A stretch of 64,000 nt of DNA from Candidatus Poseidoniales archaeon (GTDB lineage Archaea > Thermoplasmatota > Poseidoniia > Poseidoniales > Poseidoniaceae). The stretch is taken from NCBI GenBank assembly GCA_038146705.1, contig JAYQSB010000001.1, forward strand, positions 7,166 to 71,165, read 5' to 3'. Positions 1 to 64,000 of this stretch are shown here, piece after piece. Numbering within the stretch: the first letter of the stretch is position 1; every line of letters starts with the position of its first letter. The position numbers and the translations under genes were made by a program. The notes under the pieces were generated by a model. The model was not told the DNA's origin. It searched no databases and was given only the letters and a program-made list of their open reading frames with translations.

Positions 1-2
1 CA

Positions 3-2846
3 TCCACTGGACTCAGTCGTGTGAATTTTAATAATCCCAATTTGAACACCATTGCTCAGATTTTTGACAATGCTCTTCTCACTCTTGTCGAGGTCGTTCT
101 TGATATTGGAGCGATATTGAACGGATTGCCAAACGGCATTGTCGGCACTGCGGGCTCTTCGGGAGGGGAGGTCGATATTTCATGTTGGAATCAGGTGAAG
201 CAAAGTTTGCCGTCGTCATCAAGACAACCCGAATCGCTTGGCACCATAGCATTTGCATTTGGAAGCAGCACTCATCCCGTTATGGCGAACACAGACCATG
301 TGCTGTTGTCACAAGATGCCCTGCATTCCACAGTCAACGGTCGTCTTGGGCCTCAAGACCCTCTTGTTCCTGTCGCAATGAGCATGAGAATGTCGGGAAT
401 TAACCACGTTCGACAGTATTTTGACCCATCAACAGAAATTCGTGACATCATCTTTGAGGGCTCAAACACGGAATCGTTGCTGCTTGGCTATGTGTATCAT
501 GAGGGTACAAATATTGATGACGCCATCAAACAGGCTGCCATCGTATCCAATCGACCGACGACATTACAGATGACACAAACGCCTATTTCGCTCGATTATG
601 AGGCAAGTTCCCCGATTGGAACAATTACCTACGGGGGCTCTTCTGACAATCAACAAAATGCGATCCGGCTCGATGGTCTGCCATCGAATTTTTCCCTCAT
701 CCTCGGCGAAACGATCGGTTATTCTGCCCAAGAACCAATGTCGTCAATTCAAATCCAAATGTCGAACGCAAGCGAGCATCGTACGATGGATGGCGACCAT
801 TTTAGGTATTGGGTAAACAACGATACAAAGGAAGCAAGCCTCAGTGTTCAAATCTCAAACATCACCTCTGTCCAACGATTAAGTCCACTTGTTCCCGGTT
901 CTACTGGGCCCGAAGGAAATTCAATTATCGAACTCGCACGCTCATCCTCATCGCCGTTTTCTGTCTTATTCGAGGATGAAAGTGACTATGACAATCCATT
1001 CCTCGGCCTCAATGGACGGGTTCACATCAATCCACTTCCAGCAGATATTTCGCTTGCATTCCCGAGCGGCCTCAATTCGAATGGGATTGAGTTGCCGAGT
1101 TTCGGAGACCAAGAGGGAATTCAAGGTGTTTCATTCTTCCTGAGTGATGTGGTTGAAGTGGGCAATGTCATCAATGATTTTGTTTACCAAATGACCAACG
1201 ATCTCGCAGGTGTAAATGGTGATGAGCAAACCAACTTATCCTTTGGCCTCGACCTTGTCACCGGAGAAAAATTCGATGTCGTTGCCGATTTGAAGAAGGG
1301 TGACAATATTCCGAATACACCAGATTGGCAACATGGTATCGGTGTTGAAGCAGTTGAGAACACATACCTCGAGTTTAACCTCACCCGCATGCCAACCTTT
1401 ACACTTTCCAACCGTCAGATTATGGAAAACATCCTCGAAGATGGTGCCATTAGTTTAGATGAACGAGCACAAGCAGCCACCATCGTCGAGTTCCTCAATA
1501 TTACAGGTGGATTAGACCTCGTCTTTGCCTTGGAGGATGGGAAAATCTTCGATACAGAAATACGAGGTTTGAACTTCACACTCCTTGAGGAGCAAGGTGT
1601 CACAATCATCCAACGCCGAGCGTGGCATTTGCGTGCTTGGCTACCGAGTTTGCCTTCAGGGGCCATCGATATGGCCTATGAATACACATTTGAAGACGGC
1701 GTGCCGGTCTATCAAATTGATATTTCACTCAGTCAATGGCAACCCGAACGAGAACAGTTTTCGATGGTGATCAACGGTCTTCAAGGACGAGACATCGACC
1801 TCGTCATCGATGGATTTGACACTTCAAAGAGCAACGATGTCCTCATCAATGCACGATTTTCAACCCAAGATAATTTTAGTGTTCCAAGATTCACTTTTGA
1901 TTTGCATTATGATATCGGAATGAGGCTGAATTCTGCTCACGTTCTCTTGGTTGACCACCAAGCTCTTTCTCGAGTTGAAGCATTGGTTATGGGCATTCCA
2001 CAATCAACCGATGTATCGGCAACCATTGGTGACATTCTCATTCTTGACCTCACAGTACCTGAGGAATTCAGAATAGACGGGCATTCGGCAGACTCGCTCA
2101 TGATTCAACAAATGCGATTTGTTGATGGGTTTTGGTGGCCTTCAACAGCGTTTATGCGCAATCTGCCGGGTGAAATGCACCTTTCGACATTAACCGATTC
2201 CCGTTTTGACATTCGAGAACAAATTGCTTTCCAAGGTATGCGAACATTGGATTATTCCTCAAACACAGATGATATGGATTTGTACCTTGAAGCATTTGGC
2301 CGGGCCATCGATTCGAAAGGAAACACACTCATGCTCGCTGAAAACCTGCCCCAGCGATTTGTACTATCGCCCACTGAAGATTACGGGCTTCGCATTGCTT
2401 CATCAGGAAAAGGTGTAGAGCGAGTGTATCTCAAACAGTCCGACATGCCTTCATCTCCTGGTGTCACAATCAAACGGGTTGAAGTGATTGGACAATACTT
2501 GAGTGGTGCTACGATACACATCCACTCTGGTCCGATGCAATATCCAATTATCATCATCGACGATATAACCACCGGACGAATTGTTGCTAGCGCAGAAGCC
2601 TACGTCGAGCCCGGAGAGATGTATCCTGTTCTTGATGGGTTCGATCTCAGCGGACGAGCCGTCCTTTTGGACGCACAATTCACAGGCGTTCTACCAACCG
2701 CCTCTTCCTTCGGCATCAATGGTATTGTTACTGATTTGTCCATCGTTGGTGAATTAACAGGCCAACGTGTCGAAACGCGGCACATTTTGGTGGTTGAACC
2801 ACTTACAACGCTCGTCATCAGCGGTTTATCGATGATTCTGGGGTGA
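3..2846 (+). CDS. Large secreted/surface protein of unknown function (probably 5' partial)
   Basis: ORF track 21..2846 (941 aa). There is no in-frame stop between nt 3 and 21, so the frame is open to the window edge. No catalytic motif recognised. Hydrophobic C-terminal segment LTTLVISGLSMILG. Next ORF starts 4 nt downstream on the same strand. Confidence 0.55.
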   Translation, partial: STGLSRVNFNNPNLNTIAQIFDNALLTLVEVVLDIGAILNGLPNGIVGTAGSSGGEVDISCWNQVKQSLPSSSRQPESLGTIAFAFGSSTHPVMANTDHVLLSQDALHSTVNGRLGPQDPLVPVAMSMRMSGINHVRQYFDPSTEIRDIIFEGSNTESLLLGYVYHEGTNIDDAIKQAAIVSNRPTTLQMTQTPISLDYEASSPIGTITYGGSSDNQQNAIRLDGLPSNFSLILGETIGYSAQEPMSSIQIQMSNASEHRTMDGDHFRYWVNNDTKEASLSVQISNITSVQRLSPLVPGSTGPEGNSIIELARSSSSPFSVLFEDESDYDNPFLGLNGRVHINPLPADISLAFPSGLNSNGIELPSFGDQEGIQGVSFFLSDVVEVGNVINDFVYQMTNDLAGVNGDEQTNLSFGLDLVTGEKFDVVADLKKGDNIPNTPDWQHGIGVEAVENTYLEFNLTRMPTFTLSNRQIMENILEDGAISLDERAQAATIVEFLNITGGLDLVFALEDGKIFDTEIRGLNFTLLEEQGVTIIQRRAWHLRAWLPSLPSGAIDMAYEYTFEDGVPVYQIDISLSQWQPEREQFSMVINGLQGRDIDLVIDGFDTSKSNDVLINARFSTQDNFSVPRFTFDLHYDIGMRLNSAHVLLVDHQALSRVEALVMGIPQSTDVSATIGDILILDLTVPEEFRIDGHSADSLMIQQMRFVDGFWWPSTAFMRNLPGEMHLSTLTDSRFDIREQIAFQGMRTLDYSSNTDDMDLYLEAFGRAIDSKGNTLMLAENLPQRFVLSPTEDYGLRIASSGKGVERVYLKQSDMPSSPGVTIKRVEVIGQYLSGATIHIHSGPMQYPIIIIDDITTGRIVASAEAYVEPGEMYPVLDGFDLSGRAVLLDAQFTGVLPTASSFGINGIVTDLSIVGELTGQRVETRHILVVEPLTTLVISGLSMILG

Positions 2847-2850
2847 TCTA

Positions 2851-3405
2851 GTGTTACAAAAAGCCGTGAGTCAGGAAGAGGATGATGACTGGACCGCCTC
2901 ACAAGATGCTGCGAAATTGCTCGAAACGGTGCGAAGGGAGGTGACGCCAACAAGGGTTGGTTTTGCAGGTGTGATGGTTTTGCTCGTTCTCGGTGTACTT
3001 CTCTCAGGTTGGTATTATGTCCTGCCTAGAGATGATGTCATGGTTGAAACCCGATATATGCAACGCAGCGGCCATTTGATGATGGCACAAATTCATAACG
3101 ATGGAAGCCGTGATATTACAGATGTATCACTTCAGATATCATTTGAAACAATCGATGGCATCATCCTTGAATCAACTCAAATCGACGTCGACAAGATTTC
3201 TTCGCATTCCTCACTTGCTGGAGATGAACTGGAAATGCACGTGATTGGATATTCTGTTTGGGATGACTATGTTATCCACATCGAACTTCAATGGAAAGAC
3301 TATGATGGTGAGCGACGCCAACAACAATGGTATCATCAAGTTGGCGAGTGGTCTCAAGAAATGTTCTTTGATGAGGCGGATGGCAAATTTTGGCCACTTG
3401 GTTAA
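2851..3405 (+). CDS. Small single-pass membrane protein, unknown function
   Basis: 184-aa ORF with GTG start. One clear TM helix, GFAGVMVLLVLGVLLSGWYYV, follows an acidic N-terminus. Sits between two surface-protein genes on the same strand. Confidence 0.5.
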   Translation: MLQKAVSQEEDDDWTASQDAAKLLETVRREVTPTRVGFAGVMVLLVLGVLLSGWYYVLPRDDVMVETRYMQRSGHLMMAQIHNDGSRDITDVSLQISFETIDGIILESTQIDVDKISSHSSLAGDELEMHVIGYSVWDDYVIHIELQWKDYDGERRQQQWYHQVGEWSQEMFFDEADGKFWPLG

Positions 3406-3421
3406 AGATGAGGCGAATACA

Positions 3422-6400
3422 ATGACTCGACACAAAGCGGTTTTGCTCGTCGTATTGATGGTGACATCGATGTTGTCGACACATCTTTCAGTACCAAATC
3501 AAAGCATTTCTTTTGAACTCGATAGCGATTTTGAAATGGTTGAATTTGCAGTTTCAGCAGATACATTCAACGATTTTATCGGTCAAGAAGAAACATATGA
3601 CCTCATGGAAATCCGTGAACTTTCAGCGTCGAGTTCTATTGGCATATTCAACGCAAATGGTTTCTTTCCATCCCGACCAATTGCAGCAGATTGGCTGACA
3701 CCGAAGGATTTCAGTCTTATGGTGATCGTCGATGATGCTGTGAAAATGAAAGATGCGAGAAACTCAATTGATGCTTTTTATGGCATCGAGGTCAGAGAGT
3801 TCATTGCTCCATCTGGTCTTTTGGTACAGGGAACACACACCGCTTTGATGGAACTTATACATCAACCATACATTCATTCATATTCATCGGTCCCTCTCGC
3901 TCTTTTTCTCGATGATAGTCTTCTCGATGCAACCTTATTCACTGACGGTGAAGAGTATATTTCCGGGTTAGCACTACGAGTAGAATCTTGGCGTTATGAG
4001 GGGGGGATATCAGACGGCGTCGATATCGACGATGGTGTGGGAGGAACGGTCATTCAAAGTTTTGAGTCTATTACAAATCATCTCGTCGACATAGAGCACC
4101 GATGGGATGTCGGCAGGGTTGATGGATACATCGAAGCGAATAACCTCAAAACGCTGGCGAATCAACCTGCTGTACGAAGTATTGCTCTCGTTCCTGAATA
4201 CCATGTCTTTAACGACAATTCACGAAGTCATATGAGTGTGAATACAATGAAAACGTATTTCAACACAAATTTAGACGGCTCAAATCAAATCATCGCGGTT
4301 GCAGATGCTGGACTTGACGAAGACCACGGTGATTTTGGAACGAGAATCATCGGTTCATACGACGTCATAGGTGACGGATCAACAGCGGATAAGCATTCAG
4401 GTCATGGCACCCACGTTTCTTGCACCGTTCTTGGCGATGGTTTCCGTGGAGGATACGCTGGCGTAGCACCCGAGGCTGAATTGTATTTCCAAGCAATGGA
4501 AAACGACAACACAGGGAATTTTCAGTCGCCTTCACTCAATAGTTTGCTCGATGTTTCCTACAATGCAGGTGCTAGAATTCATACGAATTCATGGGGCTCT
4601 TCTCAGGCAAGTCAACAAGGAAAATACAATTCAGACACGGAGGATGTTGATGATAACACCAATTATTACGACAGGTACTATACCGGCCGTGAAGGACTTA
4701 CTGTGCTGTTTGCCAACGGTAATGACGGTCCCGGTTCTGGAACGATATCCCCTCCTGCGACGGCGAAAAATGCAATTTCGGTTGGTAGCCACATCAATCG
4801 CGGTCAAGCCTCTCCAAACACAATTGCAGATAGTTCATCGCGTGGTCCAACTGAAGACAATCGAATTAAACCGGATGTTCTCGCTCCGGGAGGATTCGTT
4901 CGTTCCTGCCTCGCTCAAGAAGCAACGGATACTGCAGGTGGCACAACTCAACCAGGTGGATGGTATATTCAGTACTCAGGTACATCGATGGCGACACCGA
5001 ATGCCGCTGGTGTGGCCTCAATGATACGTGAATATATCATCGAAATTGCACAGCGTCCCTCACCCCAAGGGGCCCTCGTAAAAGCACTCATGGTTCTTGG
5101 AGCACAAGATATTGGAAGTAAAAACATACCCAATAACGATGAAGGTTGGGGCCGAATCAATGTTCGAAATTCCCTTGCACCGTCAAACGGTCAAGGTATT
5201 TGGGTTGATGATCGCTCGGTCATGTCTGGGACTGGAAACTCAAAGTCGTATTCATTCAATATTTCACAAGCCAATGCAGAACTCAAAGTCGTTCTTGCTT
5301 GGTCGGATGAACGAGGTTCAAGATTCTCGAGCACCCAGCTCGTCAATAACCTCGATCTTGAAGTCACGAGCCCGGATGGCCAGACAACATATTACGGAAA
5401 CGATTTTTCTGGTGGCACATCTGTTGTTACTGGGACTCGAGATTCTATCAACAATCTCGAAGTGGTTTTGATTGAAAATGCTGTTCAAGGTGTTTGGACT
5501 GTTAAGGTCGTCGATACCTATCACGGAGGGTCAAAAATCCAACCTTATGCGGTTGCGGTACGAGGACATGGTGTGAATGACTTGCGCCCTGATATTACGG
5601 TCATTGCTGGCGATTTTGAAATGAGCACAGCGATTCCTCAAGTTGGTGAGGATGTCATCGTTTCTGTCCCATTTTTCAATTTAGGCAATGTGAAAGCAGA
5701 TACGTTCAATGTTGAATTCCAAGAAAATGGTGTCGAGATTGACGCAAAGAGTTTCGATCTTGGCCCGGGTTCAACAAAGGTCATTCAGTGGGACTGGGTC
5801 CCAACGACTGCAGGTGCAACCACACTTCGATTCATTATCGACCCACTTGAAGAACTGGAAGAAATCAATGAAGACAACAATGAATTTGATTTCGTCGTAA
5901 ATGTGACGACACCTGGAGTGAAATTAGAATCGTCAAATCAAGAGATTCTCATCACAAGTTCAAACCAATCAACGACAACATGGGAAATTGCTTTGACAAA
6001 TACAGCCTTGTTGGAAACGAATGCATCAGTAGAAACGGGCACCGTACATTTCGTTGATTCAACCATTGATTTAGGTTGGTATGTCGGAACAGGGGTGTCA
6101 AATTTTTCACTTAGTGGTCAAGAAAGTGTCGCACTGAATGTTACACTTGTTCATCCAAGTCCGCCCAGTCCGGGCCTATATGTCGTTGAATTGCTTGGGA
6201 TTGATGTCGATAATGGGGTGACATATCCATATGAGGTCCATCTCAGGGTTCCTGAAATTGCAAAGGCACGGCTTGAATTTGATTATCAAATCGTTCCTGT
6301 TCACCCAATCAATGAGACAAATATCACCGTTCGAATGTACAACGATGGTAATGCTCCGATAGGTTACGACCTTTTCCTTGAAGCACCTGCTGGATGGATC

Positions 6401-7996
6401 GCAGGATTTTCAGATTTAGGCAGCGAAGCAGGAGCAATTTCTGGTTCGACTGGACTTATTGACGCCGATAGTTATCGTGAGGTTTCACTCACATTTACGC
6501 CCCCACAAATCATGACCGCAGCCCAAGCAGAACGAACTGTGGTTCTTACTGCAATAAGTCAAACTGAACATCAAAAATATGTGGAATTTGAGATACCTAT
6601 TCGAGTTACAGCAATCAGGGACATACAAGTCCAATTGGAAACATCATTGGGCACGATACGTCCAGATTCGTCGGTTACGATGATGCTCAGCATCGAGAAT
6701 TCTGGGAATCAGGACCTGTATCTCCTACCATCCCTTGAGTTACCATCGGGTTGGACATCACAAACAACGCTTGAACCATTCACACTTGAATGGCAGGAAA
6801 CCAAAAACATCCTTTTTTCACTCAAGGCAAATATGAATGCCAAGTCGGGCCAAATACAATTGAATTTGGACAATGGTTCGACACGATTTATGTGGAATCA
6901 AGATGTGAATGTTGAAGCACTCCCACAACCAACGGTTGATTTTGTTTCACTCGAATATTCAGGGGAGGCGTATGAAACCCTTTCTGGAGCTGGTGCCCAA
7001 CCGAGTGGGGTCGAACTTGTCTACACTTGGATTCTCAGCAATACCGGGGAAACCAAATGGTATCCATCGACGCTCTTGAATCTCGATCAAAATTTGGTGG
7101 GTGATTGCGACCAAGTTGGTGAAATCGGTTTGAACGAGATAGTTCCCGTTAAGTGTCGAATACTCATTCGAAATGACGCTGAGCCGATGTCTCAGCCGTC
7201 GTTTACTGTAACGTTTTCAGATGAAAATGCGAGTGTTGTTCGTACGGTTGGCCTCGTAGTTGCACCGGTTGAAAGTTATTCTTGGACACTGAAATCCACA
7301 CCAGAATTTACAACAGGCGTCGAAGGGGCCATCGTTCTAGAAGTGGAAAACACAGGAAATGTCGCCCTACAGCGCCGAATCACGGTTGAGAGCGTTGAAG
7401 ATTGGGACATTTCAGTGGATGGTACGGATATTCTCGATCTTGAACCGGGCCAAGATGTTGTCGTGCGATTGAATGTAATATCTCACAAGCCAAGTACACG
7501 TGAAGTGACCTTTAAATTATCAGAAAGCGATGCAGATAGTCGCATTTTCCGAATTGATGTTGCATCGTTCGGTGAACCAGTTGGAAGTGGAGATGATGGG
7601 TTATCGTCATCGGTTATTGTCACAGGTATTTCTCTCCTCATTTTTGGCTTGCTTGCTGCTGCAGGTGCATTGGTGATGAAGCAACGACGTCAACCAAATC
7701 CACAACTTCCTCTACCGCCACTCGGAGCAGCCACTCCCGTTCCCCAAACGATGATGCCTCCACCAATTCAAAAAACGCAGCCTACGTCAGTCGTCGCAAC
7801 CCCGGCACCTGTTGCTCAAGCAGCGAAACCACTCGTCGTTTGCTGGTTGTGTCGTGACGGAATCGAGGGGCCGTCCCTTGCATGTGGCACTTGTGGAGCA
7901 AGGTATCACAACACAGATTCATGCAAACCCAAAGAGTCCGCAACATGTGAAAATTGTGACAACCTTTGTTCAAACTTTTTGCCCGTGATGTCGTGA
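3422..7996 (+). CDS. Membrane-anchored S8 subtilisin-like serine protease with CARDB-like modules and a Cys-rich cytoplasmic tail
   Basis: Asp/His/Ser triad motifs AVADAGLDEDHGDF, HGTHVSCTVLG and GTSMATPNAAGVASM. Signal-peptide-like start MTRHKAVLLVVLMVTSMLS at 3422; the longer ORF from 3245 overlaps the previous CDS. A P-domain-like segment follows the catalytic domain. CARDB-type end motif EINEDNNEFDFVVNV. Repeated x-N-[TDS]-G-N modules. TM helix VIVTGISLLIFGLLAAAGALVM near the C-terminus. Confidence 0.9.
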   Translation: MTRHKAVLLVVLMVTSMLSTHLSVPNQSISFELDSDFEMVEFAVSADTFNDFIGQEETYDLMEIRELSASSSIGIFNANGFFPSRPIAADWLTPKDFSLMVIVDDAVKMKDARNSIDAFYGIEVREFIAPSGLLVQGTHTALMELIHQPYIHSYSSVPLALFLDDSLLDATLFTDGEEYISGLALRVESWRYEGGISDGVDIDDGVGGTVIQSFESITNHLVDIEHRWDVGRVDGYIEANNLKTLANQPAVRSIALVPEYHVFNDNSRSHMSVNTMKTYFNTNLDGSNQIIAVADAGLDEDHGDFGTRIIGSYDVIGDGSTADKHSGHGTHVSCTVLGDGFRGGYAGVAPEAELYFQAMENDNTGNFQSPSLNSLLDVSYNAGARIHTNSWGSSQASQQGKYNSDTEDVDDNTNYYDRYYTGREGLTVLFANGNDGPGSGTISPPATAKNAISVGSHINRGQASPNTIADSSSRGPTEDNRIKPDVLAPGGFVRSCLAQEATDTAGGTTQPGGWYIQYSGTSMATPNAAGVASMIREYIIEIAQRPSPQGALVKALMVLGAQDIGSKNIPNNDEGWGRINVRNSLAPSNGQGIWVDDRSVMSGTGNSKSYSFNISQANAELKVVLAWSDERGSRFSSTQLVNNLDLEVTSPDGQTTYYGNDFSGGTSVVTGTRDSINNLEVVLIENAVQGVWTVKVVDTYHGGSKIQPYAVAVRGHGVNDLRPDITVIAGDFEMSTAIPQVGEDVIVSVPFFNLGNVKADTFNVEFQENGVEIDAKSFDLGPGSTKVIQWDWVPTTAGATTLRFIIDPLEELEEINEDNNEFDFVVNVTTPGVKLESSNQEILITSSNQSTTTWEIALTNTALLETNASVETGTVHFVDSTIDLGWYVGTGVSNFSLSGQESVALNVTLVHPSPPSPGLYVVELLGIDVDNGVTYPYEVHLRVPEIAKARLEFDYQIVPVHPINETNITVRMYNDGNAPIGYDLFLEAPAGWIAGFSDLGSEAGAISGSTGLIDADSYREVSLTFTPPQIMTAAQAERTVVLTAISQTEHQKYVEFEIPIRVTAIRDIQVQLETSLGTIRPDSSVTMMLSIENSGNQDLYLLPSLELPSGWTSQTTLEPFTLEWQETKNILFSLKANMNAKSGQIQLNLDNGSTRFMWNQDVNVEALPQPTVDFVSLEYSGEAYETLSGAGAQPSGVELVYTWILSNTGETKWYPSTLLNLDQNLVGDCDQVGEIGLNEIVPVKCRILIRNDAEPMSQPSFTVTFSDENASVVRTVGLVVAPVESYSWTLKSTPEFTTGVEGAIVLEVENTGNVALQRRITVESVEDWDISVDGTDILDLEPGQDVVVRLNVISHKPSTREVTFKLSESDADSRIFRIDVASFGEPVGSGDDGLSSSVIVTGISLLIFGLLAAAGALVMKQRRQPNPQLPLPPLGAATPVPQTMMPPPIQKTQPTSVVATPAPVAQAAKPLVVCWLCRDGIEGPSLACGTCGARYHNTDSCKPKESATCENCDNLCSNFLPVMS

Positions 7997-8062
7997 TAAT
8001 TCTTGCTCATTTTGAATCTGTTAAGGCGAGGCTTTTGATAGGAGAACCTTCACCCATTTTTC

Positions 8063-10939
8063 ATGGGAGAGGCGAAGGCATTGTCGCCGATATCAAAAAT
8101 CCGTGCAATTGCACTGGTCGGTTTGCTTCTCTTTTCAGTCCTACCACTGATGTCTTCTCCAGTGATTGCAGAAGGAAGAGATGCCTCAATTACCATTCAA
8201 GCAATCCCTACATCACTTGAGGTGAATCCCGGCGAGGCTGGCGAATACACCATTCGTGTGTACAACACCGGCTCTGACCCAATCACAGTTTCATTGTCAA
8301 CAAATGAAGAGGCAACACAAGAGTGCAATGCATACAATTCCGTGATTCAACAAATCTCTGGCCAAATCGAATCAAACTCGTACGAAGAAACTTCTCTCAA
8401 TATCTCGCTAAGTCAAGTTGCAGAGGGGAGTTGTGACACGACCATCACAGCAAATGCTCAACTTGTCCCTCCCGCTGTCGGTTCCCCTGCCCAAGAATCA
8501 GTAACGGTAACGACCTCCGCCGGTGATGGCTCTGGAAGTGCACTCTTTGCGATCGATGTTACCATCAACAATCCAGATAAAAACTGGGATGGCGAAGAAT
8601 CGCTCGATTACACCATTGAGATTGAAAACACTGGGCAATCTGACGCCAACGTCAATCTCGCATTGAATGATGGAACTGGCCCTGGGTGCACTTCCTCCTC
8701 CGACATTACAACAACATTGAGCGAAACAACACTGACCGTTGGCCAAGACGATACAGAAATTGTCACAGCAACAGTCGAAATTCCCGATGGTCAAGCCGCC
8801 GATAAGTACTGTTGGGAGGTCGAAGCGGTCGTAACGAACGACCCATCACAAGAAGCGACAGATTCTGAGGAATTTTCGCTCAGTGTGCCAGAACTTCACA
8901 CATGTGATGTTGTTTTGAGCAAAAATTCAGTGAGTGTTGACCCGGGAAAAGAAGGGTCATTCAAAGCTACGTTTTCGAATACAGGAAACGACGATTGGTC
9001 ACTAACAGCGGGAGGCGTTGGTGCAAAAGCGGCATGGATTGGAATGGACGAAGGTCAAGCTGCTTCAGGACTTCTAGAGTACGATAACGGTGAAGGCCAA
9101 CGCATTGTGAACATGATTGTAACACCTGACGACAGCGTCAACGCCGGCTCAGAAACAGTTGTTAGTATCGTTGGCAAAGAAGGGAACAGCGTCAAATGTT
9201 CTGCCGATCTTCGTATCATTGTCGGGCAATCTCGAGGAGCCAGCATCAGTGCTTCCACCACATTGCTACCGAACATTGAGCCAGGAACAAGTGGCATGAT
9301 TACCGTCACAGTTCAAAACGAAGGAAACGGTGTAGATACTCTACGAGTCGCATCTTCTGCCCCGGAGAGTGGGTGGGCTATACGCCTATCAGAATCAAGT
9401 GTGAGTGTAGGGTCAAAACATGGGTCCGATGACACAGCCAGCGTGGAAGTGACCGTCGATGTCCCAATCGATGCACTTGCCACGGATGAAATTCCAGTTA
9501 CCATTAGCGTGTTGCCGCAGAGCGGAGGTGCGGCTTATGACAGTGTTACATTCACGGTCACGGTTGCAGAATACCATGCCATGGATGCTACTGCCTTATC
9601 CACAGACCAAACTGGTCGCTCTGCAACAGAAGTTCGTTTCCCTATCGAAGTGGAGAATCAGGGCAATGTACAGGATACCATGCGGTTTGCCATGATGTCT
9701 CAAACAGCATCTCCTGCATGGGACACTCACTTTGAAACAGAGAGTGGCTCTCCTTTTACTGAAATTGATGTCTCCCCAAGGACGACATTAACCGTTTATT
9801 TCGTCGTCAGCATCGATGGTGAAGAAGAACTCGAATACTCAAGATTTACCGTCCGCATTACAAACAAAGACGACCCTAACTCAGCGGATGACGATGAGGA
9901 TGGACTCCCAGATAATCAACGCGAATTTACATTCAGGGCTATCCTTTCGAACCGAAACTTTGCAATGGACGTTCGTTTTGATGCACCAGATTTATCCCCA
10001 AGAAGTAAATCTATACTTCTTCCACCTGACGGTACAATGACACTTGGTCTTTGGATTCGAAACACAGGAGATGGTGCAGACCGTGCTGTCATCTCAATGA
10101 ATGGCCTTGAAGGGATTGCAACTCGAACAATCAGTATGTATGGCTTGCCCGTGGATGATGAAATTGAGGTACCTGTAGGCTTTGGAATTTGGAATATATC
10201 CGCTTCATCTTTTGAAATGGATGGAACAGGTGAGCCGATTACGGCGACTTCGAAAGCGGGCATTGAAAACAAGATGGTTGAGGCTGGCAAAGTTGAAGGG
10301 TACACCGCTCGAGAGTATGAGGTGTTCGTTAATCTCACCATCCGAGTCTCGGCTGGAGCAGAAAAAGGCGAAGGTGGACTTCTTGACCTAGTGGTAACAA
10401 GTGTCTCAAATGCAGCAAACCGCTCTGGTGCTTTGAGCGTCGCACTTGAAGTCAACATCATCCATGAACTTTCAATGGAGCCAACAGATTTTGATCCATC
10501 TGAAATCGACATCACATATGGTGAACGTTCAACCTACGACGTTATGATTCACAACACTGGAAATATTCGTTCAGAATACAGAATATTTACCTCGGAAGAC
10601 CTTCGAGGTTGGTCTGTTGTTCTCGACGGCCCAAATGAAGATTGCAGCCTAGAAAATGGTGACCTTATCTGTTGGATTGAGGCGGGAGAGAGCATACCTA
10701 TCGAAGTCTCAATCCGTCCACCGTATCAATCTGAAATTGATGATATCTACAAATTTACACTCTCCGCAGAACCTGTCGAACTCGAAGAGATTGGACGAGA
10801 AAATATTGAATTCAAAGTGTCAGGAACCTCAGCAGATAATCTCCTCGGTTTAGACGACCGCACGACACTTTCAATTGTCGGAAGTGTGTTTGTTCTTGTG
10901 CTCCTTGGAAGCTTACTTCTCCGAAGGCGACAAACATAG
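8063..10939 (+). CDS. Modular surface (S-layer/adhesin-like) protein with C-terminal membrane anchor
   Basis: Signal-peptide-like N-terminus AIALVGLLLFSVLPLMSSPVIAEG. Seven roughly 120-aa modules each carry a motif of the type VYNTGSDPITVSL, IENTGQSDANVNL, FSNTGNDDWSL, VQNEGNGVDTLRV, VENQGNVQDTMRF, IRNTGDGADRAVI or IHNTGNIRSEYRI. C-terminal TM plus basic tail LSIVGSVFVLVLLGSLLLRRRQT. Confidence 0.75.
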   Translation: MGEAKALSPISKIRAIALVGLLLFSVLPLMSSPVIAEGRDASITIQAIPTSLEVNPGEAGEYTIRVYNTGSDPITVSLSTNEEATQECNAYNSVIQQISGQIESNSYEETSLNISLSQVAEGSCDTTITANAQLVPPAVGSPAQESVTVTTSAGDGSGSALFAIDVTINNPDKNWDGEESLDYTIEIENTGQSDANVNLALNDGTGPGCTSSSDITTTLSETTLTVGQDDTEIVTATVEIPDGQAADKYCWEVEAVVTNDPSQEATDSEEFSLSVPELHTCDVVLSKNSVSVDPGKEGSFKATFSNTGNDDWSLTAGGVGAKAAWIGMDEGQAASGLLEYDNGEGQRIVNMIVTPDDSVNAGSETVVSIVGKEGNSVKCSADLRIIVGQSRGASISASTTLLPNIEPGTSGMITVTVQNEGNGVDTLRVASSAPESGWAIRLSESSVSVGSKHGSDDTASVEVTVDVPIDALATDEIPVTISVLPQSGGAAYDSVTFTVTVAEYHAMDATALSTDQTGRSATEVRFPIEVENQGNVQDTMRFAMMSQTASPAWDTHFETESGSPFTEIDVSPRTTLTVYFVVSIDGEEELEYSRFTVRITNKDDPNSADDDEDGLPDNQREFTFRAILSNRNFAMDVRFDAPDLSPRSKSILLPPDGTMTLGLWIRNTGDGADRAVISMNGLEGIATRTISMYGLPVDDEIEVPVGFGIWNISASSFEMDGTGEPITATSKAGIENKMVEAGKVEGYTAREYEVFVNLTIRVSAGAEKGEGGLLDLVVTSVSNAANRSGALSVALEVNIIHELSMEPTDFDPSEIDITYGERSTYDVMIHNTGNIRSEYRIFTSEDLRGWSVVLDGPNEDCSLENGDLICWIEAGESIPIEVSIRPPYQSEIDDIYKFTLSAEPVELEEIGRENIEFKVSGTSADNLLGLDDRTTLSIVGSVFVLVLLGSLLLRRRQT

Positions 10940-11037
10940 GACTGCGTTGAAGTTTAAACCTCCTTTGAACCCTCTATAGCATGTGGTTGATGAACAACGC
11001 TTATTGAGGGTCCCCAAGTCCGAAAGGGTAAGAGCGT

Positions 11038-11544
11038 ATGCTCTATTGGGTGAATGAAGTGGCCACATTCGATTCTGTACCTGCAGAGTACCTTTCAATC
11101 GGCATTTTAACCATCGTTGGAATTTTGATGCCTCTAACGAATTTTATCATCACATGGGTTGTTCGACCACGTGTTGATCCAGCCCGTCCGCACATCACCA
11201 AATCGTATTTGCTTGAGGGATACGAACGAGACCACAGTCTGTATCCTCGTCGATTGACGACGTTCGAATGTGGTAGCGAACCAGTCGGTGAAGCGATGAT
11301 TCAATTCCACTTTCAGTACTACTGGTATGCAATTATTTTCCTTGTGTTTGATGTTGCATTCATGTTCCTTGTGTTAGGAGGCATGCTCGTTGGCGATGCA
11401 ACCTCAGAAACATTATCTGCGGCGGAACGCAGTACTGCGGTCGAAGATGCTAAAGCAGCCTCACTCGTTCTTCTCGGATTTTTCACCATGGTTTCTCTTG
11501 GTGTTTGGTATGTATTTCGCAAGCGAGGTCGAATTTACATTTGA
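11038..11544 (+). CDS. nuoA: NADH-quinone oxidoreductase subunit A
   Basis: Motif FECGSEPVGEAMIQFHFQYYWYAIIFLVFDVAFMFL is typical of NuoA/ND3. First gene of the nuo operon. Confidence 0.9.
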   Translation: MLYWVNEVATFDSVPAEYLSIGILTIVGILMPLTNFIITWVVRPRVDPARPHITKSYLLEGYERDHSLYPRRLTTFECGSEPVGEAMIQFHFQYYWYAIIFLVFDVAFMFLVLGGMLVGDATSETLSAAERSTAVEDAKAASLVLLGFFTMVSLGVWYVFRKRGRIYI

Positions 11545-11550
11545 GGTGAT
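11543..11550 (+). promoter_or_regulatory. Shine-Dalgarno-like site GAGGTGAT immediately before the nuoB ATG
   Basis: The same GAGGTGA(T) element recurs before nuoD, nuoH, nuoI, nuoL, nuoN, rpoF, spt5 and rpl1. Confidence 0.6.
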
Positions 11551-12147
11551 ATGATGGGAACGCAAGAAGAGAATTATGCTGCATTCAACAGTAAAGCATT
11601 GCTTGAGGTCGTTGGAGATGTGACTGATGAGGCCCTCAAGGCTACAAAAATCAAGCAATTTTTGAGCGTGCTCGCCGGTCGATTTTTCAATTGGGCTGGT
11701 CGAAAATCGTTGTTCACGCTCCACCTTGGTATCAAGTGCTGCGCTATCGAGATGGCGGCAGCAGCAACCCCTCGATTTGACGGTGACCGTTTCGGTGTTC
11801 TTTTCCGTTCATCCCCTCGCCAATCCGATGTCCTTCTCGTCAACGGACCAATTTCGAAGAAATTTGCAGATAAAATCGTTCGACTTTGGGAGCAAATGCC
11901 AGAACCAAAATATTGCATTGCCATGGGCGAATGTGCTATCTCAGGCGGCCCTTACTTCCAGTCGTACAACATTCTCGAGGGCGTCGATACCGTCATCCCA
12001 GTCGATGTCTATATCCCAGGATGCCCTCCTCGTCCCGAAGCACTCATCGATGGTTTCGGTTTACTTCGTGAGAAAATCATTCGAATCGGTGCAGCACCGA
12101 GCTCAGGCCGCAAGGGCGAGAAACCAGTGATTGTAGGGGAGGACTGA
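11551..12147 (+). CDS. nuoB: NADH-quinone oxidoreductase subunit B (N2 Fe-S subunit)
   Basis: CCAIEM, SPRQSDVLLVNGPISKK, CAISGGPY and GCPPRPEAL motifs of NuoB/PSST. Confidence 0.95.
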   Translation: MMGTQEENYAAFNSKALLEVVGDVTDEALKATKIKQFLSVLAGRFFNWAGRKSLFTLHLGIKCCAIEMAAAATPRFDGDRFGVLFRSSPRQSDVLLVNGPISKKFADKIVRLWEQMPEPKYCIAMGECAISGGPYFQSYNILEGVDTVIPVDVYIPGCPPRPEALIDGFGLLREKIIRIGAAPSSGRKGEKPVIVGED

Positions 12148-12149
12148 AC

Positions 12150-12803
12150 ATGGGAATGGCCATTACCCTTGAACAAAATGTAGCAGCTGCAAACGATTGT
12201 GTTGCCCGAATCGAGAAACGATTCGGTGGAACTGGTATCACATCGTCAGTCGAACATCATTCAAACGCTCACAAGATGGCGTTTGTTCGTATCACAACGC
12301 CACCACAGCATTGGCCGGCCCTTGCAAAATGGCTGCGATTTGATTTGGATGTGAACCATTGCTCAATGATCACTGGAACCCACTTTCCAGAAGGCTCACC
12401 AGAACGAGGGTGGGAGGTTGCATATCATTTCATGCGTCAACCGGTAAAAAATCAAGCACCTCACACACATTGTGTACATGTTGCTGAATCACTCAAAGGT
12501 GATGATGTGCCGATGGAATTTGAAGTTCTTATCCCTCTTGAAAACAACGACACTCCATCAGTACCCAGCGTGCAGAATATTTGGGTCGGTGCAGATTGGA
12601 ATGAGAAGGAAACTTGGGATTTGGTCGGAATACAATTTGAAGGTCACGAGAACATGCATCGAGTCCTCAACCCACACGATAGCCCTGAGGGATTTCACCC
12701 ACTCCAAAAGCAACACAAAATCCGATATCACGATTACAATGAAATGTATGACGATGCACAAGGATTTGCTCGAAAACCAGCGGATGAGGGCCGCGTGAAG
12801 TAG
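12150..12803 (+). CDS. nuoC: NADH-quinone oxidoreductase subunit C (30 kDa)
   Basis: Position between nuoB and nuoD. Motif WNEKETWDLVGIQFEGHENMHRVL matches the ERE-x-D-G-F-GHP signature region of NuoC. Confidence 0.85.
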   Translation: MGMAITLEQNVAAANDCVARIEKRFGGTGITSSVEHHSNAHKMAFVRITTPPQHWPALAKWLRFDLDVNHCSMITGTHFPEGSPERGWEVAYHFMRQPVKNQAPHTHCVHVAESLKGDDVPMEFEVLIPLENNDTPSVPSVQNIWVGADWNEKETWDLVGIQFEGHENMHRVLNPHDSPEGFHPLQKQHKIRYHDYNEMYDDAQGFARKPADEGRVK

Positions 12804-12811
12804 GTGATATC

Positions 12812-13951
12812 ATGGCACAAATGTGGATTACAATGGGACCTCAGCATCCAATGACCCACGGGTTGTGGACGCTTCGTGTCAAAGTTGATGGTGAAACTGT
12901 TGTCGATACAGAAGCCGAATTAGGATACATTCACCGAGGCGTTGAGAAGATTTGCGAATCAAGAGATTTCACTCAAGTGACGCCCTATTGCGACCGACTT
13001 TGTTACGTGAGTGCGATGACATGGGCGAACTCGTACATCTATGCCGCTGAAGATTTACTCGAGGTCGACGTCCCTGAACGAGCAGAATACATCCGGCTTA
13101 TTGCCGCAGAATGCCAACGTCTTGCCTCTCACCTCATGTGGTTGGGTGCTTACGGGCCCGACATTGGCAGCCTCACACTCATGACGTGGTGTATGCGAGA
13201 CAGAGAAATGTTCCTTGACTTGCTTCAGGAACTTGGCGGTTCACGAATGCATTACAATTATCCTCGTGTCGGCGGTGTCAAGCGTGATATTCCTGTCGGG
13301 TTTGCAGACAGGCTGATTGCGAAAATCAAACTTTTCGAGAAGCGAATTGATGAATATGAGATGATGCTTGACGAATCGACAATTTGGCTTGTTCGACTTC
13401 AAGGTGTAGGTTATGCACAAGCCGAGGACATGGTCAATGCAGGCGTGACTGGACCAAACATTCGTGCAGCAGGCGTCAATTACGACGTTCGATGGGCACA
13501 TCCGTATTCGGTGTATGATCAAGTCGACTGGGAGCCAGCAGTCGAGAAACCGACTTCGGTCAAAGGTGCAGATTGCTATGACAGATACAGAGTTCGAATG
13601 GAAGAAATGCGACAATCATGCCGTATGATTCTCGATGCTATTGAGAAAATTCCTGGTGGAAAAAACACGAACTACGCCAACGGCGATGAAATGATTATCG
13701 CTAAGGCTCCAACACGAGCACCTGAAGGTGCTACTGGGTTTAGCAACTACGAGTGCACTCGTGGTGCTTCGCAATTCTACATTCAAGGTGGCGGTGATGG
13801 CCGAGGAAAGAACCCGTATCGATTGTCGATTCGTTCACCTATGTTCATTACTATTCCATATGTTGCAAAAACAATGATTGGATACAAAGTCGCTGACATT
13901 CCAGCGATCATGGGTAGTTTCGACCCGTGTATCGGGGAGACAGACCGCTGA
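12812..13951 (+). CDS. nuoD: NADH-quinone oxidoreductase subunit D (49 kDa)
   Basis: N-terminal MGPQHPMTHGLWTLRVKVDGETVV...LGYIHRGVEKICE is typical of NuoD. C-terminal SFDPCIGETDR. Confidence 0.95.
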   Translation: MAQMWITMGPQHPMTHGLWTLRVKVDGETVVDTEAELGYIHRGVEKICESRDFTQVTPYCDRLCYVSAMTWANSYIYAAEDLLEVDVPERAEYIRLIAAECQRLASHLMWLGAYGPDIGSLTLMTWCMRDREMFLDLLQELGGSRMHYNYPRVGGVKRDIPVGFADRLIAKIKLFEKRIDEYEMMLDESTIWLVRLQGVGYAQAEDMVNAGVTGPNIRAAGVNYDVRWAHPYSVYDQVDWEPAVEKPTSVKGADCYDRYRVRMEEMRQSCRMILDAIEKIPGGKNTNYANGDEMIIAKAPTRAPEGATGFSNYECTRGASQFYIQGGGDGRGKNPYRLSIRSPMFITIPYVAKTMIGYKVADIPAIMGSFDPCIGETDR

Positions 13952-13957
13952 GGTGAT
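13950..13957 (+). promoter_or_regulatory. Shine-Dalgarno-like site GAGGTGAT before nuoH
   Basis: Directly precedes the ATG at 13958 and overlaps the nuoD stop. Confidence 0.6.
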
Positions 13958-15469
13958 ATGATGGATGACGCATACGACCTTCGAACATTTCTTTCAGGAC
14001 TTGTTGACAACATTGTTCATTCAGCAGTCGAGGGTACGGCTCTCGAAGATAATGCAGACGCACTTTCGTTTGGCTTGGGTACATTCCTCGTTGTCAATGT
14101 CGTCTTCTTGATGCTCTTCTTTTCGCAATTTGCTATTCTCTGGATTGAGCGAAAAGCTGTTGCCCGAATGCAGGACAGATATGGGGCAACAACTGCTCTT
14201 CGGTCACTCTGGGTTGGAGAAAATGGAACAACTGCAGGCGAATGGTGGAACATGTTGCCGTTCGGCCTTGGAAAACCCATTGGAGTAGTCCACGGTTGGC
14301 TCAACAAGAAATTTGGAAATCGAGATGAAAAATTTGCAACAGTCGACCGAGTGAACAACCGTTCATGGATGGGTTTCACCATCCTTCCCGGCTTTTTCCA
14401 GAACGTTGCAGATGGTATGAAGTTCCTCGTGAAGGAACACATGGTACCTCAGCGAGCTGACAAACTCATCTTTGAGGTTTCACCATTCCTTATTGTATCA
14501 TCGACATTGTTGATTTTGGGGATGATTCCACTATCGAGCGGAATTTATGCAACGAACCCTGACCTTTCAATTTTGTACGCCATCGCAATCTTTGGCATAG
14601 CACCAATCGGGGTATTTTTCGCAGGGTGGTCGTCCAACAACAAATACACACTTATTGGCGGTATTCGATCTGCTGCCCAACTTACTGCATACGAGATTCC
14701 TCTTCTTTTGACACTTCTTTCTGTTGCAATTCTCACTGGTACCTTCAACATCATCGAAAGCATTCACTTCCAACACTCAGCGGGCGTTTGGAACCTTTTC
14801 CTCATGCCACTTGGTGCTGCGTTATTCCTTGTTACGATGATTGCAGAGGTTGAGCGAGTTCCATTCGACATGCCAGAAGCTGAAGCAGAACTTGTCGAAG
14901 GCTGGTGGACTGAATACGGCGGTATGCGATTCGGGATGTTGTTCATGGCAGAATACATACGAACCTATGCTGCTTGTTTCTTGTTCACACACTTCTTCCT
15001 CGGCGGATGGCATTTGCCGCTTCATGGCACAATTGGAAGCATCGAATTCCTCGGCATTGGTGCTGCATATCATTTGATTCCAGGTGCGGGTGTAACACTC
15101 ATCAAGTCATGGCTCGTGTTCCTCATCGTTTTCGTTTGGGCACGATTTGCACTCGCACGTATTCGTACAGACCAAATTCTTGAGTTTGGATGGCGAATGC
15201 TCCTACCACTTGCAGTTCTGCAAGTCATTCTCGCTATGGTGTACCGCTTGTACTTCTTTGATGCAGGCGGCATGGACGACTCAGTATCCGGCGGCATGGC
15301 TTGGGACTTGTTTGGTATCCCAATGCTTGTACCAATTCTCACAACGCTCTTCTGGACAGGATTGTTCCTCATCTATCTCAACGATGAAGGTAAATCAGTC
15401 AATGAAGAACGAATGTTCCATGTCTACACGGTGGAACCAGCAGGGACGGTTGTCCCAGGAACGGAGTGA
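13958..15469 (+). CDS. nuoH: NADH-quinone oxidoreductase subunit H (enlarged, 503 aa)
   Basis: Motifs ERKAVARMQDRYG, VADGMKFLVKE, EVERVPFDMPEAEAELVEGWWTEYGGMRFG and RARFALARIRTDQ of NuoH/ND1. Carries an internal insertion and a C-terminal extension of roughly 70 aa. Confidence 0.9.
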   Translation: MMDDAYDLRTFLSGLVDNIVHSAVEGTALEDNADALSFGLGTFLVVNVVFLMLFFSQFAILWIERKAVARMQDRYGATTALRSLWVGENGTTAGEWWNMLPFGLGKPIGVVHGWLNKKFGNRDEKFATVDRVNNRSWMGFTILPGFFQNVADGMKFLVKEHMVPQRADKLIFEVSPFLIVSSTLLILGMIPLSSGIYATNPDLSILYAIAIFGIAPIGVFFAGWSSNNKYTLIGGIRSAAQLTAYEIPLLLTLLSVAILTGTFNIIESIHFQHSAGVWNLFLMPLGAALFLVTMIAEVERVPFDMPEAEAELVEGWWTEYGGMRFGMLFMAEYIRTYAACFLFTHFFLGGWHLPLHGTIGSIEFLGIGAAYHLIPGAGVTLIKSWLVFLIVFVWARFALARIRTDQILEFGWRMLLPLAVLQVILAMVYRLYFFDAGGMDDSVSGGMAWDLFGIPMLVPILTTLFWTGLFLIYLNDEGKSVNEERMFHVYTVEPAGTVVPGTE

Positions 15470-15478
15470 GGTGAACAT

Positions 15479-16441
15479 ATGCCAACACACCCACATGCAA
15501 GACCAAATTTCAGAAACCTCTTTTGGTACCCATTTAAGATTACACTGATTACAGCACTGCGAACTTTTCCGTTTTTAGGAAAGCGGTTCGGAAAGAAAAT
15601 GGGGGCATACCACAACACTTCCCATCCAGAATTCCTTGACGACGGTAGTCGTACACGTGCTAAAGCATCTGCCGTAATGAACGATGTTGAGAAACAAGAA
15701 TTTGCACCAGACAGAGTGACATCCGACCTTAAACCAACACTTTGGAAACCTCAAACAGTCCAATATCCATACGAGCGACTCGAAGACATGGAACCATGGC
15801 TCTTCGTCCCAGGTAACTATAACGGTCGAATTGGTGTCATTTGGGAAACCTGCACCGCTTGTAAAATGTGTGTCAACATTTGTCCAAACGACTGTTTGCA
15901 CATGACAACCGAACTCAGAGTGGACGTTCTCGACAGCGCTGAAGGTGAATATGGTGGATACGGAGTTGACCTTGAAGTTGGAAAATTTGCAGCGCAGAAA
16001 CTCGATGAAGTTGCTGAAACTCAAACCGGTTTCAATCACGTCACAGCCCATGATGATGTTCCACAAGAATGGCGTTTTGGAGAAGTTCTCGACCTCTCTT
16101 CCTCGACAGCTACAATTCGTTGGAATGACACAGGTACTGAAGAAGTGGTTGAACAAACCAACCTTCACACAGCAGATGACCAAATCGTATCAGGAAGAAT
16201 CGATATTGGCAGATGCATGTTCTGTGGATTGTGCATGGAAGCATGCGGTTTCACGTCGTTCTTCATGACCAACGAATACGATGGAATGTCCGGATTTACT
16301 CGACAAGACCTTTGGTTCGATGCAAGTCGAACTCGTGTTCTCCCCTCCGTCCATCAAGAAGCGGTTGATGAAGAACTTGCAAAGCGTGCGATCAAAGAAC
16401 GCGACAAGCGTGCAAAGAAGGCAGCAAAGGGGGAAAAATGA
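15479..16441 (+). CDS. nuoI: NADH-quinone oxidoreductase subunit I (2x[4Fe-4S]) with a large inter-cluster insertion
   Basis: Two ferredoxin cluster motifs, CTACKMCVNICP and CMFCGLCMEACG. TVQYPYE motif. 320 aa, which I recall as roughly double the usual NuoI size. Confidence 0.9.
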   Translation: MPTHPHARPNFRNLFWYPFKITLITALRTFPFLGKRFGKKMGAYHNTSHPEFLDDGSRTRAKASAVMNDVEKQEFAPDRVTSDLKPTLWKPQTVQYPYERLEDMEPWLFVPGNYNGRIGVIWETCTACKMCVNICPNDCLHMTTELRVDVLDSAEGEYGGYGVDLEVGKFAAQKLDEVAETQTGFNHVTAHDDVPQEWRFGEVLDLSSSTATIRWNDTGTEEVVEQTNLHTADDQIVSGRIDIGRCMFCGLCMEACGFTSFFMTNEYDGMSGFTRQDLWFDASRTRVLPSVHQEAVDEELAKRAIKERDKRAKKAAKGEK

Positions 16442-16442
16442 G

Positions 16443-16718
16443 ATGGATATAGCAACCACAGTTGAATCTGCAGTCTTCTTTTTGTTTGCAACCATTACAA
16501 TTGTGGGTGCACTTGGTCTCATTTACGCCCAACGCGTTGCACATTCCATGCTTTCGCTCATCTTCTGTTTCATGGCAGTATCAGGAATATTCATCCTCAT
16601 GGGAGCAGAGTTCCTCGCCGCAATTCAAATTCTCGTGTACCTAGCGAGCGTTGGTCTTGTCGTTCTGTTCGGCATCATGCTGACAAGAAGACAAATCTTA
16701 GAGGAGGATTTTGAATGA
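16443..16718 (+). CDS. nuoJ: NADH-quinone oxidoreductase subunit J, N-terminal part (split NuoJ)
   Basis: MDIATTVESAVFFLFATITIVGALGLIY...EFLAAIQILVYLASVGLVVLFGIMLT is typical of the NuoJ N-terminal half. The ATG at 16443 follows the nuoI stop. The ORF-track start at 16281 lies inside nuoI. Confidence 0.8.
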   Translation: MDIATTVESAVFFLFATITIVGALGLIYAQRVAHSMLSLIFCFMAVSGIFILMGAEFLAAIQILVYLASVGLVVLFGIMLTRRQILEEDFE

Positions 16719-16984
16719 AATTCCTTTCCCTCATGACTCGAATGGGTCTTTTGGCTCTAGGTTTTATTCTCATCGCCACCGTTAGTGCTGATTCAGTTTG
16801 GCAAGAAGCAAGTGACGACGCGCCCACGACATCTGAATTAGCCGATGACCTTCTCAATGAATGGGGCTTACCTCTACTGGCACTCGGTATCTTGATGGCC
16901 GTTGCAATGATTGGTGCTGCCTACCTCGTACGAGATGAACGAATGGAAAATCTTCTTTGGGAATTTGGAGGTGAAGAAGAGTGA
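16715..16984 (+). CDS. nuoJ: NADH-quinone oxidoreductase subunit J, C-terminal part (split NuoJ)
   Basis: ATGA overlap with the previous ORF. C-terminal TM WGLPLLALGILMAVAMIGAAYLV resembles the last NuoJ helix. Confidence 0.65.
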   Translation: MKFLSLMTRMGLLALGFILIATVSADSVWQEASDDAPTTSELADDLLNEWGLPLLALGILMAVAMIGAAYLVRDERMENLLWEFGGEEE

Positions 16985-17283
16985 TCGACCCCGCATGGGT
17001 TTCTGGCCTAGCAGCCCTCCTTTTCATCATCGGTCTTGCCGGTGCTTTTACCCGGAAAAATGCCATCATCGTACTCATGTGTATCGAATTGATGCTCAAT
17101 GCAGCAAATCTCCAATTCGCAGCAGCAGCGGTTCATCATGGTGACACAACAGGCTGGGTCTACACGCTTTTTGCTATTGCTATTGCAGCGAGTGAAGTTG
17201 CGATCGGTCTCGCCATTTTCCTTGCCATGTATGGAAAGCATGAATCAATCACATTGGACGATGTCAATGTGCTAAAAAATTGA
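16981..17283 (+). CDS. nuoK: NADH-quinone oxidoreductase subunit K
   Basis: 100 aa with three TM helices. Motif CIELMLNAANL...AASEVAIGLAI is typical of NuoK/ND4L. GTGA overlap with the upstream ORF. Confidence 0.9.
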   Translation: MIDPAWVSGLAALLFIIGLAGAFTRKNAIIVLMCIELMLNAANLQFAAAAVHHGDTTGWVYTLFAIAIAASEVAIGLAIFLAMYGKHESITLDDVNVLKN

Positions 17284-17289
17284 GGTGGT

Positions 17290-19827
17290 ATGATGGGTTC
17301 AACAGGTACAACAGAAACTATTCATAGCAGCGTGATTGATTTCGCACCATATATTGTCCTCCTTCCAATGATTGCATTCCCAATCATTCTTCTTTTTGGA
17401 CGACTGTTTAATGGCAACAAGGTATGGATTTCAACCTTCAAAGAGGGCGGAATTTTCGCACTGGTTACCATGGCAACAAGCCTCCTCCTAGCCCTTTTGC
17501 TCATTAAAGACTACATTGGAGCCTATGGTGATGATAGTAAAAGTGCCCTTCATGTCTTCGACTGGTTTTCCTCTGCGATGTGGAATGGCGGAGCAACAAC
17601 AACCGAGATTTCATTTGGATTTGGCCTCTACATCGACCACATCACCGTTATGTTGTTGTTCATTGCATCTTTCCTTTGCTTGCTCATCAACACCTTTGCA
17701 ATCGGATACATGAACACCGACCCAATCAACGATAACCGAAATCATCGTTTCTATGCTGAATTCGTGCTCTTTTGTGCAGGAATGCTCGGTATGATTCTTG
17801 CTGATTCATTCCTTTGGTTGTTCATTTTCTGGGAATTGATGGGTCTCTGTTCCTACTTGCTTATCGGCTTCTATTACGAACGCCCAAGTGCAGCATATGC
17901 CGCCAAGAAAGCCTTCCTCACAACCCGTGTTGGTGACGTATTCCTCATGGTCGGCCTTGCTATGCTTTGGCATTTGTTTGGTTCACTCGATTACGCAGTC
18001 GTCTTTGATTCAGATAACATCGCTGCCGTTGACCCTGCCTCTCTTCAGTGGGCTCTTGGAATGATGTTTATCGGAGCTGTTGGTAAATCTGCACAATTCC
18101 CACTGCATGTCTGGCTACCAGATGCAATGGAAGGTCCAACACCTGTATCTGCTCTCATTCACGCAGCAACAATGGTGAACGCAGGTCTATACCTCGTCGC
18201 TCGAATGTTCCCATTCTTTGGTGCTGAAGCAATGCATGGTGAACTTGTTGACCTCGCCTTCATTATCGCAAGCATTGGTGGAATCACCGCTGTGATGGCT
18301 GCAAGCATTGCCTTTGTTCAGATGGACCTCAAGAAGGTACTTGCCTATTCCACCATGTCTCAACTTGCCTACATCTTTACAGGCCTTGGCTGTGCATTGT
18401 GGCTAGCAAACTCACTCGACTGGCATCACGACGATGACGCACATTACATCGTGATTATCGCCTTTGGTGCAGCTCTTTTCCATCTCTTCAATCACGCAAT
18501 GGCCAAGGGTATGCTCTTCATGGCAAGTGGTGCGGTGATTCATGAAGTTCATCATGCACACCATCACCTGCATCATGATGACCACCACCACACACCCAAG
18601 GAACTCTATATGTTGTCAGATTATTTGGTTTCAAAGAAATTAAGCACGTTTGAATTTTTCAAAACCATTGACCTCGATGGCTCGGGAGAAATTGACATGT
18701 TTGAATTCCAGACAGCGCTAAAGAATACAGAGGTTGCAGATCTTCCACCATGGGAAATGGGCGACCTCATGAAAGCGATTGACCTTGACGGCAACGGCAC
18801 AATCAATGTTCCAGAACTTGATATTGTTCTTGCAAAAATCAAGGGGAAAACCTACGAAGAACACGAACACGATGACCATCATGACGACCACTTCGATGCA
18901 CAATCGATGGAAAATATGGGAGGATTAGCTTCCAAGATGCCAATCACGGCTACGGCAATGCTCGTTGGTTCTCTCTCAATCATGGGTTTCCCTCTCATCG
19001 GTGGATTTTGGTCCAAGGAAGGCATCATTGCTAACGCATGGCGAGTAGGCCTTGAAGACCCACGATTCTTCTTCCCTGCAGCATGTGTTCTCCTTGGTGC
19101 AGCTATGACTGGATTTTACATGTCGAGAATGTGGCTCAAAACCTTTGCAGGCTCACCAAACAACGACGTTGCAGCACATGTCGGTCCAACGAACACTTGG
19201 ATCAAAATCCCACTCTTTACCCTCACCTTTGTGACCTTGGGTGGAATCCTCTTCGCAGGTATGGGCTTTACCCACTGGGCACCAGATTCTGGATACGCCC
19301 TCATGTCTGAGAAGGGGCTCTTTGAAGGAATTGGATACGAACTTGGGCATGCGTTTGCCAACCATGATATGTTCTTCTTCACTTTAACATACATCGCCAT
19401 ATTCCTTGGTGCAATAGTCGGACCTGGTCTAGCACTCTCACTCTACGGTGGAGCCTTGGATGAAGGCGAAACAGCAAAACCATGGTTCACACCAATTTTG
19501 ATGCTCAATGCAGCAATCAAAGGGCGTTATTCTTGGGATAACTCTGCTTTTGCAACCTCAAGTCTTTCAAGAGCCTTGCAAAATCGATTGTATTTTGACC
19601 ACTATTACGATATGGCGATGCTCAAGATTGTAGCAGCGTTTTCGCTCAAGGCAGCCCATGCAGATAGCAAATTCATCGACGGAGCAATCAAAACCATTGA
19701 ATCCACATCGCAAAGTGCTTCGACATCGTTGAGAAAATTGACCACTGGTTCAGCACGGGATTACATCCTCATGGCCGCAGTTGGTACGCTGATGTTGTTT
19801 GCTCTTATTTGGGGGGTGATGGCTTGA
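17290..19827 (+). CDS. nuoL: NADH-quinone oxidoreductase subunit L with inserted His-rich/EF-hand module
   Basis: FPLHVWLPDAMEGPTPVSALIHAATMVNAGLYLVAR and FWELMGLCSYLLIGF motifs of NuoL/ND5. 845 aa. The insertion is described in the findings. Confidence 0.92.
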   Translation: MMGSTGTTETIHSSVIDFAPYIVLLPMIAFPIILLFGRLFNGNKVWISTFKEGGIFALVTMATSLLLALLLIKDYIGAYGDDSKSALHVFDWFSSAMWNGGATTTEISFGFGLYIDHITVMLLFIASFLCLLINTFAIGYMNTDPINDNRNHRFYAEFVLFCAGMLGMILADSFLWLFIFWELMGLCSYLLIGFYYERPSAAYAAKKAFLTTRVGDVFLMVGLAMLWHLFGSLDYAVVFDSDNIAAVDPASLQWALGMMFIGAVGKSAQFPLHVWLPDAMEGPTPVSALIHAATMVNAGLYLVARMFPFFGAEAMHGELVDLAFIIASIGGITAVMAASIAFVQMDLKKVLAYSTMSQLAYIFTGLGCALWLANSLDWHHDDDAHYIVIIAFGAALFHLFNHAMAKGMLFMASGAVIHEVHHAHHHLHHDDHHHTPKELYMLSDYLVSKKLSTFEFFKTIDLDGSGEIDMFEFQTALKNTEVADLPPWEMGDLMKAIDLDGNGTINVPELDIVLAKIKGKTYEEHEHDDHHDDHFDAQSMENMGGLASKMPITATAMLVGSLSIMGFPLIGGFWSKEGIIANAWRVGLEDPRFFFPAACVLLGAAMTGFYMSRMWLKTFAGSPNNDVAAHVGPTNTWIKIPLFTLTFVTLGGILFAGMGFTHWAPDSGYALMSEKGLFEGIGYELGHAFANHDMFFFTLTYIAIFLGAIVGPGLALSLYGGALDEGETAKPWFTPILMLNAAIKGRYSWDNSAFATSSLSRALQNRLYFDHYYDMAMLKIVAAFSLKAAHADSKFIDGAIKTIESTSQSASTSLRKLTTGSARDYILMAAVGTLMLFALIWGVMA

Positions 19828-21464
19828 CCGATTACATTTCTTTACCACTCATCGCTTTCCCACTTGCTTCAAGTTTGATTTTACTCATGTTTGTGTCAAA
19901 CTTAACAGAAGAGACCAAACAGCGCGTTGGGCCAATTATTCGAATGGCTTCACTCATCTTTTCACTCATCATGCTTGCATTAACTACAGGCATGTTCTTC
20001 GAATACTTTGGTGATTTTGAAGGATGGGAAGGCATTAATTTCAACACATATGAATTCCAAGAACGATATCTGTGGATTGAATCATTAGGAATTTACTGGA
20101 GTGTCGGACTTGACGCTCTTTCCTTCCCAATGGTGTGGCTCACAACCTTCCTTCTCCCAGTGACGATTATTGCGACATGGCATGAAAAATCAGCAGCGAC
20201 GTATTTCCCGCTTCTTCTCATGATGGGTGGTGCACTGATCGGAGTTTTCGTTGCACTCGACCTGTTTATGTTCTATGTGTTCTGGGAATTAACCTTGATT
20301 CCGATGTTTTTCCTCATCCTCAAATGGGGTGGAGATGATCGCAAGTATGCGTCTCAAAAGTTCTTCATTTACACTTTTTCAGCATCCGTTATCATGTTGC
20401 TTGGTTTAGTAACATTGTATTTCTTACAAGATACAACCACACCGCTAAACTATGCTGGCTCCATGACCAGCAGGTCGTTTGACATTCCAACGATTATCGA
20501 TGCATCGATGATTGCAAATACAAACGGTTGGTTCTTAGGCGAAAGCGTTCAGAAAATTCTCTTCGTCATGCTCATGCTCGGATTCCTCGTCAAACTTCCA
20601 TCTGTACCATTCCATACTTGGTTACCAGATGCACACGTCCAAGCCCCAACAGGTGGTTCTATGTTGCTTGCTGGGGTCATGTTGAAAATGGGTGCATACG
20701 GTATGTTCCGACTGCCGTTTTCGCTCTTCCCTCATGCAATGGAATCATTCCAACTTGCCCTTATGTTGTTTGGTATGGTATCACTTGTTTGGGGTGCGAT
20801 TGTCTGTCTTGGACAAACCAATCTCAAGAAAATGGTTGCATACTCCTCGGTATCTCACATGGGTGTCATTCTCATCGGTGTTGCGACCATGCAACCGCTT
20901 GGGTGGGCTGCAGCTCTTTTCATGATGTTTGCACACGGTATCATCAGTCCGATGCTCTTCGCTGTTTGTGGTGCATTCAAGCATCATTATCATTCGATGG
21001 AGATTGGTGCTATGCGAGGTATGGCAAAACATTCGCCTTGGCTCGCCACCTCGATGATGTTCGCTTGGATGGCATCACTTGGATTACCTCTTCTCGCAGG
21101 GTTCGTGGCTGAAATCATGATGTTCATCGCACTTTGGTACTTCATCGTTGCAGAAGGTTGGAGTATTTGGTGGATGGCTGGTCCTTTGCTCGTTCTTGTC
21201 GTTACAGCAGCGTACTATCTATGGTCCATGCAACGCACAATTTTCGAAGGTGGAGAGGTGACACAACCACCTGCATCAATGGAAGGCCATGCGATACCAG
21301 ACATCACAAACGCTGAGAAATTTGCAATGCTTCTTCTCGCTCTTTTCACAATCCTCTTTGGTATCTTGCCATGGATTGCTCTCGATATGATGAGCGATTG
21401 GACAAACCAAATGTTTGATTCAGTCATCTTGCCTATACTTGGTGGATTTGAAGGAGGTGCCTGA
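19809..21464 (+). CDS. nuoM: NADH-quinone oxidoreductase subunit M
   Basis: PFHTWLPDAHVQAPTGGSMLLAGVMLKMGAYG motif of NuoM/ND4. TTG start overlaps the nuoL end, so the exact start is uncertain. Confidence 0.9.
   Translation: MGGDGLTDYISLPLIAFPLASSLILLMFVSNLTEETKQRVGPIIRMASLIFSLIMLALTTGMFFEYFGDFEGWEGINFNTYEFQERYLWIESLGIYWSVGLDALSFPMVWLTTFLLPVTIIATWHEKSAATYFPLLLMMGGALIGVFVALDLFMFYVFWELTLIPMFFLILKWGGDDRKYASQKFFIYTFSASVIMLLGLVTLYFLQDTTTPLNYAGSMTSRSFDIPTIIDASMIANTNGWFLGESVQKILFVMLMLGFLVKLPSVPFHTWLPDAHVQAPTGGSMLLAGVMLKMGAYGMFRLPFSLFPHAMESFQLALMLFGMVSLVWGAIVCLGQTNLKKMVAYSSVSHMGVILIGVATMQPLGWAAALFMMFAHGIISPMLFAVCGAFKHHYHSMEIGAMRGMAKHSPWLATSMMFAWMASLGLPLLAGFVAEIMMFIALWYFIVAEGWSIWWMAGPLLVLVVTAAYYLWSMQRTIFEGGEVTQPPASMEGHAIPDITNAEKFAMLLLALFTILFGILPWIALDMMSDWTNQMFDSVILPILGGFEGGA
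21453..21459 (+). promoter_or_regulatory. Shine-Dalgarno site GGAGGTG before nuoN
   Basis: Lies 6 nt upstream of the ATG at 21466. The nuoM stop is at 21462..21464. Confidence 0.65.
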
Positions 21465-21465
21465 G

Positions 21466-23196
21466 ATGAGCAATGCATCAACAAAAACTATGCAACCATT
21501 TGGTGAAGGCTTCGTTGAAGCATTTGCCCCAGAGATGACTATTTTTGTCGGTTTACTCGTTCTCATCATCGTTCCAAACCTTGGTGATGGAAAATTTAGA
21601 TTACCTCTCACAAATATTCGTCTACCTTGGTTCTTTGGCGGAAATCGTAGCAAGTTTGAGCAAAATCCACACCTACCGGGTCTACTCGCCTCTGTCTTTG
21701 CCTCAATTGCCTTCATTCTGACGCTATTGTCCTTTGTGGGCGGTATGCACAGCGTTGAGGTGACTTCCGCTTCAGGACACAACCTTCTCACCATCAACGA
21801 ATTTAGTCGTCTGTTTGAACTTATTTTCTTCGGGGCTATTGCACTTGCGTGCATCGCTTCAATGAATCGACTCGCTCCGTATCCATCAAGCGATCGAACG
21901 GCTCAAGGCCTCTACAACAACCGAAGGCAAGCGGACTTCTACATTCTGATGATGACAACAGCAATCGGTATGTCCATCGTCGCTCTTTCTCAAGACCTGT
22001 TCTTCTTGTTCATCGGTCTTGAATTGGCGTCATTCTCTACATATATCCTGGTCAGTTTCCTCAAAGAAAGTGAAGAGGGTACAGAAGCGGGAATGAAGTA
22101 TTTCATCGTCGGTTCAGTCGCTTCAGGTGTCGGTTTGTATGGATTGTCACTTCTGTACCTTTGGTCAGGTTCACTCCAATTCGATGTCCTTAGTGACAAA
22201 TTTGCTGCTGATGGATTGGATGCACTCCCACTCATTGCTCTTGGTTTTATTCTCGTCGGCTTTGGTTTCAAGGTGAGTGCAGCACCGTTCCACTTTGCAG
22301 CACCTGACGCCTACGCAGGCTCGATGAGCCCAATTGCTGGTGTACTTGCAACTGCAAGCAAAGCGATGGGAATGGTTGGTCTAATTCGAATCCTTCTCGT
22401 TCTAGCCTCGCCTGACATGTCGGATGATGGTACGGTTTGGCTTGTCGCCCTCGGTGTGTTTTCTGTCGTGACGATGACATGGGGAAATATTGCCGCTCTT
22501 GGCTCGACGAATCCAAAACGAATGCTCGCATACTCGTCAGTCGCCCATGCTGGATATATGCTTGCAGCACTTACAGCCGTGGGTGCATGGAATTGGAGTG
22601 AATCACTTTCGGGTGATGCAGCCGAAGCAGCAGCAATGGTACTTACTGCCTTAATGTTCCACATGATCGTCCTTGTTTGTTTCAAACTAGGTGCATTTTT
22701 AGTCATCTCAATCCTTGAACAAGAAGGAGGTGGCCACACACTCGAGTCACTTGGTGGATTAGCAAAGAGAGAACCGTTCCTTGCCGTAACCATGTTCATC
22801 TTCATGTTGTCACTTGCTGGCGTCCCTCCACTCGCAGGCTTCATGTCAAAATTACTCGTGATTATGGGTATTGTTAAAGTTGCAGCAGGTGATATTGGGG
22901 CTGCAATAGCAAACGGAGAATCAATTTCATTCTCTGATATTCACTGGGTTTGGTATCTTGCACTCATCATGGTCATCAATTCTGCAATCTCCGTATATTA
23001 TTACCTTCGAGTGGGTATTGTTATGTTCTTCCATGATGCTCCAGAAGGCAAGACACTCTTGCCGCAAGGTAACTCTGTTCGACTTGCTATCATCGCATGT
23101 CTAACTCTGACACTTTACTTTGGTATTTCATCCGACGGCCTCATCGAAGTTTGCCAAAGTGCTGCTGATGCATTACAGGCATCCTGGCAGAACTAA
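21466..23196 (+). CDS. nuoN: NADH-quinone oxidoreductase subunit N
   Basis: APFHFAAPDAYAGSMSPIAGVLATASK motif of NuoN/ND2. Start chosen at the SD-preceded ATG 21466 rather than the ORF-track start 21415, which lies inside nuoM. Confidence 0.9.
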   Translation: MSNASTKTMQPFGEGFVEAFAPEMTIFVGLLVLIIVPNLGDGKFRLPLTNIRLPWFFGGNRSKFEQNPHLPGLLASVFASIAFILTLLSFVGGMHSVEVTSASGHNLLTINEFSRLFELIFFGAIALACIASMNRLAPYPSSDRTAQGLYNNRRQADFYILMMTTAIGMSIVALSQDLFFLFIGLELASFSTYILVSFLKESEEGTEAGMKYFIVGSVASGVGLYGLSLLYLWSGSLQFDVLSDKFAADGLDALPLIALGFILVGFGFKVSAAPFHFAAPDAYAGSMSPIAGVLATASKAMGMVGLIRILLVLASPDMSDDGTVWLVALGVFSVVTMTWGNIAALGSTNPKRMLAYSSVAHAGYMLAALTAVGAWNWSESLSGDAAEAAAMVLTALMFHMIVLVCFKLGAFLVISILEQEGGGHTLESLGGLAKREPFLAVTMFIFMLSLAGVPPLAGFMSKLLVIMGIVKVAAGDIGAAIANGESISFSDIHWVWYLALIMVINSAISVYYYLRVGIVMFFHDAPEGKTLLPQGNSVRLAIIACLTLTLYFGISSDGLIEVCQSAADALQASWQN

Positions 23197-23268
23197 CCTG
23201 AAAATCACGTGTAAATCATGTGATGACTTCAAGAGGGGTTGTCGTTTGGAGGTAAATGGTGAGCGTTC

Positions 23269-24042
23269 TTGGGTAGAAGGCATGAAGAAAAAGTCGATGC
23301 AGAGGAACTTGCACGACTTGAAGAGGATGGAGGTCAAGGTGAGACCAACATTCGTGTCAAAATGCCAGACAAGCGAATCAATGAAATGTTCGCTCTAGCA
23401 AAACAAATTCTTGGGGGTCGCCGAGTAACCGTACTCTGTGAAGATGGCGAAGAGCGAATGGCAAGAATTCCCGGGAAAATGCGACGTAGGCAATGGGTCC
23501 GTGAAAACGATTTGATTATTGTGTGGCCATGGGATTTTCAACCATCAAAAGCAGATGTAAAACACCGTTATACGAAAACTCAAGCAATGTACCTCTCCCG
23601 TAAGGGTCTATTAAACGAGGTCGTCGATGATTTCGGCATGGATGTTAGGGTTGAAGAGGAGGGTGATGACGACCTCTTCGCCTCCAGCGTCATGCCTCTT
23701 GAAGAAGAAGATGATGAGATGTTCTCCGAGGGCCAAGATGATATGGCTGCTTCTGATGAAGATGAAGACGATTTGTTTGCAGCTGATGACAATGAAGATG
23801 ATATGTTTGCATCTGGTGACGAAGAAGATGATTTATTTGCACCTGATGATGAAGATGACGACATCTTTGCGGAAAACAACGAATCAGAAGCAGATACGAG
23901 TGATTCATCAGCCGAAAATGCTCATGAGACCCCCGAGGAAGAAGAGGTCTTTGTCGTCAAAGAAGAGTATCCCGATGAAGAACATGCTTTAACGGAGTCA
24001 GACGACGATGATGATGACGATATCGATGCACTTTTTTCCTGA
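23269..24042 (+). CDS. eif1a: Translation initiation factor aIF-1A with a roughly 140-aa acidic repetitive C-terminal tail
   Basis: Core IRVKMPDKRINEMFALAKQILGGRRVTVLCEDGEERMARIPGKMRRRQWVRENDLIIVWPWDF...HRYTKTQAMYLSRKGLL aligns by eye with archaeal aIF-1A (S1/OB fold). TTG start with GGAGGT upstream. Confidence 0.9.
   Translation: MGRRHEEKVDAEELARLEEDGGQGETNIRVKMPDKRINEMFALAKQILGGRRVTVLCEDGEERMARIPGKMRRRQWVRENDLIIVWPWDFQPSKADVKHRYTKTQAMYLSRKGLLNEVVDDFGMDVRVEEEGDDDLFASSVMPLEEEDDEMFSEGQDDMAASDEDEDDLFAADDNEDDMFASGDEEDDLFAPDDEDDDIFAENNESEADTSDSSAENAHETPEEEEVFVVKEEYPDEEHALTESDDDDDDDIDALFS
23764..23883 (+). repeat. Four tandem 30-nt (10-codon) imperfect repeats inside the aIF-1A tail
   Basis: Units gaagacgatttgtttgcagctgatgacaat, gaagatgatatgtttgcatctggtgacgaa, gaagatgatttatttgcacctgatgatgaa and gatgacgacatctttgcggaaaacaacgaa encode EDDLFAADDN, EDDMFASGDE, EDDLFAPDDE and DDDIFAENNE. 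Confidence 0.85.
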
Positions 24043-24061
24043 AACACTATGAGGCTCAATT

Positions 24062-25030
24062 ATGGGCGTCGATGAACACTGGGATGAGATACGTCCACGT
24101 CCAAGGAAAGGAAAGAAGAAAAAGAAATATTCATCTGAAGAAGAACGACTGGATGCTGAGTTCATCGAAGCTGAAGGAGCAAAGTTTGTCAAATCGCTTG
24201 AAACAGAAGCAGGAACATTTTCTTGGATGAAGGAAAAGCGTTTCAGTTCAATGTTTAATGAAATTGAATCTGGTATACAAGGCGTGTTAGGCAAAGGACA
24301 ATTTGAGTGGGTTGACCGCCGTGTTTTCGACCAAGTTTTCGATCGGTTAACGCTTATGGCTTTATTCAAATTGATGAAAAATGGTGTTGTTGATACCATT
24401 GATTACCCAATCGCCCGTGGAAAAGAAGCACATGTGTTTCATGGAACCTCGATTGAAGGAAAAGAGGTTGCAGTCAAAATTTTCCACACTTCAAATGCTG
24501 TTTTCAAAAATCTGGTTCAATATATTGAAGGTGATATGCGATTCAAGAATATTAAGAAAAAACACCGAGATCTTGTTGAAATATGGGTAAGAAAAGAGTT
24601 CCGAAATTTGACGCGGATGCAAAATTGGGGATTACAAGTTCCAGCCCCACTCGGTGTTCACAAGAATGTCCTCGTCATGGAATATGTTGGTACGGAAGAG
24701 GGTCCTTCACCTAAATTACGAGATATTGACATTGAACATCCAGCAGAAGTCTTTGCAGAACTCGTTGAATTTTTAGCCGTATCATGGCAATGCTCGGAAC
24801 TAGTGCATGGAGATTTTTCTCCGTACAATATCTTGTATCATCATGACCGTCCTGTGGTCATTGATGTTGGTCAAGCAGTTATTGCAAGTCACCCAAAAGC
24901 ACAAGAATTTCTTGTACGGGATGTCAAGAATTTAGTTGACTGGGCTCAAAAGATGGGCGTTGAAACCGATGTTGCAGAATGTATGTATGATGTCCTGAAT
25001 CTCGATGTTTCGAAGTATTCAATGAAATGA
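24062..25030 (+). CDS. rio1: RIO-type serine/threonine protein kinase (RIO1-like)
   Basis: ARGKEAHVFHG...VAVKIFHTS and LVHGDFSPYNILYHHDRPVVIDVGQAV motifs. Lies next to aIF-1A and a KH protein, a conserved archaeal neighbourhood. Confidence 0.9.
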   Translation: MGVDEHWDEIRPRPRKGKKKKKYSSEEERLDAEFIEAEGAKFVKSLETEAGTFSWMKEKRFSSMFNEIESGIQGVLGKGQFEWVDRRVFDQVFDRLTLMALFKLMKNGVVDTIDYPIARGKEAHVFHGTSIEGKEVAVKIFHTSNAVFKNLVQYIEGDMRFKNIKKKHRDLVEIWVRKEFRNLTRMQNWGLQVPAPLGVHKNVLVMEYVGTEEGPSPKLRDIDIEHPAEVFAELVEFLAVSWQCSELVHGDFSPYNILYHHDRPVVIDVGQAVIASHPKAQEFLVRDVKNLVDWAQKMGVETDVAECMYDVLNLDVSKYSMK

Positions 25031-25780
25031 TTATTCTTCTTCCCAGACGATTCGTTCATCGTCTGCAAGTTCCATAACTTCCTCGACTTCCTCGGGGTTC
25101 GTGGGGTCGACTTGTGACGCCTTCATCCGCCGATTTCGTCGTTCTGCTGCAAGGTCTAGACCTGGAACAAGGTCTTCGAATCTTTGTGTCGATGGGTCGA
25201 CAAATTCTTCACGGGTTTCAAGCATTTCAAGCGACCGACTTTGGATTCGAGCACGTCTCCTGTCCTTCTCCAAAAAATGAATGACACTTCCATGTTCTGA
25301 GCCTCCGGCGAGCATTTCTATGGCTTGGCGGGCCGAATACAATCCGTCTTCTTCTCCGATGATAACAACCGTAGAGTTGTAGATGCTGATTTCCGTATTC
25401 GTGAGTTGTTCAATCCTCGTTCGAATTTTCCCTTCCCTGCCAATAATTCGTGCTCGAATACGTCGTTGTTGATTTGAGCGTTTACCGACAAAGTCTCTGA
25501 GGTCCACCATTTCAAAAAAATGGTGATCATCCAATAAACGAATGGCGGAGTTCGGTGACATTCCACGGCCGATGGCCTTGATGACATCGGGTAGTTTCAG
25601 AGCCCGAACAGGATCGTATGACCCGCTTTCTCCCCAAATGACTTCCACATCACCGGATTCAGAGTCGACTTCGATGCGCTGGCAACCACACGCATCCCGT
25701 AAAGCCTTCACAGTCGTTCCTTTCGAACCAATGAGGACAGCGATTCTGTCCTTTGGAACGCGCGGAAGTGTCTGTCGCAT
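25031..25780 (-). CDS. KH-domain RNA-binding protein (archaeal Dim2/Pno1-like)
   Basis: Two KH-like segments, RIAVLIGSKGTTVKALRDACG and RARIIGREGKIRTRIEQLTN. Start set at M61 of the ORF (MRQTLPRV) because the longer ORF overlaps the end of the upstream same-strand gene. Confidence 0.8.
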   Translation of the reverse strand: MRQTLPRVPKDRIAVLIGSKGTTVKALRDACGCQRIEVDSESGDVEVIWGESGSYDPVRALKLPDVIKAIGRGMSPNSAIRLLDDHHFFEMVDLRDFVGKRSNQQRRIRARIIGREGKIRTRIEQLTNTEISIYNSTVVIIGEEDGLYSARQAIEMLAGGSEHGSVIHFLEKDRRRARIQSRSLEMLETREEFVDPSTQRFEDLVPGLDLAAERRNRRMKASQVDPTNPEEVEEVMELADDERIVWEEE

Positions 25781-25805
25781 AGTGTCACGGAATCGCTTTT
25801 GTTTT

Positions 25806-27617
25806 TCAATCCGTTGTTTTTCTCTGCCATCGTGAAATAAAGAAACCAGCCAAAACCAGAACGAGTATCGATGGAGCAAAAGAAGGTACAGAGCCAGGAT
25901 TATTGATTGAGGCTCCTGTAACGACGAGATAGTGGTAGTTGTTTGCTTCATTGAATTCATCTATCACGTTCACGTGGTCAATCGTTAGCCGCAGGTCAAA
26001 CTGTCCGGTGTTTGGAACCGTGTAATTCCAAATCAGTGTGACATTGCCTGCTTCTTGACCACTAACGGTAACTGAACGAGTTTCGAGCACAGTCCACGAA
26101 ACAGAAGCTGATCTGTCCGCTGGAGCAGATTCAAGTCGAACCATGACCGTTCCACCAAATTGTTTGTTGTGTTCAAGGACACTTGTAATCGTGATATTTC
26201 CTGAGCGTTCGCCCGGCCGAACAATAATTCTGTCAATGTTTGTCTCCGACAAATTCCATGAGAAATCAATGGATGGGAGAATTTGGAAGGCCGAAGATTC
26301 TGTGGTGAATGAATTTGATGCATTATCAAATATCACTGCTCGGACCATCAGGTATTGGCGTGATTTTGAAGCCCAGTTTGATAATCCTACTTGAGCATCA
26401 AGACCATTTGTTCCGACTGTAATCCATCGTCCAGATAAATCAGGAACATCACCGACACCGTTCCTGTCAAAGCCGTATTGAATGTAACTCGATGAATCAT
26501 CGATGCCCGAGAAAGCATCAAATGCGACTGCGCTCACATTCGCCAGTCCTTGACGGTCAGTTTCTAGCGGGTCAACAATCCATTCGTCGAATTCTGGTGC
26601 AGAAGTATCAACGTTAATGGAAATGAGTTGTTCAATACCAACATTGCCAACCCGGTCCACAGCTCGAATCGAGATGTTCGTTGTACCTTCTTCAAAAGTC
26701 AATGTCACAGAATCACTTGTCGTTTGCGTCCACATCGAATCTGTTGGAAGTTTGTATTCGACATATGATACCCCAGAACCAGTTCCGTCAGAGATTGCAG
26801 TTTGCAATCCTGAAATAGTGATTGATTCAGAGTTTTGCCAACTGGAACCGGAACCGATTGTTAACGTGCCAATGGTTGGTGGAGTTCGATCGATGCCGAT
26901 GTAAATCACTTCGGTCGTCGTGTAGCCTGAATAATCGTAAACGGTGAGTCGAGGGCTCCAAATTCCTTCACTCATTGCCCCGCTCGCCCATGTCCATCCA
27001 TAATTTATGCTTGAAGGACCATCAGTTGAGGGCGTGCCCGGACCTGGTACCGCAGTGAGCGTGGCTTGTTTGAGGTCGTCATCCGAAGCCTGCCACGAAA
27101 AACTGATGCTACCGTTTGCCTCAATATTGTACCATGCTCGGTCAGTGCTTGATTCACCAGTTCCGTAGGATGGATTGAGTGCTTCAAATTGAGTGATAAT
27201 TGGAACTTGATTGACGATTGAAAACGTTTCACTGAATGCAACAACAGAATCACTTACATCACTGTCCCAAAGCGTTGCTCTCAACACATACGTATCATTG
27301 GCATGCAAAGTTGAATCAAAATATGTAATCCAAGGTGATGATGTGATGTTTTTCACAGTTGTAAAAGATGCATTGTCATCAGATATTTCAACAAGAATTG
27401 ATGCGGCTGTGCCGGTTCCACTCACTGTAAAAGACAGAACCATCGAGCCAGTTACTTCTTCATCTGCCTCAGGTGCACTGTTGAATGCCAAATCAAGACT
27501 TGAAGACGTAGGACGAACCTCGCCATCACCGAGATATTGCATTTCATTTGGGAGGGTGCTGGCAAATGTCGTGATGAGCAATAGCAGGACCAAATGCATG
27601 GACACATACCGGCTCAT
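25806..27617 (-). CDS. Secreted, C-terminally anchored surface protein (Ig-like/CARDB-like modules)
   Basis: Signal peptide MSRYVSMHLVLLLLITTFAS. CARDB-type end motif NVIDEFNEANNYHYLVV. C-terminal TM plus basic tail SILVLVLAGFFISRWQRKTTD. Confidence 0.75.
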   Translation of the reverse strand: MSRYVSMHLVLLLLITTFASTLPNEMQYLGDGEVRPTSSSLDLAFNSAPEADEEVTGSMVLSFTVSGTGTAASILVEISDDNASFTTVKNITSSPWITYFDSTLHANDTYVLRATLWDSDVSDSVVAFSETFSIVNQVPIITQFEALNPSYGTGESSTDRAWYNIEANGSISFSWQASDDDLKQATLTAVPGPGTPSTDGPSSINYGWTWASGAMSEGIWSPRLTVYDYSGYTTTEVIYIGIDRTPPTIGTLTIGSGSSWQNSESITISGLQTAISDGTGSGVSYVEYKLPTDSMWTQTTSDSVTLTFEEGTTNISIRAVDRVGNVGIEQLISINVDTSAPEFDEWIVDPLETDRQGLANVSAVAFDAFSGIDDSSSYIQYGFDRNGVGDVPDLSGRWITVGTNGLDAQVGLSNWASKSRQYLMVRAVIFDNASNSFTTESSAFQILPSIDFSWNLSETNIDRIIVRPGERSGNITITSVLEHNKQFGGTVMVRLESAPADRSASVSWTVLETRSVTVSGQEAGNVTLIWNYTVPNTGQFDLRLTIDHVNVIDEFNEANNYHYLVVTGASINNPGSVPSFAPSILVLVLAGFFISRWQRKTTD

Positions 27618-27754
27618 GGTTGAGGAGACGACACATTCTCCTTGAATTCTCCCCTTGTTTTTGTCACCTAGATTGCAATAAAACCCCTCCCATTATTGTT
27701 TGAATGAGAAAATGAAGAGATGGGTTCAAGTGCTTTGCATGGTTTAGACGCATC

Positions 27755-30535
27755 ATGCAGCAGAAGAGAGGAGTGCTTCTTGCATGTTTATTCCTACTCC
27801 CACTTCTCGTCCATACGAGTTCAGCCGAATCAAGTGGAAACATTGAATCATCATCTGCACAACTTGACATGACGCCAAATCAACCTGTTGTCGGCGGTGA
27901 GGCGACCTTTTCCATCATCCTCACAAACGTTGGGACCGTCGATGTTTTTGGTGTTGATTATGCATTCCACCAGAGTGACAAAAATGGAAATTTACTAGGG
28001 GGCAATGTCATTGATATTCAGGCAGGGGCTTCAGAAATCGTCAGTGCATCATGGTCTAATCTCCTCGAAGGCGAACAACGACTTTGGTTCCGATTCACCG
28101 ATGCTGGGTCGAGCGATGCTTGGTTTTACTATGATTTCAATGTCTTAGGCTTACCAACACTACGAGTAATGGACATCCAAACCACACCGTCTGAATCAAT
28201 TCGTGCTGGAGATTCGATTGAGGTCGCAATGCGAGTCAAAAATACGGGTACAATCGATGCGGAGCAAAGCACCCTCCTCCTCCAAGTACCCGACCAGACA
28301 GACCAGTATCTTTCGACACCCGCACTAGCCGCAGGTGAAGATACGTGGCTCAATGTCTCTACGATTGCACCACAAACCGGAACTCATGAGATCATTGCAA
28401 CTCCAGATATTAACAACGATATCGAGGAGGGTTCAGAAACAAACAAAGCAAAAACACTCCAAATCACAGTCGTTCCTCACATGGATTTATACTTCAAAGA
28501 TGGTATTTCAATTACAACCGTTGGCAATGTTTTCGAGGGACCATGGAGTGTTTCTGGAACGTTGGTTCGGAGTAATGGTGAGGGAACAACCACAGTTTCA
28601 CTTCAACTCGAAATACCAAATCCAACAGGCGGTACACTTAGGACGAATCATTTCCAGGTCACTTTGTCAGGTGGCACGTTGGTTGAGCAATCGTTCACGA
28701 ACGAATTCTCGCTCGATTCACTTCCTCCGGGCCAACATCTTGTAACTGCAAAAATCAATTCAATCAATGATGCAGGAATTGTACAAGAACGAACGGATAA
28801 TGATATGACGACAACGACATTGAACATCAGTGAAGTCCCAGATGTTGTCTTGGACCCTCCAATTGCAAATCTAACCTCAGTTGACGCAGGTGAAAGTGTA
28901 TCTTGGTTGATGACGATCACAAACAATGGTGATTTAGATGTGAGCGGCTTTTTGTATTACAAATTCGATGACGGCCCTGTCCTTTCGATTCGTATTGCAC
29001 CATTTGATGCTGGAAAAACAGAATTCATTGAAGTTGAATTAAATGCTGGCTTAGGGCAGCATATTGCAGTCTTCAACGCTTCATGGGTTGCAGACCAAGA
29101 CAGTTTTGATGCAGATTTGTCCAACTCTGTATCAACAGGATCAATCAATGTCAATTCCCCATTGAAACTCAAATGGGATTACGCCTCATTGCAAGTTCTC
29201 GACGAAGAAGGAGAAAATGCAACATTCCCTCTCAGGCATGGAAATATGTATACTCTTTCAATCGATGTAACAGCAACATCGTCAACGGGTCCAATCAACA
29301 TGACATGCATCGATGAACAAGGTGACACAGATGTTATCGTTTCACTTTCGATTGACGAAGAAAGAGAACGAAAAAATATCCAATGTCAATTTATGGCATT
29401 AGCCTCAATTTCAAACATTAAACTCATTCCTGACAACACCAATGCCATTGATTCTCTTTCAAGATCTTACCAAACCATTAACCCAAATGGAAACAATGCA
29501 GCAGGTGATGCATCTTCCTCTGGAACTGCGACAATCCTAGGATTCAGTGCATTGGCTCTCGTCGGTATACTCATTGCAGCATTTTTGCTCACTCGTGAGA
29601 GAGAAGAAGAAGTTGAGCGCGACATTTTTGATTATTGTCCTGCTTGTGATGGAGAACTAGAAGGCGGCGAAGACCGTTGTCCACATTGTTCATTTAATTT
29701 GAAGAAAGCAAGGAATCAATTTCACGATTGTCATGAATGCGGTGAGTCGATCCCCGATCTTATCGAGAATTGTGCATATTGTGGAGCCATTCAAGATGTC
29801 GCCTCATTCTTTGAACGCCGCGAACGAAGAGAACCAAAGGCTCCAAAAACATTCATCGCACTACCAGAAGATGAAGAAGACGACGAAGATGAAATCGTTA
29901 CAGGTCAAGAAAACTTCGATGAAACAATTCGAGAATTCGGATTTGATGAAGAGCAACTTGAGGAAGAATGGGATGAAAACATTGAAGCTGCTGAAGCAGA
30001 AGTTGAAGCTGCATACGACCGAAGATACGCAGATGTGATTGCTGAAGAAGAAATGACTGAAGAAGAACTTGAAGCATACAAATCTCAAGTGACCACAACT
30101 ATTCGGAAATCGTCCTCCGCAGACCATGACATTGATGCGATTATCAGAGGTAAGAAATCGATGAAGGCTGTTAAGGAAGACGATTCAGAACTCTCTGCCT
30201 CTGATGCTGATATCCGAGAACAACTCTTCGAAATTACCGGTGAAGAAGGTGTACTGCCAGGTGAGAAAGTGCAAGTAGGCATGCAAATCAGTGATTCTTC
30301 TCTCGCAGGAAATGAAGTTCAAGAAGCATCAATGGACTTTACAATTGAAGAAGATGATCTTCCTATGCCCAAACCCGATGAGGATATTGATGACGAATTA
30401 ACACCAAAGCGAAATCGCCCCAACCGAAGAAGGCCTGCTCAACGAAAGAAAGCGACAGCTGAATGTGGTGCATGTGGTGCTGAGATCGATGCAAATTCGA
30501 ATGAATGCAGCGTTTGTGGTGCTCAGTTTGAGTGA
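27755..30535 (+). CDS. Type I membrane surface protein: CARDB-like ectodomain, TM helix, acidic cytoplasmic tail with three zinc ribbons
   Basis: Signal peptide GVLLACLFLLPLLVHTSSA. Modules with LTNVGTVDV, VKNTGTIDA and ITNNGDLDV. TM TATILGFSALALVGILIAAFLLT. Cys pairs CPACDG..CPHC, CHECGE..CAYCG and CGACGAEIDANSNECSVCG. Confidence 0.8.
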   Translation: MQQKRGVLLACLFLLPLLVHTSSAESSGNIESSSAQLDMTPNQPVVGGEATFSIILTNVGTVDVFGVDYAFHQSDKNGNLLGGNVIDIQAGASEIVSASWSNLLEGEQRLWFRFTDAGSSDAWFYYDFNVLGLPTLRVMDIQTTPSESIRAGDSIEVAMRVKNTGTIDAEQSTLLLQVPDQTDQYLSTPALAAGEDTWLNVSTIAPQTGTHEIIATPDINNDIEEGSETNKAKTLQITVVPHMDLYFKDGISITTVGNVFEGPWSVSGTLVRSNGEGTTTVSLQLEIPNPTGGTLRTNHFQVTLSGGTLVEQSFTNEFSLDSLPPGQHLVTAKINSINDAGIVQERTDNDMTTTTLNISEVPDVVLDPPIANLTSVDAGESVSWLMTITNNGDLDVSGFLYYKFDDGPVLSIRIAPFDAGKTEFIEVELNAGLGQHIAVFNASWVADQDSFDADLSNSVSTGSINVNSPLKLKWDYASLQVLDEEGENATFPLRHGNMYTLSIDVTATSSTGPINMTCIDEQGDTDVIVSLSIDEERERKNIQCQFMALASISNIKLIPDNTNAIDSLSRSYQTINPNGNNAAGDASSSGTATILGFSALALVGILIAAFLLTREREEEVERDIFDYCPACDGELEGGEDRCPHCSFNLKKARNQFHDCHECGESIPDLIENCAYCGAIQDVASFFERRERREPKAPKTFIALPEDEEDDEDEIVTGQENFDETIREFGFDEEQLEEEWDENIEAAEAEVEAAYDRRYADVIAEEEMTEEELEAYKSQVTTTIRKSSSADHDIDAIIRGKKSMKAVKEDDSELSASDADIREQLFEITGEEGVLPGEKVQVGMQISDSSLAGNEVQEASMDFTIEEDDLPMPKPDEDIDDELTPKRNRPNRRRPAQRKKATAECGACGAEIDANSNECSVCGAQFE

Positions 30536-30683
30536 AGGTGCCTGTCAGCATTCATAGGGTTCGTCACAGCCGAGGCTCGGTTTCCATTAGCGTCATCCAG
30601 GCAAGCCTAGCGACAACCTTCAGTTGTATCAATACAGCGATGACAGCCCAAGAGATTGATAAAACTCGAGTTCATGGACCATC

Positions 30684-31217
30684 ATGGTGCGAAGAATTAC
30701 AATCATCGCAGCCATGTTAATGCTCACGACCTCAATGCTAAGCGGGTGCATGGGCCTTATTCTCGCACGAGAGTCAATCGAAGAACTCAGAGAACCAGCA
30801 ATTCCGAGCATACGATATGAAAAAATATCGATCTCACAAGTATGGGATACTATAGAAGCACAACCATTTTCTTCAAGGCAGACATTCATTGTTGATGACT
30901 CGACCAACCGCATCAGCATCTATCTAAAAGTGAATTTCAACGCTCCACCGCTCTTGAATCAGACCCAATTTGTACGGGCTTCTCTCACGGATGCGGAAGG
31001 CGTTGTTCAATGGCAAGAAGATGTAAGTTCAGATTATGAGCCAACAGAAAAGCAACTTTTACCAGCACCCTCGTTCGCGATGGGCGAATGGGTACTTAAT
31101 GTTGAAGCACGTGGATATGGAGAGAGTTTTGTCAACCAAATCAAAGACGAATTCAGTTTACGTGTTACTATTGAAAAATCATGTATTCAATATCCACTTG
31201 AGGAGAGTTGCTTCTAA
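30684..31217 (+). CDS. Putative lipoprotein, unknown function
   Basis: N-terminal MVRRITIIAAMLMLTTSMLSGC contains a lipobox-like LSGC. Confidence 0.55.
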   Translation: MVRRITIIAAMLMLTTSMLSGCMGLILARESIEELREPAIPSIRYEKISISQVWDTIEAQPFSSRQTFIVDDSTNRISIYLKVNFNAPPLLNQTQFVRASLTDAEGVVQWQEDVSSDYEPTEKQLLPAPSFAMGEWVLNVEARGYGESFVNQIKDEFSLRVTIEKSCIQYPLEESCF

Positions 31218-32392
31218 ACAAGTCGCTCAGGACAAGCATGTGCCCTTGAACAATTTTTACATTTACCTATACGCTCATGATTTCTATGGGTTTCACCAGA
31301 CACCATGGCTTGATGAATCTCTTTGATTCGAGTTTCAAGCAGTTGTCTGTTTTCATTGTTCCATAAGACCTTGAACACTTTTTCATTGCCATAATTAATC
31401 ACACCATAGGATGGAGTATGGCCAGTTGAACTTTCCACGAGTTTGAGATACGATAGAACTTGGAGTTTGTGGCTATCGTGAGGGAATCTTGGTGGCTTCC
31501 CAGATTTTTGTTCAACTGGAATAAATTCTTGGTCGATAATGACAATTTGATTGGGCCGCCCACGCAAGCCAGATTCGCGGTCAATGAGTAATGCTTCTTT
31601 CGTATGTTCAGAATCTGCATAGACGACTTGCGTTCCTAAATCGATGCCAATGACGGTGCTCAATTTGATCATCTGTTCGTGAGCGACTAATGCTTTTTTG
31701 AGACGATGCGTAGCAAATAAAGTCCAAAGGAGCGCTGTGATGGTGAGAATGAATGCAGCTTTTTCTCTATCGTCAGCCCATTGTAACGCAATCGAATGTA
31801 GTGCTAAGATGATAGCACCAAAGAGCAATGTCGATTCGATTCTTCCTCCTTCAAACCAACCCCCAATGAAATCAGGTGGTTCAAAAATTGGTTCGATGAC
31901 AGCCGGGTTATCATTCTTCGACTTCTCTAGATCAATCCAACTTCGCCAAGGTAAAAGGATTGTTAGTATGGCGAGTATCAGTGAACTGAGTGCCCATAGT
32001 GCGAGATATCTAGTCACTTCGTTTGTTTTTGCTTGAAAATTTTCAATATTGAGAAAAACAAATCCATCGATACAAAGAATGACGACAACCCCAACCCACC
32101 ATGTCCAAATCTCAAGATTTCTCCGCTCACGAAGTTGGTTTTCTGTGAGTTCCAAAGCCGCTTTTGAAATTTCTTCGTTTCGTTCAACACCCTCAGTCAA
32201 TGGTGTTCCTTCTCCGATGATTCCACTTTTTGACAGTGCCCATGATAATGGGCAATATGTGAACTTCTCCACATCGCTTGCACTGACTTCAAGAACTTCT
32301 CCCGAATCTGTTTGGAAATATCCAGCCTCATTTGGAGATGCTTCACTTATCTGATAGACCACGGCCAAGCAAGCATCCCCCCAAGTTTTCAT
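31214..32392 (-). CDS. Cas4/DUF83-like PD-(D/E)XK nuclease with four inserted transmembrane helices and a 4-Cys Fe-S signature
   Basis: N-terminal SASDVEKFTYCPLSWAL (Cys47). Core LRGRPNQIVIIDQEFIPVEQKSGK and QVLSY. C-terminal CKNCSRAHAC (C-x2-C-x5-C). Four hydrophobic helices between aa 95 and 230. Confidence 0.65.
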   Translation of the reverse strand: MKTWGDACLAVVYQISEASPNEAGYFQTDSGEVLEVSASDVEKFTYCPLSWALSKSGIIGEGTPLTEGVERNEEISKAALELTENQLRERRNLEIWTWWVGVVVILCIDGFVFLNIENFQAKTNEVTRYLALWALSSLILAILTILLPWRSWIDLEKSKNDNPAVIEPIFEPPDFIGGWFEGGRIESTLLFGAIILALHSIALQWADDREKAAFILTITALLWTLFATHRLKKALVAHEQMIKLSTVIGIDLGTQVVYADSEHTKEALLIDRESGLRGRPNQIVIIDQEFIPVEQKSGKPPRFPHDSHKLQVLSYLKLVESSTGHTPSYGVINYGNEKVFKVLWNNENRQLLETRIKEIHQAMVSGETHRNHERIGKCKNCSRAHACPERLV

Positions 32393-32499
32393 GCCAACTT
32401 ATGAAACATAAATCTGCTTGCATCAAAATGCATTAACGATTTCATCCTGCGAAGTGGTTTAATAGGGGCTGCTGGTGGCTCAAACCCCGAGGATTACAC

Positions 32500-33108
32500 A
32501 TGAGTGAAGAAACCGAGTTGCTAATCGCACCCGACCTCTATGAAGAAAACGCAGTGAATATTGGTACTCAGCAAAAGAGTGCTGACATGCAACGATTTAT
32601 CGAAAGAGTGCGAGAAGACGGATTGTACATGCTCGATGTCAACATGACAGACCACCGAATTCGTTCGATTGCTGCTATGCTCAACACATACGACCCCCCT
32701 TCAATCATGGTCGTCTCTGCTCGTCAATATGGACAACGACCCGCTCGAATGTTTGCCGAAGCAATTGGAGCACACGCCTCAGTTGGACGATTTATCCCTG
32801 GGTCGCTCACCAACCCATCGCTTCGTTCATATGTCGAACCAGATATTTTGTTTGTCACTGACCCTGCAGCTGACCAACAAGCGCTGATTGAAGCAGTCAA
32901 CTCGGGCCTTCCTATTGTAGGCATTGTTGATGCAAACAACAACTTGAGAAATGTTGATGTTGCTCTCCCTGCAAACAACAAAGGCCGACGCTCTCTTGCA
33001 CTTGTGTACTACTTGCTCGCACGTGAAGTTTTGAAAATCCGTGGTGCTACCACCGATGAACAATGGGCTTCTGAACAAGATCTCGATGAGTGGCTTTCGA
33101 CATTCTAG
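32500..33108 (+). CDS. rps2: 30S ribosomal protein uS2
   Basis: Motifs GRFIPGSLTNP, EPDILFVTDPAADQQALIEA and GLPIVGIVDANNNLRNVDVALPANNKGRRSLALVYYLLAREVL. Confidence 0.93.
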   Translation: MSEETELLIAPDLYEENAVNIGTQQKSADMQRFIERVREDGLYMLDVNMTDHRIRSIAAMLNTYDPPSIMVVSARQYGQRPARMFAEAIGAHASVGRFIPGSLTNPSLRSYVEPDILFVTDPAADQQALIEAVNSGLPIVGIVDANNNLRNVDVALPANNKGRRSLALVYYLLAREVLKIRGATTDEQWASEQDLDEWLSTF

Positions 33109-34136
33109 AGCGAAAAACCATCCTTGAGAAATCTGCTTATTTCTGCTGCCATTGATTCAGGCGTGGCTTGTTTGTGCATGATTGTTCTCACTTTTTTTGA
33201 CCCAGGTAATCCTTTGGTGAAGGCGACTGCATGACGTTGCATCCAACGAGGTTGAATACCGATTGTTTGATTTGCATACTCAATATATCGGTCCCAACAC
33301 CACTGTCGTGTTTTGAATTGCTGTCGTTCTTGACTCAACTCAAACCATTCTGGCTCATCTTGGACCCAAGGTAATTCTTCCTCCTTCATCCAACCAAGGC
33401 CGACTTTGATATCAGCAAACACTGAAGGCCTTCCAATAGCACCACGACCGACCATTAAGCCTGAGGCTTCAGTTTGTTCAAAGCATGCTGCTGCAGATGC
33501 AGCATCGACCACATCACCATTCGCAACCACTGGGACTTCAACTGCGTGAACGGCTTCTTCGATTGCTACCCAGTTTGCGTTTCCTTTGTAGCGTTGTTTT
33601 AGGGTTCTACCATGGATACACAATCGCTGTGCACCAACGTCTTGTAATCGCTGACAAATTTCGGTTGCATTATTTTTCTCTCTTCCTGTCCCCAATCGCA
33701 TCTTTGCCGTAACAGGAATTGAGACTGAATCGACAATTCTTGAAACCATTTCAACCAGTGTATCTGGTTCACCCATCAAAGCGGCCCCAGCACATATTTT
33801 GGTCACTTTTGGAGCTGGACAGCCGAAATTTAGGTCGATGATATCTGCACTTGATTCCAGCATTTGAGCTGCAGTGCTCATGTCATCGAAATCTCCCCCA
33901 AAAATTTGGGGAATGAATGGAATTTCACGTTCATCCGATTCCATTTTTCTCCACGAAACAGCTGCTTCGCGTGACAATGCTGTCGAATTCGTAAACTCAG
34001 TGATCGTCATATCCGCCCCGCAGTCTTTTGCGAGTAATCGAAATGGTAAATCAGAAACACCAGCCATCGGGGCAAGAAAAAGTGGTCGTGGCTCTCCAGC
34101 CCACGGCCCTAATTTTTTGGTGATAAATTGACTCAT
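33105..34136 (-). CDS. dus: tRNA-dihydrouridine synthase
   Basis: LAPMAGVSDLPFRLL, DLNFGCPAPKV and IHGRT motifs of the Dus/TIM-barrel flavoenzyme family. Confidence 0.88.
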   Translation of the reverse strand: MSQFITKKLGPWAGEPRPLFLAPMAGVSDLPFRLLAKDCGADMTITEFTNSTALSREAAVSWRKMESDEREIPFIPQIFGGDFDDMSTAAQMLESSADIIDLNFGCPAPKVTKICAGAALMGEPDTLVEMVSRIVDSVSIPVTAKMRLGTGREKNNATEICQRLQDVGAQRLCIHGRTLKQRYKGNANWVAIEEAVHAVEVPVVANGDVVDAASAAACFEQTEASGLMVGRGAIGRPSVFADIKVGLGWMKEEELPWVQDEPEWFELSQERQQFKTRQWCWDRYIEYANQTIGIQPRWMQRHAVAFTKGLPGSKKVRTIMHKQATPESMAAEISRFLKDGFSL

Positions 34137-35254
34137 GTAGGCTCCTCATCAAGAAGTAATTTGTCAAGATTCTTTGCGACTCGTTCAAACCTTGAAAACA
34201 GGCGTTCTAATCGCAACATGACCCGTTTTGTGATGTCTTTGGGTTCTGTACCTGCCAATCGGTATCCTAGCGGTAAACGTCCACCGAGTAAGTTGAGGAG
34301 CAACATTTGTTCCGATGCATCTGTACCACCGAGGATTGCTTCAACATCGCTGACGCTCAACGAATCCTTTTGCAGTTTATTCAGCAATTTATTCTGTTGG
34401 TCGTTGGAGAGGATGCGCTGAAATCCACCTTTTTTCAATAACCAATCCTCGCCTCTTTTCTGAAATTGACTTGTCATTGCAGACCATAGGGAAACTGGCA
34501 ATCGGTCTGTTCGAGCAACACGTTCGACCATGCCACTGCTTCGGAATCGTTCCATAATTCGCCCTAACCTTGCTTTTTGACCTCCGAACATTTCATGTGC
34601 TTCGTCGAGAGATATTGGCTCATTACGTTCAAGCATGCATCGAAATAGGGATGATGAAATGGACCCTTTCATCAATTCCTTACCTGGTCTCTCGCCGAGT
34701 AAGCCAAAGTCACCCATCCATTGACTCAGTTCATCTGCACCGGACTCGTTTGAAACTGGCCTCATATCACACAAACCTATGGAGAATAGGGCATGCTCTT
34801 CTTCGGGTAATTCTAGGGGAAGTGGTTGTGGCTGGCGTTTCCATAACACATCGAGTAAGGCAAGTCGTTGTTTGACCAAAATAGAACAATTTGAGACAAA
34901 AAATTCCAGTGCATTGACTAGACTTCCCCCCCTAACGTAATATTTTCTCCATCCTTTGTCTTCGGTACTGAAACCGATAATACCTGCTTCAACAAGTCGT
35001 TTAAGGTGGTGATTGAGTGAGGCTGATGTAAGTCCCAATTCATCAGCGAGAACCTGAGAATCCCAGCCTTTTTGCGGATATGCAAGGAGGTAATATTTGA
35101 GCATTCGATGTACTGGACCTGCTCTTCCTCTGTCAGAAGTTTCATCTCCACGTTTTCGAACAAGTGATAGTGTTTCAATAATCCAATCGATGAGTGCATC
35201 CGCATCATTGGTTTGAGCAGGGAGTGCGATTTCGGTTAACCGCAGAGAGAACAT
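34133..35254 (-). CDS. Winged-helix (ArsR-like) domain protein, unknown function
   Basis: wHTH segment LADELGLTSASLNHHLKRLVEAGIIGF. A second HTH-like region lies in the middle of the protein. ATGA overlap with the dus start indicates co-translation. Confidence 0.6.
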   Translation of the reverse strand: MFSLRLTEIALPAQTNDADALIDWIIETLSLVRKRGDETSDRGRAGPVHRMLKYYLLAYPQKGWDSQVLADELGLTSASLNHHLKRLVEAGIIGFSTEDKGWRKYYVRGGSLVNALEFFVSNCSILVKQRLALLDVLWKRQPQPLPLELPEEEHALFSIGLCDMRPVSNESGADELSQWMGDFGLLGERPGKELMKGSISSSLFRCMLERNEPISLDEAHEMFGGQKARLGRIMERFRSSGMVERVARTDRLPVSLWSAMTSQFQKRGEDWLLKKGGFQRILSNDQQNKLLNKLQKDSLSVSDVEAILGGTDASEQMLLLNLLGGRLPLGYRLAGTEPKDITKRVMLRLERLFSRFERVAKNLDKLLLDEEPT

Positions 35255-35311
35255 AGTCTTCTGTGTACATCAACAGTCTTTGAATTCTACGCATTAATTG
35301 CCGCTCAAGCG

Positions 35312-35989
35312 TTAGATTCTGTGACCTTCGTAGCGGTCGTCGTAGGCCTCATAATCAATTTGATTTTGACCAGTCCACCGGATTGAAAGATCGATATGAG
35401 GCATGACATCCAAAACATCTTCGTGGAGAATTCCTCGTCGTCGAAGGACTTTCACCGCTGAGTGAACGGTTGCCCTCGTCCGACCGAGGCGCCGTGCCAA
35501 CTGGGCTTGAGACTTTGGTACACCATCAATTTCAATACTTTCAAGAATTGATTTCTGCACCGTTGAGAGTCCAATTGGGAGGTATGTGGCTGCACGTTCC
35601 ACACCAACATGTGCTCCTCTTAATTCTTCGATTTGACTTGGCATTCCGGCGAAGTAGCAGGTTCTGCCGTTGACAGGGACAATGGTGATTGCTTTTTGTT
35701 GCTGTAGCACATCGAGATGATGACGTAATGTTCCATTTGCAGCATTGAGAACTGCTTGTAATTCACGATAACATAGCCCAGGATATTCATCTAATGTTCG
35801 TAAGATTCTCCGACGTTGAGGATGCTCTGAAGAAGGAAAGCGGGTCGAGATGCTTCCCATAGCCATTGCGCCGACTGCACCAGCGGCGGTGATGAAGCCG
35901 TTTGCTATATTGACAGCAGTACTCGTCGCTCCAGCAAAGCCAGCAGCCATCCAAGGCCTTTGTCTCATCCACTGGGAGAGAAGTGCCAT
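35312..35989 (-). CDS. Membrane-associated double wHTH transcriptional regulator-like protein
   Basis: Gly/Ala-rich N-terminal hydrophobic segment. wHTH 1: YRELQAVLNAANGTLRHHLDVLQQQKAI. wHTH 2: SQAQLARRLGRTRATVHSAVKVLRRRGIL. Confidence 0.6.
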   Translation of the reverse strand: MALLSQWMRQRPWMAAGFAGATSTAVNIANGFITAAGAVGAMAMGSISTRFPSSEHPQRRRILRTLDEYPGLCYRELQAVLNAANGTLRHHLDVLQQQKAITIVPVNGRTCYFAGMPSQIEELRGAHVGVERAATYLPIGLSTVQKSILESIEIDGVPKSQAQLARRLGRTRATVHSAVKVLRRRGILHEDVLDVMPHIDLSIRWTGQNQIDYEAYDDRYEGHRI

Positions 35990-36020
35990 GGGTTGTAATT
36001 TGCACCTAACCTATGTTAAA

Positions 36021-36497
36021 TCATCGCCCATCTGATTCATCGTTAGAATTTTTGACTGAACCTTGAAGAATTTTGAGGTGTGCAACCAAAGGTGAAAGCA
36101 ATCGTCCACACTGAATTCCATGACTGCTGAGTTGGTAATGGACTCGAATTGGAGGGCCATCATCGACAATCCTTTCCACAAGGCCTTCACTCATGAGGAA
36201 TTGCAATTTGTCAGACAGCGTTCGTGAGGAAATTCCGGAGAGAAGGACCTTCATTTCATTAAATCTCATCGTTTTTGCAATGTACAGAGTTGAGAGAATT
36301 TCAATTGTCCATCGAGAACCAAAGACATTCAACGCCTCGACAGCAGCTTGAACCTCCCATTCGACAGAGTGTTCAGCCCCTGTTGAATGACTTGCAAGTT
36401 CAGAGCGTATTTCTCTACCATTCTCGACGGTTTGCTTAATGAGTGTCTCAATCTTCTCAAATGATTGTTTTTGCAGAAAGAGAGGGGGCTCTGGCAT
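36021..36497 (-). CDS. HxlR-family transcriptional regulator
   Basis: FGSRWTIEILSTLYIAKTMRFNEMKVLLSGISSRTLSDKLQFLMSEGLVERIVDDGPPIRVHYQLSSHG is the HxlR signature. Confidence 0.85.
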   Translation of the reverse strand: MPEPPLFLQKQSFEKIETLIKQTVENGREIRSELASHSTGAEHSVEWEVQAAVEALNVFGSRWTIEILSTLYIAKTMRFNEMKVLLSGISSRTLSDKLQFLMSEGLVERIVDDGPPIRVHYQLSSHGIQCGRLLSPLVAHLKILQGSVKNSNDESDGR

Positions 36498-36620
36498 AGG
36501 AACATGTTGGCGTCATGTTCGGCTTATATGAGTGCTTTCATTAGTAAAGTAAGTGAAATCAACCCCAAATCGACCAACGATGTGTTTGATTCAAGTAGGA
36601 TAGCCTCTCCATTCTCATCG

Positions 36621-37772
36621 ATGAGCCGTCGCATTATGCTTATTCGCGGAGGTGCGATGAGTCGATTTTCCGGCCTCGGCAAAGGCTATCATGACATGCT
36701 CGAAGTTTTACAGAATGATGAAGTAGCAGGATGGAGACATAGCACCACTTTAGAATACGGATCAACATCTGAAATGTCTAGTGTAGCGAGATTACGACAT
36801 CGATGGTACTCTCACCCAAACCGAGTAAAAAAACAACTCAAAAACCCCATGGCCTCAGATATTGCTCTGATTACCGACCAAGAACAAAGTCACCTTGTAC
36901 CGTTGCATTCAAAAATCCCAGTTGGTATCTATGTGCACGATTTGTTTCATATTTTCCCAACGGTTGAAGATTTCCCAGAAGGGAAGGTAAGTATCGGGCA
37001 ACGTCAACCGAGTTTCATCCGTAAACGCGACCTTAAAAAATTGAAAAAGGGACTATCCCGAGCGGACTTTTTCTTTTGTAATTCTGAGGCTACTCACCGT
37101 TTTTGCCAACAATATTTTCCAAACACGCCAGCTTATGTCATTGCATTCCCTATGAATGTCCAAGAATATCAGTTTGAGGAAACTAAGAACAATTATCCTC
37201 TCCAATTTGATGATTCAAAGTGCAATCTTCTGGTCGTCGGAAGCAACGAACCACGAAAACGATTGAAATTTCTTGTCGAATGCTTGAGAAAAATTGAGTC
37301 AGAGATTCTTCAGGATATCGTCATTCATCACGTTGGGTCAAACATTTGTCCTGAAACTGGTTTTTCCATCGACGAAGAGTCAAAAAATGCTGGCATACAA
37401 TGGTTGTATCATAACGGACCAATCGATGAATCTTCTCTCAACAATATGCGATGGAATTCAGAAGTCTTGCTCTTCCCTTCTGCCGCAGAAGGTTTCGGTT
37501 ATCCTCCCCTTGAGGCCATGATGGCAGGTTTACCGGTCTTGTGCTCAAATTATGCAGCACACAATGAATTCGTACCCGATGAAATGTGCATTGATGGTAA
37601 AGATGTTTCATTGTGGGTCAAGCACATGAAGGATGTGCATCAAATATGGAAGCAACGAGATGGACCACGACAACCTTTACCTTTGGATTCGTCGATCATT
37701 GAACGATTTTCAAAAAACACGTATTGCACAACACTCTCCAATGCTTTGAACGAGGTCCTCAAAAATTCATAG
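36621..37772 (+). CDS. Glycosyltransferase, GT4/GT-B family
   Basis: C-terminal motif LLFPSAAEGFGYPPLEAMMAGLPVLCS. Start set at MSRRIMLIRGG because the ORF-track start 36465 overlaps the divergent HxlR gene. Exact start uncertain. Confidence 0.8.
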   Translation: MSRRIMLIRGGAMSRFSGLGKGYHDMLEVLQNDEVAGWRHSTTLEYGSTSEMSSVARLRHRWYSHPNRVKKQLKNPMASDIALITDQEQSHLVPLHSKIPVGIYVHDLFHIFPTVEDFPEGKVSIGQRQPSFIRKRDLKKLKKGLSRADFFFCNSEATHRFCQQYFPNTPAYVIAFPMNVQEYQFEETKNNYPLQFDDSKCNLLVVGSNEPRKRLKFLVECLRKIESEILQDIVIHHVGSNICPETGFSIDEESKNAGIQWLYHNGPIDESSLNNMRWNSEVLLFPSAAEGFGYPPLEAMMAGLPVLCSNYAAHNEFVPDEMCIDGKDVSLWVKHMKDVHQIWKQRDGPRQPLPLDSSIIERFSKNTYCTTLSNALNEVLKNS

Positions 37773-37810
37773 CCCTCACATTCTTGAAGTCTTTTTCATT
37801 CGGACAACCC

Positions 37811-39871
37811 ATGGAACCGATTCAAAGGGTTGCAATCATTGGTGCAGGAAACATGGGTTCTGGCATCGCACAAAAAACAGCACAAGAGGAATTTGACGTT
37901 GAAATGGTTGACAGAGAATCACAATGGGTTGAACGTGGCCAATCCATCATTTCTGATTTTTTGAACGAAGCGATTGAACGTCGAATCTTCCGACAAGAGC
38001 AGGTTGATGCAATCCAATCGAGAATTCATGGTGTTGTTGGTGTTGAACATACAAATAAAGACACTGATTTGGTTATTGAAGCAGTCTTCGAGGATTTTGA
38101 CATCAAAACTCAAGTGTTTGAAACACTGGATGGCGTATGTTCTCCTCACACAATCCTTGCATCGAATACATCGTCTCTTTCAGTTAATGAACTCGCTCAA
38201 GCAACGGGGCGTCCAGACCGATTTGTAGGCCTGCACTTCTTTTATCATCCAGCAAAAAACAGACTTGTTGAAGTCATACCTGCAAAAAGCACGTCAAAAG
38301 AAACACTCGACAGAGTCGTGCAGTATTGCAAAGGACTTGGCAAAGTTGTCATTACTTGTGCTGACCGTCCTGGTTTTGTTGTGAATCGATTTTTCGTACC
38401 ATGGTTGAATGAAGCTTGTTATCTTCTGGAGGAAGGCGTTGGAACTACAGCACAAATCGACGCAGTCGCTAGGAAAGCATTCCGGATTGGTCTAGGCCCC
38501 TTCGGTCTGATGAATTTAACGGGTCCACCGATCGCATTGCATTCAACCGATTATCTCGCTACTCAGTTGTCAACACCAAGATATACCGGCGCACAGAATT
38601 TGAGAGATTTGGTCGAAGGCCAACACATGTGGGATATTGGGCAGGACGAAACATACTCAGAAGAGCAGTATGCAGCAATCTCCGAACGTCTTCTTGGTGT
38701 TGTCTTTGGTGTTGCTGCACAAATTGTAGACGAAGGTGTTTGTTCAATTGAAGACGTTGACAGAGGTGCGAAGGTTGGACTTCGTTGGGCTCTTGGTCCA
38801 TTTGAACTGATGAATCGTCTTGGTGTTCAGCGTTCTCTTGATATGGCACATGCATATGGAAATGTAGCTAAACAGGGTTGGGTTGTACCCCAATTCTTCA
38901 TCGACCAAGGAGACCAACCTTGGCCGTTTACCTTTGTCGATACGACAATTGAAGGAGGAATTGCTACGCTCACCATCAATCGACCGGAAGCAATGAATGC
39001 TCTCAATGTTCAAGTGGTCGACCAACTTATGGAACAATTCAATGCAGTAGAATCCAATCCAGAGGTCCACACAGTTGTCCTTGATGGAGCAGGGAAGGCC
39101 TTTATTGCTGGTGCTGATGTCAAATTCTTCGTTGACAAAATTCGTTCAGATGATTTCCAAGACATTTACGATTTTACCGCAAATGGACACGATGTTCTCA
39201 ATGCCTTTGAAAACTCCGAGAAAACAACAATTGCTCTCACAACAGGACTCGCTCTTGGAGGGGGGCTTGAACTTGCCATGGCATGTGATTACAGAATTGG
39301 CACTCGAAAAACCCAATTTAGATTCCCTGAAACGAGCATTGGAATTTACCCCGGCTTAGGTGGCACTCAACGTCCAGCACGCTTGTGTGGCAAAGCAGTC
39401 GCAAGATGGGCTGTGCTCGCAGGTAATTTCATGGATGCACAAACAGCGTACGATGTGGGATTACTCACACATCTCGTCGAGGTTTCAGATGTCAGTTCTT
39501 GCATCAAATCGATTCAAGGGAAGCCAGAATCAAAGTATCAAGGAAAACCGAATAACCCCGAATCCAGAGTTGTTCAGTTTGCACAGTCCTTCTATTCGGA
39601 TGAAAATATGGAATCCTTGCTCAACCATCAATGCCCTGAAGGTTTTGATGAAGCCGATAAAATTGTGACAAGGCAGATGAAATCATTGAAGTTCACTGCT
39701 CCGGTTGGCCTAAAAATGGCCCACGATCTCATCAATACTTCATCATCCCCTTTACACGAAGGACTCGCTTCTGAATTGAATGGACTTGAGAAAATATTCT
39801 CGACCAACGATGCGTTGGAAGGCTTATCTGCTTTGATTGAGGGACGAAAGCCAACATATGTTGGCAACTGA
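37811..39871 (+). CDS. Bifunctional 3-hydroxyacyl-CoA dehydrogenase (N-terminal) / enoyl-CoA hydratase (C-terminal)
   Basis: VAIIGAGNMGSGIAQ Rossmann motif plus a HCDH C-terminal domain, followed by crotonase motifs INRPEAMNALN and GAGKAFIAGADV. This dehydrogenase-first order is, as I recall, the one described for archaeal fusions. Start at the MEPIQRV ATG, 37811. Confidence 0.88.
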   Translation: MEPIQRVAIIGAGNMGSGIAQKTAQEEFDVEMVDRESQWVERGQSIISDFLNEAIERRIFRQEQVDAIQSRIHGVVGVEHTNKDTDLVIEAVFEDFDIKTQVFETLDGVCSPHTILASNTSSLSVNELAQATGRPDRFVGLHFFYHPAKNRLVEVIPAKSTSKETLDRVVQYCKGLGKVVITCADRPGFVVNRFFVPWLNEACYLLEEGVGTTAQIDAVARKAFRIGLGPFGLMNLTGPPIALHSTDYLATQLSTPRYTGAQNLRDLVEGQHMWDIGQDETYSEEQYAAISERLLGVVFGVAAQIVDEGVCSIEDVDRGAKVGLRWALGPFELMNRLGVQRSLDMAHAYGNVAKQGWVVPQFFIDQGDQPWPFTFVDTTIEGGIATLTINRPEAMNALNVQVVDQLMEQFNAVESNPEVHTVVLDGAGKAFIAGADVKFFVDKIRSDDFQDIYDFTANGHDVLNAFENSEKTTIALTTGLALGGGLELAMACDYRIGTRKTQFRFPETSIGIYPGLGGTQRPARLCGKAVARWAVLAGNFMDAQTAYDVGLLTHLVEVSDVSSCIKSIQGKPESKYQGKPNNPESRVVQFAQSFYSDENMESLLNHQCPEGFDEADKIVTRQMKSLKFTAPVGLKMAHDLINTSSSPLHEGLASELNGLEKIFSTNDALEGLSALIEGRKPTYVGN

Positions 39872-40414
39872 GTCTTGTTGCTCAAAAACAATTTTTCGAG
39901 TATCATACCATCCGCTCCACGGTTCAGTTTCCTCTTCAGACCAATACTGAAGAGGGGCCTGGTTTGAAATAGATTTTTCATGCTCGACTTCTAACAATGA
40001 CGAGTTTTGTGTGGATTTGATGCCTTGTTTCCCGAGCACATATGCATGTTGGAGCAACAATGTAGAGAATGCTAAACTGTTTTTATCTGTCGTACTCCAA
40101 TATGTGTCCATTCTTGGATGGGTGTGAACCCATAACTTGAATGGAATTTTTGCTCCCACGGGTTGTCGTAAATGCACACTTCCAGGAAGGCCCCAATCGA
40201 TGAAGACTCGGTCATTAGCATCGATGAGTACTGAGGTCTCAAGGCAGGCAAAATATGACAGAATGTAAACGCAATCCCATCGGTCATGTAGAGCACAGCA
40301 TTCCTGCACAGCGAGTAAAATTTCATCTTCGACATTTTTTTCTGTAGCTTGTTCCAAAGCATACATCCAATCTATGTCACGGATGCCAATCTCGACGAGT
40401 CCTGGAGGAATCAT
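39824..40414 (-). CDS. JAB/MPN (JAMM) metalloprotease-like protein
   Basis: HTHPRMDTYWSTTD fits H-x-H-x7-S-x2-D, with an upstream Glu in LLAVQE. The start overlaps the E1-like stop (ATGA). The 3' end overlaps the convergent HCDH/ECH gene by 48 nt. Confidence 0.75.
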   Translation of the reverse strand: MIPPGLVEIGIRDIDWMYALEQATEKNVEDEILLAVQECCALHDRWDCVYILSYFACLETSVLIDANDRVFIDWGLPGSVHLRQPVGAKIPFKLWVHTHPRMDTYWSTTDKNSLAFSTLLLQHAYVLGKQGIKSTQNSSLLEVEHEKSISNQAPLQYWSEEETEPWSGWYDTRKIVFEQQDSVANICWLSSLNQSR

Positions 40415-41073
40415 TGGCTCACCACTGGGAATTGAAAGGAACCTGAAGTGATGCTTCCCATGCTTTCATGAGGTCCTGAACATCCACGTAAATGTTGAAG
40501 AGCCCACTGAGAACCATAAGCTGCAGAAATAAGAAAACCGAATTCGATATTTCCAATATCGAGTGCACCTTCGAGTTGACAACTTTTTGGTGGGTGGTCT
40601 GGCGTCATTGCTTCAACCAATTTTTTGTCAGTTTGGTAGGTGAGAACCATGAATCCGTCGCCGCTGCATCGTAAATCAATCCATGGGACATCTTGTTGAT
40701 GGACTATACGACGTGGTTCAGGGCGATCAACGGCAACGATGATAAAATCATACCCAATCAATTGTTCTTCATCAATCAAATCATCTTCAATGCCGATCAC
40801 GTTGACCTGTGAACCCTCATCGTTGTATCTCTCTTGAAGAATGCTGACTTTGGTTTGACCCACATCTGTTGTTTGAAATCGTTGATGGCCAAGATTGGTT
40901 GATGAGACGATATCACCATCCATGACATGGATATTGCATGGAATTTGTAGAGCATGACAAGCCCTGTACAATGCATCGACAACATTACTCCCTATACCTC
41001 CACATCCAACAATGAGAACACTCCTTTTCAGCACCATACAGGTGTTGTTGTTCCAGTGGATATAAACCATCAC
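40411..41073 (-). CDS. ThiF/MoeB/E1-like adenylyltransferase (minimal, 220 aa)
   Basis: VLIVGCGGIGSNVVDAL, DGDIVSSTNLGHQRF, DVGQTKV and AVDRPEPRR motifs of the E1-like Rossmann superfamily. No CxxC pairs. Confidence 0.8.
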   Translation of the reverse strand: MMVYIHWNNNTCMVLKRSVLIVGCGGIGSNVVDALYRACHALQIPCNIHVMDGDIVSSTNLGHQRFQTTDVGQTKVSILQERYNDEGSQVNVIGIEDDLIDEEQLIGYDFIIVAVDRPEPRRIVHQQDVPWIDLRCSGDGFMVLTYQTDKKLVEAMTPDHPPKSCQLEGALDIGNIEFGFLISAAYGSQWALQHLRGCSGPHESMGSITSGSFQFPVVSQ

Positions 41074-42377
41074 GATTGTAGTTGCTCATTCAACAATCTC
41101 GAAAGTTGTATGGCTTCATGGTCGAGTGAAAAATGAGCATCGACAAATGCCCGACCAGATTTCAAACAATGTTCTCTATGTTCAATCGTTTGAGCACGTT
41201 CAAGTCCAGCATGCCAACTTTCCACATCGTTTCTTTCGAACAAGAATGACTCGTCAAGCATACTCATCGTTTCTACAAAGCCACCATCGCGAACCATGAC
41301 AGGTGGAACTCCAATTGACAGCGCTTCGATTGGGGTGAGCCCAAAGGGCTCGCCGTGCGCATGCGATATCACAGCAATTGACTCACGAACGACCCCACAA
41401 ATCTGCTGTTGAGTCAATCGTGGCATACAAGACACCTCCACACCAATTGTTTTTGCGAAATGCGTCAATTCCTCTTGATCAGATTCATTTCCGCCTCCAA
41501 TGTGCACGAGGGCGATATTGGTATTCTCTAACATGGCCACACTCTCCATCGTTCCTTTCACAAAGGATATTTTGCCAATTGTCACAACATATTTCTCAGG
41601 TAAATTCAATTTCGCCGTAACCATTTGTTCATCACTTGATGATTCAATTGGCCATTTTTCAAGGTCAATTGCGTGGTGTAGAATGGTGCTTTGAAGTGGT
41701 CTTTTCTGCCCGTCTCTTTGGGGAGGTAGCCCATTTTCTTTCGTGCATGGTTGAGCAAATTTGTAGATACTTGTTAATCGATTTGCTGTGAATTGTGAAT
41801 TGCCTGAGAGCGTCGAATTTGGCCGAGCAAGCAACATTCGGACAAATCGTTGATCATCTTTTCTCTGTTTTCTAAAAGCTAGATTTGTGATGAGTGAAGG
41901 ACGCTTCATTGAACCATCAATCCTTCGATGGAGGACATCTTCATACAACCAACGCGGCGGTTCAAGGCAATGATAGTGAACAGGAATGTGAGCAGGTACA
42001 CAAGGTAAAATTTCGAGTGTGCCTCGACAGACTGAGAGGTGAACGACATCGATAGACCCCCAGGGGATATCCATATGTTTCCATAATTGAACAGCCTGTT
42101 TCGAAGCAACATTCCTCACTTCTGAAATTGTATTGAGTCGGGGATTGTATGTGGTTTTGCTTTTGTACACATCCACAGTTGTTGTCTCCAGAAGTTGCTG
42201 GGCGTCCTCGGGAAATGATAAGGTCGCAAGAGAGACCTTCCAGTGATTCTCTAGTTTTGGAATGAGTTGCAGAAGCTCTCTCTCTGCCCCTCCAAGCGTT
42301 GCAAACGAACCACGAACGACTAGAACATGTCGTTGGGATTCACTTCCATTGCCCATGTTTTGCGGTAGAAGGTTCAA
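41070..42377 (-). CDS. Glycosyltransferase, GT4/GT-B family
   Basis: N-terminal GSFATLGGAERELL and C-terminal HGEPFGLTPIEALSIGVPPVMVRDGG motifs. Stop lies inside the GTGATG start region of the E1-like gene. Confidence 0.85.
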   Translation of the reverse strand: MNLLPQNMGNGSESQRHVLVVRGSFATLGGAERELLQLIPKLENHWKVSLATLSFPEDAQQLLETTTVDVYKSKTTYNPRLNTISEVRNVASKQAVQLWKHMDIPWGSIDVVHLSVCRGTLEILPCVPAHIPVHYHCLEPPRWLYEDVLHRRIDGSMKRPSLITNLAFRKQRKDDQRFVRMLLARPNSTLSGNSQFTANRLTSIYKFAQPCTKENGLPPQRDGQKRPLQSTILHHAIDLEKWPIESSSDEQMVTAKLNLPEKYVVTIGKISFVKGTMESVAMLENTNIALVHIGGGNESDQEELTHFAKTIGVEVSCMPRLTQQQICGVVRESIAVISHAHGEPFGLTPIEALSIGVPPVMVRDGGFVETMSMLDESFLFERNDVESWHAGLERAQTIEHREHCLKSGRAFVDAHFSLDHEAIQLSRLLNEQLQS

Positions 42378-42474
42378 CCTTTCAAATCAACCTCTCATTT
42401 TCCCCCTTCCCAACAATTCATGTGGTGACGATTCGAACCACCGAATTCAAAAAAGAATAGCGGGTGGGAGAGGT

Positions 42475-43539
42475 ATGTCCGCTAAGAAAGCCATCATTAC
42501 CGGCATTACCGGTCAAGATGGTTCGTATCTTGCAGAGCTTCTGCTCGAGAAAGGATACATCGTTTACGGCCTTGTCCGTCGAGTTTCGCAACCAACCAGT
42601 GGTCGCAGCCTCATCAATCACTTGATTGAAGACGAAAAGTTTCACTTGTTTAATGGCGACCTCGCTGACCAAAACTCCATTGATAATGCGGTGAAAGAAA
42701 TACAACCAGATGAATTTTACAACTTGGGTGCAATGTCCTTTGTTCCTGAATCTTGGCGTTCACCGATGATGACAGCTGATATCACCGGATTAGGTGCATT
42801 ACGATGTCTTGAGGCTATTCGAAAGAATGCTCCTGAATGCCGTTTTTACCAAGCAGGCTCATCCGAGCAATTCGGCAAAGTTCACGAAGTACCACAAACA
42901 GAGGCAACTCCATTCCATCCTCGTTCACCGTACGGATGTGCCAAAGTTTTCGCCTTTGAAATAACACGAAATTATCGCGAGTCATACAACATGTTTGCTT
43001 GCACTGGTATTTTGTTTAACCACGAGAGCCCACGTCGAGGCCTTGAATTTGTGACAAGAAAAGTAACGATGACCGCTGCTCGAATTGCAAAAGGTATCGA
43101 TGAATTCCTCATGATTGGCAATGTTGATGCAAAACGTGATTGGGGTTATGCTGGAGATTATGTTGAGATGCAGTGGAGAATGTTGCAACAGGACGAACCA
43201 GGAGATTTTGTTGTCGCAACAGGTCGAACGCATAGTGTACGTGACATGATTACACTCGCATTCAGCCATGTTGGGCTTGAACTTGTTTGGTCTGGCGAGG
43301 GAGTTCAAACGATTGCAACCGACCAAAACGGCGTCGTTCGAGTGAAAACAAATCCGAAATTTTTCCGCCCTGCAGAGGTAGACCTTCTCATCGGTGACCC
43401 TGCTCTTGCCCAAGAAAAGCTCAACTGGGTACCCCAAACTTCGTTCGAGGAACTGATTCAAATGATGGTCGAGTCTGACATGAACATCGTGCAAGAGGCT
43501 ATTGATGGTGGCTATGCACCTCCAACACCTCCTGAGTGA
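42475..43539 (+). CDS. gmd: GDP-mannose 4,6-dehydratase
   Basis: KKAIITGITGQDGSYLAELLLEKGYIVYGLVRR, SPYGCAKV and LFNHESPRRG motifs. ATG at 42475 is preceded by GGGTGGGAGAGG. The ORF-track start 42262 overlaps the divergent GT. Confidence 0.93.
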   Translation: MSAKKAIITGITGQDGSYLAELLLEKGYIVYGLVRRVSQPTSGRSLINHLIEDEKFHLFNGDLADQNSIDNAVKEIQPDEFYNLGAMSFVPESWRSPMMTADITGLGALRCLEAIRKNAPECRFYQAGSSEQFGKVHEVPQTEATPFHPRSPYGCAKVFAFEITRNYRESYNMFACTGILFNHESPRRGLEFVTRKVTMTAARIAKGIDEFLMIGNVDAKRDWGYAGDYVEMQWRMLQQDEPGDFVVATGRTHSVRDMITLAFSHVGLELVWSGEGVQTIATDQNGVVRVKTNPKFFRPAEVDLLIGDPALAQEKLNWVPQTSFEELIQMMVESDMNIVQEAIDGGYAPPTPPE

Positions 43540-43545
43540 GCCGAT

Positions 43546-44175
43546 TTGATGCATACTCAAACCGAAGACCCATCACTACCAATCCTCTACTCATTCCGAA
43601 GATGTCCCTATGCAATGAGGGCGAGAATGGCATTGTATCAAGCGAATATTGACTGGAATCACCGAGAAGTTCTCCTACGGGATTTACCATCATCCTTGCT
43701 CGAATATTCTCCAAAAGGGACTGTACCAGTTCTCGTTCTTCCTAGTGGAGAGGTGATCGATGAAAGTCATGACATCATGCTTTGGGCACTTTCACACAAT
43801 GACCCAGAACATTGGCTTGCAGAACAACAACAAGAATGGATTGTTCGATTTGAAGACGAATTCAAAGGTGAACTTGACCGTTACAAATATCCGAATCGCT
43901 ACGATGATGTCGACCCTTATTTTCATCGTGAACGTGCCTTGACATTTTTATTGGACTTTGATAATTCACTTTCATCTCGTCAATCGACGCAACTCGTTGA
44001 TATTGCTGTATTCCCATTTGTTCGTCAATTTGCAAATCATGACCGCACTTGGTTCGATGCATTACCATTCGTTACTTTGCACGGGTGGCTAAAGCATCAT
44101 TTGGAGTCTGTTTTATTTCAAAGCGTGATGGTCAAGCACAAGGTATGGGTTCAACCAACTCAAAGCACGAACTGA
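43546..44175 (+). CDS. Glutathione S-transferase-like (thioredoxin-fold N-domain) protein
   Basis: LYSFRRCPYAMRARMAL ... GTVPVLVLPSGEVIDESHDIMLWA is typical of the GST N-terminal domain. Confidence 0.65.
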   Translation: MMHTQTEDPSLPILYSFRRCPYAMRARMALYQANIDWNHREVLLRDLPSSLLEYSPKGTVPVLVLPSGEVIDESHDIMLWALSHNDPEHWLAEQQQEWIVRFEDEFKGELDRYKYPNRYDDVDPYFHRERALTFLLDFDNSLSSRQSTQLVDIAVFPFVRQFANHDRTWFDALPFVTLHGWLKHHLESVLFQSVMVKHKVWVQPTQSTN

Positions 44176-44191
44176 TTAGAGTTCTCTTCAA

Positions 44192-45487
44192 TCAGTCGCT
44201 ACCAACATCGAATTGCGTAAGAATACGTTGTAGTTCATCTTGAGCATTTTCAAGGTACTTTCGTTCTTTCTTCGAAATATCTTGATTGAGGAGGCGGTTC
44301 GAGATATAATCGAGGTCTTCCTTTGCAGCATCTCGCTCTGCTAACATCTCTCGGTTTTCCTTTGCCATCTTCATTCGTGCAATTCGTATGCGTGCCATCT
44401 TTGCTTGTGAGTTGACATCCGGTGCTTTTGCTTCACTGAGCTCAACTGACGTTGGGAATGCAATGCCGATGCCTTCACGCTCAAAGTAGGAGTCAATGTT
44501 TTGTAGCAACCAATCACGTGCAAGGAATTCATCGCTATAGTCCTCAACCCACCCATACATTCTGAAGACCTTGGCATATTCACCAAGTTCGTTGAGAAGA
44601 ACACGAGGTTCGGGAATTTTGAGCAAGAGCGGGCAAGCACGCATGAGTTCGAGGATAACGAATTTCACATGGTCAATGTCCTCGTCATATTCAACACCAA
44701 TGTCAAGGACGAGTGAGATACGTCGGCCTACACCATCTCCACCGCCACGAGCGTGATTGATGATAGTTGAATTGACAAGACTGTTGTTTGGAATAACAAC
44801 GAGATTCTCTTCTCTAGTGAGTATTTTTGTTGACAAGATACCAACGGATGCAATCGCACCAAGATGCCCCTCAACTTCAACTCTGTCGCCGACCTCAAAT
44901 GGTTGGTCGAGTGCAAGCATAAACGAGTTCACGATGTTCCCAAGCGTTTGCTGCATGGCAAGACCGATGATCAATGAAAAAACGGCCAATGATGCGACGA
45001 TACCAAAGAGTTCGAGGTTCAGTTCATTGGACACAAAGTAAATTCCAAGGCCCCAAATTGTTGCCCTTGAAACGAAAACGAGGAGTGAATTGCTTCCTGA
45101 TACTTTCACGGTTGAGGGATTTGCATATCTGTCGAGAATTGCAGGTAAGATGACCTTGAAGCCGACACTTGCAAGCGAAGCAGCAAGCAGTATGTACGCA
45201 GAGGAAATGTAAGGCATGAGTGAACCGAGCAATTCATCCCCATCACCGTAAATCCAAATCATCGTAAAGTGGAAAGAAACCACGATGAGGAAAATGTTCA
45301 GTCGCTTTCGTGTTGGCCAGTACAGCACATCATCCCATTGAGCCTTGGTTTTTTGGATTGCAGTAAGAACATACTTTCGCATAAAAAAGTTGGAGGTCAT
45401 CAAAATGAACAGAGCGGTTAACGCCGCAATACCCCATTTAAACAGGTCATCGAGGTTGTTGAGCGTTTCCAAATATTCGTCGATCAT
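44192..45487 (-). CDS. Mechanosensitive ion channel, MscS family
   Basis: LGNIVNSFMLALDQPFEVGDRVEVEGHLGAIASVGILSTKILTREENLVVIPNNSLVNSTIINHAR. Start taken at the ATG (MIDEYLE); an upstream in-frame TTG at 45505 is an alternative. Confidence 0.88.
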   Translation of the reverse strand: MIDEYLETLNNLDDLFKWGIAALTALFILMTSNFFMRKYVLTAIQKTKAQWDDVLYWPTRKRLNIFLIVVSFHFTMIWIYGDGDELLGSLMPYISSAYILLAASLASVGFKVILPAILDRYANPSTVKVSGSNSLLVFVSRATIWGLGIYFVSNELNLELFGIVASLAVFSLIIGLAMQQTLGNIVNSFMLALDQPFEVGDRVEVEGHLGAIASVGILSTKILTREENLVVIPNNSLVNSTIINHARGGGDGVGRRISLVLDIGVEYDEDIDHVKFVILELMRACPLLLKIPEPRVLLNELGEYAKVFRMYGWVEDYSDEFLARDWLLQNIDSYFEREGIGIAFPTSVELSEAKAPDVNSQAKMARIRIARMKMAKENREMLAERDAAKEDLDYISNRLLNQDISKKERKYLENAQDELQRILTQFDVGSD

Positions 45488-45603
45488 AAGTTCCCCTACT
45501 CTCAACCCAATTGTTCCCTTTCTTGAATATTTGGCCGATATACCATCTCAAGCACTCAGCATTCCAAACATGAATTCAAAAAGCCATCTGATTCCCTTAT
45601 CTT

Positions 45604-48600
45604 ATGGAGGATTCGTCGTACGCTATCGGCAGAGTCCTTGTATTTCAAGTGAAAAAGATTCACATCGCTATGATTGTTTTGTCCGTTCTAATGATACCTG
45701 GAGCTATGACTGCACTCGAACCCATCGATATGGAGTCATACGAGATGGAATCTCCAGAACTCACGGCCCAGAGTATCATCGAAGATGAATTTTCAGATTC
45801 AGAGATTATTCTTGGATTCATGGTTGCCATCCGACAACCGGATTTGGTACCATCCTTGGAGGAGTGGGAGCCCGTTCCATCGACATCATCCGGTGCTGCA
45901 GATTATGCAAATCTCCCTCAAGTCACTGAAATGTTACCAGCAGGAGATGCATGGAGTGGAGTGGAAGCACCGACGGGAGGGATTCTCAACCTCTCAGTTC
46001 TCAGGGAAATCGACGAAAAAATCGACTTCATCCAACAACACCCTCTGGCACCAGCGATGAAACCACTCGTGAATGATGTCACTGGTCAGCAGGCAAGCGG
46101 GGCTATATCCTTACCAAACCACTTCCGCAGTTTCATGAATGGTACATCGATATTGACGCAACCAGGTCTCTCATCTCTTGGAGTCCCTCTCCCTCCTCCT
46201 ACCAATTGGACCGATTGCTTCCCTCTTGATTGTCTTGAATTTGATGACGACAATATTACTCAGCAACACATCGACATGGCAGCTTCACGAATGGCCGATG
46301 CATCCAACAACAATTTCCTTCGTTGGTTATCTCTTGACCGAGGATTTCTTCCTGACGACCAAGCCCTCCAAATTGGGCCAGTCGATGGTTCATTAGAAGC
46401 GGACGGCACGTGGGGCGATGCGACAATGGCTAACGGGCGTTGGTCGGCATCTTCGACATGGCTTTTGATTCAACTCGATAGGACATCGCTTCGAGAAATG
46501 GGTTGGGAAGTCGTTTGGAAAGAAGCCCATCAAGAAAAGTCGGTCTATTTCTCTGATGACGGATTTCATGTTGGTGGTTATCGATTCCACGACAACCATC
46601 TCATTCTTCATCCTCCGCAGTACAATTCCACAATTTGTCTTGAAATGATGGAGAATGGAGCAGGATGCTCAACTGAATGGTCATATATGGACCTCGAGGG
46701 TCAAATTCGAACCCATGATCGAACGACAATCACTCTTCTTCTCGGCCAAGGTGTCAATGTTGAGGTCAATCGAGAATTGCAATCGAGTGCAGGACTCATC
46801 GTTTTGATGATGGTATGTATCACTGTTCTCTTGTTCGTAAGTTTGCGAAGATGGAGTGATGTTGTGATTGTTATGGCGGCCCTCGGCTTTGCCCTCCTCT
46901 GGATGCAAGGTCTCATTGGGTATGTATCTTCACTCACGTCTTGGTTTGGCTTCCAAATCATTACTCGTTCTCAGTTTTCGAATTTGTTGCCTATTTTGGT
47001 TCTCGCCCTCGGCATCGATGATTCATTGCATGCTCTTCATAGATACAAAGAGGAGCGAAGAAATGGAAAATCGACTGAAGACTCGGCCCTTATCACAATA
47101 CGGCGGGTTGGACGAGCCATCACCCTCACGTCAATTACGACGATGTTCGCTTTTGCTGCAAATCTATTCAGCGATATAGCCGCATTGAGGTCGTTTGGGG
47201 TAGAGGCTGCCCTTGGAATATTTGCTGCCTTTCTCTTGACAGGCATTTGGACGCCACTGATTCGAATGTCGGTTGATGATTGGTTCGCCTCTCGTCCATC
47301 CAAAGAACGAAAAGAAAAACCGCACATCGAACGAGATTGGTTGGAGAAAGTCCCTCTTTTCGCAGGACAGCCAAAATATGCATCGATTATTTTGGTCCTT
47401 GCTCTGCTTGTCAGTATTCCCTCAGCCATTGGTATGTCGAGTTTGGAAGGTGATTTTGCCGTTGAGGATTTCCTTGACGAAGAATCCGACTTTGCAGTAG
47501 GTGTGCATGAATTGAATCAACGATTCGCTACCGAAGGTGAACCTGCAAATCTTCTCATCATGGGTGATGTCCTCGACCCTCAAGTGTATGCCTCTATCGA
47601 TATTTTCCGCCAGAAAATGAATGATTTACCTGAAGGTGTTCCCGACAAAGTTACTCGACAACCGGACGGAACAATAGATTTGCTTGCACTTGATGAAATG
47701 GTTCTTGCAGCTCAAGGGTCGCTTGTCCTCAATTCGACACCCTTTGAACAAGCAGGTTGGGTCGTCAATGAATCCGAACACGGTGTGGGTTGTCCTAACA
47801 TGGGCTCTAGTTTGTTCGTTGATACGGGAGACAGAGATTGTTTGTCGTTTTTCTATGGTTTCCTGAGTCTTTACGGTGTTCCTGGCACCGGACCTATACC
47901 CGACATACCTCCGAGCATTGTTCGCTTATACATCACCCCAGATGTACCTCTTGACCCACTCCGACCTTGGCTCGATGAGAACGGAGAACCGGCCTCATAT
48001 TCGCTTATGCAAATCCGATTTGGCGTCACTCAACCCGAAGATTTTCCTAGCCTCGGAGCAGGTATTGATGAAATTTGGAGCGACCTCGAAGTCTTTACAA
48101 ACCTCTCAACCGGTTCTTATGCCTCAATTGGTCCAGTAAACGAAGAGGATAAGCCACTCACATGGGTTATGTTGACAGGGCGACCAATCACAAGATATGC
48201 GGCTTCAACAGCAATGCAAGAGGAAATGCAATCTTCTCTTGTTCTCGGTTCGTTTTTTGTCCTTATTTCGTTGACAATTGGTTTCCGCTCATTCTCTCAA
48301 GCCATCGTAACATTCCTTCCAATTTTGGTTGTCGTCGTTTGGCTTTATGGCCTCATGTTTGTGCTTGGTGCTTCCCTCAATATCGTTACCGTAACAATTG
48401 CAACAATTTCTCTTGGTGTAGGTATCGATTATTGTATTCATGTCACTGAACGATACCGTGAAAGCAAGAAAAATGGTCTATCGCATGACGAATGTTTGCA
48501 TTCAATCGGCGGTGCTTGTGGACTTGCACTTCTTGGTTCAGCGACGTCTGATATTGTTGGATTCAGCGTTATCGCAATATCTCCAATGGGATTGTTTAGC

Positions 48601-48735
48601 AGTTTTGGTATCTTTTCTGCGGCTATGATCGCACTCTCACTCTTTGCGAGCCTTGTGCTTACAACGTCGCTCTTGGGACTCAACGATGCCATCCAAGCAA
48701 GACGACGAAAACAAGACTCAAATCCTGCACTTTGA
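45604..48735 (+). CDS. RND-superfamily (MMPL/SSD-type) exporter
   Basis: Two 6-TM bundles with LVLALGIDDSLHALHRYKEER and SLGVGIDYCIHVTERYRESK motifs, separated by large extracytoplasmic domains. Confidence 0.85.
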   Translation: MEDSSYAIGRVLVFQVKKIHIAMIVLSVLMIPGAMTALEPIDMESYEMESPELTAQSIIEDEFSDSEIILGFMVAIRQPDLVPSLEEWEPVPSTSSGAADYANLPQVTEMLPAGDAWSGVEAPTGGILNLSVLREIDEKIDFIQQHPLAPAMKPLVNDVTGQQASGAISLPNHFRSFMNGTSILTQPGLSSLGVPLPPPTNWTDCFPLDCLEFDDDNITQQHIDMAASRMADASNNNFLRWLSLDRGFLPDDQALQIGPVDGSLEADGTWGDATMANGRWSASSTWLLIQLDRTSLREMGWEVVWKEAHQEKSVYFSDDGFHVGGYRFHDNHLILHPPQYNSTICLEMMENGAGCSTEWSYMDLEGQIRTHDRTTITLLLGQGVNVEVNRELQSSAGLIVLMMVCITVLLFVSLRRWSDVVIVMAALGFALLWMQGLIGYVSSLTSWFGFQIITRSQFSNLLPILVLALGIDDSLHALHRYKEERRNGKSTEDSALITIRRVGRAITLTSITTMFAFAANLFSDIAALRSFGVEAALGIFAAFLLTGIWTPLIRMSVDDWFASRPSKERKEKPHIERDWLEKVPLFAGQPKYASIILVLALLVSIPSAIGMSSLEGDFAVEDFLDEESDFAVGVHELNQRFATEGEPANLLIMGDVLDPQVYASIDIFRQKMNDLPEGVPDKVTRQPDGTIDLLALDEMVLAAQGSLVLNSTPFEQAGWVVNESEHGVGCPNMGSSLFVDTGDRDCLSFFYGFLSLYGVPGTGPIPDIPPSIVRLYITPDVPLDPLRPWLDENGEPASYSLMQIRFGVTQPEDFPSLGAGIDEIWSDLEVFTNLSTGSYASIGPVNEEDKPLTWVMLTGRPITRYAASTAMQEEMQSSLVLGSFFVLISLTIGFRSFSQAIVTFLPILVVVVWLYGLMFVLGASLNIVTVTIATISLGVGIDYCIHVTERYRESKKNGLSHDECLHSIGGACGLALLGSATSDIVGFSVIAISPMGLFSSFGIFSAAMIALSLFASLVLTTSLLGLNDAIQARRRKQDSNPAL

Positions 48736-48900
48736 TACTTCAAGGTAAATACGTTCTTAAATAATGAAGCGTCGATTCACTACCGAAGGATATGGGGCAC
48801 ACCGACGCAATTCTTTGGATACTTATGTTTCCATTATCGCTATTCCTAAAATTTGATAGTTGAAAAGGGCTGTAGTTTCCCACAGCTGAACTATCGATGT

Positions 48901-48917
48901 GTTCATGAATCATGAAC
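48901..48917. promoter_or_regulatory. Perfect 17-bp palindrome GTTCATGA-A-TCATGAAC upstream of pus10
   Basis: Read directly from the sequence. Lies in the longest intergenic gap of the window (48736..48958), 42 nt before the pus10 start. Confidence 0.4.
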
Positions 48918-48958
48918 GAGGCGGATGGCTTGCGAGGTGAGGGGTTGGCCCCATCTTC

Positions 48959-50701
48959 GTGGTGAAATCAATGCCAGATGAGGAGAACCAAGACGATGAT
49001 GACTGGATGCAGTATGCGTCCGCAGGCTTTGGTCAAACCAATTATTCATTATGGGACGATGTCAAAGAGATCGAAACCGAAGACGCTGATGAGACGGATT
49101 TGGATTCTGGCTCATTGGAAGTGGCAGACCAACTTGGCACTCACATGGAAGAAATACCAAGAGCGCCCTCGCCAGCAGGACTCAAGCACCTTGTTCGCAT
49201 AGGATGTTGTGATGCTTGTTTAGGACGGTGCGGAGGAAAACAACGATTTGGCCAAACGATTCAAGAATCAGGCCTTGAAATTCGCTCGGAAGTCGAAGGA
49301 CAGGATACTCATCTTTCTACTGCGAGAGATGACACACCTTTGTGCCCTATGTGTGAGAATTTATTTGAGGAAGTAGAAGTTCTAGCGGATGTGATTCTTG
49401 AGCAAATTGATGATATCGACATTCGACGACTTCAACTTGGAGCACGCTTTCCAAAAGACCAGCTTGAAACAGAAGAGGCCTTGCGAAAGAAATTCGCAGC
49501 AGGAGGTTCTGAACCACTAAAATCATCGCTTGTCAACGATATTGGGCGAACGTTGAGCGACCGATTGACCAAATCAAAACTTGTGAATGAATCACCTGAA
49601 GCTCTCGTTCTCATGGATGTCCTCACGTTGTCTGTCGAAATTGATTTGCGTGCAGTCTATCTCTACGGCAGGTACAGAAAACTGACGAGAGGGATTCCAC
49701 AAACACGCTGGCCTTGTCGAGTGTGCAAAGGAAGAAAATGCGAATCTTGTCAACAAACTGGTCTGCAATATGAAAAGAGTGTTCAAGATCTCATCGGCAA
49801 CCCAATCCTCGATATTTTTGATGCAGAAGAACATGCATTTCACGGCATGGGAAGAGAAGATATTGATGTGCGATGCCTCGGTAGAGGGCGACCATTTGTC
49901 ATTGAGATGAAAAACCCACGAAAGCGAAAAATCGATACTGATCAACTTGAAGAATTGATTAACTCCACCGCAAACGGTGATATTGAGGTTTCTTCGATAC
50001 GAGAATCTTCGAAAAGCGAAGTTGTACGCATCAAGGACACCCCTGCAGAAAAGTCGTACACGATTCGATTCGTTCTGGAGCAGATGAACGAAGCGGAGTA
50101 TGCTGTCCTCACCGTTCCGCTCGATTTGACCAATGAGGAAGAAGACGGGAAAGGAAAGCGAAAAAAGCGTAAACGAAACCAGAGGCGTCAAGATCGAACC
50201 AAACCAATTCAAAATGAAATCATTGTTGACGAGGGTCATTCCTTGGAACAACTTGAAGGCATGAAAAAAGATGAATTGGTAACTGTTGCCAAAGAACACG
50301 GACTCGCTGTTAGTGGTACAAAGAAGCAAATCATCGAACGAATTCTTGAATTTGAAGGCCAACCTTCACCACTTTTTGATCTGCCGAGCGACGATGAAAT
50401 CATTTCGACCATCGAACGATTGAACGGATTAAAAATCGCTCAACGAACTCCCGACAGAGTGGCACATCGACGGGCCGATTTGATTCGAAGGCGCACCGTT
50501 TTTGAGGCTCATTCGCCCACCATAGAGATCAACGAAGAAGGTTTGAAAGAAGTCGAATTTACATTGAGATGCGAGTCGGGAACGTATGTCAAAGAAACGA
50601 TTCATGGGGACTCTGGCAGGACCCAGCCTTGCCTTGCTTCTATGCTCAAATCGAAATGCCGAGTGTTGTGGTTGGATGTGGGTGATATTCATGCAGATTA
50701 G
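48959..50701 (+). CDS. pus10: tRNA pseudouridine synthase Pus10 with acidic N-extension and basic/SAP-like insertion
   Basis: Zn-ribbon Cys pairs CDACLGRC..CPMC. RWPCRVCKGRKCESCQ. RTPDRVAHRRADLIRRR. TYVKETIHGDSGRTQPCLASML. Start is GTG 48959 or ATG 48971. Confidence 0.88.
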   Translation: MVKSMPDEENQDDDDWMQYASAGFGQTNYSLWDDVKEIETEDADETDLDSGSLEVADQLGTHMEEIPRAPSPAGLKHLVRIGCCDACLGRCGGKQRFGQTIQESGLEIRSEVEGQDTHLSTARDDTPLCPMCENLFEEVEVLADVILEQIDDIDIRRLQLGARFPKDQLETEEALRKKFAAGGSEPLKSSLVNDIGRTLSDRLTKSKLVNESPEALVLMDVLTLSVEIDLRAVYLYGRYRKLTRGIPQTRWPCRVCKGRKCESCQQTGLQYEKSVQDLIGNPILDIFDAEEHAFHGMGREDIDVRCLGRGRPFVIEMKNPRKRKIDTDQLEELINSTANGDIEVSSIRESSKSEVVRIKDTPAEKSYTIRFVLEQMNEAEYAVLTVPLDLTNEEEDGKGKRKKRKRNQRRQDRTKPIQNEIIVDEGHSLEQLEGMKKDELVTVAKEHGLAVSGTKKQIIERILEFEGQPSPLFDLPSDDEIISTIERLNGLKIAQRTPDRVAHRRADLIRRRTVFEAHSPTIEINEEGLKEVEFTLRCESGTYVKETIHGDSGRTQPCLASMLKSKCRVLWLDVGDIHAD

Positions 50702-50819
50702 GTTACATTGTGCTCGAAACATGTGGCTTCAATCGTCGCGGTGCTTATATGGGGCATATCAGTCGCCGATTTGCTCCGAAGACGTATGTATGTGCATTTG
50801 AGGAGAAGAAGGTGAAAAA

Positions 50820-51110
50820 ATGAAGCGCTCAAAGGGACAACGAATGGGAACCCGTAGCATACTTAGGCGACGAAAGTCCGAGAAAAGTCAGCTCAACATT
50901 GCTCGTGTCATGTACGATTACAATGAGGGTGATAGAGTCGCCATCGTTCTCGATGGTGGCCAGCAACAAGGTATGCCACATCGACGGTTCCATGGCCGAA
51001 CTGGTTTTATTCAATCACGCCAAGGTCGTGCTTGGGTTGTTGCTGTAAAAGATGGCAACATGAGAAAGACCGTTGTTGCACGACCAGAGCACCTTCGACC
51101 GCTTGAATGA
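50820..51110 (+). CDS. rpl21e: 50S ribosomal protein L21e
   Basis: MKRSKGQRMGTRSILRR...FHGRTGFI. Conserved L21e-RpoF-DUF655-KsgA gene order. Confidence 0.9.
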   Translation: MKRSKGQRMGTRSILRRRKSEKSQLNIARVMYDYNEGDRVAIVLDGGQQQGMPHRRFHGRTGFIQSRQGRAWVVAVKDGNMRKTVVARPEHLRPLE

Positions 51111-51120
51111 GGTGATGTAT

Positions 51121-51483
51121 ATGAGTGATGAACAAAAGTTTCTAGATTTTTCAACCGTTCGAGATGAATTGCTTGCTGCACAAGAACGACGTGGGCAACT
51201 CACCTACGAGCAAAAAGCAGCTCTCCAACATGCAGAGTGGGCGGCAAGTGAGCACAGAAATGGTTTTACTACCGACCCAGAGGTCTTTGAAACACTTACT
51301 GCAGCTCTCCTTGAAATCGAGGTACTCACCAAATATCCCGATCTCGCTGCAAAAATCTCAGAAATCATTCCTATCTATCCTGATGATGTTCGAACCATTC
51401 TTGCTTCGAAGAGAATTCAAATCAACGACGATGACATTAACACCATCCTTGAGTTGGTCCGTCAGCATGTTGGATTTGAATAA
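51121..51483 (+). CDS. rpoF: DNA-directed RNA polymerase subunit F (Rpo4)
   Basis: Position after L21e. ATG at 51121 is preceded by GAGGTGAT. Helical protein of about 120 aa, as expected for Rpb4/RpoF. Confidence 0.75.
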   Translation: MSDEQKFLDFSTVRDELLAAQERRGQLTYEQKAALQHAEWAASEHRNGFTTDPEVFETLTAALLEIEVLTKYPDLAAKISEIIPIYPDDVRTILASKRIQINDDDINTILELVRQHVGFE

Positions 51484-51503
51484 AATTCACCCGAGGGCCC
51501 CCG

Positions 51504-52274
51504 ATGTCCAGTGATGAAAAGCGCCCCTTTGTGCCAAAGAAGCAACCAAAAAAGCAGGCAGACACATCAAGATTTATGCCAAGCCGGCCCGCTGAAGGTC
51601 GAATGCCTCAACGACAAGCAAAGCCTCAGCAACCTCGCCGTCCAAGGCAAGATCGTCGTCCTCAATCATCAAATCGCTCATTCAAAGAAAACCGAAATAA
51701 GCCGATGAAACCTCAAGAACCGAAACGCCCGAAACAATTGGAATCTGAATCATGGGCTTATGTCGTTGAGCACGATTTGGATAGTGGCATCATTACAGCA
51801 CTTTCAGAACAAATGCTCACACCCTGCCGTCTTCGTGTCGTCAATGGTTGTGAGCCATGCCCACCTTCGAAACGAATCAACATCGGCAAGCGTGCTGAAG
51901 ATCGAGAAGAGGTTCAACACATCGTTGGGCTTGCAAGTATAGACCGAATGTCGAGTTTTGCAACCATGCAACTTCCTCATGTTCTCCTCGATGTGTTATC
52001 TCAACATGAAGCATATTTCCTCGAAGCATTCTTCAATGTTGCATCAAACATCTCACTCAAAATGCATGCGTTCGAACTCCTGCCAAAGATTGGCAACAAG
52101 AAAGCAATGCAGATGGTTGATGCCCGCGGCCAAGGCTTTGAGTCGATTGATGCTCTCAACGAATTATGCAATATCAATGCCATTGAACTGTTGTCTCAAC
52201 GTTTCCTTGAGGAGTTAAAGGACCAAGATGCACAACCGCGTTTGATCTCACTTCTCCTGCCGGTGAAATCATGA
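51504..52274 (+). CDS. DUF655-family protein (HhH, putative RNA/nucleotide-binding) with a basic low-complexity N-extension
   Basis: C-terminal FELLPKIGNKKAMQMVDARGQGFESIDAL HhH-like segment. Conserved position between rpoF and ksgA. Confidence 0.7.
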   Translation: MSSDEKRPFVPKKQPKKQADTSRFMPSRPAEGRMPQRQAKPQQPRRPRQDRRPQSSNRSFKENRNKPMKPQEPKRPKQLESESWAYVVEHDLDSGIITALSEQMLTPCRLRVVNGCEPCPPSKRINIGKRAEDREEVQHIVGLASIDRMSSFATMQLPHVLLDVLSQHEAYFLEAFFNVASNISLKMHAFELLPKIGNKKAMQMVDARGQGFESIDALNELCNINAIELLSQRFLEELKDQDAQPRLISLLLPVKS

Positions 52275-53137
52275 AAGACGCACGATGGTATATCGACCAA
52301 TTGTTGATGCGTCAATCTGCAAACAAAGACTTAGGTCAACATTTCTTGGTTGATGACGATATCCTCCAACATATTGTTGAAGCCGGGGATGTTCAAGAAA
52401 ACGACCATGTTCTTGAGATTGGACCTGGGCCTGGAACACTGACGACACACCTCCTTCGAACAGGGTGTCGTGTCACATCAGTTGAAATTGATCAGGGTGC
52501 ATGTCAGCATTTGCACGTTGTCTTCGGGGATGAACTTGCATCCGGGCAACTTGAACTCATCGAAGGCGATGCATTACAAACAAAATTACCACGTAGTATC
52601 ACAAAAGTTGTTGCAAACATTCCCTATCAAATATCTTCGCCACTCATCGAAGTTTTAACGCGATTTCAGCATGAACGCAATCGACCATTGACGACGATGG
52701 TGTTGATGGTTCAAGAAGAATTTGCTGAACGATTGGAGATGAAATACACAGATACTGTAGGCTCCTTAGGCCTGGTAGTCTCACTTGATTTTGATGTTGA
52801 AATGATGAATAAAGTCTCACCTGATGCATTCATTCCTCACCCTAAGGTGCATTCTCGAGTGGTCAAATTTATTCCCCGGCAACCTGACTTTTCTTGCAAT
52901 AGAAAACTCTTGGTTATGGCCATTCATCATTGCTTTGACCAACGAAGAAAGAAGTTGCGCACACTTTTCAAGAATCCACCAAAGCGGATTAGTCGTGTTC
53001 GAGGATGGTATGCAGGTCGTTGGAAAGAAGCTTATCAATCGATGAAGGACATACCGCTGATGGAAAAGCGTCCTGAGGAACTTGATCTTGAGGAGTGGTT
53101 TCAACTCGTTTCGTCATTTGAGCAACATGGTTCATAA
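52271..53137 (+). CDS. ksgA: 16S rRNA (adenine1518/1519-N6)-dimethyltransferase KsgA/Dim1
   Basis: LGQHFLVDDDIL, VLEIGPGPGTLT and VVANIPYQISSPLI motifs. ATGA overlap with the upstream gene. Confidence 0.93.
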   Translation: MKDARWYIDQLLMRQSANKDLGQHFLVDDDILQHIVEAGDVQENDHVLEIGPGPGTLTTHLLRTGCRVTSVEIDQGACQHLHVVFGDELASGQLELIEGDALQTKLPRSITKVVANIPYQISSPLIEVLTRFQHERNRPLTTMVLMVQEEFAERLEMKYTDTVGSLGLVVSLDFDVEMMNKVSPDAFIPHPKVHSRVVKFIPRQPDFSCNRKLLVMAIHHCFDQRRKKLRTLFKNPPKRISRVRGWYAGRWKEAYQSMKDIPLMEKRPEELDLEEWFQLVSSFEQHGS

Positions 53138-53191
53138 TGGGTTGTGTACAGTGATTTGTAGGCATTGCTGTTAGGGAGGGTTTTCTAATGA

Positions 53192-54310
53192 GTGCCTTCT
53201 CGCAGAAGCGCGGGGGGATGCCATTTGGCAAAAAAGGACACATATCTTGCACTATTACGTCGTGGAATCGATGACACTACCGCCAATCAACTGGCTGATG
53301 CTGGTTTGAAGATTGGAGACCTCAAAAAAATTGACAAATCAATCCTTGTCGATAATTATGGACTTAAGCCCGACATTGCTCAAGGTGTTATTGAAATCAT
53401 CAAAGCCGGCCCTCAAGCCCACGGAAAAGAACGATTTTTGGCCAAGGTTCTCGCTCCTGAACGCAAGAAAGAATCCAAAATCGAAGAGATGAAATTTCGC
53501 CGACAGCAGAAAGATGTACTCACAGAACTCGCTGAGCAAAAAGAGCGACTTAAACAAGCAAAAGTCGAAACATTTCGAAATCAAAAAATCATCATGAACC
53601 GTCTCGGAAAAACCGTTGAACTCATCGTTAAACTCGAAAACAACCTTCACGACGAAGGCAAAGACGACCAAAAAGTGAAAATTCGAGATCAACTTGAAAC
53701 ACGTGGCCTTGAGGCAGCACGAGACCATGAAATGCTCGAATTGGAAGGAACGCCACAAGATATTGTTGATTTTAGGAGAAAACATGTTCCAAGTTTGGTG
53801 TTCCACGCATGCCCGGAGTGCGGTGATGAACTCGACCCGAGACAGAGCAGGGATACGGACCGTCCTGACGATTGGGCGTTTATCTGCTGGGAGTGCGAAA
53901 CAAGTTTTATGCCTGATTTAACCCAAACAGTAGAAGGTATTCTTTCGGAACCTCGAATTTCGATTGACCCAAATAAAGCACCACGTTCTCCAGTTCCACC
54001 CAAGCCAGCAAGCCTTGATTTCTCAAGCGTGAACAATCTCATTTTGCAAGATCTCCAACAGACCGGTGCTTCTGCAGATGAAATGACCAAGGCGATTGAA
54101 GAAACTGTTGTGTCTGGTGGTCTTATGGACATCAACGATTGGATTGACCAAACCCTTGCTGCTAAGAATTACATCCAAGCTCAAGAAGACAGAGAAGATT
54201 TCATTCTCCGAACCGGCGCTGGTGCTACAAAGTTCAACAAATGGATGAAGAAGGCTGGCTTGTTCTTTAACAAGCAAACAGGCCGTTGGACACGTGAAAA
54301 GGCTCGGTGA
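53192..54310 (+). CDS. Hypothetical protein: HhH-like N-domain, coiled coil, CxxC...CxxC zinc ribbon
   Basis: TANQLADAGLKIGDLKKI (HhH-like). Lys/Glu-rich helical region. CPECGDEL...FICWECETSF. GTG start after GGGAGGG. Confidence 0.55.
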   Translation: MPSRRSAGGCHLAKKDTYLALLRRGIDDTTANQLADAGLKIGDLKKIDKSILVDNYGLKPDIAQGVIEIIKAGPQAHGKERFLAKVLAPERKKESKIEEMKFRRQQKDVLTELAEQKERLKQAKVETFRNQKIIMNRLGKTVELIVKLENNLHDEGKDDQKVKIRDQLETRGLEAARDHEMLELEGTPQDIVDFRRKHVPSLVFHACPECGDELDPRQSRDTDRPDDWAFICWECETSFMPDLTQTVEGILSEPRISIDPNKAPRSPVPPKPASLDFSSVNNLILQDLQQTGASADEMTKAIEETVVSGGLMDINDWIDQTLAAKNYIQAQEDREDFILRTGAGATKFNKWMKKAGLFFNKQTGRWTREKAR

Positions 54311-54319
54311 TGCAAGGCC

Positions 54320-54616
54320 ATGACCGTGCCAAAGATGGTGAGGATTCTACGTGGAGCCGAATTGCTCGGGCAGTGTACATTTGACCCAGAGGAAACCATC
54401 GTCGAACATGCCATTCGTATGGGGCTGAGCATACCGACGAATTGCACATCGGGCACCTGTGGAACTTGTATGGTAACGCTTCTTTCAGGTGATGTGCCTC
54501 TTGATGAGGAATTACCACCTGGCTTGGATGAAGACTATGTCGCAGATGGGGGGCGCCTTGCGTGCATTGGTAAACCAACCACCGCCGTTGATGTCGACAT
54601 TCGTCCACCACTTTGA
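54320..54616 (+). CDS. fdx: [2Fe-2S] plant-type ferredoxin
   Basis: CTSGTCGTC (C-x4-C-x2-C) plus a distal Cys in RLACIG. Confidence 0.85.
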   Translation: MTVPKMVRILRGAELLGQCTFDPEETIVEHAIRMGLSIPTNCTSGTCGTCMVTLLSGDVPLDEELPPGLDEDYVADGGRLACIGKPTTAVDVDIRPPL

Positions 54617-54816
54617 TGATCGATATGTTTGAGCAGTGGGGTGCACAAGAATGGGTTTTACTCGTTGTTGAATTGATTGCTATTGGCCTAATTGTATGGT
54701 TTTTGGTTTGGAAAATTCGCTCAAAACTCAATGAAGTTGAAACTCGCCATCGATTCGTCACGCAACGTCGCCTTGACGAAAAAAACATAGAACAAAGCAA
54801 TCAGCCACCAAACTGA
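54613..54816 (+). CDS. Small single-pass membrane protein
   Basis: ATGA overlap with the ferredoxin stop. TM helix WVLLVVELIAIGLIVWFLVW. Confidence 0.45.
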   Translation: MMIDMFEQWGAQEWVLLVVELIAIGLIVWFLVWKIRSKLNEVETRHRFVTQRRLDEKNIEQSNQPPN

Positions 54817-54831
54817 AACAATTACAAAGGC

Positions 54832-55848
54832 ATGGTCTACGCGAGTTTCATGGTCGAGATTCGGTTTCACGATATTTCCGCAGCTTCGAAAGAAGCAGGA
54901 ATCGAATCGCTTGGTCTTGCCGGCGAAGCAACCGATGGTGACCATGTGGCATGGTTAGACATCATGCAACCAGATGAGTCGATTCGAGAATTTCTCCTCA
55001 GCCTTGAGATTGATGAGTTGATTATTGAGGATATTTTTGGCCACGCTGATACCACCGCCCTCAAATTCAGCAATCATCGATATATCGTCATCAATGCAAG
55101 GGATGCGGATAATCGACTTGATACAGAACCGCTCGCGATTGTGCTGCTAGGCAACCTGCTTGTCACACTTCGCCACTCAGCCATCCCTGCCATCAACGTT
55201 TTTCGAAAGCGTGTTGATGACATACATGACGATGACAAACAACTCGGTGTGGATTTTTTGCTCTACGAGCTTCTTGATGCGGTGGCTGACGATTGGACGC
55301 CTATTCTAGGCCGTTACTCAAGAGACCTTGATGAACTCGAGTTTCAAGTGTTTGACCCGAGCAAAAAATATGATGATTTACTCGAAGGACTCCATGACCT
55401 CAAGAGAAAACTTCGTCAGGCAAACCGGTCAATTGAATCCCTTCACTCCGTCACCATGCGAATGATGAAGCCAGGAGAACGCTTTGTTGCATACAATGTT
55501 CAACAATATTTTAGTGACTTGCACCAACTTTCAATTTCACTATTGAAGCGATGCAATAATTATTCTGCGGGAGCGACGTCATCTCGGGATACATATCTTT
55601 CGAACATCAGCATGCAACTTTCAGAGTCCAATGCACAACTCACTGAAGTCATGACGACGCTCACGATTATTGGTGCCATCATGTTACCACTCACTCTCAT
55701 TGCGGGTATCTTTGGCATGAATAACGATGATTTACCAACAGACACAATTGGTGGATTTTGGGGCGTTATGACATTCATGGCAATATTTGCTATTCTGATG
55801 CTCGTGTACTTTTGGCGAAAAGGTTGGATTGGAAGCCCAAAGCGGTAG
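54832..55848 (+). CDS. corA: Magnesium/cobalt transporter CorA
   Basis: GMN motif in IAGIFGMNNDDLP, followed by the last TM helix. Overall CorA layout. Confidence 0.88.
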   Translation: MVYASFMVEIRFHDISAASKEAGIESLGLAGEATDGDHVAWLDIMQPDESIREFLLSLEIDELIIEDIFGHADTTALKFSNHRYIVINARDADNRLDTEPLAIVLLGNLLVTLRHSAIPAINVFRKRVDDIHDDDKQLGVDFLLYELLDAVADDWTPILGRYSRDLDELEFQVFDPSKKYDDLLEGLHDLKRKLRQANRSIESLHSVTMRMMKPGERFVAYNVQQYFSDLHQLSISLLKRCNNYSAGATSSRDTYLSNISMQLSESNAQLTEVMTTLTIIGAIMLPLTLIAGIFGMNNDDLPTDTIGGFWGVMTFMAIFAILMLVYFWRKGWIGSPKR

Positions 55849-55856
55849 GAACAGAC

Positions 55857-56684
55857 TTAATCTTCTGAACCAATATTCCATGTGTCTGAAATTTCGACAT
55901 CCTTTTGAATTTGAGCATTGATTGTCAATGGCTCCATGGTCGCTCTGGCGTCAACAAGAGCACGTTCCATCAACAAGTATCCTAATTCCTCATGGCTCGT
56001 GGGTAATTCTTCAAATGGAACATCTTTGAAAATACTCTCTGGTTTATGTGCTCCGCTATGATAGATAATGCGGGCTGCATACGCTCCATAAGAGACGAGC
56101 ATCAACACAATGATGAGCAGTACTCCTATGATGGTGATCACACCTATTGTATCTTGAATATGAACCCAAAGCAGCAATGACCACCAACCCGCCATACCAT
56201 ACATCGAACATACGATGAGGTACTCAGGAAGCATCACAAAGCGACCCGTCGGTCCTCGAGCACTGACAATTGCTCTGAAATTATCATCATCAACTGCGGA
56301 ATATATGCCGTGAACCACCAACAAGACATTGAGATGGACAAAGTTCACAATCACGATGACCCCTCCAAAAATCATGGCCCACCATTCGATACTCGAATAC
56401 GGTGTAGCCTCCCAGTAGGTGTCTTTTGATTCTCCAGTCAGTAACCCGAAGAATAAGGATGCATTCATCGCCAAGACCAATGCAGCAGCAATTGTGTGTA
56501 CCTCCCATACAGCCTTGTAACTCTCTTTGAGTGCTTTTCCTGTGGGGTATGCTTCATTGTAGGCGTCTTTCCACATTCGCCGATGGTCGACAGGGTAGAG
56601 CCATTCGATGAATGGAACCAATTTGAAGAAGTTGCGAATTGGCCTTCTCGCCGCATTTGAATACCGAGATTCACTCTTCTCCAT
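55857..56684 (-). CDS. Integral membrane protein, unknown function
   Basis: 275-aa ORF with about five hydrophobic helices. No motif recognised. Confidence 0.5.
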   Translation of the reverse strand: MEKSESRYSNAARRPIRNFFKLVPFIEWLYPVDHRRMWKDAYNEAYPTGKALKESYKAVWEVHTIAAALVLAMNASLFFGLLTGESKDTYWEATPYSSIEWWAMIFGGVIVIVNFVHLNVLLVVHGIYSAVDDDNFRAIVSARGPTGRFVMLPEYLIVCSMYGMAGWWSLLLWVHIQDTIGVITIIGVLLIIVLMLVSYGAYAARIIYHSGAHKPESIFKDVPFEELPTSHEELGYLLMERALVDARATMEPLTINAQIQKDVEISDTWNIGSED

Positions 56685-56772
56685 AGTTCATCATGTTCAA
56701 TTCGCTTCTCAATTCTTGTGGTGCCAAAACAGTTCATCGGTGAATTGAAGATGTAAAGGACGATGGTGGAGC

Positions 56773-57141
56773 ATGAAGAAAACACGTATCGAACTTGACG
56801 GAGCAGTGACGTATGGACCATATTCTCCTGGCATATTATCGGGGCCAATGGTGTGGTTGAGTGGTCAAATTGCACCGGATGCCGGCGATTTCAAAGCCCA
56901 AGTTCAAGCCACATTGGATAAAATCGATGCACTTCTTGCTGCCGCAGGAACCAGTAAGCATCATGCAACCTTTGTTCAAGTCTTACTCGATGACATCAAT
57001 GATTTCGCAGCCCTCAACGAGGTGTATTCGAAATGGCTCGATGGCGTGGCAATCCCTCCTGCACGGGCGGCATTCGAAGCGGGTGCATTACCGGCTCAGG
57101 CTTTGGTCGAAATTGTTGTTCAAGCAGTAAAACAAGAGTGA
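56773..57141 (+). CDS. ridA: RidA/YjgF/TdcF-family reactive intermediate deaminase
   Basis: GPYSPGILSGPMVWLSGQIA ... PARAAFEAGALPAQALVEIVVQA. Confidence 0.88.
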   Translation: MKKTRIELDGAVTYGPYSPGILSGPMVWLSGQIAPDAGDFKAQVQATLDKIDALLAAAGTSKHHATFVQVLLDDINDFAALNEVYSKWLDGVAIPPARAAFEAGALPAQALVEIVVQAVKQE

Positions 57142-57146
57142 ACACT

Positions 57147-57332
57147 ATGCCCGGCTCACCGTACATGGAAGAAATTCCCAAAGGTTTGCTCACATGGCCT
57201 CGGCTCTTGTCAAGGTTCATCCCAATTGCGAGCATCCTTCTTCTCACTGCTTGGTATTTCGATGTCTTTGTTGAAGCAGGCATAGGTCTTCTCATCATTG
57301 GAACGATAACAGCACTGATTCCAAGAACGTGA
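57147..57332 (+). CDS. Small two-TM membrane protein (tentative)
   Basis: ATG lies 5 nt after the ridA stop. Two hydrophobic segments. Falls within ORF-track frame 57033..57332. Confidence 0.35.
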   Translation: MPGSPYMEEIPKGLLTWPRLLSRFIPIASILLLTAWYFDVFVEAGIGLLIIGTITALIPRT

Positions 57333-57381
57333 CCATTCATCTATCCGACATACTCATTATGATGACGTGCGAGGGGACAAC

Positions 57382-58815
57382 ATGACAAGTGATTGGCCAG
57401 AACATTGTTTCAAGGCCTACGACATTCGTGGTCATGCGTACGGTGATGGCTCAGGCGATCTCACACCTGAATTCGCCTACCGCTTAGGCCGCTCGATTGC
57501 GACATATCTTTCTTGCACGACCTTGGCCGTCGGCCGAGATATTCGAGAATCCTCACCGGCCCTCGCCCGTGAATTAATACGGGGACTCACCGAATCTGGC
57601 GTCGATGTTCTCGACCTCGGCATCGTATCAACAGGCGTGGTGTACCATGCATGTTGGACACTTCCTGTTGATGGTGGCATTATGGTCACAGCAAGTCACT
57701 TGCCCATGCCCACACACAACGGCTTCAAGATGTGCAAAGGCACACTTCCGCTTGCAGGTGAGGAAATTCAAGAACTCAAAGAGGTCTTTTTAGCTGGAGA
57801 ATTTATTGATGGCGACGGTACATCAAGGGACAGCCCGCACATCGATACATATCTTCAGGCGATTCTGGAATCCGTTGGTGCAATATCGCGACCAGTAAAA
57901 ATCGCTGTTGACTGTGGCAACGCAGTCCCCGGTCCGTCGATGCTCAAGTTACTTCATCTGATGGGTTGCGAAGTGCACGATTTGTATTGCGATTGGGACC
58001 CTAGTGAACCGAATCATGGAGCAGACCCGACACGACCAAAAAACATGGTCGACCTTGCAAATGTGGTGGTTTCAGAAGGTTGTGAATTTGGCATTGGTTG
58101 TGACGGTGATGGCGACCGAATCGGAGCGGTTGATGACCATGGTGAATTCGTCTATCCCGACCGCCTCGTCGCACTCATGGCCGATGATATTCTTCGCAAC
58201 GCTCCGTCATCGAACGAAGAGGAAATGACCGTGATTTATGATGTAAAATGTTCGATGAACGTCGAGAATGCCATCTCAAATGCCGGAGGATATCCTCTCA
58301 TGGCAAGAACAGGTCATTCGTTCATGAAACGAGCGCTTGCAGAACGGCCCAAATGCAAACTCGCTGCTGAGATGAGCGGGCACATTTTCCCAGCCGACCG
58401 GGGCTGGTACGGCTTTGATTGCTCGCTCTACAATACTGCACGACTTATTGAGGTGTGGTCGAGGCAAGAACGAACGGTGTCGTTCGCTTCGGTACTCGAC
58501 CAACTTGCCCCGCCGCTACCAACGACTGGCGAAGTCAAAGTTCCGTGCGATGAAGGCGAGAAAGTGAGGGTGGTCTCCTCAATAACAGAGGCCTTTTCAG
58601 ATTTTGAATCCATCACTGTCGATGGTGTTCGCGTTCGATTTACCGACGCATCAGGTCATCAATACGGCTGGTATCTCGCTCGCCAATCCAACACCGAACC
58701 CGTACTCATTATGCGAATGGAAGCAGAATCGGAGGAACAACTCGAACAAATGAAAGCGATTGCAAAAGAGCGGGTTTCACCACTGATCAACATCGAGAAA
58801 TTGCTCAACGCTTGA
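57382..58815 (+). CDS. Phosphomannomutase/phosphoglucomutase-family phosphohexomutase
   Basis: Active-site loop TASHLPMPTHNGFK, metal loop GCDGDGDR, sugar loop and C-terminal RQSNTEP. ATG at 57382 is preceded by GAGGGG. Confidence 0.88.
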   Translation: MTSDWPEHCFKAYDIRGHAYGDGSGDLTPEFAYRLGRSIATYLSCTTLAVGRDIRESSPALARELIRGLTESGVDVLDLGIVSTGVVYHACWTLPVDGGIMVTASHLPMPTHNGFKMCKGTLPLAGEEIQELKEVFLAGEFIDGDGTSRDSPHIDTYLQAILESVGAISRPVKIAVDCGNAVPGPSMLKLLHLMGCEVHDLYCDWDPSEPNHGADPTRPKNMVDLANVVVSEGCEFGIGCDGDGDRIGAVDDHGEFVYPDRLVALMADDILRNAPSSNEEEMTVIYDVKCSMNVENAISNAGGYPLMARTGHSFMKRALAERPKCKLAAEMSGHIFPADRGWYGFDCSLYNTARLIEVWSRQERTVSFASVLDQLAPPLPTTGEVKVPCDEGEKVRVVSSITEAFSDFESITVDGVRVRFTDASGHQYGWYLARQSNTEPVLIMRMEAESEEQLEQMKAIAKERVSPLINIEKLLNA

Positions 58816-58819
58816 ACAA

Positions 58820-59518
58820 TCACTCGTCTGGAATTTCGATGTATGGCACGATCGTGTAGTCAAAGACCATCAATTCAACGGTGTAGTCGACCGTCTCACC
58901 ACCATCTTCATGATTGCATTGAATTGAACCACCTTCTTGAGAAGCGACTGATATACTCACATCGTGGTCGCCAAGACCTGCTCCCATAGAATCGATTTGG
59001 GATTTGATTTCGTTCATGGAGAGACCTGAGACGACAGCCCCTATCATCGATTCATTGTACCATGTTGCCATTGCATAATGAGAGCCTGAACCCTCGTTAT
59101 TCTGTCCGTCTGCAGAACCTGTGAATTCGAGATGACTTACTGAACCAGTGATTGTGTCAGCAGCAGGATTTCCAGCACCTGGGGCGGCACAACCTAAACC
59201 AGAAGTGGTTTCATCTTCGCCGTACGTCATGCTGATTCTGATGCCGACGATATTAAGTTCTTCAGCGTTGTTAACATCGACTGTGTTGTAGGTCATTGGC
59301 CATGTTTCACCATTTCCGATGAATTCGGAACCAGAATCAAGTTCGATGTAGGTGACTTCGCCATTGACTTGGTAATCGCCCACGCCACCACCGAGTGAAC
59401 CATCGGCTCGGTCGGCTGCAATCGAGAAATAGGTTGGGAAGGCAATAAGGAAAAAAGCGATGCACGCAACGGTAATTTGAGCGTCTCTATTTTCTTTGAG
59501 GTCATCCATCGAATACAT
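58820..59518 (-). CDS. Secreted/membrane-anchored protein, unknown function
   Basis: N-terminal TM ITVACIAFFLIAFPTYFSIAA. Gly/Ser-rich ectodomain. Confidence 0.5.
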   Translation of the reverse strand: MYSMDDLKENRDAQITVACIAFFLIAFPTYFSIAADRADGSLGGGVGDYQVNGEVTYIELDSGSEFIGNGETWPMTYNTVDVNNAEELNIVGIRISMTYGEDETTSGLGCAAPGAGNPAADTITGSVSHLEFTGSADGQNNEGSGSHYAMATWYNESMIGAVVSGLSMNEIKSQIDSMGAGLGDHDVSISVASQEGGSIQCNHEDGGETVDYTVELMVFDYTIVPYIEIPDE

Positions 59519-59572
59519 TGTCGTTCCTCCGCTTCATTTGTGCTAAACCGAACTTGACTGTCATAGTTTCGC

Positions 59573-60178
59573 TTATTCTTCCTCTACAAAAACATCGAAT
59601 GTCGGTACCAATTCTTCTGAAATTGGCCATCCCCTTTTGCCGACGTCAAGGCCAATATTTGCAAATTTTTTCTTCGCCCTTCGCCACACAGGGAGCAAGC
59701 CACCAATCTTCGACCGTTCACCAAAGGTCCACTGCCACGGACAACGGTCACACCTTGATGCCCATAAACGAATGAGGTCTTGATTTGGAGCGTGCTCTAT
59801 GCCTTGTGGCAACGTCCAGGACACGATATTGATCGCTCCTGATGAGCCTCTTGTTTCGGCCCAAGCACAGAGTTCGAGCCCTGCATATGGCCCGGTTGTC
59901 AATTGCAATGTAAGTGTGCGAGTAGCTTGAGCCATCGGCATGATGATTGCAAATCGGTCGACAAGTCGAGATCCTTCAAGACGTCGACACGACCAATTGA
60001 ATTCTTCAGCAATCAATCGCATTGTCTTAATGCTCTGGACAGGACCCACACTAACCTCAAAGTCGTGCGTTCTCCTTCGAACCATGAATGTCCTTTGCCG
60101 ACGTATTTCATCAATACTGTGGCGGAAAGTCTTGCGTCCTTGATTGCCAAAGACTCGAATTGCCGTTGGTTGACTCAT
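59573..60178 (-). CDS. Basic hypothetical protein downstream of the stalk operon
   Basis: 201-aa ORF on the same strand as rpl12. Arg/Trp-rich. No motif recognised. Confidence 0.45.
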   Translation of the reverse strand: MSQPTAIRVFGNQGRKTFRHSIDEIRRQRTFMVRRRTHDFEVSVGPVQSIKTMRLIAEEFNWSCRRLEGSRLVDRFAIIMPMAQATRTLTLQLTTGPYAGLELCAWAETRGSSGAINIVSWTLPQGIEHAPNQDLIRLWASRCDRCPWQWTFGERSKIGGLLPVWRRAKKKFANIGLDVGKRGWPISEELVPTFDVFVEEE

Positions 60179-60286
60179 GCGGTCATCGCCCTTGCTGGGC
60201 GAGGTTTTCCCTTGGACAAGACCAGAGTCAAACTACTCCAGTGCGTCAGCTTGTGCTAACGATCGTTCTGGATGCTTGTTCTGTTC

Positions 60287-60595
60287 TCAGCCGAAGAGCG
60301 AGCCAAGACCTTCGAAGCCGCCGTCGTCGTCATCTTCTTCTTCGGCAGGTGCTTCTTCAGCAGCTGGAGCAGCGTCTCCACCACCGCCTGCAGCAGGAGC
60401 AGCAGCGGCAGCAGGTGCGGCAACAGCCTTGGTCATGGCATCAGCAATGTCAACGCCAGCGAGCGAAGCAACGAGTGCTTTTACTCGAGCAGAATCAACG
60501 TCAACTCCAGCGCCCTTGAGCACCTTTGTCACAGCGTCATCTGTGATTTCTTGTCCGGCAGCGTGTAACAACATAGCAGCATATACATATTCCAT
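60287..60595 (-). CDS. rpl12: 50S ribosomal stalk protein P1 (aL12)
   Basis: MEYVYAAMLLHAAGQEITDD... and C-terminal EEEDDDDGGFEGLGSLFG. Confidence 0.95.
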   Translation of the reverse strand: MEYVYAAMLLHAAGQEITDDAVTKVLKGAGVDVDSARVKALVASLAGVDIADAMTKAVAAPAAAAAPAAGGGGDAAPAAEEAPAEEEDDDDGGFEGLGSLFG

Positions 60596-60623
60596 TTTTT
60601 CACCTCATTATTTTGTTTTTTTT

Positions 60624-61646
60624 TCAACCGAAAAGGTCGCCAAGTCCGCCAAAGCCGGCGTCCTCATCGTCCTCGTCTTCTTCCTCCTCGGCTTCGGTTG
60701 GGGCCTCGGATTCGCTCGTACTGACATCGCTTGCTGCACTGGCGGCTGCTGTTGCAGCGGCACCGAGCATTTCTGCAAGTTCGTCATCGAGTGCGTCTGA
60801 GCCAAGTGCACCAGCAACACCCATGAGGCTTGCATGTGCTCTGGCAATGAAGTGTGGCATGGTTTCAGCGTTGGTAATCTCCGCTTCCATGGCCACAGAG
60901 AAGGCCTCGCCACTTGCTTTCGCAATGAGGGTCGGCACGGTTTGTGGTGTGAACCATCGGATGAAACAGGCGACGTTGAACGCACCTGCAGCGTATCCGA
61001 TGAGGTCTTCACCGAATTGATCGTAATCGATATCGAGTGTTTCTGGTGAGAAAACAACGCCTTCTTCAATCGTTCCGCAAAGTCGAAGACCGGTGATGAT
61101 GGGGTTGATGCCAACTTTTGACAACATCATACCGAGGTCGCCTTCGAATGTTTCTCCGGCGTTGAGTACGGTGGTTGTTTTCTGAATGTGGACAGAGCCT
61201 TGCATGATTTTAGCTGGAATACCAACGGAGTTGAGTTCACCAACAATTGGTCCGGGTTTCATGCCAGTGTCTTGTTTTTCGACAATGATGTCGAAAGGAG
61301 CGACATCCCCAGGCTTTGCTGCACGACCGGCTTCAGTCTTCTTGAGTTCGGTAAAGAGTGCAAATGAGTTGAGATCGCTCGATGATACGAGTGCAGGTTG
61401 TACAGCAGTTTCGTAAAGTGTTTCAAGGTCTGCTTCATCAAAGCCTGCTTTGTCCCAAGCGATTTTCATGAGTCGCTTCTTGGCGACCATAATTTCCATG
61501 TTGTCCCGCAGGTTTGCCCTCATGCCAATCATCGAATCGGCAGGAACACCGTGTATGTCGATGACAGCAATGGTTTCACCGCTGGACAGCAAAGCATGAA
61601 GCTTGTCGACTGTGTCTCGCTTCCAGTTCATGACTTTTGGAATCAC
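60624..61646 (-). CDS. rplP0: 50S ribosomal stalk protein uL10 (P0)
   Basis: N-terminal WKRDTVDKLHALL...VIDIHGVPA and C-terminal EEEEDEDDEDAGFGGLGDLFG. Confidence 0.93.
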   Translation of the reverse strand: MIPKVMNWKRDTVDKLHALLSSGETIAVIDIHGVPADSMIGMRANLRDNMEIMVAKKRLMKIAWDKAGFDEADLETLYETAVQPALVSSSDLNSFALFTELKKTEAGRAAKPGDVAPFDIIVEKQDTGMKPGPIVGELNSVGIPAKIMQGSVHIQKTTTVLNAGETFEGDLGMMLSKVGINPIITGLRLCGTIEEGVVFSPETLDIDYDQFGEDLIGYAAGAFNVACFIRWFTPQTVPTLIAKASGEAFSVAMEAEITNAETMPHFIARAHASLMGVAGALGSDALDDELAEMLGAAATAAASAASDVSTSESEAPTEAEEEEDEDDEDAGFGGLGDLFG

Positions 61647-62287
61647 AAGATCACCTCGAGTTTCTGAGCAGGACCCATGGTGGTTTTGATGTAGACTGAG
61701 CGGATATTACCTGCACCACGTTCAAGTTTTCCGATCACACGGTTGTAGATTTCCATAGCATTTGCAACGAGGTCGTTTTCGCTTTGTTCCACGGTTCCGA
61801 AGGTTGCATGGAATGTCATTTTATCTCCGGATTTGACAACAACAGTCGATTGTAATCCGGTTGCCAAAACACCTGGGTCAAGAGTTGGTGGAACAGGTCG
61901 AGGCATTTTACCTCGTGGACCAAGAACAGTACCAAGATAGCGTCCGATGAGACCCATGTGGGGTACTTCGGACAAAAAGAAATCATGCTGGTTTGCAATG
62001 GTTTTTGCTCGTCCCTTGTTGGAGCCCAAGTCTTCTATTTCTTGGGGTGAAATAACCTTGATGCCAGCATCTTTTGCTTTCGATGCTGCTTCGCCTGTAG
62101 CGAACATAGCAACTTTGATTTCTTTTCCACGGCCAGATGGTAATCGAATTTCTTCTTTGATACGATTGTTTGGATTCTTCAAGTCCACATCTTTGATGGT
62201 GAATGCGATATCAATCGATTCAACGAACTTTCTCTTTGGTGCTGCAGCAAGGGCTGCTTGGATGGCTTGTGTGATATTTTCTTCCAT
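61643..62287 (-). CDS. rpl1: 50S ribosomal protein uL1
   Basis: KRKFVESIDIAFTIKDVD ... LGPRGKMP ... IRSVYIKTTMGP. Confidence 0.93.
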   Translation of the reverse strand: MEENITQAIQAALAAAPKRKFVESIDIAFTIKDVDLKNPNNRIKEEIRLPSGRGKEIKVAMFATGEAASKAKDAGIKVISPQEIEDLGSNKGRAKTIANQHDFFLSEVPHMGLIGRYLGTVLGPRGKMPRPVPPTLDPGVLATGLQSTVVVKSGDKMTFHATFGTVEQSENDLVANAMEIYNRVIGKLERGAGNIRSVYIKTTMGPAQKLEVIL

Positions 62288-62291
62288 ATTT

Positions 62292-62300
62292 CCTCACCTC
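62292..62300 (-). promoter_or_regulatory. Shine-Dalgarno site GAGGTGAGG before rpl1
   Basis: The reverse complement of cctcacctc lies 4 nt upstream of the rpl1 ATG at 62287. Confidence 0.6.
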
Positions 62301-62343
62301 TGCGGTCAGCGAGGTGTTCAACCTCTCCCGCAATTCGTGATGC

Positions 62344-62634
62344 TCAATTAAACCGCTCGTCCCATTCTCCTTTTGCAATGATTTCGAGGGCGTCATTGGC
62401 CCAGTGCCCGTCGACCTTTACTCGCATTGAGACGCAAGTTCCGATAACTTCGCGTGTTTGTGCTTTGAGATCTCGGCCAGTCAAGTGTCCGTCACCTGCT
62501 TTTTGTTGTGCAATTTTCATTGCTTCTTCCAAAGGCAAGTTTTCAGTCGCTGCTTCAATGCTTCCGTTGCACTTCTTCACACCAAGAGATTTCTTGATGA
62601 GTTCTGAAGTCCATGGTTTTGGCATTGAATTCAA
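62344..62634 (-). CDS. rpl11: 50S ribosomal protein uL11, C-terminal (rRNA-binding) domain only
   Basis: PKPWTSELIKKSLGVKK...EVIGTCVSMRVKVDGHWANDALEIIAKGEWDERF aligns by eye with the C-terminal half of archaeal L11 (as I recall it, ...PPTTALIKKELGIE...EVLGTCGSMGVTVEGK...). An in-frame stop lies at 62641..62643. The likely start is the ATG at 62625, preceded by GAGGAG. The N-terminal domain is absent. Confidence 0.8.
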   Translation of the reverse strand: MNSMPKPWTSELIKKSLGVKKCNGSIEAATENLPLEEAMKIAQQKAGDGHLTGRDLKAQTREVIGTCVSMRVKVDGHWANDALEIIAKGEWDERFN

Positions 62635-62702
62635 CTCCTCTCATAACCTGAGCAACTTGCCCGACTTGAAACCCCTATTTAATCGCACCGCGCTGCCTAA
62701 TG

Positions 62703-63629
62703 TTAGCCATCAACACGCTCGTAAACACGAACATGGTCACCACGCATACTGATTGTCATAGGAATTGGATTTTCGTACAGGTCAAGACTGACCTCGTTTT
62801 TGGTGTCTTGGACTGAGAGAACACGAGCCTTCTCGCCTTTGAATGCACCAGAAATAATTTCGACAATACATCCAATTTCGATACCGTGAGTCACCGACTT
62901 CGGTTCGAGGTAAGGCAGGATATCCTCGAGTGGTGCTTCGCCAGGTAGAACCGATTTTGCATTCTTGAGCGGTGTTTGATTAACACCTCGTCGAGAAGAG
63001 GGGTCACGGCCACCACTTCGACCGATCAATTTCTCAACGTGGTGAAGTGCACTTGCTTCAACGAAGACATACCCTCGCATTCCTGTTGGGTGGAGAATCG
63101 ACATAATCTCTTCATCGAGGTCTGTAAGCGAACCCGAACCAGTGAGGCGGGCGCCCATTTCGTCAACAACTCGAATTTCGGAGTTGATGGCGGTTTTGAC
63201 GATGTAAAGAAATGAACCGACAGAGCCGTACATTTCCCGAAACAACTTGTCGGAGTTATCCATGTCCAAATTTGAAAAGATACAGGTATACTCCTGAATT
63301 TTACCTGGGTCAACCCATTCAGCGTGGGTGTAAATACCCGCAGGTTCGACATCTTCCGTAGCGGAAACGACGAGAACAGGCACGACATCAACAAGGCTAC
63401 CTGAGTCCATGACTATTCCTCTGTCTGGGCCGTGGCCGTGGTACACGAGTGCCTCGGTTGGAATACCTGTACATTCTGCAACTCGTGTAATGACTTCTTC
63501 TGGGTCTGTGCCTGAACCAGAGCCCCAGACACCATCCCACATGCCAGAGAAGTCGGCAGCTGTGTTGCTGCGCTTCAGCATGAGAAGTTTTTCTTCAAAT
63601 CGTACAAATGCTACAAATGCTTCACTCAT
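62703..63629 (-). CDS. spt5: Transcription elongation factor Spt5 (NusG) with an N-terminal Nudix-like extension of about 130 aa
   Basis: C-terminal half has an NGN domain (FLYIVKTAINSEIRVVDEM...GYVFVEA) and a KOW domain (GCIVEIISGAFKGEKARVLSV). N-terminal half is FVAFVRFEEKLLMLKRSNTAADFSGMWDGVWGSGSGTDPEEVITRVAECTGI. Confidence 0.85.
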   Translation of the reverse strand: MSEAFVAFVRFEEKLLMLKRSNTAADFSGMWDGVWGSGSGTDPEEVITRVAECTGIPTEALVYHGHGPDRGIVMDSGSLVDVVPVLVVSATEDVEPAGIYTHAEWVDPGKIQEYTCIFSNLDMDNSDKLFREMYGSVGSFLYIVKTAINSEIRVVDEMGARLTGSGSLTDLDEEIMSILHPTGMRGYVFVEASALHHVEKLIGRSGGRDPSSRRGVNQTPLKNAKSVLPGEAPLEDILPYLEPKSVTHGIEIGCIVEIISGAFKGEKARVLSVQDTKNEVSLDLYENPIPMTISMRGDHVRVYERVDG

Positions 63630-63633
63630 TTTT

Positions 63634-63640
63634 TCACCTC
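63634..63640 (-). promoter_or_regulatory. Shine-Dalgarno site GAGGTGA before the long Spt5 ORF
   Basis: The reverse complement of tcacctc lies 4 nt upstream of the ATG at 63629 and overlaps the secE stop. Confidence 0.6.
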
Positions 63641-63914
63641 AGGGATTGGCGATGCCGAAGACATCGTGAATAAGCCAAGGAAAGAAGTTGTCCATCAAGA
63701 CGAGAATTGCAAAGCCGATGGCTCCAAGAACGAAAAGGCCAATGCCGCAAATAATTGCCGTCTGGCGGAATTCTTGTTTTGTCGGTTTCTTTGCCATTCG
63801 GATAATACGTGCCCAGGACCCGCGAGTGATGCGTCGAAATTGCGACTCAATCCAATCTTGACGGTCTTGTACACGCTGTTCAAATGACTTTTGATTTGCA
63901 TTTTCGTCAGACAT
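63639..63914 (-). CDS. secE: Preprotein translocase subunit SecE (Sec61-gamma)
   Basis: RMAKKPTKQEFRQTAIICGIGLFVLGAIGFAILVL. Conserved secE-spt5-L11-L1-L10-L12 order. Confidence 0.85.
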   Translation of the reverse strand: MSDENANQKSFEQRVQDRQDWIESQFRRITRGSWARIIRMAKKPTKQEFRQTAIICGIGLFVLGAIGFAILVLMDNFFPWLIHDVFGIANP

Positions 63915-64000
63915 GGTATAACCTCAGCCCACCGAGCCACAAACCTCCTCATTATAACCACTCCGCAAAAGGTGGGAGTTGGCATCATCCAATTGAATGA

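What the first reader, a model, noticed from the sequence alone, without database searches (positions are those of the whole stretch)
18541..18915. Pair of canonical EF-hands flanked by His-rich runs inserted into NuoL
About 120 aa lie between the conserved NuoL segments HAMAKGMLFMASGAVIHE and MGGLASKMP. As I recall, E. coli NuoL has only a short linker at this position (HHEQNIFKMGGL). The insertion contains:
- a His-rich run, HEVHHAHHHLHHDDHHH;
- an EF-hand with loop DLDGSGEIDMFE (18670..18705), preceded by the helix STFEFFKTI;
- a second EF-hand with loop DLDGNGTINVPE (18781..18816), preceded by MGDLMKAI;
- a second His/Asp run, HEHDDHHDDH.

Both loops satisfy the 12-residue EF-hand consensus: D at position 1, D at 3, S or N at 5, G at 6, I at 8 and E at 12. 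A Ca2+ or metal-sensing module grafted into the antiporter-like proton-pumping subunit of complex I is not something I know to be described. It suggests divalent-cation regulation of respiratory proton pumping.
Basis: partly seen in the sequence, partly recalled or inferred. Interest (0 to 1): 0.7.

Follow-up and report, generated by a model that had tools for sequence, protein, structure and literature searches.

The report
Calcium-binding module built into archaeal NuoL
The proton-pumping NuoL subunit of respiratory complex I in the abundant marine archaea Poseidoniales carries a conserved, probably cytoplasm-facing pair of calcium-binding EF-hands on histidine-rich tethers, and related copies sit in their ATP synthase, hinting that calcium may control energy conversion in these cells.

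Summary
ORF 17290-19827 is NuoL, and 125 extra residues (18541-18915) hold two canonical EF-hand loops between His/Asp-rich runs. Pfam EF-hand models score above their curated cut-offs.

It is not an assembly artefact. Of 77 Poseidoniales species-representative genomes, 51 have the two-EF insert, 14 (Thalassarchaeaceae) have a homologous insert with a degenerate first loop, and 12 keep only a 35-42-aa His/Asp loop. The module is under purifying selection.

Alignment to E. coli NuoL places the insert between TM11 (H334/H338/K342) and TM12 (K399/D400). By the known topology this loop is cytoplasmic.

The module is not unique to NuoL. Copies 43-64% identical occur in A-type ATPase subunit I (with His-rich flanks, at the junction of the cytoplasmic and membrane domains), at the C-terminus of the NuoJ fragment in Thalassarchaeaceae, and in membrane proteins with SAP domains.

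The most likely function is a cytoplasmic Ca2+-responsive regulatory element on chemiosmotic machines. This is inferred, not shown.

No description was found in the searched literature. Verdict: new variant of a known kind, interest about 0.7.

The parts
11038..23196 (+). 11-subunit nuo-type operon, nuoA-B-C-D-H-I-J1-J2-K-L-M-N, with no nuoEFG
   Evidence: ORFs. Pfam hits: Oxidored_q4, NADHdh, Fer4, Oxidored_q3 (twice), Oxidored_q2 and Proton_antipo_M (three times). nuoB, nuoC and nuoD are assigned by reading the sequence only.
17290..19827 (+). nuoL, 845 aa
   Evidence: TIGR01974 scores 429.9 bits (cut-off 407.5); Proton_antipo_M and Proton_antipo_N also hit. The catalytic residues E182, K266, H291, H398, H402, K406, K576 and E577 align with E. 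coli E144, K229, H254, H334, H338, K342, K399 and D400.
18445..18540 (+). TM11 (aa 386-417), carrying H398, H402 and K406
   Evidence: Alignment with E. coli NuoL. In the low-confidence AF2 model the helix spans 382-425 and so runs on into the His run.
18541..18591 (+). N-terminal His/Asp-rich tether, HEVHHAHHHLHHDDHHH (11 His in 17 aa)
   Evidence: Conserved in all 77 readable species-representative loci, including those without EF-hands. Predicted disordered, pLDDT below 50.
18592..18861 (+). EF-hand pair module (aa 435-524): a leader helix followed by two helix-loop-helix units
   Evidence: Pfam EF-hand_7 scores 45.1 bits. The AF2 module model has core pLDDT 74-87, with helices at 20-31, 36-42, 53-62, 73-80 and 90-111 and paired strands at 50-52 and 87-89. 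The top Foldseek hits are calmodulin and parvalbumin.
18670..18705 (+). EF-hand loop 1, DLDGSGEIDMFE
   Evidence: Positions 1, 3, 5, 6, 9 and 12 are invariant (D, D, S, G, D, E) in 49 species representatives.
18781..18816 (+). EF-hand loop 2, DLDGNGTINVPE
   Evidence: Ligand positions across species: D1, D/N3, N/D5, G6, N/D9, E12. P11 is invariant.
18862..18897 (+). C-terminal His/Asp-rich tether, HEHDDHHDDHFD
   Evidence: Predicted disordered. Retained in the relatives without EF-hands.
18925..19020 (+). TM12 (aa 546-577), ending in K576/E577 (equivalent to E. coli K399/D400)
   Evidence: Alignment.
16715..16984 (+). nuoJ C-terminal fragment (J2). It carries no module here, but its Thalassarchaeaceae orthologues have a C-terminal EF-pair module.
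   Evidence: Pfam Oxidored_q3 positions 84-146. Module hits in the upstream ORF of 11 MGIIb loci. P0165 sequence.

Best explanation
What it is. A roughly 90-residue Ca2+-binding EF-hand pair (a leader helix plus two canonical EF-hands) hangs on two disordered His/Asp-rich tethers. It is spliced into the cytoplasmic loop between TM11 and TM12 of NuoL, the distal antiporter-like subunit of an 11-subunit archaeal complex I. TM11 carries the His-His-Lys of the central proton-transfer axis. TM12 carries the terminal Lys/Glu. The insert belongs to a Poseidoniales-specific module family that also decorates the cytoplasmic face of A-type ATP synthase subunit I and, in Thalassarchaeaceae, the C-terminus of a NuoJ fragment.

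What is shown: the module's identity, its conservation, purifying selection on it, the insertion site and the paralogues.

What rests on established topology plus indirect support: the cytoplasmic location.

What is inferred: the EF pair binds cytoplasmic Ca2+. Its Ca2+-dependent conformational change is passed through the short tethers to TM11/TM12, or to the start of the lateral helix HL. This modulates proton translocation, and it does so in step with the ATP synthase, which carries the same module. The His/Asp tethers probably add a second input or function, either transition-metal/pH sensing or proton collection at the membrane surface.
For: - Canonical loops and HMM hits above the curated cut-offs.
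- An EF-hand pair fold is predicted, with paired loop strands. All the best structural neighbours are Ca2+ sensors or buffers.
- Ca2+-ligand positions 1, 3, 5, 9 and 12 are invariant or conservatively swapped (D/N), while positions 2, 4, 7, 10 and 11 vary, across 49 species and 70 protein clusters.
- dN/dS of the module is about 0-0.15, similar to the rest of NuoL at 0.02-0.12.
- The insert sits between E. coli-equivalent residues 358 and 359, that is between TM11 (H334/H338/K342) and TM12 (K399/D400).
- Cytoplasmic side: NuoL has 16 TMs with the N-terminus outside and helix HL inside (established structures 3RKO/4HE8; my knowledge). The K+R bias fits: 7 inside (plus 11 in the HL loop) against 4 outside.
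- The same module, with His-rich flanks, lies between the cytoplasmic N-domain and the membrane domain of ATPase subunit I, inside a normal A-ATPase operon.
- The module also follows TM5 and 'RDER' of NuoJ2, and it is fused to SAP (DNA-binding type) domains.
- All 120 best subunit-I homologues, down to 61% identity, carry EF-hand Pfam hits.
- Precedent: EF-hand insertions proposed to make type II NADH dehydrogenases Ca2+-dependent (PMC5299459).
Against: - No experiment or computation here shows Ca2+ binding or any effect on activity.
- Twelve Poseidoniaceae species do without the EF pair in NuoL, so it is not essential for the enzyme.
- In Thalassarchaeaceae NuoL the first loop has Arg at the Gly-6 position, so at most one site there may bind Ca2+.
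- The full-length model is poor (mean pLDDT 50.3). No contact between the module and TM12 or HL can be claimed.
- Sidedness was not measured directly.
- Whether the window's own organism has the ATPase version was not established. Presence of the ATPase version alongside a nuoL in one MAG was seen only by label (CMA05), and that MAG's NuoL lacks the EF pair.
Confidence: 0.5

Rival explanations
1. Constitutive structural or assembly element. The EF pair binds Ca2+ (or Mg2+) permanently and merely stabilises a lineage-specific cytoplasmic cap on NuoL and on the ATPase stator. It has no signalling role.
For: - Many prokaryotic EF-hand and DxDxDG sites are structural (my knowledge).
- The module is dispensable in 12 species.
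- The first loop is degenerate in Thalassarchaeaceae.
- Parvalbumin-like buffers are among the structural neighbours.
Against: - Both loops keep full sensor-type ligand sets under strong purifying selection across Poseidonia.
- The module sits on disordered tethers rather than packed in a rigid context.
- Free cytoplasmic Ca2+ in prokaryotes is normally sub-micromolar (my knowledge). That makes permanent occupancy of typical EF-hands unlikely.
Confidence: 0.2
2. Protein-protein docking module. The copies on complex I, on the ATP synthase and on other membrane proteins bind one another or a common partner, possibly in a Ca2+-dependent way. This would co-localise the chemiosmotic machines or tether them to a scaffold or to DNA.
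For: - The same module is on several unrelated membrane proteins, some with SAP domains.
- The 'LPPWE' linker and the leader helix are conserved, and either could be an interaction surface.
- EF-hand pairs commonly dimerise, for example S100 proteins and polcalcin, which are among the neighbours.
Against: No partner was identified. Pfam Dockerin_1 scores below its threshold (15.9 against 22.9). No co-variation or complex model was obtained.
Confidence: 0.12
3. The His/Asp-rich loop is the functional core, and the EF pair is an optional add-on. The loop would act as a proton-collecting antenna or buffer at the cytoplasmic surface, or as a Zn/Ni/Cu-binding site that senses or sequesters metals.
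For: - The His/Asp loop (13-18 His in 35-42 aa) is retained where the EF pair is absent.
- His-rich flanks accompany the module only in the two proton-translocating hosts, NuoL and ATPase subunit I. They are absent from the NuoJ2 and SAP-protein copies, whose flanks are acidic.
- The run continues directly from the TM11 helix, which bears H398 and H402.
- His/carboxylate clusters act as proton antennae and Zn2+ sites at the proton entrances of other respiratory enzymes (my knowledge).
Against: This does not explain why the EF ligands are so strictly conserved. His content falls to 7-9 in two Thalassarchaeaceae species. It is compatible with, rather than exclusive of, the best explanation.
Confidence: 0.15
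4. Assembly chimera or sequencing artefact, or an extracellular Ca2+-binding loop bathed in seawater Ca2+.
For: None for an artefact. For the extracellular reading, only the fact that sidedness was not measured here.
Against: - The insert is present in more than 70 protein clusters from ENA, JGI, NCBI and Logan assemblies and in 65 of 77 species-representative genomes.
- It is in frame and under purifying selection.
- The TM count and conserved-residue alignment put the loop on the same side as helix HL.
- The paralogous modules sit next to cytoplasmic domains.
Confidence: 0.03

Closest known systems
NuoL / ND5 / NdhF, the distal antiporter-like subunit of complex I (E. coli 3RKO_L, T. thermophilus 4HE8_L, cyanobacterial NDH-1 6HUM_F)
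   Same: Same family and same catalytic residues on TM5, TM7, TM8, TM11 and TM12. Same TM count after the insert. A C-terminal amphipathic helix followed by a last TM.
   Different: Where the alignment was examined (E. coli NuoL and two NdhF) the TM11-TM12 loop is only about 8-12 residues; the other solved sequences align only up to query residue about 420-424. Here the loop is 128 residues and contains a folded EF-hand pair and two His/Asp runs. The enzyme is an 11-subunit archaeal form without NuoEFG.
[quoted passage not shown]
   Same: A respiratory NADH-oxidising enzyme with an EF-hand inserted between conserved catalytic elements. The insertion is proposed to make activity Ca2+-dependent (PMC5299459).
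   Different: A different, unrelated enzyme: a single-subunit flavoprotein that does not pump protons. It is eukaryotic. The inserted element is described there as an EF-hand motif, with nothing like the leader helix or His-rich tethers seen here. There is no sequence relationship to NuoL.
Calmodulin, parvalbumin and polcalcin-type EF-hand pairs
   Same: Canonical 12-residue loops, paired through a short beta-bridge, with a helix-loop-helix geometry. These are the best sequence and structure neighbours.
   Different: Only one pair, embedded in a polytopic membrane protein. It has a lineage-specific leader helix ('ELxMLxDYL') and an 'LPPWE' inter-EF linker. Identity to calmodulin is only about 30%.
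Cytoplasmic His-rich loops of metal transporters (CDF/ZnT and ZIP families)
   Same: Disordered, cytoplasm-facing His/Asp-rich loops between TM helices. The comparison rests on my knowledge.
   Different: The host here is a proton-pumping subunit, not a metal transporter. There is no sequence homology, and metal binding was not tested.
Poseidoniales A-type ATPase subunit I carrying the same module (P0135 and 119 homologues)
   Same: A module 48-51% identical, with His-rich flanks, inserted at a native 'HH' on the cytoplasmic face next to the first TM segment of a proton-translocating subunit.
   Different: A different host protein and complex. EF1 position 9 is Glu rather than Asp. It occurs more widely than the NuoL version: MAG CMA05 has it while its NuoL lacks the EF pair.

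Membership tests
NuoL (NADH-quinone oxidoreductase subunit L, TIGR01974 / PF00361 + PF00662) | Profile score above the curated cut-off | tested here: met
   TIGR01974 scores 429.9 bits (cut-off 407.5). PF00361 E = 3.5e-63. PF00662 scores 37.5 bits (cut-off 24.5). The equivalog NF005141 is below its cut-off (450.7 against 556), as expected for a divergent archaeal form with insertions.
NuoL | Conserved charged and His residues of the proton path: Glu on TM5, Lys on TM7, His on TM8, His-His-Lys on TM11, Lys-Asp/Glu on TM12 | tested here: met
   E182, K266, H291, H398/H402/K406 and K576/E577 align with E. coli E144, K229, H254, H334/H338/K342 and K399/D400.
NuoL | C-terminal extension with a long lateral helix (HL) and a final TM helix, which distinguishes L from M and N | tested here: inconclusive
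   Long helices at 758-784 and 793-817 and a terminal hydrophobic helix at 822-840 are predicted, but at pLDDT below 50. The match to the NdhF C-terminus is weak (domain 3). Gene order K-L-M-N fits.
EF-hand (Pfam clan; PF13499 EF-hand_7 pair) | A 12-residue loop with ligands at positions 1, 3, 5, 7 (backbone), 9 and 12, Gly at 6 and a hydrophobic residue at 8 | tested here: met
   DLDGSGEIDMFE and DLDGNGTINVPE. The ligand positions are conserved across 49 species.
EF-hand | Profile score above the gathering threshold | tested here: met
   Excised insert: EF-hand_7 45.1/30, EF-hand_5 42.2/25.9, EF-hand_1 41.3/25.4, EF-hand_6 34.6/25 (score/cut-off). In the full protein, EF-hand_5, _1 and _6 pass and EF-hand_7 scores 27.3 against 30.
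EF-hand | Helix-loop-helix fold, with the two hands paired through a short antiparallel beta-bridge | tested here: met
   The AF2 module model has core pLDDT 74-87, with H36-42/E50-52/H53-62 and H73-80/E87-89/H90-111. The Foldseek top 50 are all EF-hand proteins or EF-hand-containing assemblies (probability up to 0.99), although E-values are only 0.03-0.2.
EF-hand | Actual Ca2+ binding | not testable with these tools
   Requires ITC, 45Ca overlay or spectroscopy on the expressed module.
Calmodulin-like Ca2+ sensor (as opposed to a buffer or structural site) | A Ca2+-induced closed-to-open change that exposes a hydrophobic target-binding cleft | not testable with these tools
   Only a single static model is available.
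Dockerin type I | Pfam PF00404 above threshold | tested here: not met
   15.9 bits against a cut-off of 22.9.
Poseidoniales 'LPPWE' EF-pair module family (defined here) | Leader helix ELxMLxxYL, FxFF before EF1, an LPPW(E/D/N) linker, INxPELD in EF2, and more than 40% identity among the non-Thalassarchaeaceae-NuoL copies | tested here: met
   Pairwise identities with the window's NuoL module: ATPase subunit I 51%, SAP membrane protein 64%, NuoJ2 of MGIIb 46-47%, P0173 45%. The Thalassarchaeaceae NuoL module is a divergent member at 26-30% to the window's module (25-36% across the three MGIIa modules).

The most novel reading that the evidence does not exclude
Poseidoniales, among the most abundant planktonic archaea, may run a Ca2+ signalling system that acts directly on the chemiosmotic machinery. 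One shared cytoplasmic EF-hand module, on His-rich tethers, would be hard-wired into the last proton-pumping subunit of complex I, into NuoJ and into the stator and proton-channel subunit of the A-type ATP synthase. A rise in cytoplasmic Ca2+ (for example influx from 10 mM seawater Ca2+ when the membrane is stressed or de-energised) would then gate proton pumping and ATP synthesis or hydrolysis together. To my knowledge this would be the first direct Ca2+ control of complex I and ATP synthase core subunits in any prokaryote.
Probability: 0.3. Interest if true: 0.85.

Novelty: new variant of a known kind. Interest (0 to 1): 0.7.

Why it matters
- Complex I core subunits are among the most conserved membrane proteins. 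No solved structure has a folded domain in the TM11-TM12 loop of an antiporter-like subunit, and no EF-hand has been reported in a complex I core subunit in the literature I could search.
- The insert sits between the two helices that carry the final proton-transfer residues of the whole enzyme. It is therefore a natural handle for testing how conformational input at the distal end affects pumping, which bears on the open question of long-range coupling in complex I.
- A related module sits on the ATP synthase stator. That points to coordinated, possibly Ca2+-dependent, control of energy conversion in uncultured archaea that dominate surface-ocean archaeal communities.
- The module is small and soluble, so Ca2+ and metal binding can be tested at once in vitro even though the organisms are uncultured.

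Tried and rejected
- **Full-length AF2 model of NuoL.** Built with a 15-sequence alignment, it gave mean pLDDT 50.3. It is too poor to place the module relative to HL or TM12. I used only its secondary structure.
- **Foldseek of the module.** It gave only weak E-values (0.03 or higher) because the domain is short and its flanks are disordered. I use it as qualitative support only.
- **Tandem DNA repeats under the His runs.** None found, so simple repeat expansion is not the source.
- **Other EF-hands or module copies in the 64-kb window.** None found.
- **Identity of the polytopic domain of the SAP-module proteins (P0127).** No Pfam, NCBIfam or PDB match outside the EF/SAP part.
- **Showing that one genome carries both the NuoL and the ATPase versions.** Only a MAG label match (CMA05) was found, and there NuoL lacks the EF pair. 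Contig look-ups returned metagenome records and one MAG assembly record that I could not tie to any of the NuoL loci.
- **Gain versus loss.** In the NJ tree the EF-less lineages are basal and paraphyletic within Poseidoniaceae, with module-bearing Thalassarchaeaceae as outgroup. However, the MGIIa NuoL module is closer to paralogous modules than to the MGIIb NuoL module. I could not decide between an ancient insertion with losses and a loss followed by re-insertion or replacement.
- **Initial placement of the insert.** I first assumed the flanking helices were TM12 and TM13, which would put the loop on the periplasmic side. I rejected this after aligning with E. coli NuoL and checking residue numbers.
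- **Literature searches for a prior description.** They returned nothing specific. One paper notes Poseidoniales-specific gene modules 'with calcium-binding domains' (PMC9258230).
Full report
**1. The observation**

The window carries an 11-gene nuo-type operon, nuoA-B-C-D-H-I-J1-J2-K-L-M-N, at 11038-23196 on the + strand. It has no nuoEFG.

ORF 17290-19827 (845 aa) is NuoL:
- TIGR01974 scores 429.9 bits against a cut-off of 407.5.
- Proton_antipo_M has E = 3.5e-63.
- Proton_antipo_N scores 37.5 bits.

It contains a 17-residue run with 11 His, the loops DLDGSGEIDMFE (18670-18705) and DLDGNGTINVPE (18781-18816), and a second His/Asp run.

Pfam EF-hand models pass their gathering scores. On the excised segment EF-hand_7 scores 45.1 (cut-off 30), EF-hand_5 42.2 (25.9) and EF-hand_1 41.3 (25.4). 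A strict EF-loop pattern occurs nowhere else in the 572 six-frame ORFs of the window. No tandem DNA repeat underlies the His runs.

**2. Not an artefact, and how widely it occurs**

A search of 5.8 billion proteins returned 120 close NuoL clusters.
- 70 of them, 711-872 aa long and labelled 'Poseidonia sp.' where labelled, have two EF loops. The remaining two are one cluster with a single regex loop and one my anchor pattern missed.
- 48 of them, about 745-760 aa and labelled Poseidoniaceae or Euryarchaeota MAGs, have none, yet are 75-81% identical elsewhere.

A scan of GTDB species-representative genomes gave 79 loci, all Poseidoniales apart from one probably mis-binned record. One of them, L045, is 99% identical and so the same species as the window.

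Of the 77 loci where the loop can be read:
- 51 have a 120-136-aa insert with two EF loops and 13-20 His.
- 14 Thalassarchaeaceae (MGIIb), about 50% identical overall, have a homologous 126-129-aa insert. Its first loop is degenerate (DLDSSRTLTVDE, with Arg at the Gly-6 position). Its second loop is canonical (DRNGDGEIDPVE).
- 12 Poseidoniaceae have only a 35-42-aa His/Asp loop with 13-18 His.

In 49 species the Ca2+-ligand positions 1, 3, 5, 9 and 12 are invariant or swap only D/N, while the non-ligand positions vary. Pairwise Nei-Gojobori estimates give dN/dS of roughly 0-0.15 for the module, against 0.02-0.12 for the rest of NuoL. Synonymous sites are close to saturation. The module is a maintained, functional part of the protein.

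**3. Where it sits**

Alignment with E. coli NuoL, fetched from NC_000913, gives these equivalences:

| Window NuoL | E. coli NuoL | Helix |
|---|---|---|
| E182 | E144 | TM5 |
| K266 | K229 | TM7 |
| H291 | H254 | TM8 |
| H398 / H402 / K406 | H334 / H338 / K342 | TM11 |
| K576 / E577 | K399 / D400 | TM12 |

The conserved segment 'HAMAKGMLF...' is therefore TM11 and 'MGGL...FWSKE' is TM12. The insert replaces the short E. coli linker at residues 358/359.

NuoL has 16 TM helices, with the N-terminus outside and the lateral helix HL on the cytoplasmic side (published structures 3RKO and 4HE8; my knowledge). TM11 therefore ends, and TM12 begins, at the cytoplasmic (N) side.

Four observations support this:
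- The number of hydrophobic segments after the insert is the same as in E. coli (my reading of the two sequences).
- K+R counts are 7 inside (plus 11 in the HL loop) against 4 outside.
- The 6-7, 8-9 and 10-11 loops have no K/R.
- The paralogous modules described below all adjoin cytoplasmic elements.

All solved NuoL/ND5/NdhF/MrpA sequences align up to query residue about 420-424; the two alignments shown resume at 537.

**4. Structure**

The full-length AF2 model from a 15-sequence alignment is poor (mean pLDDT 50.3). It does show TM11 continuing as a helix to residue 425, into the His run. It also shows a helix-loop-helix pattern in the insert.

The module alone was modelled with 19 NuoL and ATPase module sequences. 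Its core has pLDDT 74-87. It consists of a leader helix, EF1 (helix, loop with strand, helix) and EF2 (the same), with the two loop strands paired. Both His/Asp flanks score below 50 and are presumably disordered.

The Foldseek neighbours are calmodulin, parvalbumin, polcalcin, CaBP1 and troponin C, with probability up to 0.98 but E-values of only 0.03 or higher.

**5. The module is a family**

I searched the 125-aa insert against 1.84 billion cluster representatives. Besides generic multi-EF proteins, this gave single-stretch hits of 42-64% identity in non-NuoL proteins. Pfam and sequence inspection show four kinds of host.

(a) A-type ATPase subunit I (P0135, 783 aa).
- The module has His-rich flanks: NDHHHHDDDHHDDAHGKH ... 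AEHHDDAQPP.
- It lies between the cytoplasmic N-domain (aa 6-297, matching 3RRK_A) and the membrane domain (aa 412-772, matching T. thermophilus subunit I 309-645).
- T. thermophilus has just 'DEHHEADRIP' at that point.
- All 120 best homologues, down to 61% identity, have EF-hand Pfam hits.
- The gene sits in a normal I-K-E-C-F-A operon.

(b) In 11 Thalassarchaeaceae loci, the NuoJ C-terminal fragment carries a canonical EF pair after TM5 and 'RDER'. This fragment is the orthologue of window ORF 16715-16984, which matches Oxidored_q3 positions 84-146.

(c) Polytopic membrane proteins of about 700 aa, with the module plus a C-terminal SAP domain.

(d) Smaller membrane-anchored proteins.

Identities of these copies to the window's module:

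| Module copy | Identity to window NuoL module |
|---|---|
| SAP membrane protein (P0127) | 64% |
| ATPase subunit I (P0135) | 51% |
| NuoJ2, MGIIb | 46-47% |
| NuoL, MGIIb | 26-30% |

MAG CMA05 has the ATPase version (P0370) although its NuoL lacks the EF pair (P0097).

His-rich flanks accompany the module only in the two proton-translocating hosts.

**6. Evolution**

An NJ tree of 698 core columns was rooted on Thalassarchaeaceae. The EF-less lineages fall as basal, paraphyletic branches of Poseidoniaceae, and the two-EF forms make one clade.

Two scenarios fit. Either the insertion predates the order and was deleted once or twice, leaving the His/Asp loop. Or it was lost and later re-inserted or replaced from a paralogue. 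The second scenario is suggested by the higher similarity of the MGIIa NuoL module to paralogous modules than to the MGIIb NuoL module. This is unresolved.

**7. Mechanism**

Shown:
- A conserved EF-hand pair with intact Ca2+ ligand sets.
- Flexible His/Asp tethers.
- A position spliced between the helix bearing H398/H402/K406 and the broken helix bearing K576/E577.
- Paralogues on the ATP synthase stator and on NuoJ.

Resting on established topology plus indirect support:
- The module faces the cytoplasm.

Inferred:
- It binds cytoplasmic Ca2+ in the range typical of canonical loops.
- The resulting conformational change is transmitted to TM11/TM12 or to helix HL and modulates proton translocation.
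- The shared module allows coordinated control of complex I and the ATP synthase.
- The His/Asp runs may add metal or pH sensing, or act as a proton antenna.

Rivals:
- A constitutive structural cap.
- A docking module that links the complexes or a common partner.
- The His/Asp loop as the real functional element, with the EF pair optional.

The 12 EF-less species show that the EF pair is not essential for the enzyme. That fits a regulatory or accessory role better than a catalytic one.

**8. Comparison with what is known**

The closest functional precedent is the EF-hand insertion in eukaryotic type II NAD(P)H dehydrogenases, proposed to confer Ca2+ dependence (PMC5299459). That is an unrelated, non-pumping enzyme.

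Full-text searches found no paper combining EF-hand with NuoL, or with Poseidoniales/Marine Group II complex I. The only related remark is that Poseidoniales-specific gene modules contain calcium-binding domains (PMC9258230).

**9. Verdict**

The feature is real, conserved across the order and previously undescribed as far as I could search. It is a new variant of a known kind: NuoL with a cytoplasmic EF-hand/His-rich regulatory-type module that is shared with the ATP synthase. The Ca2+-regulation mechanism is plausible but untested. Interest is about 0.7.

Noticed in passing
window 16443-16718 and 16715-16984 (+): NuoJ is split into two overlapping ORFs. J1 matches Oxidored_q3 positions 1-63 and J2 matches positions 84-146. 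The break falls in the TM3-TM4 loop region.
   Followed up: partly
window 15479-16441 (+): NuoI is 320 aa, about twice the usual size (my knowledge). It has an N-terminal extension and a roughly 100-aa acidic insertion between the two 4Fe-4S cysteine motifs. Pfam matches only the Fer4 motifs.
   Followed up: no
window 13958-15469 (+): NuoH is 503 aa. About 140 residues precede the start of the NADHdh Pfam match (aa 145-426).
   Followed up: no
window 18406-18444 (+), NuoL aa 373-385: A second small His/Asp patch, 'ANSLDWHHDDDAH', lies in the TM10-TM11 loop, predicted to be on the outer side. E. coli has no counterpart (a 21-aa gap). In other Poseidonia it is expanded to 'HWHEYLADGTKNPDYYVNH'.
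   Followed up: partly
L055 5785-6816, L062 3383-4429, L063 5662-6714 and eight other Thalassarchaeaceae loci: The NuoJ C-terminal fragment is fused to a canonical EF-hand pair. In the long forms (about 345 aa, e.g. P0165) there is also a C-terminal domain resembling the C-terminal extension of alphaproteobacterial NuoE (NF009040 positions 244-388) and the Cdd1/HhH-type domain.
   Followed up: partly
L082 3001-5352 (and L083-L092): A-type ATPase subunit I of Poseidoniales carries a His-rich plus EF-hand pair module between its cytoplasmic and membrane domains. The gene lies in an ordinary I-K-E-C-F-A operon. All 120 best homologues have the module.
   Followed up: yes
P0127, P0134, P0189, P0191 (proteins): Polytopic membrane proteins of about 700-730 aa and unknown family (no Pfam, NCBIfam or PDB match) end in the same EF-pair module followed by a SAP domain. 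That is an odd pairing of a membrane protein with a DNA-binding-type motif.
   Followed up: partly
L020 (NZEQ01000031.1): A contig labelled 'Verrucomicrobiales bacterium ARS100' encodes a NuoL 73% identical to the window's, with the Poseidonia-type EF module. This is probably a mis-binned archaeal contig.
   Followed up: no
window 3245-7996 and 8063-10939 (+): Two very large predicted surface or secreted proteins lie upstream of the nuo operon. One is a 1583-aa subtilase with CARDB and NEW3 domains. The other is a 958-aa protein with Ig-like domains and a C-terminal TM anchor.
   Followed up: no
E. coli NuoL 357-358 'HH' and T. thermophilus subunit I 311-312 'HH': In both host proteins the module is inserted right at a native His-His pair that is present in homologues without the module. 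I cannot tell whether this is coincidence or says something about the site's function.
   Followed up: no

Follow-up and report, generated by a model that had tools for sequence, protein, structure and literature searches.

The gene described here, a complete CDS of 392 aa plus stop on the minus strand (31214..32392) of the 64,000-nt stretch of DNA that was analysed (the window), encodes a Cas4-family (DUF83) Fe-S PD-(D/E)XK domain which, as sequence profiles and predicted structures confirm, is split by four predicted transmembrane (TM) helices. On balance, we favour the view that the protein (P0001) is a membrane-anchored, cytoplasm-facing solo-Cas4 whose catalysis has been lost or strongly weakened in this genome and which is kept for a function other than catalysis, probably the binding of DNA or one that depends on the Fe-S cluster. 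In the model presented here, two TM hairpins would have been inserted between the N-terminal element, consisting of the first Cys and the His helix, and the first strand of the core; the two halves would re-form one Cas4 domain at the cytoplasmic face, and this domain would be carried on a stalk of two helices that run without a break into TM1 and TM4. Within a subclade of Poseidonia, replacement of the equivalents of His62 and Asp99 of Sso0001 by Asn would have abolished or strongly weakened metal-dependent DNA cleavage, and what remains would most likely be an ability, dependent on the Fe-S cluster, to bind or tether DNA on the inner side of the membrane.

Several lines of evidence place the protein in the Cas4 family. 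An earlier note, made from the sequence alone, had reported the ORF while omitting its strand; the ORF is real, and C47, GRPN with N281, E294/K296, QVLSY and C378/C381/C387 each lie at the residue that was given for them. The Cas4/RecB-like profile match for which that note had named a Pfam search beforehand is also found, as PDDEXK_1 scores 27.6 bits and Cas_Cas4 PF01930 matches aa 260-387 at 41 bits (E 2.8e-10), well above its gathering cut-off of 22.7 bits; PF01930 is the precomputed annotation on all of the 877 full-length homologues. TIGR00372 (NCBIfam) scores 57.8 bits against the native protein and 60.5 bits when the insert is removed, both under its equivalog cut-off of 65 bits, and the protein minus its insert covers positions 3-179 of the 180 in that profile, i.e. 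end to end. This spliced-sequence alignment and profile alignments to 4r5q and 8d3l delimit the Cas4 N-terminal segment (aa 30-92; 32117..32305), and PF01930 and Foldseek delimit the PD-(D/E)XK core with its C-terminal Fe-S motif (aa 250-392; 31217..31645). As phmmer with the full protein returned nothing significant among PDB sequences, a family profile was required for matching to the PDB. With that profile, C47 (32252-32254, within SASDVEKFTYCPLSWAL) falls on the first Cas4 Cys of 4r5q and 8d3l, the retained (D/E)xK motif E294-Q-K296 (31505..31513) on E113 and K115 of Sso0001, and H308 (31469..31471) on His146 of Pcal_0546. The QxxxY motif is retained as Q311-VLS-Y315 (31448..31462), and CKNCSRAHAC (31232..31261) supplies the three C-terminal ligands in the form C378-x2-C381-x5-C387. 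In an alignment of 87 Poseidoniales sequences there is no variation at the four Cys, E294, K296, Q311 or Y315, and H308 is likewise invariant; judged from the four Cys, the protein probably binds an Fe-S cluster. The best Foldseek matches to its AlphaFold2 model (pLDDT 80.8, pTM 0.73) are Cas4 (8d3l and 7mi5), Dna2 and MGME1. A relative with two TM helices, modelled at pLDDT 86.5 and pTM 0.81, superimposes on a whole type I-C Cas4 chain over 289 columns across the insert (TM-score 0.67, target-normalised), which argues that, in the model at least, the split halves rebuild one Cas4 fold.

The insert itself, described in the earlier note as four hydrophobic helices between the N-terminal Cys helix and the nuclease core, is borne out by hydropathy and by the AlphaFold2 model, in which all four segments are helical. 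TM1 (aa 95-115; 32048..32110; mean Kyte-Doolittle 1.86) contains D109 and the invariant WW98-99 and is continuous with the N-terminal helix. TM2 (aa 128-147; 31952..32011; 2.01) is followed by the invariant P148-W149-R150, with which a predicted cytoplasmic loop of low model confidence begins (aa 148-184; 31841..31951) that also carries invariant P168, P172, G177-G178-W179 and G183. TM3 (aa 185-204; 31781..31840; 1.61) has an invariant E186 and a near-invariant H199, and TM4 (aa 212-229; 31706..31759; 1.67) runs into the nuclease core, such that in the model helices 63-115 and 209-248 extend from the domain into the membrane. Across the 87 sequences, K+R averages 3.55, 3.74 and 2.74 in the predicted cytoplasmic flanks versus 0.30 and 1.05 in the outer loops. 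This positive-inside bias and four hydrophobic helices of ~20 residues are the marks of a four-TM integral membrane protein, for which an N-in/C-in topology is predicted. It might be imagined that the two hairpins arose by internal duplication, but an hhalign comparison of hairpin 1 with hairpin 2 is not significant (E 0.07 local, 0.67 global) and we have set the idea aside; the local alignment pairs D109 with H199. The architecture is as unusual as had been suggested: no description of a membrane-embedded Cas4-like protein was found in the literature searched, and a phylogenomic survey (PMC5704561; Hudaiberdiev et al. 2017) mentions no transmembrane forms of solo-Cas4.

CRISPR-associated Cas4 proteins (PF01930/TIGR00372; 8D3L of type I-C and 7MI4, a Cas4-Cas1 fusion) are the best matches in both sequence and structure, and share with the protein here the fold, the N-terminal Cys plus C-x2-C-x5-C, the G-x-x-D...(D/E)xK signature and QxxxY, but they differ from it in key features. 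The first is genomic, as the CRISPR proteins have Cas1, Cas2 and an array to work with and the protein here does not. The lack of CRISPR context noted earlier for the window, whose only tandem repeat is a coding acidic repeat (23735-23870), extends to the whole 2.04-Mb genome (94.8% complete), in which we found neither a match to Cas1 nor a CRISPR-like array. The second difference is the presence of ~160 residues with four TM helices inside the domain, and the last is the replacement, in this lineage, of the His and Asp ligands by Asn. With no cas1/cas2 and array alongside, the gene does not belong to the CAS-Cas4 of adaptation modules; it is a Cas4-family gene outside any CRISPR-cas locus, i.e. 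a solo-Cas4. In public databases members of the family carry the name "CRISPR-associated protein Cas4", which misleads where a genome has no CRISPR. Solo-Cas4 proteins are present in most archaea. Like the protein here, Sso0001 (4IC1; a decamer), Pcal_0546 (4R5Q) and the M. mazei solo-Cas4 (PMC12501428) are encoded outside cas loci, and its motifs match those of Sso0001 and Pcal_0546 residue for residue. However, characterised solo-Cas4 proteins are soluble enzymes of ~200 aa, with metal-dependent DNA nuclease activity shown for all three, whereas the protein here would, on its sequence, be membrane-integral and devoid of equivalents of D99 and H62.

There is precedent for a Cas4 fold that has shed its catalytic residues and been retained for DNA binding: the nucleocapsid protein TP1 of TTV1 is an inactivated Cas4 derivative that binds DNA, and in TTV1, too, the Cas4 gene is broken up, at a point after the first Cys and before the remaining three (PMC4625639). 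In contrast to TP1, the protein here is cellular and keeps all four Cys as well as ExK and QxxxY, and what interrupts it is a set of membrane helices, not a division into two genes. The 'iron staple' domains of AddB, Dna2 and AdnAB resemble it in their RecB-like core, which is preceded by one Cys and followed by three (PMC3466216), but they belong to large soluble helicase-nuclease machines, whereas the membrane-embedded protein here has no helicase domain or neighbour. DNA is the probable ligand of P0001.

What sets this protein apart within its own family is the active site. The earlier note had matched Asn281 (GRPN; codon AAT, 31550..31552) with the first catalytic Asp, and the alignment of the family's GRPD with GRAD of Sso0001, which contains D99, agrees. 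Its suggestion that D287 might stand in for the missing Asp does not hold, as this residue sits in a beta-hairpin turn between strands 282-286 and 289-296 of the AlphaFold2 model and D, N, G, K and E all occur at the corresponding position in the phylum-wide family. There is, moreover, a second change that the note had not reported. N72 (codon AAC, 32177..32179) takes the place of a His that is normally a metal ligand in this helix, equivalent to His62 of Sso0001; the alignment of this N-terminal His to that of Cas4 is based on motif position and on local scores that are weak (3.9 and 6.4 bits), and the assignment of His62 and D99 as metal ligands is as cited in PMC12501428 and PMC13621843. 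Residue 72 is His and residue 281 is Asp in 77/77 other Poseidoniales sequences, as they are, respectively, across the phylum-wide family and in every phylum-wide member inspected. Five Poseidonia species, that of the window genome and four more known from their species representatives, have the N72/N281 pair in fixed form, and 76 further Poseidoniales species lack it. The pair has a single origin, within a long-stem clade; apart from H72N and D281N, no otherwise 100%-invariant position has changed, and neither H/N nor N/D intermediates were seen among the Poseidoniales species compared. The RecB-type catalytic set, complete in other family members, is therefore reduced here to E294-x-K296, H308 and Q311xxxY315. 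The note had surmised that activity may be altered; two coupled metal-site substitutions suggest that catalysis has been lost or strongly reduced, and not just slightly changed. We infer this loss or weakening of cleavage from the appearance of N72 and N281 in a protein whose membrane module, Cys quartet, E294-x-K296, H308 and QxxxY otherwise stay conserved under purifying selection.

Is it possible that the protein is nevertheless still an active nuclease? It could bind metal through E294, the backbone carbonyl of Q295, H308 and the carbonyl of Asn281, possibly with a changed metal preference or a lower turnover, and we give this perhaps one chance in several. The side-chain carbonyl oxygen of Asn is able to ligate Mg2+ or Mn2+, and the invariance of E294, K296, H308, Q311 and Y315 speaks for this reading. 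The metal ligands of Pcal_0546 are Asp123, Glu136, the carbonyl of Ile137 and His146, the residue with which H308 aligns, and do not include an N-terminal His (PMC12501428), so that residual or altered activity is conceivable. The solo-Cas4 of M. mazei cuts DNA without a recognisable RecB motif (PMC12501428), a case which shows that motif-based inference in the Cas4 family can fail. The core remains under purifying selection of undiminished strength (dN/dS 0.041 for L008 vs L011), and the Asn codons at 72 and 281 are kept in all five species amid synonymous variation in the flanking codons. Against this stands the complete conservation of Asp at position 281 elsewhere. Furthermore, Sso0001 D99A has no nuclease activity and the equivalent mutation in AddB abolishes activity (PMC3466216), and the joint change of two metal residues, with no intermediates, is a better fit to a site that has been abandoned than to one that has been fine-tuned.

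The presumed loss or weakening of cleavage has not been accompanied by decay. dN/dS within the N72/N281 clade is 0.04-0.14, equal to that of catalytically intact H/D pairs, where, as dS is saturated in several pairs, the argument rests on those with dS 0.17-1.5. The gene is under strong purifying selection despite two lost metal ligands. In Poseidoniales, where 130/201 genomes have it, the gene is also chromosomal, single copy and inherited vertically, and its family spans Thermoplasmatota: 216/301 genomes of that phylum, cultured Aciduliprofundum (WP_015283263.1) included, encode relatives that have 2, 4 or 8 helices. It is missing from the streamlined Thalassarchaeaceae, genera with 1.3-1.6 Mb genomes in which the flanking synteny is intact and the Cas4 gene cleanly absent. 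In the window genome the gene is surrounded by those for rpS2, Dus, HTH regulators and surface proteins; CARDB/zinc-ribbon surface proteins, at 25806-30535, are candidates for having been lost together with the Cas4 gene in the streamlined genera. The neighbourhood does not reveal a functional partner, as the Poseidoniales neighbours are housekeeping genes and context is not conserved across the phylum, and the abutting gene for a 177-aa lipoprotein is not an obligate partner, persisting where the Cas4 gene has been lost. A sigma-70 promoter and terminator scan gave nothing above shuffles, the sigma-70 model being one that is not applicable to archaea.

It might be asked whether the protein is instead, as the earlier note had suggested, an innate defence or DNA-uptake device, a membrane nuclease that cuts or processes entering DNA, of which the form with two Asn would be a decoy, a sensor or a version that has lost its function. 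A membrane location suits a site of DNA entry, the genome has no CRISPR-Cas, and the loss of the gene in streamlined genera marks it as dispensable; Cas4-family proteins are also reported to act in non-CRISPR defence, for example with cyanobacterial Argonautes (PMC12094033). Yet this seems to us rather improbable, slightly more so than continued nuclease activity, as the traits of the gene are those of housekeeping genes and not of defence islands. It is single copy, holds a fixed position among rpS2, Dus, eIF1A and RIO1 at 45% identity, is carried by every listed genome of Poseidoniaceae, and has the low dN/dS given above; such strict vertical inheritance, synteny and constraint argue against a typical defence gene. 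PADLOC and PHROGs returned no matches beyond the Cas4 domain itself, which gives no ground for membership in a defence system, the phylum-wide neighbourhood survey found no defence genes, and no relatives were found in IMG/VR viral contigs that would suggest viral carriage. It is hardly credible that the hydrophobic stretch does not form a membrane domain, or that we are dealing with a pseudogene in decay or an artefact of annotation, for although TM4 and TM3 are only moderately hydrophobic, the helices and their motifs (WW98-99, PWR148-150, GGW177-179, E186) are invariant, the charge pattern is positive-inside, the helix number in the family is always even, the models are confident, the frame is intact and single copy in more than 130 genomes, and dN/dS in the insert is 0.03-0.18.

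The preferred reading, a membrane-anchored solo-Cas4 with a non-catalytic role, leads to a broader and more tentative one. As the N72/N281 clade is constrained like its intact relatives despite two lost ligands, there should be a selectable function beyond cleavage. It is tempting to speculate that the job conserved throughout the phylum is a membrane-coupled structural or sensing function based on Fe-S DNA binding and not DNA degradation, perhaps the tethering or monitoring of DNA, whether chromosome, ends or incoming molecules, at the cytoplasmic membrane. Conserved D109, E186 and H199 would then make the hairpins a functional part of the protein and not a mere anchor. Were this so, nature would have supplied a separation-of-function mutant in the N72/N281 clade, one showing catalysis to be dispensable for the conserved job. 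Whichever reading is correct, this clade is a natural experiment on catalysis versus other function, and the existence of a family member in cultured Aciduliprofundum makes biochemistry feasible. On the cellular role of solo-Cas4 proteins, a Cas4 domain built into the membrane offers a clue of location. Poseidoniaceae count among the surface ocean's most abundant archaea, and in the sampled members of this family, which lack CRISPR, a membrane-Cas4 that is conserved across Thermoplasmatota is universal.

P0001, the 392-aa product of the minus-strand ORF at 31214-32392, carries every motif residue listed in the earlier note at the position given there: the first cysteine, C47, in SASDVEKFTYCPLSWAL, Asn281 in GRPN at the Asp position, the (D/E)xK motif E294-Q-K296, the QxxxY motif Q311-VLS-Y315, and the C-terminal cysteine motif C378-x2-C381-x5-C387. 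Its hydrophobic segments lie at aa 95-115, 128-147, 185-204 and 212-229 (mean Kyte-Doolittle 1.86, 2.01, 1.61 and 1.67, respectively). The proposed Cas4 fold is borne out by the Pfam Cas_Cas4 profile, which scores 41 bits against a gathering score of 22.7 and covers aa 260-387 only, and by PDDEXK_1, also above its threshold. TIGR00372 gives the native protein 57.8 bits, under the equivalog cut-off of 65; once residues 93-246 are removed, its positions 3-179 of 180 are aligned at 60.5 bits.

Residue equivalences to known Cas4 proteins were obtained by aligning the family profile with PDB sequences. The YCP cysteine of the family corresponds to the first cysteine of the solo-Cas4 Pcal_0546 (4r5q) and of a type I-C Cas4 (8d3l), and the family G-x-x-x-H pairs with the His of both; E-x-K pairs with E113/K115 of the solo-Cas4 Sso0001, and S-H308 with His146 of Pcal_0546. 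GRPD pairs with the Sso0001 GRAD motif (D99), which places N281 at the catalytic Asp position, as had been judged by eye. In the AF2 model of P0001 (pLDDT 80.8, pTM 0.73), unbroken long helices run from the nuclease domain into TM1 (63-115) and out of TM4 (209-248). Foldseek matches the core to Cas4, Cas4-Cas1, Dna2 and MGME1. As an indirect check, P0143, a family member with two TM helices, was also modelled (pLDDT 86.5, pTM 0.81). Foldseek superimposes it on an entire type I-C Cas4 chain, through the hairpin insertion, over 289 columns with a TM-score of 0.67 (normalised to a target of 218 residues), compared with 0.50 over 148 columns for the core of P0001 alone. In the models, the N-terminal piece thus occupies its usual place in Cas4, and both halves of P0001 probably belong to one Cas4 domain.

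Across 87 Poseidoniales sequences, Lys + Arg amounts to 3.55 before TM1, 3.74 after TM2 and 2.74 after TM4, with 0.30 and 1.05 in the TM1-2 and TM3-4 loops, and relatives have an even number of helices throughout (2, 4 or 8). Both observations fit an N-in/C-in topology with the predicted Fe-S nuclease domain on the cytoplasmic side. Within the membrane helices or next to them, the same sequences conserve polar residues: D109 in 82, E186 in all 87 and H199 in 84, together with PWR148-150 and GGW177-179. This conservation suggests that the insert may do more than anchor the protein. In P0121 (481 aa, Poseidoniaceae), the predicted outward TM1-TM2 loop is enlarged by an insertion of ~85 residues with a CNEC motif, which suggests that this loop can host an extracellular domain.

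The window's lineage differs from its relatives at two catalytic positions. Among 80 species representatives, 76 have His72 and Asp281 and four have Asn at both, and none is mixed. In a comparison of the window's species with 20 other Poseidonia species, two of these (G090 and G048) read GVERN...GRPN like the window, and the other 17 in which both motifs are readable have H and D. At positions that are 100% invariant in the 77 other sequences, the Asn clade has changed only twice, by H72N and D281N; set against its nearest H/D sister, P0010, it shows just one more unique change, Q211K. In the tree the Asn sequences form a single group within a well-supported clade that includes P0010 and whose stem, at 1.36 substitutions per site, is the longest internal branch among the Poseidonia sequences. 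Each Asn has a single-nucleotide origin (CAY to AAC, GAY to AAT), and both codons are unchanged in all five Asn species while adjacent codons differ synonymously. A distant member, P0128 (a 299-aa fragment, ~38% identity), also has Asn at the catalytic Asp position (GVRGRPN), which may be an independent second loss or an error in this single truncated sequence.

Each Asn-clade genome has one copy of the gene. Within the clade, dN/dS is 0.092 (window versus locus L089; dS 0.53), 0.139 (L045 versus L046; dS 0.17) and 0.040 (L045 versus L047; dS 1.5), compared with 0.05-0.13 for H/D pairs of similar divergence, and all three parts of the protein (N-terminal piece, membrane insert and core) are under constraint.

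According to published accounts (PMC12501428; PMC13621843), the metal ligands are His62, Asp99, Glu113 and a backbone carbonyl in Sso0001, and Asp123, Glu136, a backbone carbonyl and His146 in Pcal_0546. The Asp that is a ligand in both is Asn in P0001, as is the Sso0001-type His, and the D99A mutant of Sso0001 has no activity (PMC3466216); DNA cleavage by P0001 is thus probably lost or much reduced. It is rather unlikely that the protein is still active with Asn ligands, although E294 and H308 remain, and the M. mazei solo-Cas4, active without a recognisable RecB motif (PMC12501428), calls for caution in reasoning from motifs. Asp287 is not supported as the substitute put forward earlier: it falls in the turn of a hairpin, and family members differ at this position. 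If cleavage is indeed lost or reduced, the purifying selection would imply a function of P0001 independent of it; an inactivated Cas4 retained for DNA binding is known in the TTV1 nucleocapsid protein (PMC4625639).

The absence of a CRISPR context, first noted for the window, holds genome-wide: the genome has one PF01930 match, no match to Cas1 and no CRISPR-like array. No relatives were found in viral contigs, and PADLOC and PHROGs matched only the Cas4 domain of P0001. The same genome (G000) encodes a soluble 388-aa PDDEXK_1 nuclease (C24; L132 1162-2328, minus strand) in which the His, Asp, D-x-K and Q...Y motifs are all intact, alongside a C...C-x3-C-x5-C set; its gene adjoins one for a DEDDh (DnaQ-like) exonuclease. 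Large ORFs on C2 and C25 contain additional PDDEXK_1 domains. In a related architecture of ~172-179 aa, probably bacterial (P0233, P0235, P0238, P0244, P0250-P0252, P0256 and P0260; P0250 is from Anaerolineaceae), the Cas4 core is preceded by one N-terminal TM helix and the N-terminal Cys/His element is lacking; in many members a QLAAYC motif contains a Cys that might act as the fourth ligand.

A word search returned 877 homologues, all of ~390-410 aa and from Poseidoniales, named "Dna2/Cas4 domain-containing protein" or "CRISPR-associated protein Cas4". The gene is present in one copy in 130 of 201 Poseidoniales species genomes, including every genome listed for family f1, and is absent from those genera of family f3 whose genomes measure 1.3-1.6 Mb. 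The order eIF1A, RIO1, KH, two surface proteins, lipoprotein, Cas4-TM, rpS2, Dus and regulators is kept at 45% protein identity. In these streamlined genomes, which belong to small-genome Thalassarchaeaceae genera, the flanking block HxlR-HTH-HTH-Dus-rpS2-lipoprotein is complete and the Cas4 gene is gone, as are the two CARDB surface-protein genes. The lipoprotein gene (30684-31217, plus strand; 177 aa, lipoprotein-type signal …MLSGC…, no family match) is convergent with the Cas4 gene, their stops overlapping by 4 nt. In streamlined Poseidoniales without the Cas4 gene, rpS2 follows it directly on its own strand, so that the Cas4 gene is an opposite-strand occupant of this pair. The two surface proteins of the block are large and CARDB/Ig-like (25806-27617, minus; 27755-30535, plus); the 926-aa one carries, after a TM helix, double zinc ribbons on the cytoplasmic side and an acidic region. 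Also in the window is a translation initiation factor 1A homologue (23269-24042, plus) whose C-terminal tail of ~130 aa has acidic (D/E)n-[LMI]-F-[AS] repeats (23735-23870; TRF period 30, 4.5 copies).

Across Thermoplasmatota, relatives occur in 216 of 301 genomes, and colinear full-length matches fall within ORFs of ~280, 320-350 or 500-700 aa. The family has a member in cultured Aciduliprofundum sp. MAR08-339 (WP_015283263.1); another member comes from a Methanomassiliicoccales genome. No neighbourhood is conserved between families of the phylum. At four loci from other families (L031, L033, L035 and L037), the membrane-Cas4 gene is directly preceded on its strand by that of a TPD-motif protein (PF14811, E 7e-43), with GlmS downstream and convergent.

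Full-text literature searches for membrane or transmembrane forms of Cas4 and solo-Cas4 turned up no account of a Cas4 embedded in the membrane, and the Cas4 phylogenomics study of Hudaiberdiev et al. 2017 (PMC5704561) does not mention one. The gene keeps a constant position, is single copy, has a low dN/dS and is absent from viruses and defence islands. These traits are at odds with a fast-evolving defence gene and suggest that the membrane-Cas4 family has a housekeeping role, albeit a dispensable one.

What the first reader, a model, noticed from the sequence alone, without database searches (positions are those of the whole stretch)
39824..42377. Translationally coupled glycosyltransferase / minimal E1-like / JAB operon with no visible Ubl or E2
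Three minus-strand genes are chained.
- The GT4 stop TGA (41070..41072) sits inside the GTGATG start of a 220-aa ThiF/MoeB/E1-like protein. That protein carries GCGGIGS, DGDIVSSTNLGHQRF, DVGQTKV and AVDRPEPRR.
- The E1-like stop overlaps, as ATGA at 40411..40414, the start of a 196-aa JAB/MPN protein. That protein has an intact JAMM motif, HTHPRMDTYWSTTD.

E1+JAB pairs are the hallmark of prokaryotic ubiquitin-like conjugation and deconjugation modules. Examples are archaeal SAMP/UbaA/JAMM1, CysO-Mec, type II CBASS Cap2/Cap3 and Bil-type systems. This locus differs in several ways:
- No beta-grasp protein ending in GG and no E2 is encoded in the operon.
- The E1 lacks the CxxC zinc pairs and the rhodanese domain of MoeB/UbaA.
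- The coupled partner is a glycosyltransferase, in a sugar-nucleotide locus with gmd divergent at 42475 and another GT4 at 36621.

The JAB 3' end also overlaps the convergent HCDH/ECH gene by 48 nt. This could be a new adenylation/peptidase module acting on a glycan-linked or glycoprotein substrate, or a defence-type conjugation system whose target is encoded in trans.
Basis: partly seen in the sequence, partly recalled or inferred. Interest (0 to 1): 0.7.

Follow-up and report, generated by a model that had tools for sequence, protein, structure and literature searches.

The report
Archaeal E1–JAB pair shared with viruses
Two overlapping genes in a marine group II archaeon encode a stripped-down ubiquitin-type activating enzyme and a matching peptidase; they belong to a previously undescribed family whose relatives, including abundant ocean viruses of these archaea, also carry the small ubiquitin-like protein that is missing here.

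Summary
Three chained minus-strand genes encode a GT4 glycosyltransferase, a 220-aa ThiF/E1-like protein and a 196-aa protein with an intact JAMM motif. The window contains no ubiquitin-like protein (Ubl) and no E2.

The glycosyltransferase link is not conserved. Among 76 classifiable loci, the gene upstream of E1 is the GT4 in 46, the tRNA enzyme Taw1 in 19 and nothing on the same strand in 11.

The conserved core in Poseidoniaceae (marine group II archaea) is E1, JAB and a 76–80 aa four-helix protein that I call X. The window's clade has lost X, yet E1 and JAB stay under strong purifying selection (dN/dS about 0.05–0.15).

The JAB family is tiny: 148 representatives among 1.84 billion proteins. 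It also occurs as E1::JAB fusions and in 333 IMG/VR viral contigs that look like magroviruses. In those elements, in the viruses, and on one contig (L183) of a second lineage whose longer relative (L182) has a cellular context, a roughly 70-aa protein ending in GG plus 0–2 variable residues accompanies E1 and JAB.

Best reading: this is a lineage-specific, SAMP-like Ubl activation and trimming or deconjugation module whose Ubl is encoded in trans. It is a new variant of a known kind. Its biological role is unknown.

The parts
40411..41073 (-). Minimal E1-like (ThiF-family) adenylyltransferase, 220 aa. It has GxGGIG, D52/D54, K75, D116 and an invariant Cys165 in the family-specific motif TPDHxPxSCQ. 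The canonical Arg of NLxRQ is replaced by an invariant His63. It has no CxxC pair and no rhodanese domain.
   Evidence: Pfam ThiF E = 1.8e-18. Family invariants come from 31 sequences. A profile search against PDB hits MccB (1.5e-12), Uba1, Uba6, Uba4, NAE, Cap2, MoeB, ThiF and TcdA, but only over the Rossmann half. dN/dS is 0.08–0.15.
39824..40414 (-). Divergent JAMM/MPN+ (JAB) metallopeptidase, 196 aa, with catalytic motif E59 ... H97-x-H99-x7-S107-x2-D110. Its start overlaps the E1 stop as ATGA.
   Evidence: Invariant columns. AF2 pLDDT 91.7. Foldseek top hits in PDB are Rpn11, CSN5 and BRCC36, all weak. Viral JAB-like proteins in BFVD match. All PDB profile hits are JAMM enzymes. dN/dS is 0.05–0.17.
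39824..39871 (-). A 16-codon C-terminal tail of the JAB that exists only in the window's clade. It is exactly the 48 nt that overlap the conserved 3' end of the convergent HCDH/ECH gene. It is most likely read-through left by the deletion that removed gene X.
   Evidence: The alignment shows the tail only in the window, P0002 and P0003. pLDDT there is 50–56. X is present in 70 of 76 loci and absent only from the window and L006–L010.
41070..42377 (-). GT4-family glycosyltransferase, 435 aa, whose stop overlaps the E1 start. It is a lineage-specific upstream neighbour and not part of the conserved module.
   Evidence: Pfam Glycos_transf_1 E = 2.5e-15. It lies upstream of E1 in 46 of 76 loci, is replaced by Taw1 in 19 and is absent in 11.
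37724..39871 (+). Convergent fused 3-hydroxyacyl-CoA dehydrogenase / enoyl-CoA hydratase gene. It is a conserved syntenic neighbour that marks where gene X would lie in relatives.
   Evidence: Pfam 3HCDH_N E = 2.4e-56 and ECH E = 1.8e-45. Synteny holds in 80 genome loci and about 65 metagenome loci.

Best explanation
**What it is.** The two coupled genes are the chromosomal Poseidoniaceae branch of a distinct, previously uncharacterised Ubl-handling family. That family is so far seen only in marine group II-type archaea, in related unclassified elements, and in magrovirus-like viral contigs.

**Full component set elsewhere.**
- A roughly 70-aa protein ending in ...P-A/S/G-x-V/Q-G-G plus 0–2 variable residues, which I read as a ThiS/MoaD/SAMP-like Ubl.
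- The minimal E1.
- The JAB peptidase.
- In the cellular-type lineages, a 76–80 aa four-helix acidic protein X.

**Proposed mechanism (inferred, not shown).**
1. The JAB trims the residues that follow GG. It probably also cleaves Ubl conjugates, as HvJAMM1, Mec+ and QbsD do.
2. The E1 adenylates the exposed Gly carboxylate.
3. Using the invariant Cys165, the E1 probably forms a thioester or acyl-persulfide.
4. From that intermediate the Ubl goes to protein lysines without an E2 (as in archaeal SAMPylation by UbaA), or it carries sulfur.

**In this window.** Only E1 and JAB remain. The Ubl must be supplied in trans, and X has been lost by a deletion that made the JAB run into the convergent HCDH/ECH gene. 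The glycosyltransferase is a lineage-specific neighbour, co-oriented and probably co-transcribed, not a component.
For: **Shown.**
- E1 is in the ThiF family and JAB carries invariant JAMM residues.
- E1 and JAB are adjacent, with an overlapping stop/start, in essentially every locus of 80 species-level genomes and about 65 metagenome contigs.
- They are fused into one 405–407 aa polypeptide in P0382 and P0390 and their relatives L173–L181.
- A 71–75 aa ORF ending in ...LQGG-H or ...LVGG-SC lies immediately upstream of the fusions. Homologues are found in L173–L181 and L183 at HMM E values of 1e-10 to 1e-25.
- L183 carries Ubl, two genes, then E1, JAB, X, a 238-aa gene and RNR. L183 itself has no diagnostic cellular gene besides RNR. 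Its relative L182 has the same E1-JAB-X, a homologous 242-aa gene and RNR, in a cellular context with an aminotransferase, YbjN and a GNAT.
- 333 IMG/VR contigs encode the viral branch of the JAB. Of 83 viral-type loci examined, 78 also carry the E1 and 54 carry the Ubl homologue. The Ubl C-terminus is GG plus nothing, NL, SL, CY, SY and so on.
- The window E1 and the viral E1 share the family-specific C-terminal half, including SCQ and GAQW: 27% identity, E = 2e-17.
- Purifying selection continues in the clade that lacks X.

**Inferred.**
- The beta-grasp nature of the Ubl rests on its size, its GG end with a variable tail, its gene context, and an hhalign match to ThiS/MoaD/SAMP2/TtuB.
- Unlinked Ubl genes are normal in archaea: in Haloferax, ubaA, the samp genes and jamm1 are unlinked (own knowledge).
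Against: - No Ubl of this family was found in the window or in any of 85 cellular Poseidoniaceae loci, each covering up to about 10 kb either side of the JAB gene. I could not scan whole Poseidoniaceae genomes, so a host Ubl is assumed and not shown.
- The Ubl candidate has no match in Pfam or PDB sequences. Its structure could not be predicted here because of tool restrictions.
- The E1 lacks the canonical Arg of the NLxRQ motif: it is His in cells and Tyr in viruses. Its adenylation chemistry may therefore differ.
- JAB similarity to solved JAMM structures is weak (E = 0.025–0.1).
- The role of X is unknown. Its loss in the window's clade shows that the module can change composition.
- No target, and no choice between sulfur transfer and protein conjugation, can be read from the sequences.
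Confidence: 0.55

Rival explanations
1. Biosynthetic sulfur-carrier system rather than a protein modifier. The E1 activates a ThiS/MoaD-like carrier for thiocarboxylate formation, feeding a cofactor or a tRNA modification. The JAB only matures the carrier, as in CysO/Mec+ or QbsCDE.
For: - The GG plus 1–2 residue tail that needs JAB trimming is the hallmark of CysO and QbsE-type carriers (own knowledge; tails seen).
- In 19 Poseidoniaceae loci the E1 directly follows the tRNA wyosine enzyme Taw1, often with overlapping stop and start, and Dus is a conserved neighbour.
- Second- and third-ranked NCBIfam hits, after PRTRC_ThiF, are ThiS adenylyltransferases.
Against: - No rhodanese domain, cysteine desulfurase, or sulfur-accepting enzyme (MoaE, ThiG, NcsA, CysM) is linked in any locus inspected.
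- Taw1 chemistry needs no sulfur carrier, and the Taw1 adjacency is clade-specific.
- It is hard to see why about 95-kb viruses would carry a cofactor sulfur carrier together with a deconjugating-type peptidase.
Confidence: 0.15
2. Host-virus conflict module. The chromosomal E1-JAB(-X), which has no Ubl of its own, acts on the magrovirus-encoded Ubl. It could strip or mis-direct viral Ubl conjugates as a form of defence. Alternatively, the virus carries its own E1/JAB/Ubl copies to override the host system.
For: - Complementary gene content. The group-A-like viral loci have Ubl, E1 and JAB but no X. Host loci have E1, JAB and X but no Ubl within the sequence fetched, up to about 10 kb either side of the JAB gene.
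- The family is essentially confined to these hosts, related elements and their viruses: 148 representatives among 1.84 billion proteins.
- Bacterial E1/JAB/Ubl systems (Bil, CBASS Cap2/Cap3) act in phage conflict (own knowledge).
Against: - The host pair sits in a fixed syntenic position among housekeeping genes, with uniform GC and vertical-looking divergence. It is not in a variable island.
- Host and viral proteins are only 25–40% identical, so cross-recognition is uncertain.
- L183, whose relative L182 has a cellular context, carries its own Ubl.
Confidence: 0.12
3. Non-Ubl substrate. The E1 works like MccB, PaaA or RiPP-type ThiF enzymes on the C-terminus of a peptide or of protein X (invariant ...W-A/V end), with the JAB as the processing peptidase.
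For: - The best PDB relative of the E1 profile is MccB.
- X is translationally coupled to the JAB and has a nearly invariant Trp near its C-terminus.
- ThiF-like enzymes are known to form indolylamide, thiolactone and phosphoramidate links in RiPPs (PMC12150305 and PMC12250964 abstracts).
Against: - X is a gapless, well-conserved four-helix protein without a hypervariable core.
- In L183, L182 and the fusion loci its end is W plus 1–6 residues.
- X coexists with the Ubl in L183.
- X is absent from the window's clade, where E1 and JAB remain under selection, and absent from the viruses.
Confidence: 0.08
4. One reading: an adenylation/peptidase module functionally tied to the glycosyltransferase and acting on a glycan-linked or glycoprotein substrate.
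For: - The GT4 stop and the E1 start overlap in the window and in L007–L009.
- GT4 is the upstream same-strand gene in 46 of 76 loci.
- gmd and a second GT4 are nearby.
Against: - 30 of 76 loci have no GT4 upstream (Taw1 in 19, nothing in 11).
- L006, the nearest relative, lacks the GT.
- Taw1-type loci have neither GT4a nor GT4b.
- Viral, fusion and RNR-type relatives have no GT at all.
Confidence: 0.05

Closest known systems
Archaeal SAMP / UbaA / HvJAMM1 system (Haloferax volcanii)
   Same: An archaeal E1-like enzyme and a JAMM peptidase act on small GG-terminated Ubls without any E2 or E3. The Ubl genes are unlinked from the E1 and JAMM genes. A conserved E1 cysteine is present.
   Different: - The E1 here is not a UbaA orthologue: NCBIfam NF047750 gives 28 bits against a cut-off of 450.
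- It is shorter (220 aa), lacks CxxC zinc sites, and has His in place of the NLxRQ Arg.
- E1 and JAB are translationally coupled or fused.
- An extra helical protein X belongs to the module.
- Pfam does not recognise the JAB.
- The family is shared with viruses.
CysO-Mec+ (Mycobacterium) and QbsC/QbsD/QbsE (Pseudomonas) sulfur-carrier systems
   Same: An E1-like adenylyltransferase is paired with a JAMM peptidase that removes residues following the GG of a small carrier. Relatives of this module have GG plus 1–2 variable residues.
   Different: No linked sulfur-accepting biosynthetic enzyme or rhodanese domain. The host is archaeal or viral. No Ubl is encoded in the window.
Type II CBASS Cap2/Cap3 and Bil/Bub bacterial ubiquitination-like defence operons
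   Same: E1 plus JAB gene pairing. PADLOC Cap2-type 'E1-E2' profiles hit the Rossmann half (E = 2e-11). BubCD appears among the weak fold matches of the JAB.
   Different: No E2 domain or gene, no CD-NTase or other effector, no defence-island context, and a conserved chromosomal position.
PRTRC-system ThiF proteins (TIGR03736) of bacterial mobile elements
   Same: This is the best NCBIfam match to the E1 (E = 2.3e-17). It is also a minimal ThiF of about 245 aa that works in a cassette with Ubl-system-like proteins (own knowledge).
   Different: The score of 63 bits is far below the 144.75-bit cut-off. No ParB or other PRTRC genes are present. The lineage is archaeal.
MccB (microcin C7 synthetase)
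   Same: This is the best solved-structure relative of the E1 profile (E = 1.5e-12). It is an E1-like enzyme that adenylates a peptide C-terminus.
   Different: The similarity is limited to the Rossmann half. There is no MccA-like heptapeptide gene and no N-terminal peptide-clamp domain.

Membership tests
ThiF/MoeB/E1 superfamily (Pfam PF00899) | Profile match above Pfam's gathering score | tested here: met
   67.0 bits against a cut-off of 28.1, E = 1.8e-18, residues 16–182.
ThiF/MoeB/E1 superfamily (Pfam PF00899) | Nucleotide-binding GxGxxG loop, acidic residue after beta-2, phosphate-binding Lys, and Mg-binding Asp | tested here: met
   G23-x-G25-G26-I-G28, D52/D54, K75 and D116 are invariant in 31 family members. 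They align with MccB.
ThiF/MoeB/E1 superfamily (Pfam PF00899) | Conserved Arg of the (S)NLxRQ motif | tested here: not met
   The motif reads N60-L61-G-H63-Q64, with an invariant His aligned to the Arg of MccB 'NLTRQ'. The viral branch has NVPYQ.
MoeB/UbaA-type E1 (housekeeping) | Two CxxC zinc pairs, with or without a rhodanese domain; orthologue-level profile score | tested here: not met
   The sequence has no CxxC pair and no rhodanese domain. NCBIfam gives UbaA 28 bits against 450, MoeB 24–28 bits against 266–449, and ThiF 47.5 bits against 275.
E1 enzymes that form a covalent intermediate | Catalytic cysteine after the adenylation core | tested here: inconclusive
   Cys165 (TPDHxPxSCQ) is invariant in the cellular members aligned. 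By sequence inspection it is also present in the one viral E1 and both fusion proteins examined. Positional equivalence to UbaA, ThiF or Uba1 cysteines could not be established.
JAMM/MPN+ metallopeptidases (Pfam PF01398 / PF14464) | E ... H-x-H-x7-S-x2-D zinc and catalytic motif | tested here: met
   E59, H97, H99, S107 and D110 are invariant in 40 sequences. PDB profile hits align AMSH-LP 'WIHTHPtqtaFlSsvD'.
JAMM/MPN+ metallopeptidases (Pfam PF01398 / PF14464) | Profile match above the gathering score | tested here: not met
   Prok-JAB gives 13.4 bits against a cut-off of 25, E = 0.072. More distant family members reach 20–23 bits.
JAMM/MPN+ metallopeptidases (Pfam PF01398 / PF14464) | MPN fold | tested here: inconclusive
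   The AF2 model has pLDDT 91.7. Top PDB matches are Rpn11, CSN5, BRCC36 and BubCD, followed by cytidine deaminases, at E = 0.025–0.3 and TM about 0.3. BFVD hits include proteins named JAB, MPN or deubiquitinase at probability 0.9 or higher.
Complete prokaryotic Ubl conjugation module (Ubl + E1 + JAB) | A small GG-terminated beta-grasp protein encoded with the enzymes | tested here: not met
   None is present in the window or in 85 cellular Poseidoniaceae loci. The feature is met in relatives: the fusion loci, L183 and viral contigs.
Type II CBASS (Cap2/Cap3) and Bil/Bub defence systems | E2 domain or gene, plus a CD-NTase and effector or a Ubl, in the same operon | tested here: not met
   PADLOC hits cover only part of the E1 domain of the E1-E2 profiles, and nothing hits the JAB or the neighbouring genes. 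Neighbours are GT4, gmd and HCDH/ECH.
GT4 glycosyltransferases | Glycos_transf_1 C-terminal domain above the gathering score | tested here: met
   56.9 bits against a cut-off of 26.4. No NCBIfam equivalog is reached.

The most novel reading that the evidence does not exclude
Marine group II archaea and their magroviruses share, and perhaps contest, a private ubiquitin-like pathway. In this picture the viruses bring their own Ubl, E1 and JAB. The Poseidoniaceae chromosome keeps only E1, JAB and the helical protein X (only E1 and JAB in this window) and has no Ubl of its own. The host enzymes would then act on the viral Ubl, either as a countermeasure or as machinery the virus exploits. This would be the first virus-host conflict over a Ubl system in archaea, in one of the most abundant host-virus pairs in the surface ocean.
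Probability: 0.12. Interest if true: 0.85.

Novelty: new variant of a known kind. Interest (0 to 1): 0.6.

Why it matters
[quoted passage not shown] Their magroviruses have been proposed to rank third in abundance among marine planktonic viruses (PMC10160649). Neither has been cultured.

This work defines a compact Ubl, E1, JAB and X system that standard profiles mostly miss: the JAB, X and the Ubl have no Pfam hit. The system is shared by hosts and viruses. The papers I could search only mention a 'MoeB/ThiF' auxiliary gene in archaeal viruses (PMC8276007). The founding magrovirus paper mentions no ThiF, JAB or ubiquitin.

If the Ubl is conjugated to proteins, this would be a virus-encoded SAMPylation-like system. 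It would also be a new minimal model for E2-independent Ubl conjugation. It gives concrete, clonable parts for biochemistry: a 220-aa E1, a 180–196 aa JAB and a 66–72 aa Ubl.

For genome annotation, it shows that the glycosyltransferase adjacency should not be read as a functional link.

Tried and rejected
1. **The JAB's C-terminal tail (..NICWLSSLNQSR) as a fused remnant of X (..SCWV).** Rejected. The X HMM does not hit it. The tail is exactly the 48 nt antisense to the conserved HCDH/ECH 3' end, so its conservation is explained by that gene. pLDDT there is 50–56.
2. **X as a disguised Ubl.** Rejected. AF2 gives four helices and no strands (pLDDT 71.8), and there is no fold match.
3. **X as a ribbon-helix-helix or HTH regulator.** Pfam gives no support. 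The idea stays open but has no evidence.
4. **A Ubl inside the window or the cellular loci.** A regex scan for GG-ending ORFs, tblastn and an HMM search all found nothing. Recurrent GG-ending ORFs were antisense artefacts of the GST gene.
5. **An IMG/VR scan with the cellular JAB profile found nothing.** A tblastn of the viral JAB against the GenBank phage collection also found nothing. Only the viral-type alignment A3 recovered the 333 viral contigs.
6. **A literature link between magroviruses and ubiquitin, ThiF or JAB.** None was found apart from one sentence on MoeB/ThiF auxiliary genes.
7. **Rfam and tRNA scans of the window were empty.**
8. **Pfam on genes linked to the Ubl and E1 in L086, L090, L182 and L183.** No E2 or other informative domain was found.
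9. **The L010 E1 was extracted out of frame in the dN/dS script.** Those pairs are ignored.

Full report
**1. The observation**

The ORF list and the reverse-complement sequence show three chained minus-strand ORFs at the stated coordinates:
- GT4 at 41070..42377
- an E1-like gene at 40411..41073
- a JAB-like gene at 39824..40414

The GT stop TGA lies inside the GTGATG that starts the E1 ORF. The E1 stop and the JAB start overlap as ATGA. The JAB runs 48 nt into the convergent 3HCDH/ECH gene, which ends at 39871. Every quoted motif is present.

Profile results:
- Pfam confirms the GT (Glycos_transf_1, 2.5e-15) and the E1 (ThiF, 1.8e-18).
- It also confirms the neighbours: gmd, a second GT4, HCDH/ECH, HxlR and further HTH proteins, and GST.
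- The JAB fails all four profile libraries and the PDB sequence search. Pfam Prok-JAB gives E = 0.072, and NCBIfam, PADLOC and PHROGs give nothing.

**2. Is the third protein a JAB?**

An alignment of 40 homologues has E59, H97, H99, S107 and D110 invariant. Together they form the JAMM signature E...HxHx7SxxD.
- The AlphaFold model is confident, with pLDDT 91.7.
- Its best PDB neighbours are Rpn11, CSN5, BRCC36 and BubCD, followed by cytidine deaminases (the related fold). The scores are weak: E = 0.025, TM about 0.3.
- A profile search of PDB returns only JAMM enzymes (AMSH-LP, STAMBP, Rpn11-like, Sst2), aligned at the motif, with E about 0.1.
- Against predicted viral structures, the top hits reach E = 5.6e-9, and several are named JAB, MPN or deubiquitinase.

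I accept it as a very divergent JAMM peptidase. Family membership at the profile level is not met. The catalytic motif is met.

**3. The E1**

Family invariants are GxGGIG, D52/D54, K75, D116-R-P-x-P-R-R and a family-specific C-terminal half with TPDHxPxSC165Q.
- The canonical Arg of NLxRQ is an invariant His.
- There is no CxxC pair and no rhodanese domain.
- NCBIfam's best hit is the PRTRC ThiF (63 bits against a cut-off of 145). UbaA, MoeB and ThiF are far below their cut-offs.
- The profile hits MccB, Uba1, Uba6, Uba4, NAE, Cap2, MoeB, ThiF and TcdA in PDB, but only over the Rossmann half.

It is an E1-superfamily member outside every characterised clade.

**4. Who has it, and with what**

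All close homologues come from marine group II archaea, Candidatus Poseidoniales/Poseidoniaceae. 161 species-level GTDB genomes encode a JAB relative.

In 80 of these loci, and in about 65 metagenome loci, E1 and JAB are always adjacent.

They are followed in 70 of 76 loci by a small gene that I call X:
- X is 76–80 aa and aligns without gaps.
- Its conserved pattern (90% or more of 71 sequences) is RxP.D..E..KA..G..AV.NR, and it usually ends in W-A or W-V.
- It has no Pfam hit.
- It is predicted as four helices, with pLDDT 71.8 and no fold match.

The gene upstream of E1 varies:

| Upstream of E1 | Loci (including the window) |
|---|---|
| GT4, same strand | 46 |
| Taw1 (radical-SAM wyosine enzyme), same strand | 19 |
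| Only the divergent gmd | 11 |

The nearest relative, L006 (94% JAB identity), lacks the GT. The GT is therefore a lineage-specific neighbour.

The window and L006–L010 form the only clade without X. In that clade the JAB is 16 codons longer, and those codons are exactly the overlap with HCDH/ECH. I read this as a deletion of X plus the spacer, followed by read-through.

E1 and JAB in this clade remain under purifying selection: dN/dS is 0.08–0.15 for E1 and 0.05–0.17 for JAB. GC content is uniform across the region.

**5. The wider family supplies the missing Ubl**

A profile search of 1.84 billion representatives finds only 148 JAB relatives. Three groups stand out.

*E1::JAB fusions.* P0382 and P0390 are single polypeptides of 405–407 aa.
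- Their loci have, immediately upstream, a 71–75 aa ORF ending in ...VPSLQGG-H or ...RPLVGG-SC.
- Downstream lies an 85–86 aa acidic ORF with a Trp near its end.
- A metagenome scan finds more of these, L173–L181, all with the upstream GG protein at HMM E values of 1e-10 to 1e-25.

*A second lineage.* L182 and L183 have E1, JAB, a true X (HMM E = 1e-15 to 1e-18), a roughly 240-aa protein and a class II RNR.
- L182 also carries an aminotransferase, YbjN and a GNAT, so it looks cellular.
- L183 additionally carries the GG protein (...LTPGLVGG-VQ) two genes upstream.

*A viral branch.* These are more distant JABs, many of which end in EEE.
- The alignment A3 recovers 333 IMG/VR contigs, many of them 92–97 kb long.
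- In 83 viral-type loci the gene order is: Ubl, then 1–8 kb, then v389, a TFB-like gene, an optional MazG-like gene, E1, an optional 345-aa protein, JAB, further genes, and a thermosome subunit.
- Counts are JAB 83, thermosome 82, E1 78 and Ubl 54.
- A genome of about 90 kb with a thermosome gene in the replicative block matches group A magroviruses (PMC5434244; PMC10160649).
- The viral Ubl family reads MIKLRILNETGHTEL..SEVIEQI..HPTHWVFIDGEMV.RE.I.EINWD.V.SVDLTPAIVGG. It ends with nothing further or with two variable residues such as NL, SL, CY or SY.
- It has no match in Pfam or PDB sequences.

Pairwise identities link the groups:

| Comparison | Identity | E-value |
|---|---|---|
| Window E1 vs viral E1 (includes the SCQ/GAQW half) | 27% | 2e-17 |
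| Window E1 vs fusion P0390 | 37% | 3e-37 |
| Window JAB vs viral JAB | 37% over the core | 1e-15 |

**6. Mechanism**

A GG end followed by a short variable tail, an E1 and a JAMM peptidase together make up the classical set for a trim, adenylate and transfer cycle. CysO/Mec+, QbsE/QbsD and SAMP/UbaA/HvJAMM1 all work this way.

The invariant Cys165 makes a covalent E1 intermediate plausible. No E2 is seen in any branch, as in archaeal SAMPylation.

I therefore propose that the window's pair activates, and trims or deconjugates, a Ubl encoded in trans. The adjacency, the fusions, the co-occurrence with the GG protein and the purifying selection are shown. The beta-grasp fold, the chemistry, the targets, and the choice between protein conjugation and sulfur transfer are inferred or unknown.

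The HMM of the Ubl family finds nothing in the window or in 85 cellular Poseidoniaceae loci. Unlinked Ubl genes are usual in archaea (own knowledge).

**7. Rivals**
- A purely biosynthetic sulfur-carrier role. The Taw1 and Dus neighbourhood and the ThiF-like hits favour it. No linked sulfur enzyme was found.
- A host-virus conflict in which host enzymes meet the viral Ubl. The complementary gene content favours it. The syntenic housekeeping context and the Ubl on L183 argue against it.
- A non-Ubl peptide or X as the substrate. The MccB affinity favours it. X is dispensable here and coexists with the Ubl elsewhere.

**8. Comparison with known systems, and novelty**

The module works most like SAMP/UbaA/HvJAMM1 or CysO/Mec+. 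It is not a member of those families: orthologue-level scores, CxxC sites, the NLxRQ Arg and the Pfam JAB threshold all fail.

It is not CBASS, Bil, Bub or PRTRC either, since it has no E2, no effector and no ParB.

I found no description of this family or of a magrovirus Ubl-E1-JAB set. One paper notes MoeB/ThiF as a prevalent auxiliary gene of archaeal viruses (PMC8276007).

I rate it a new variant of a known kind with moderately high interest. The interest lies mainly in the family uncovered, not in the window's reduced two-gene version.

Noticed in passing
L090:274-498, 5813-6373, 7425-8024; L093–L172 (IMG/VR contigs): Magrovirus-like contigs of about 92–97 kb carry a full Ubl (GG plus 0–2 residues), a minimal E1 and a JAB, next to a TFB-like gene and the thermosome gene. 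The magrovirus papers I could search do not mention this set.
   Followed up: partly
P0404, P0407, P0412, P0420, P0425, P0443, P0453 (viral JABs); L090:8143-8418 (91-aa ORF): Many viral-branch JAB proteins and a neighbouring 91-aa protein end in a C-terminal ...EEE tail. The thermosome homologue ends in ...VEE. The recurring acidic C-terminal tag is unexplained.
   Followed up: no
L001–L003:6338-7342, L062, L064, L066, L070, L072 and others: In a second group of Poseidoniaceae, the radical-SAM wyosine enzyme Taw1 occupies the GT4 position. Its stop often overlaps the E1 start. The E1-JAB-X cassette is thus appended to different upstream genes in different clades.
   Followed up: partly
P0150, P0152, P0154, P0159 (E1 homologues of 351–360 aa): Some Poseidoniaceae E1 homologues carry an N-terminal extension of about 140 aa (MPFGNYKEISLN...) of unknown nature. 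It could be a real domain or a mis-called start.
   Followed up: no
L006:829-1072: The closest relative of the window (94% JAB identity) lacks the GT4 gene and retains only fragments of gmd directly upstream of E1. This could be a recent deletion or an assembly artefact.
   Followed up: no
L182:9998-15917 and L183:4391-10553: A second lineage has E1, JAB, X, a conserved protein of about 240 aa with no Pfam hit, and a class II ribonucleotide reductase. In L183, the Ubl and two unknown proteins (379 and 232 aa) sit upstream. L182 carries cellular genes (aminotransferase, YbjN, GNAT); L183 has none besides RNR. Their taxon is undetermined.
   Followed up: partly
L090:6386-7423 and homologues in 55 viral loci: In many viral loci a lysine/glutamate-rich protein of about 345 aa with no Pfam hit is inserted between E1 and JAB. 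It may be an additional component or a target.
   Followed up: no
window 16715-16981 (+): An 89-aa predicted membrane protein next to respiratory-complex-like genes ends in ...EFGGEEE. It was noted only because of the GG/EEE ending. It does not resemble the Ubl family.
   Followed up: no
window 36465-37772 (+) and 41070-42377 (-): Both GT4 genes give sub-threshold or marginal hits to Pfam GT4-conflict (PF20706): 31.4 and 16.4 bits against a cut-off of 26. The second GT4 is also lineage-specific and is absent from Taw1-type loci.
   Followed up: no
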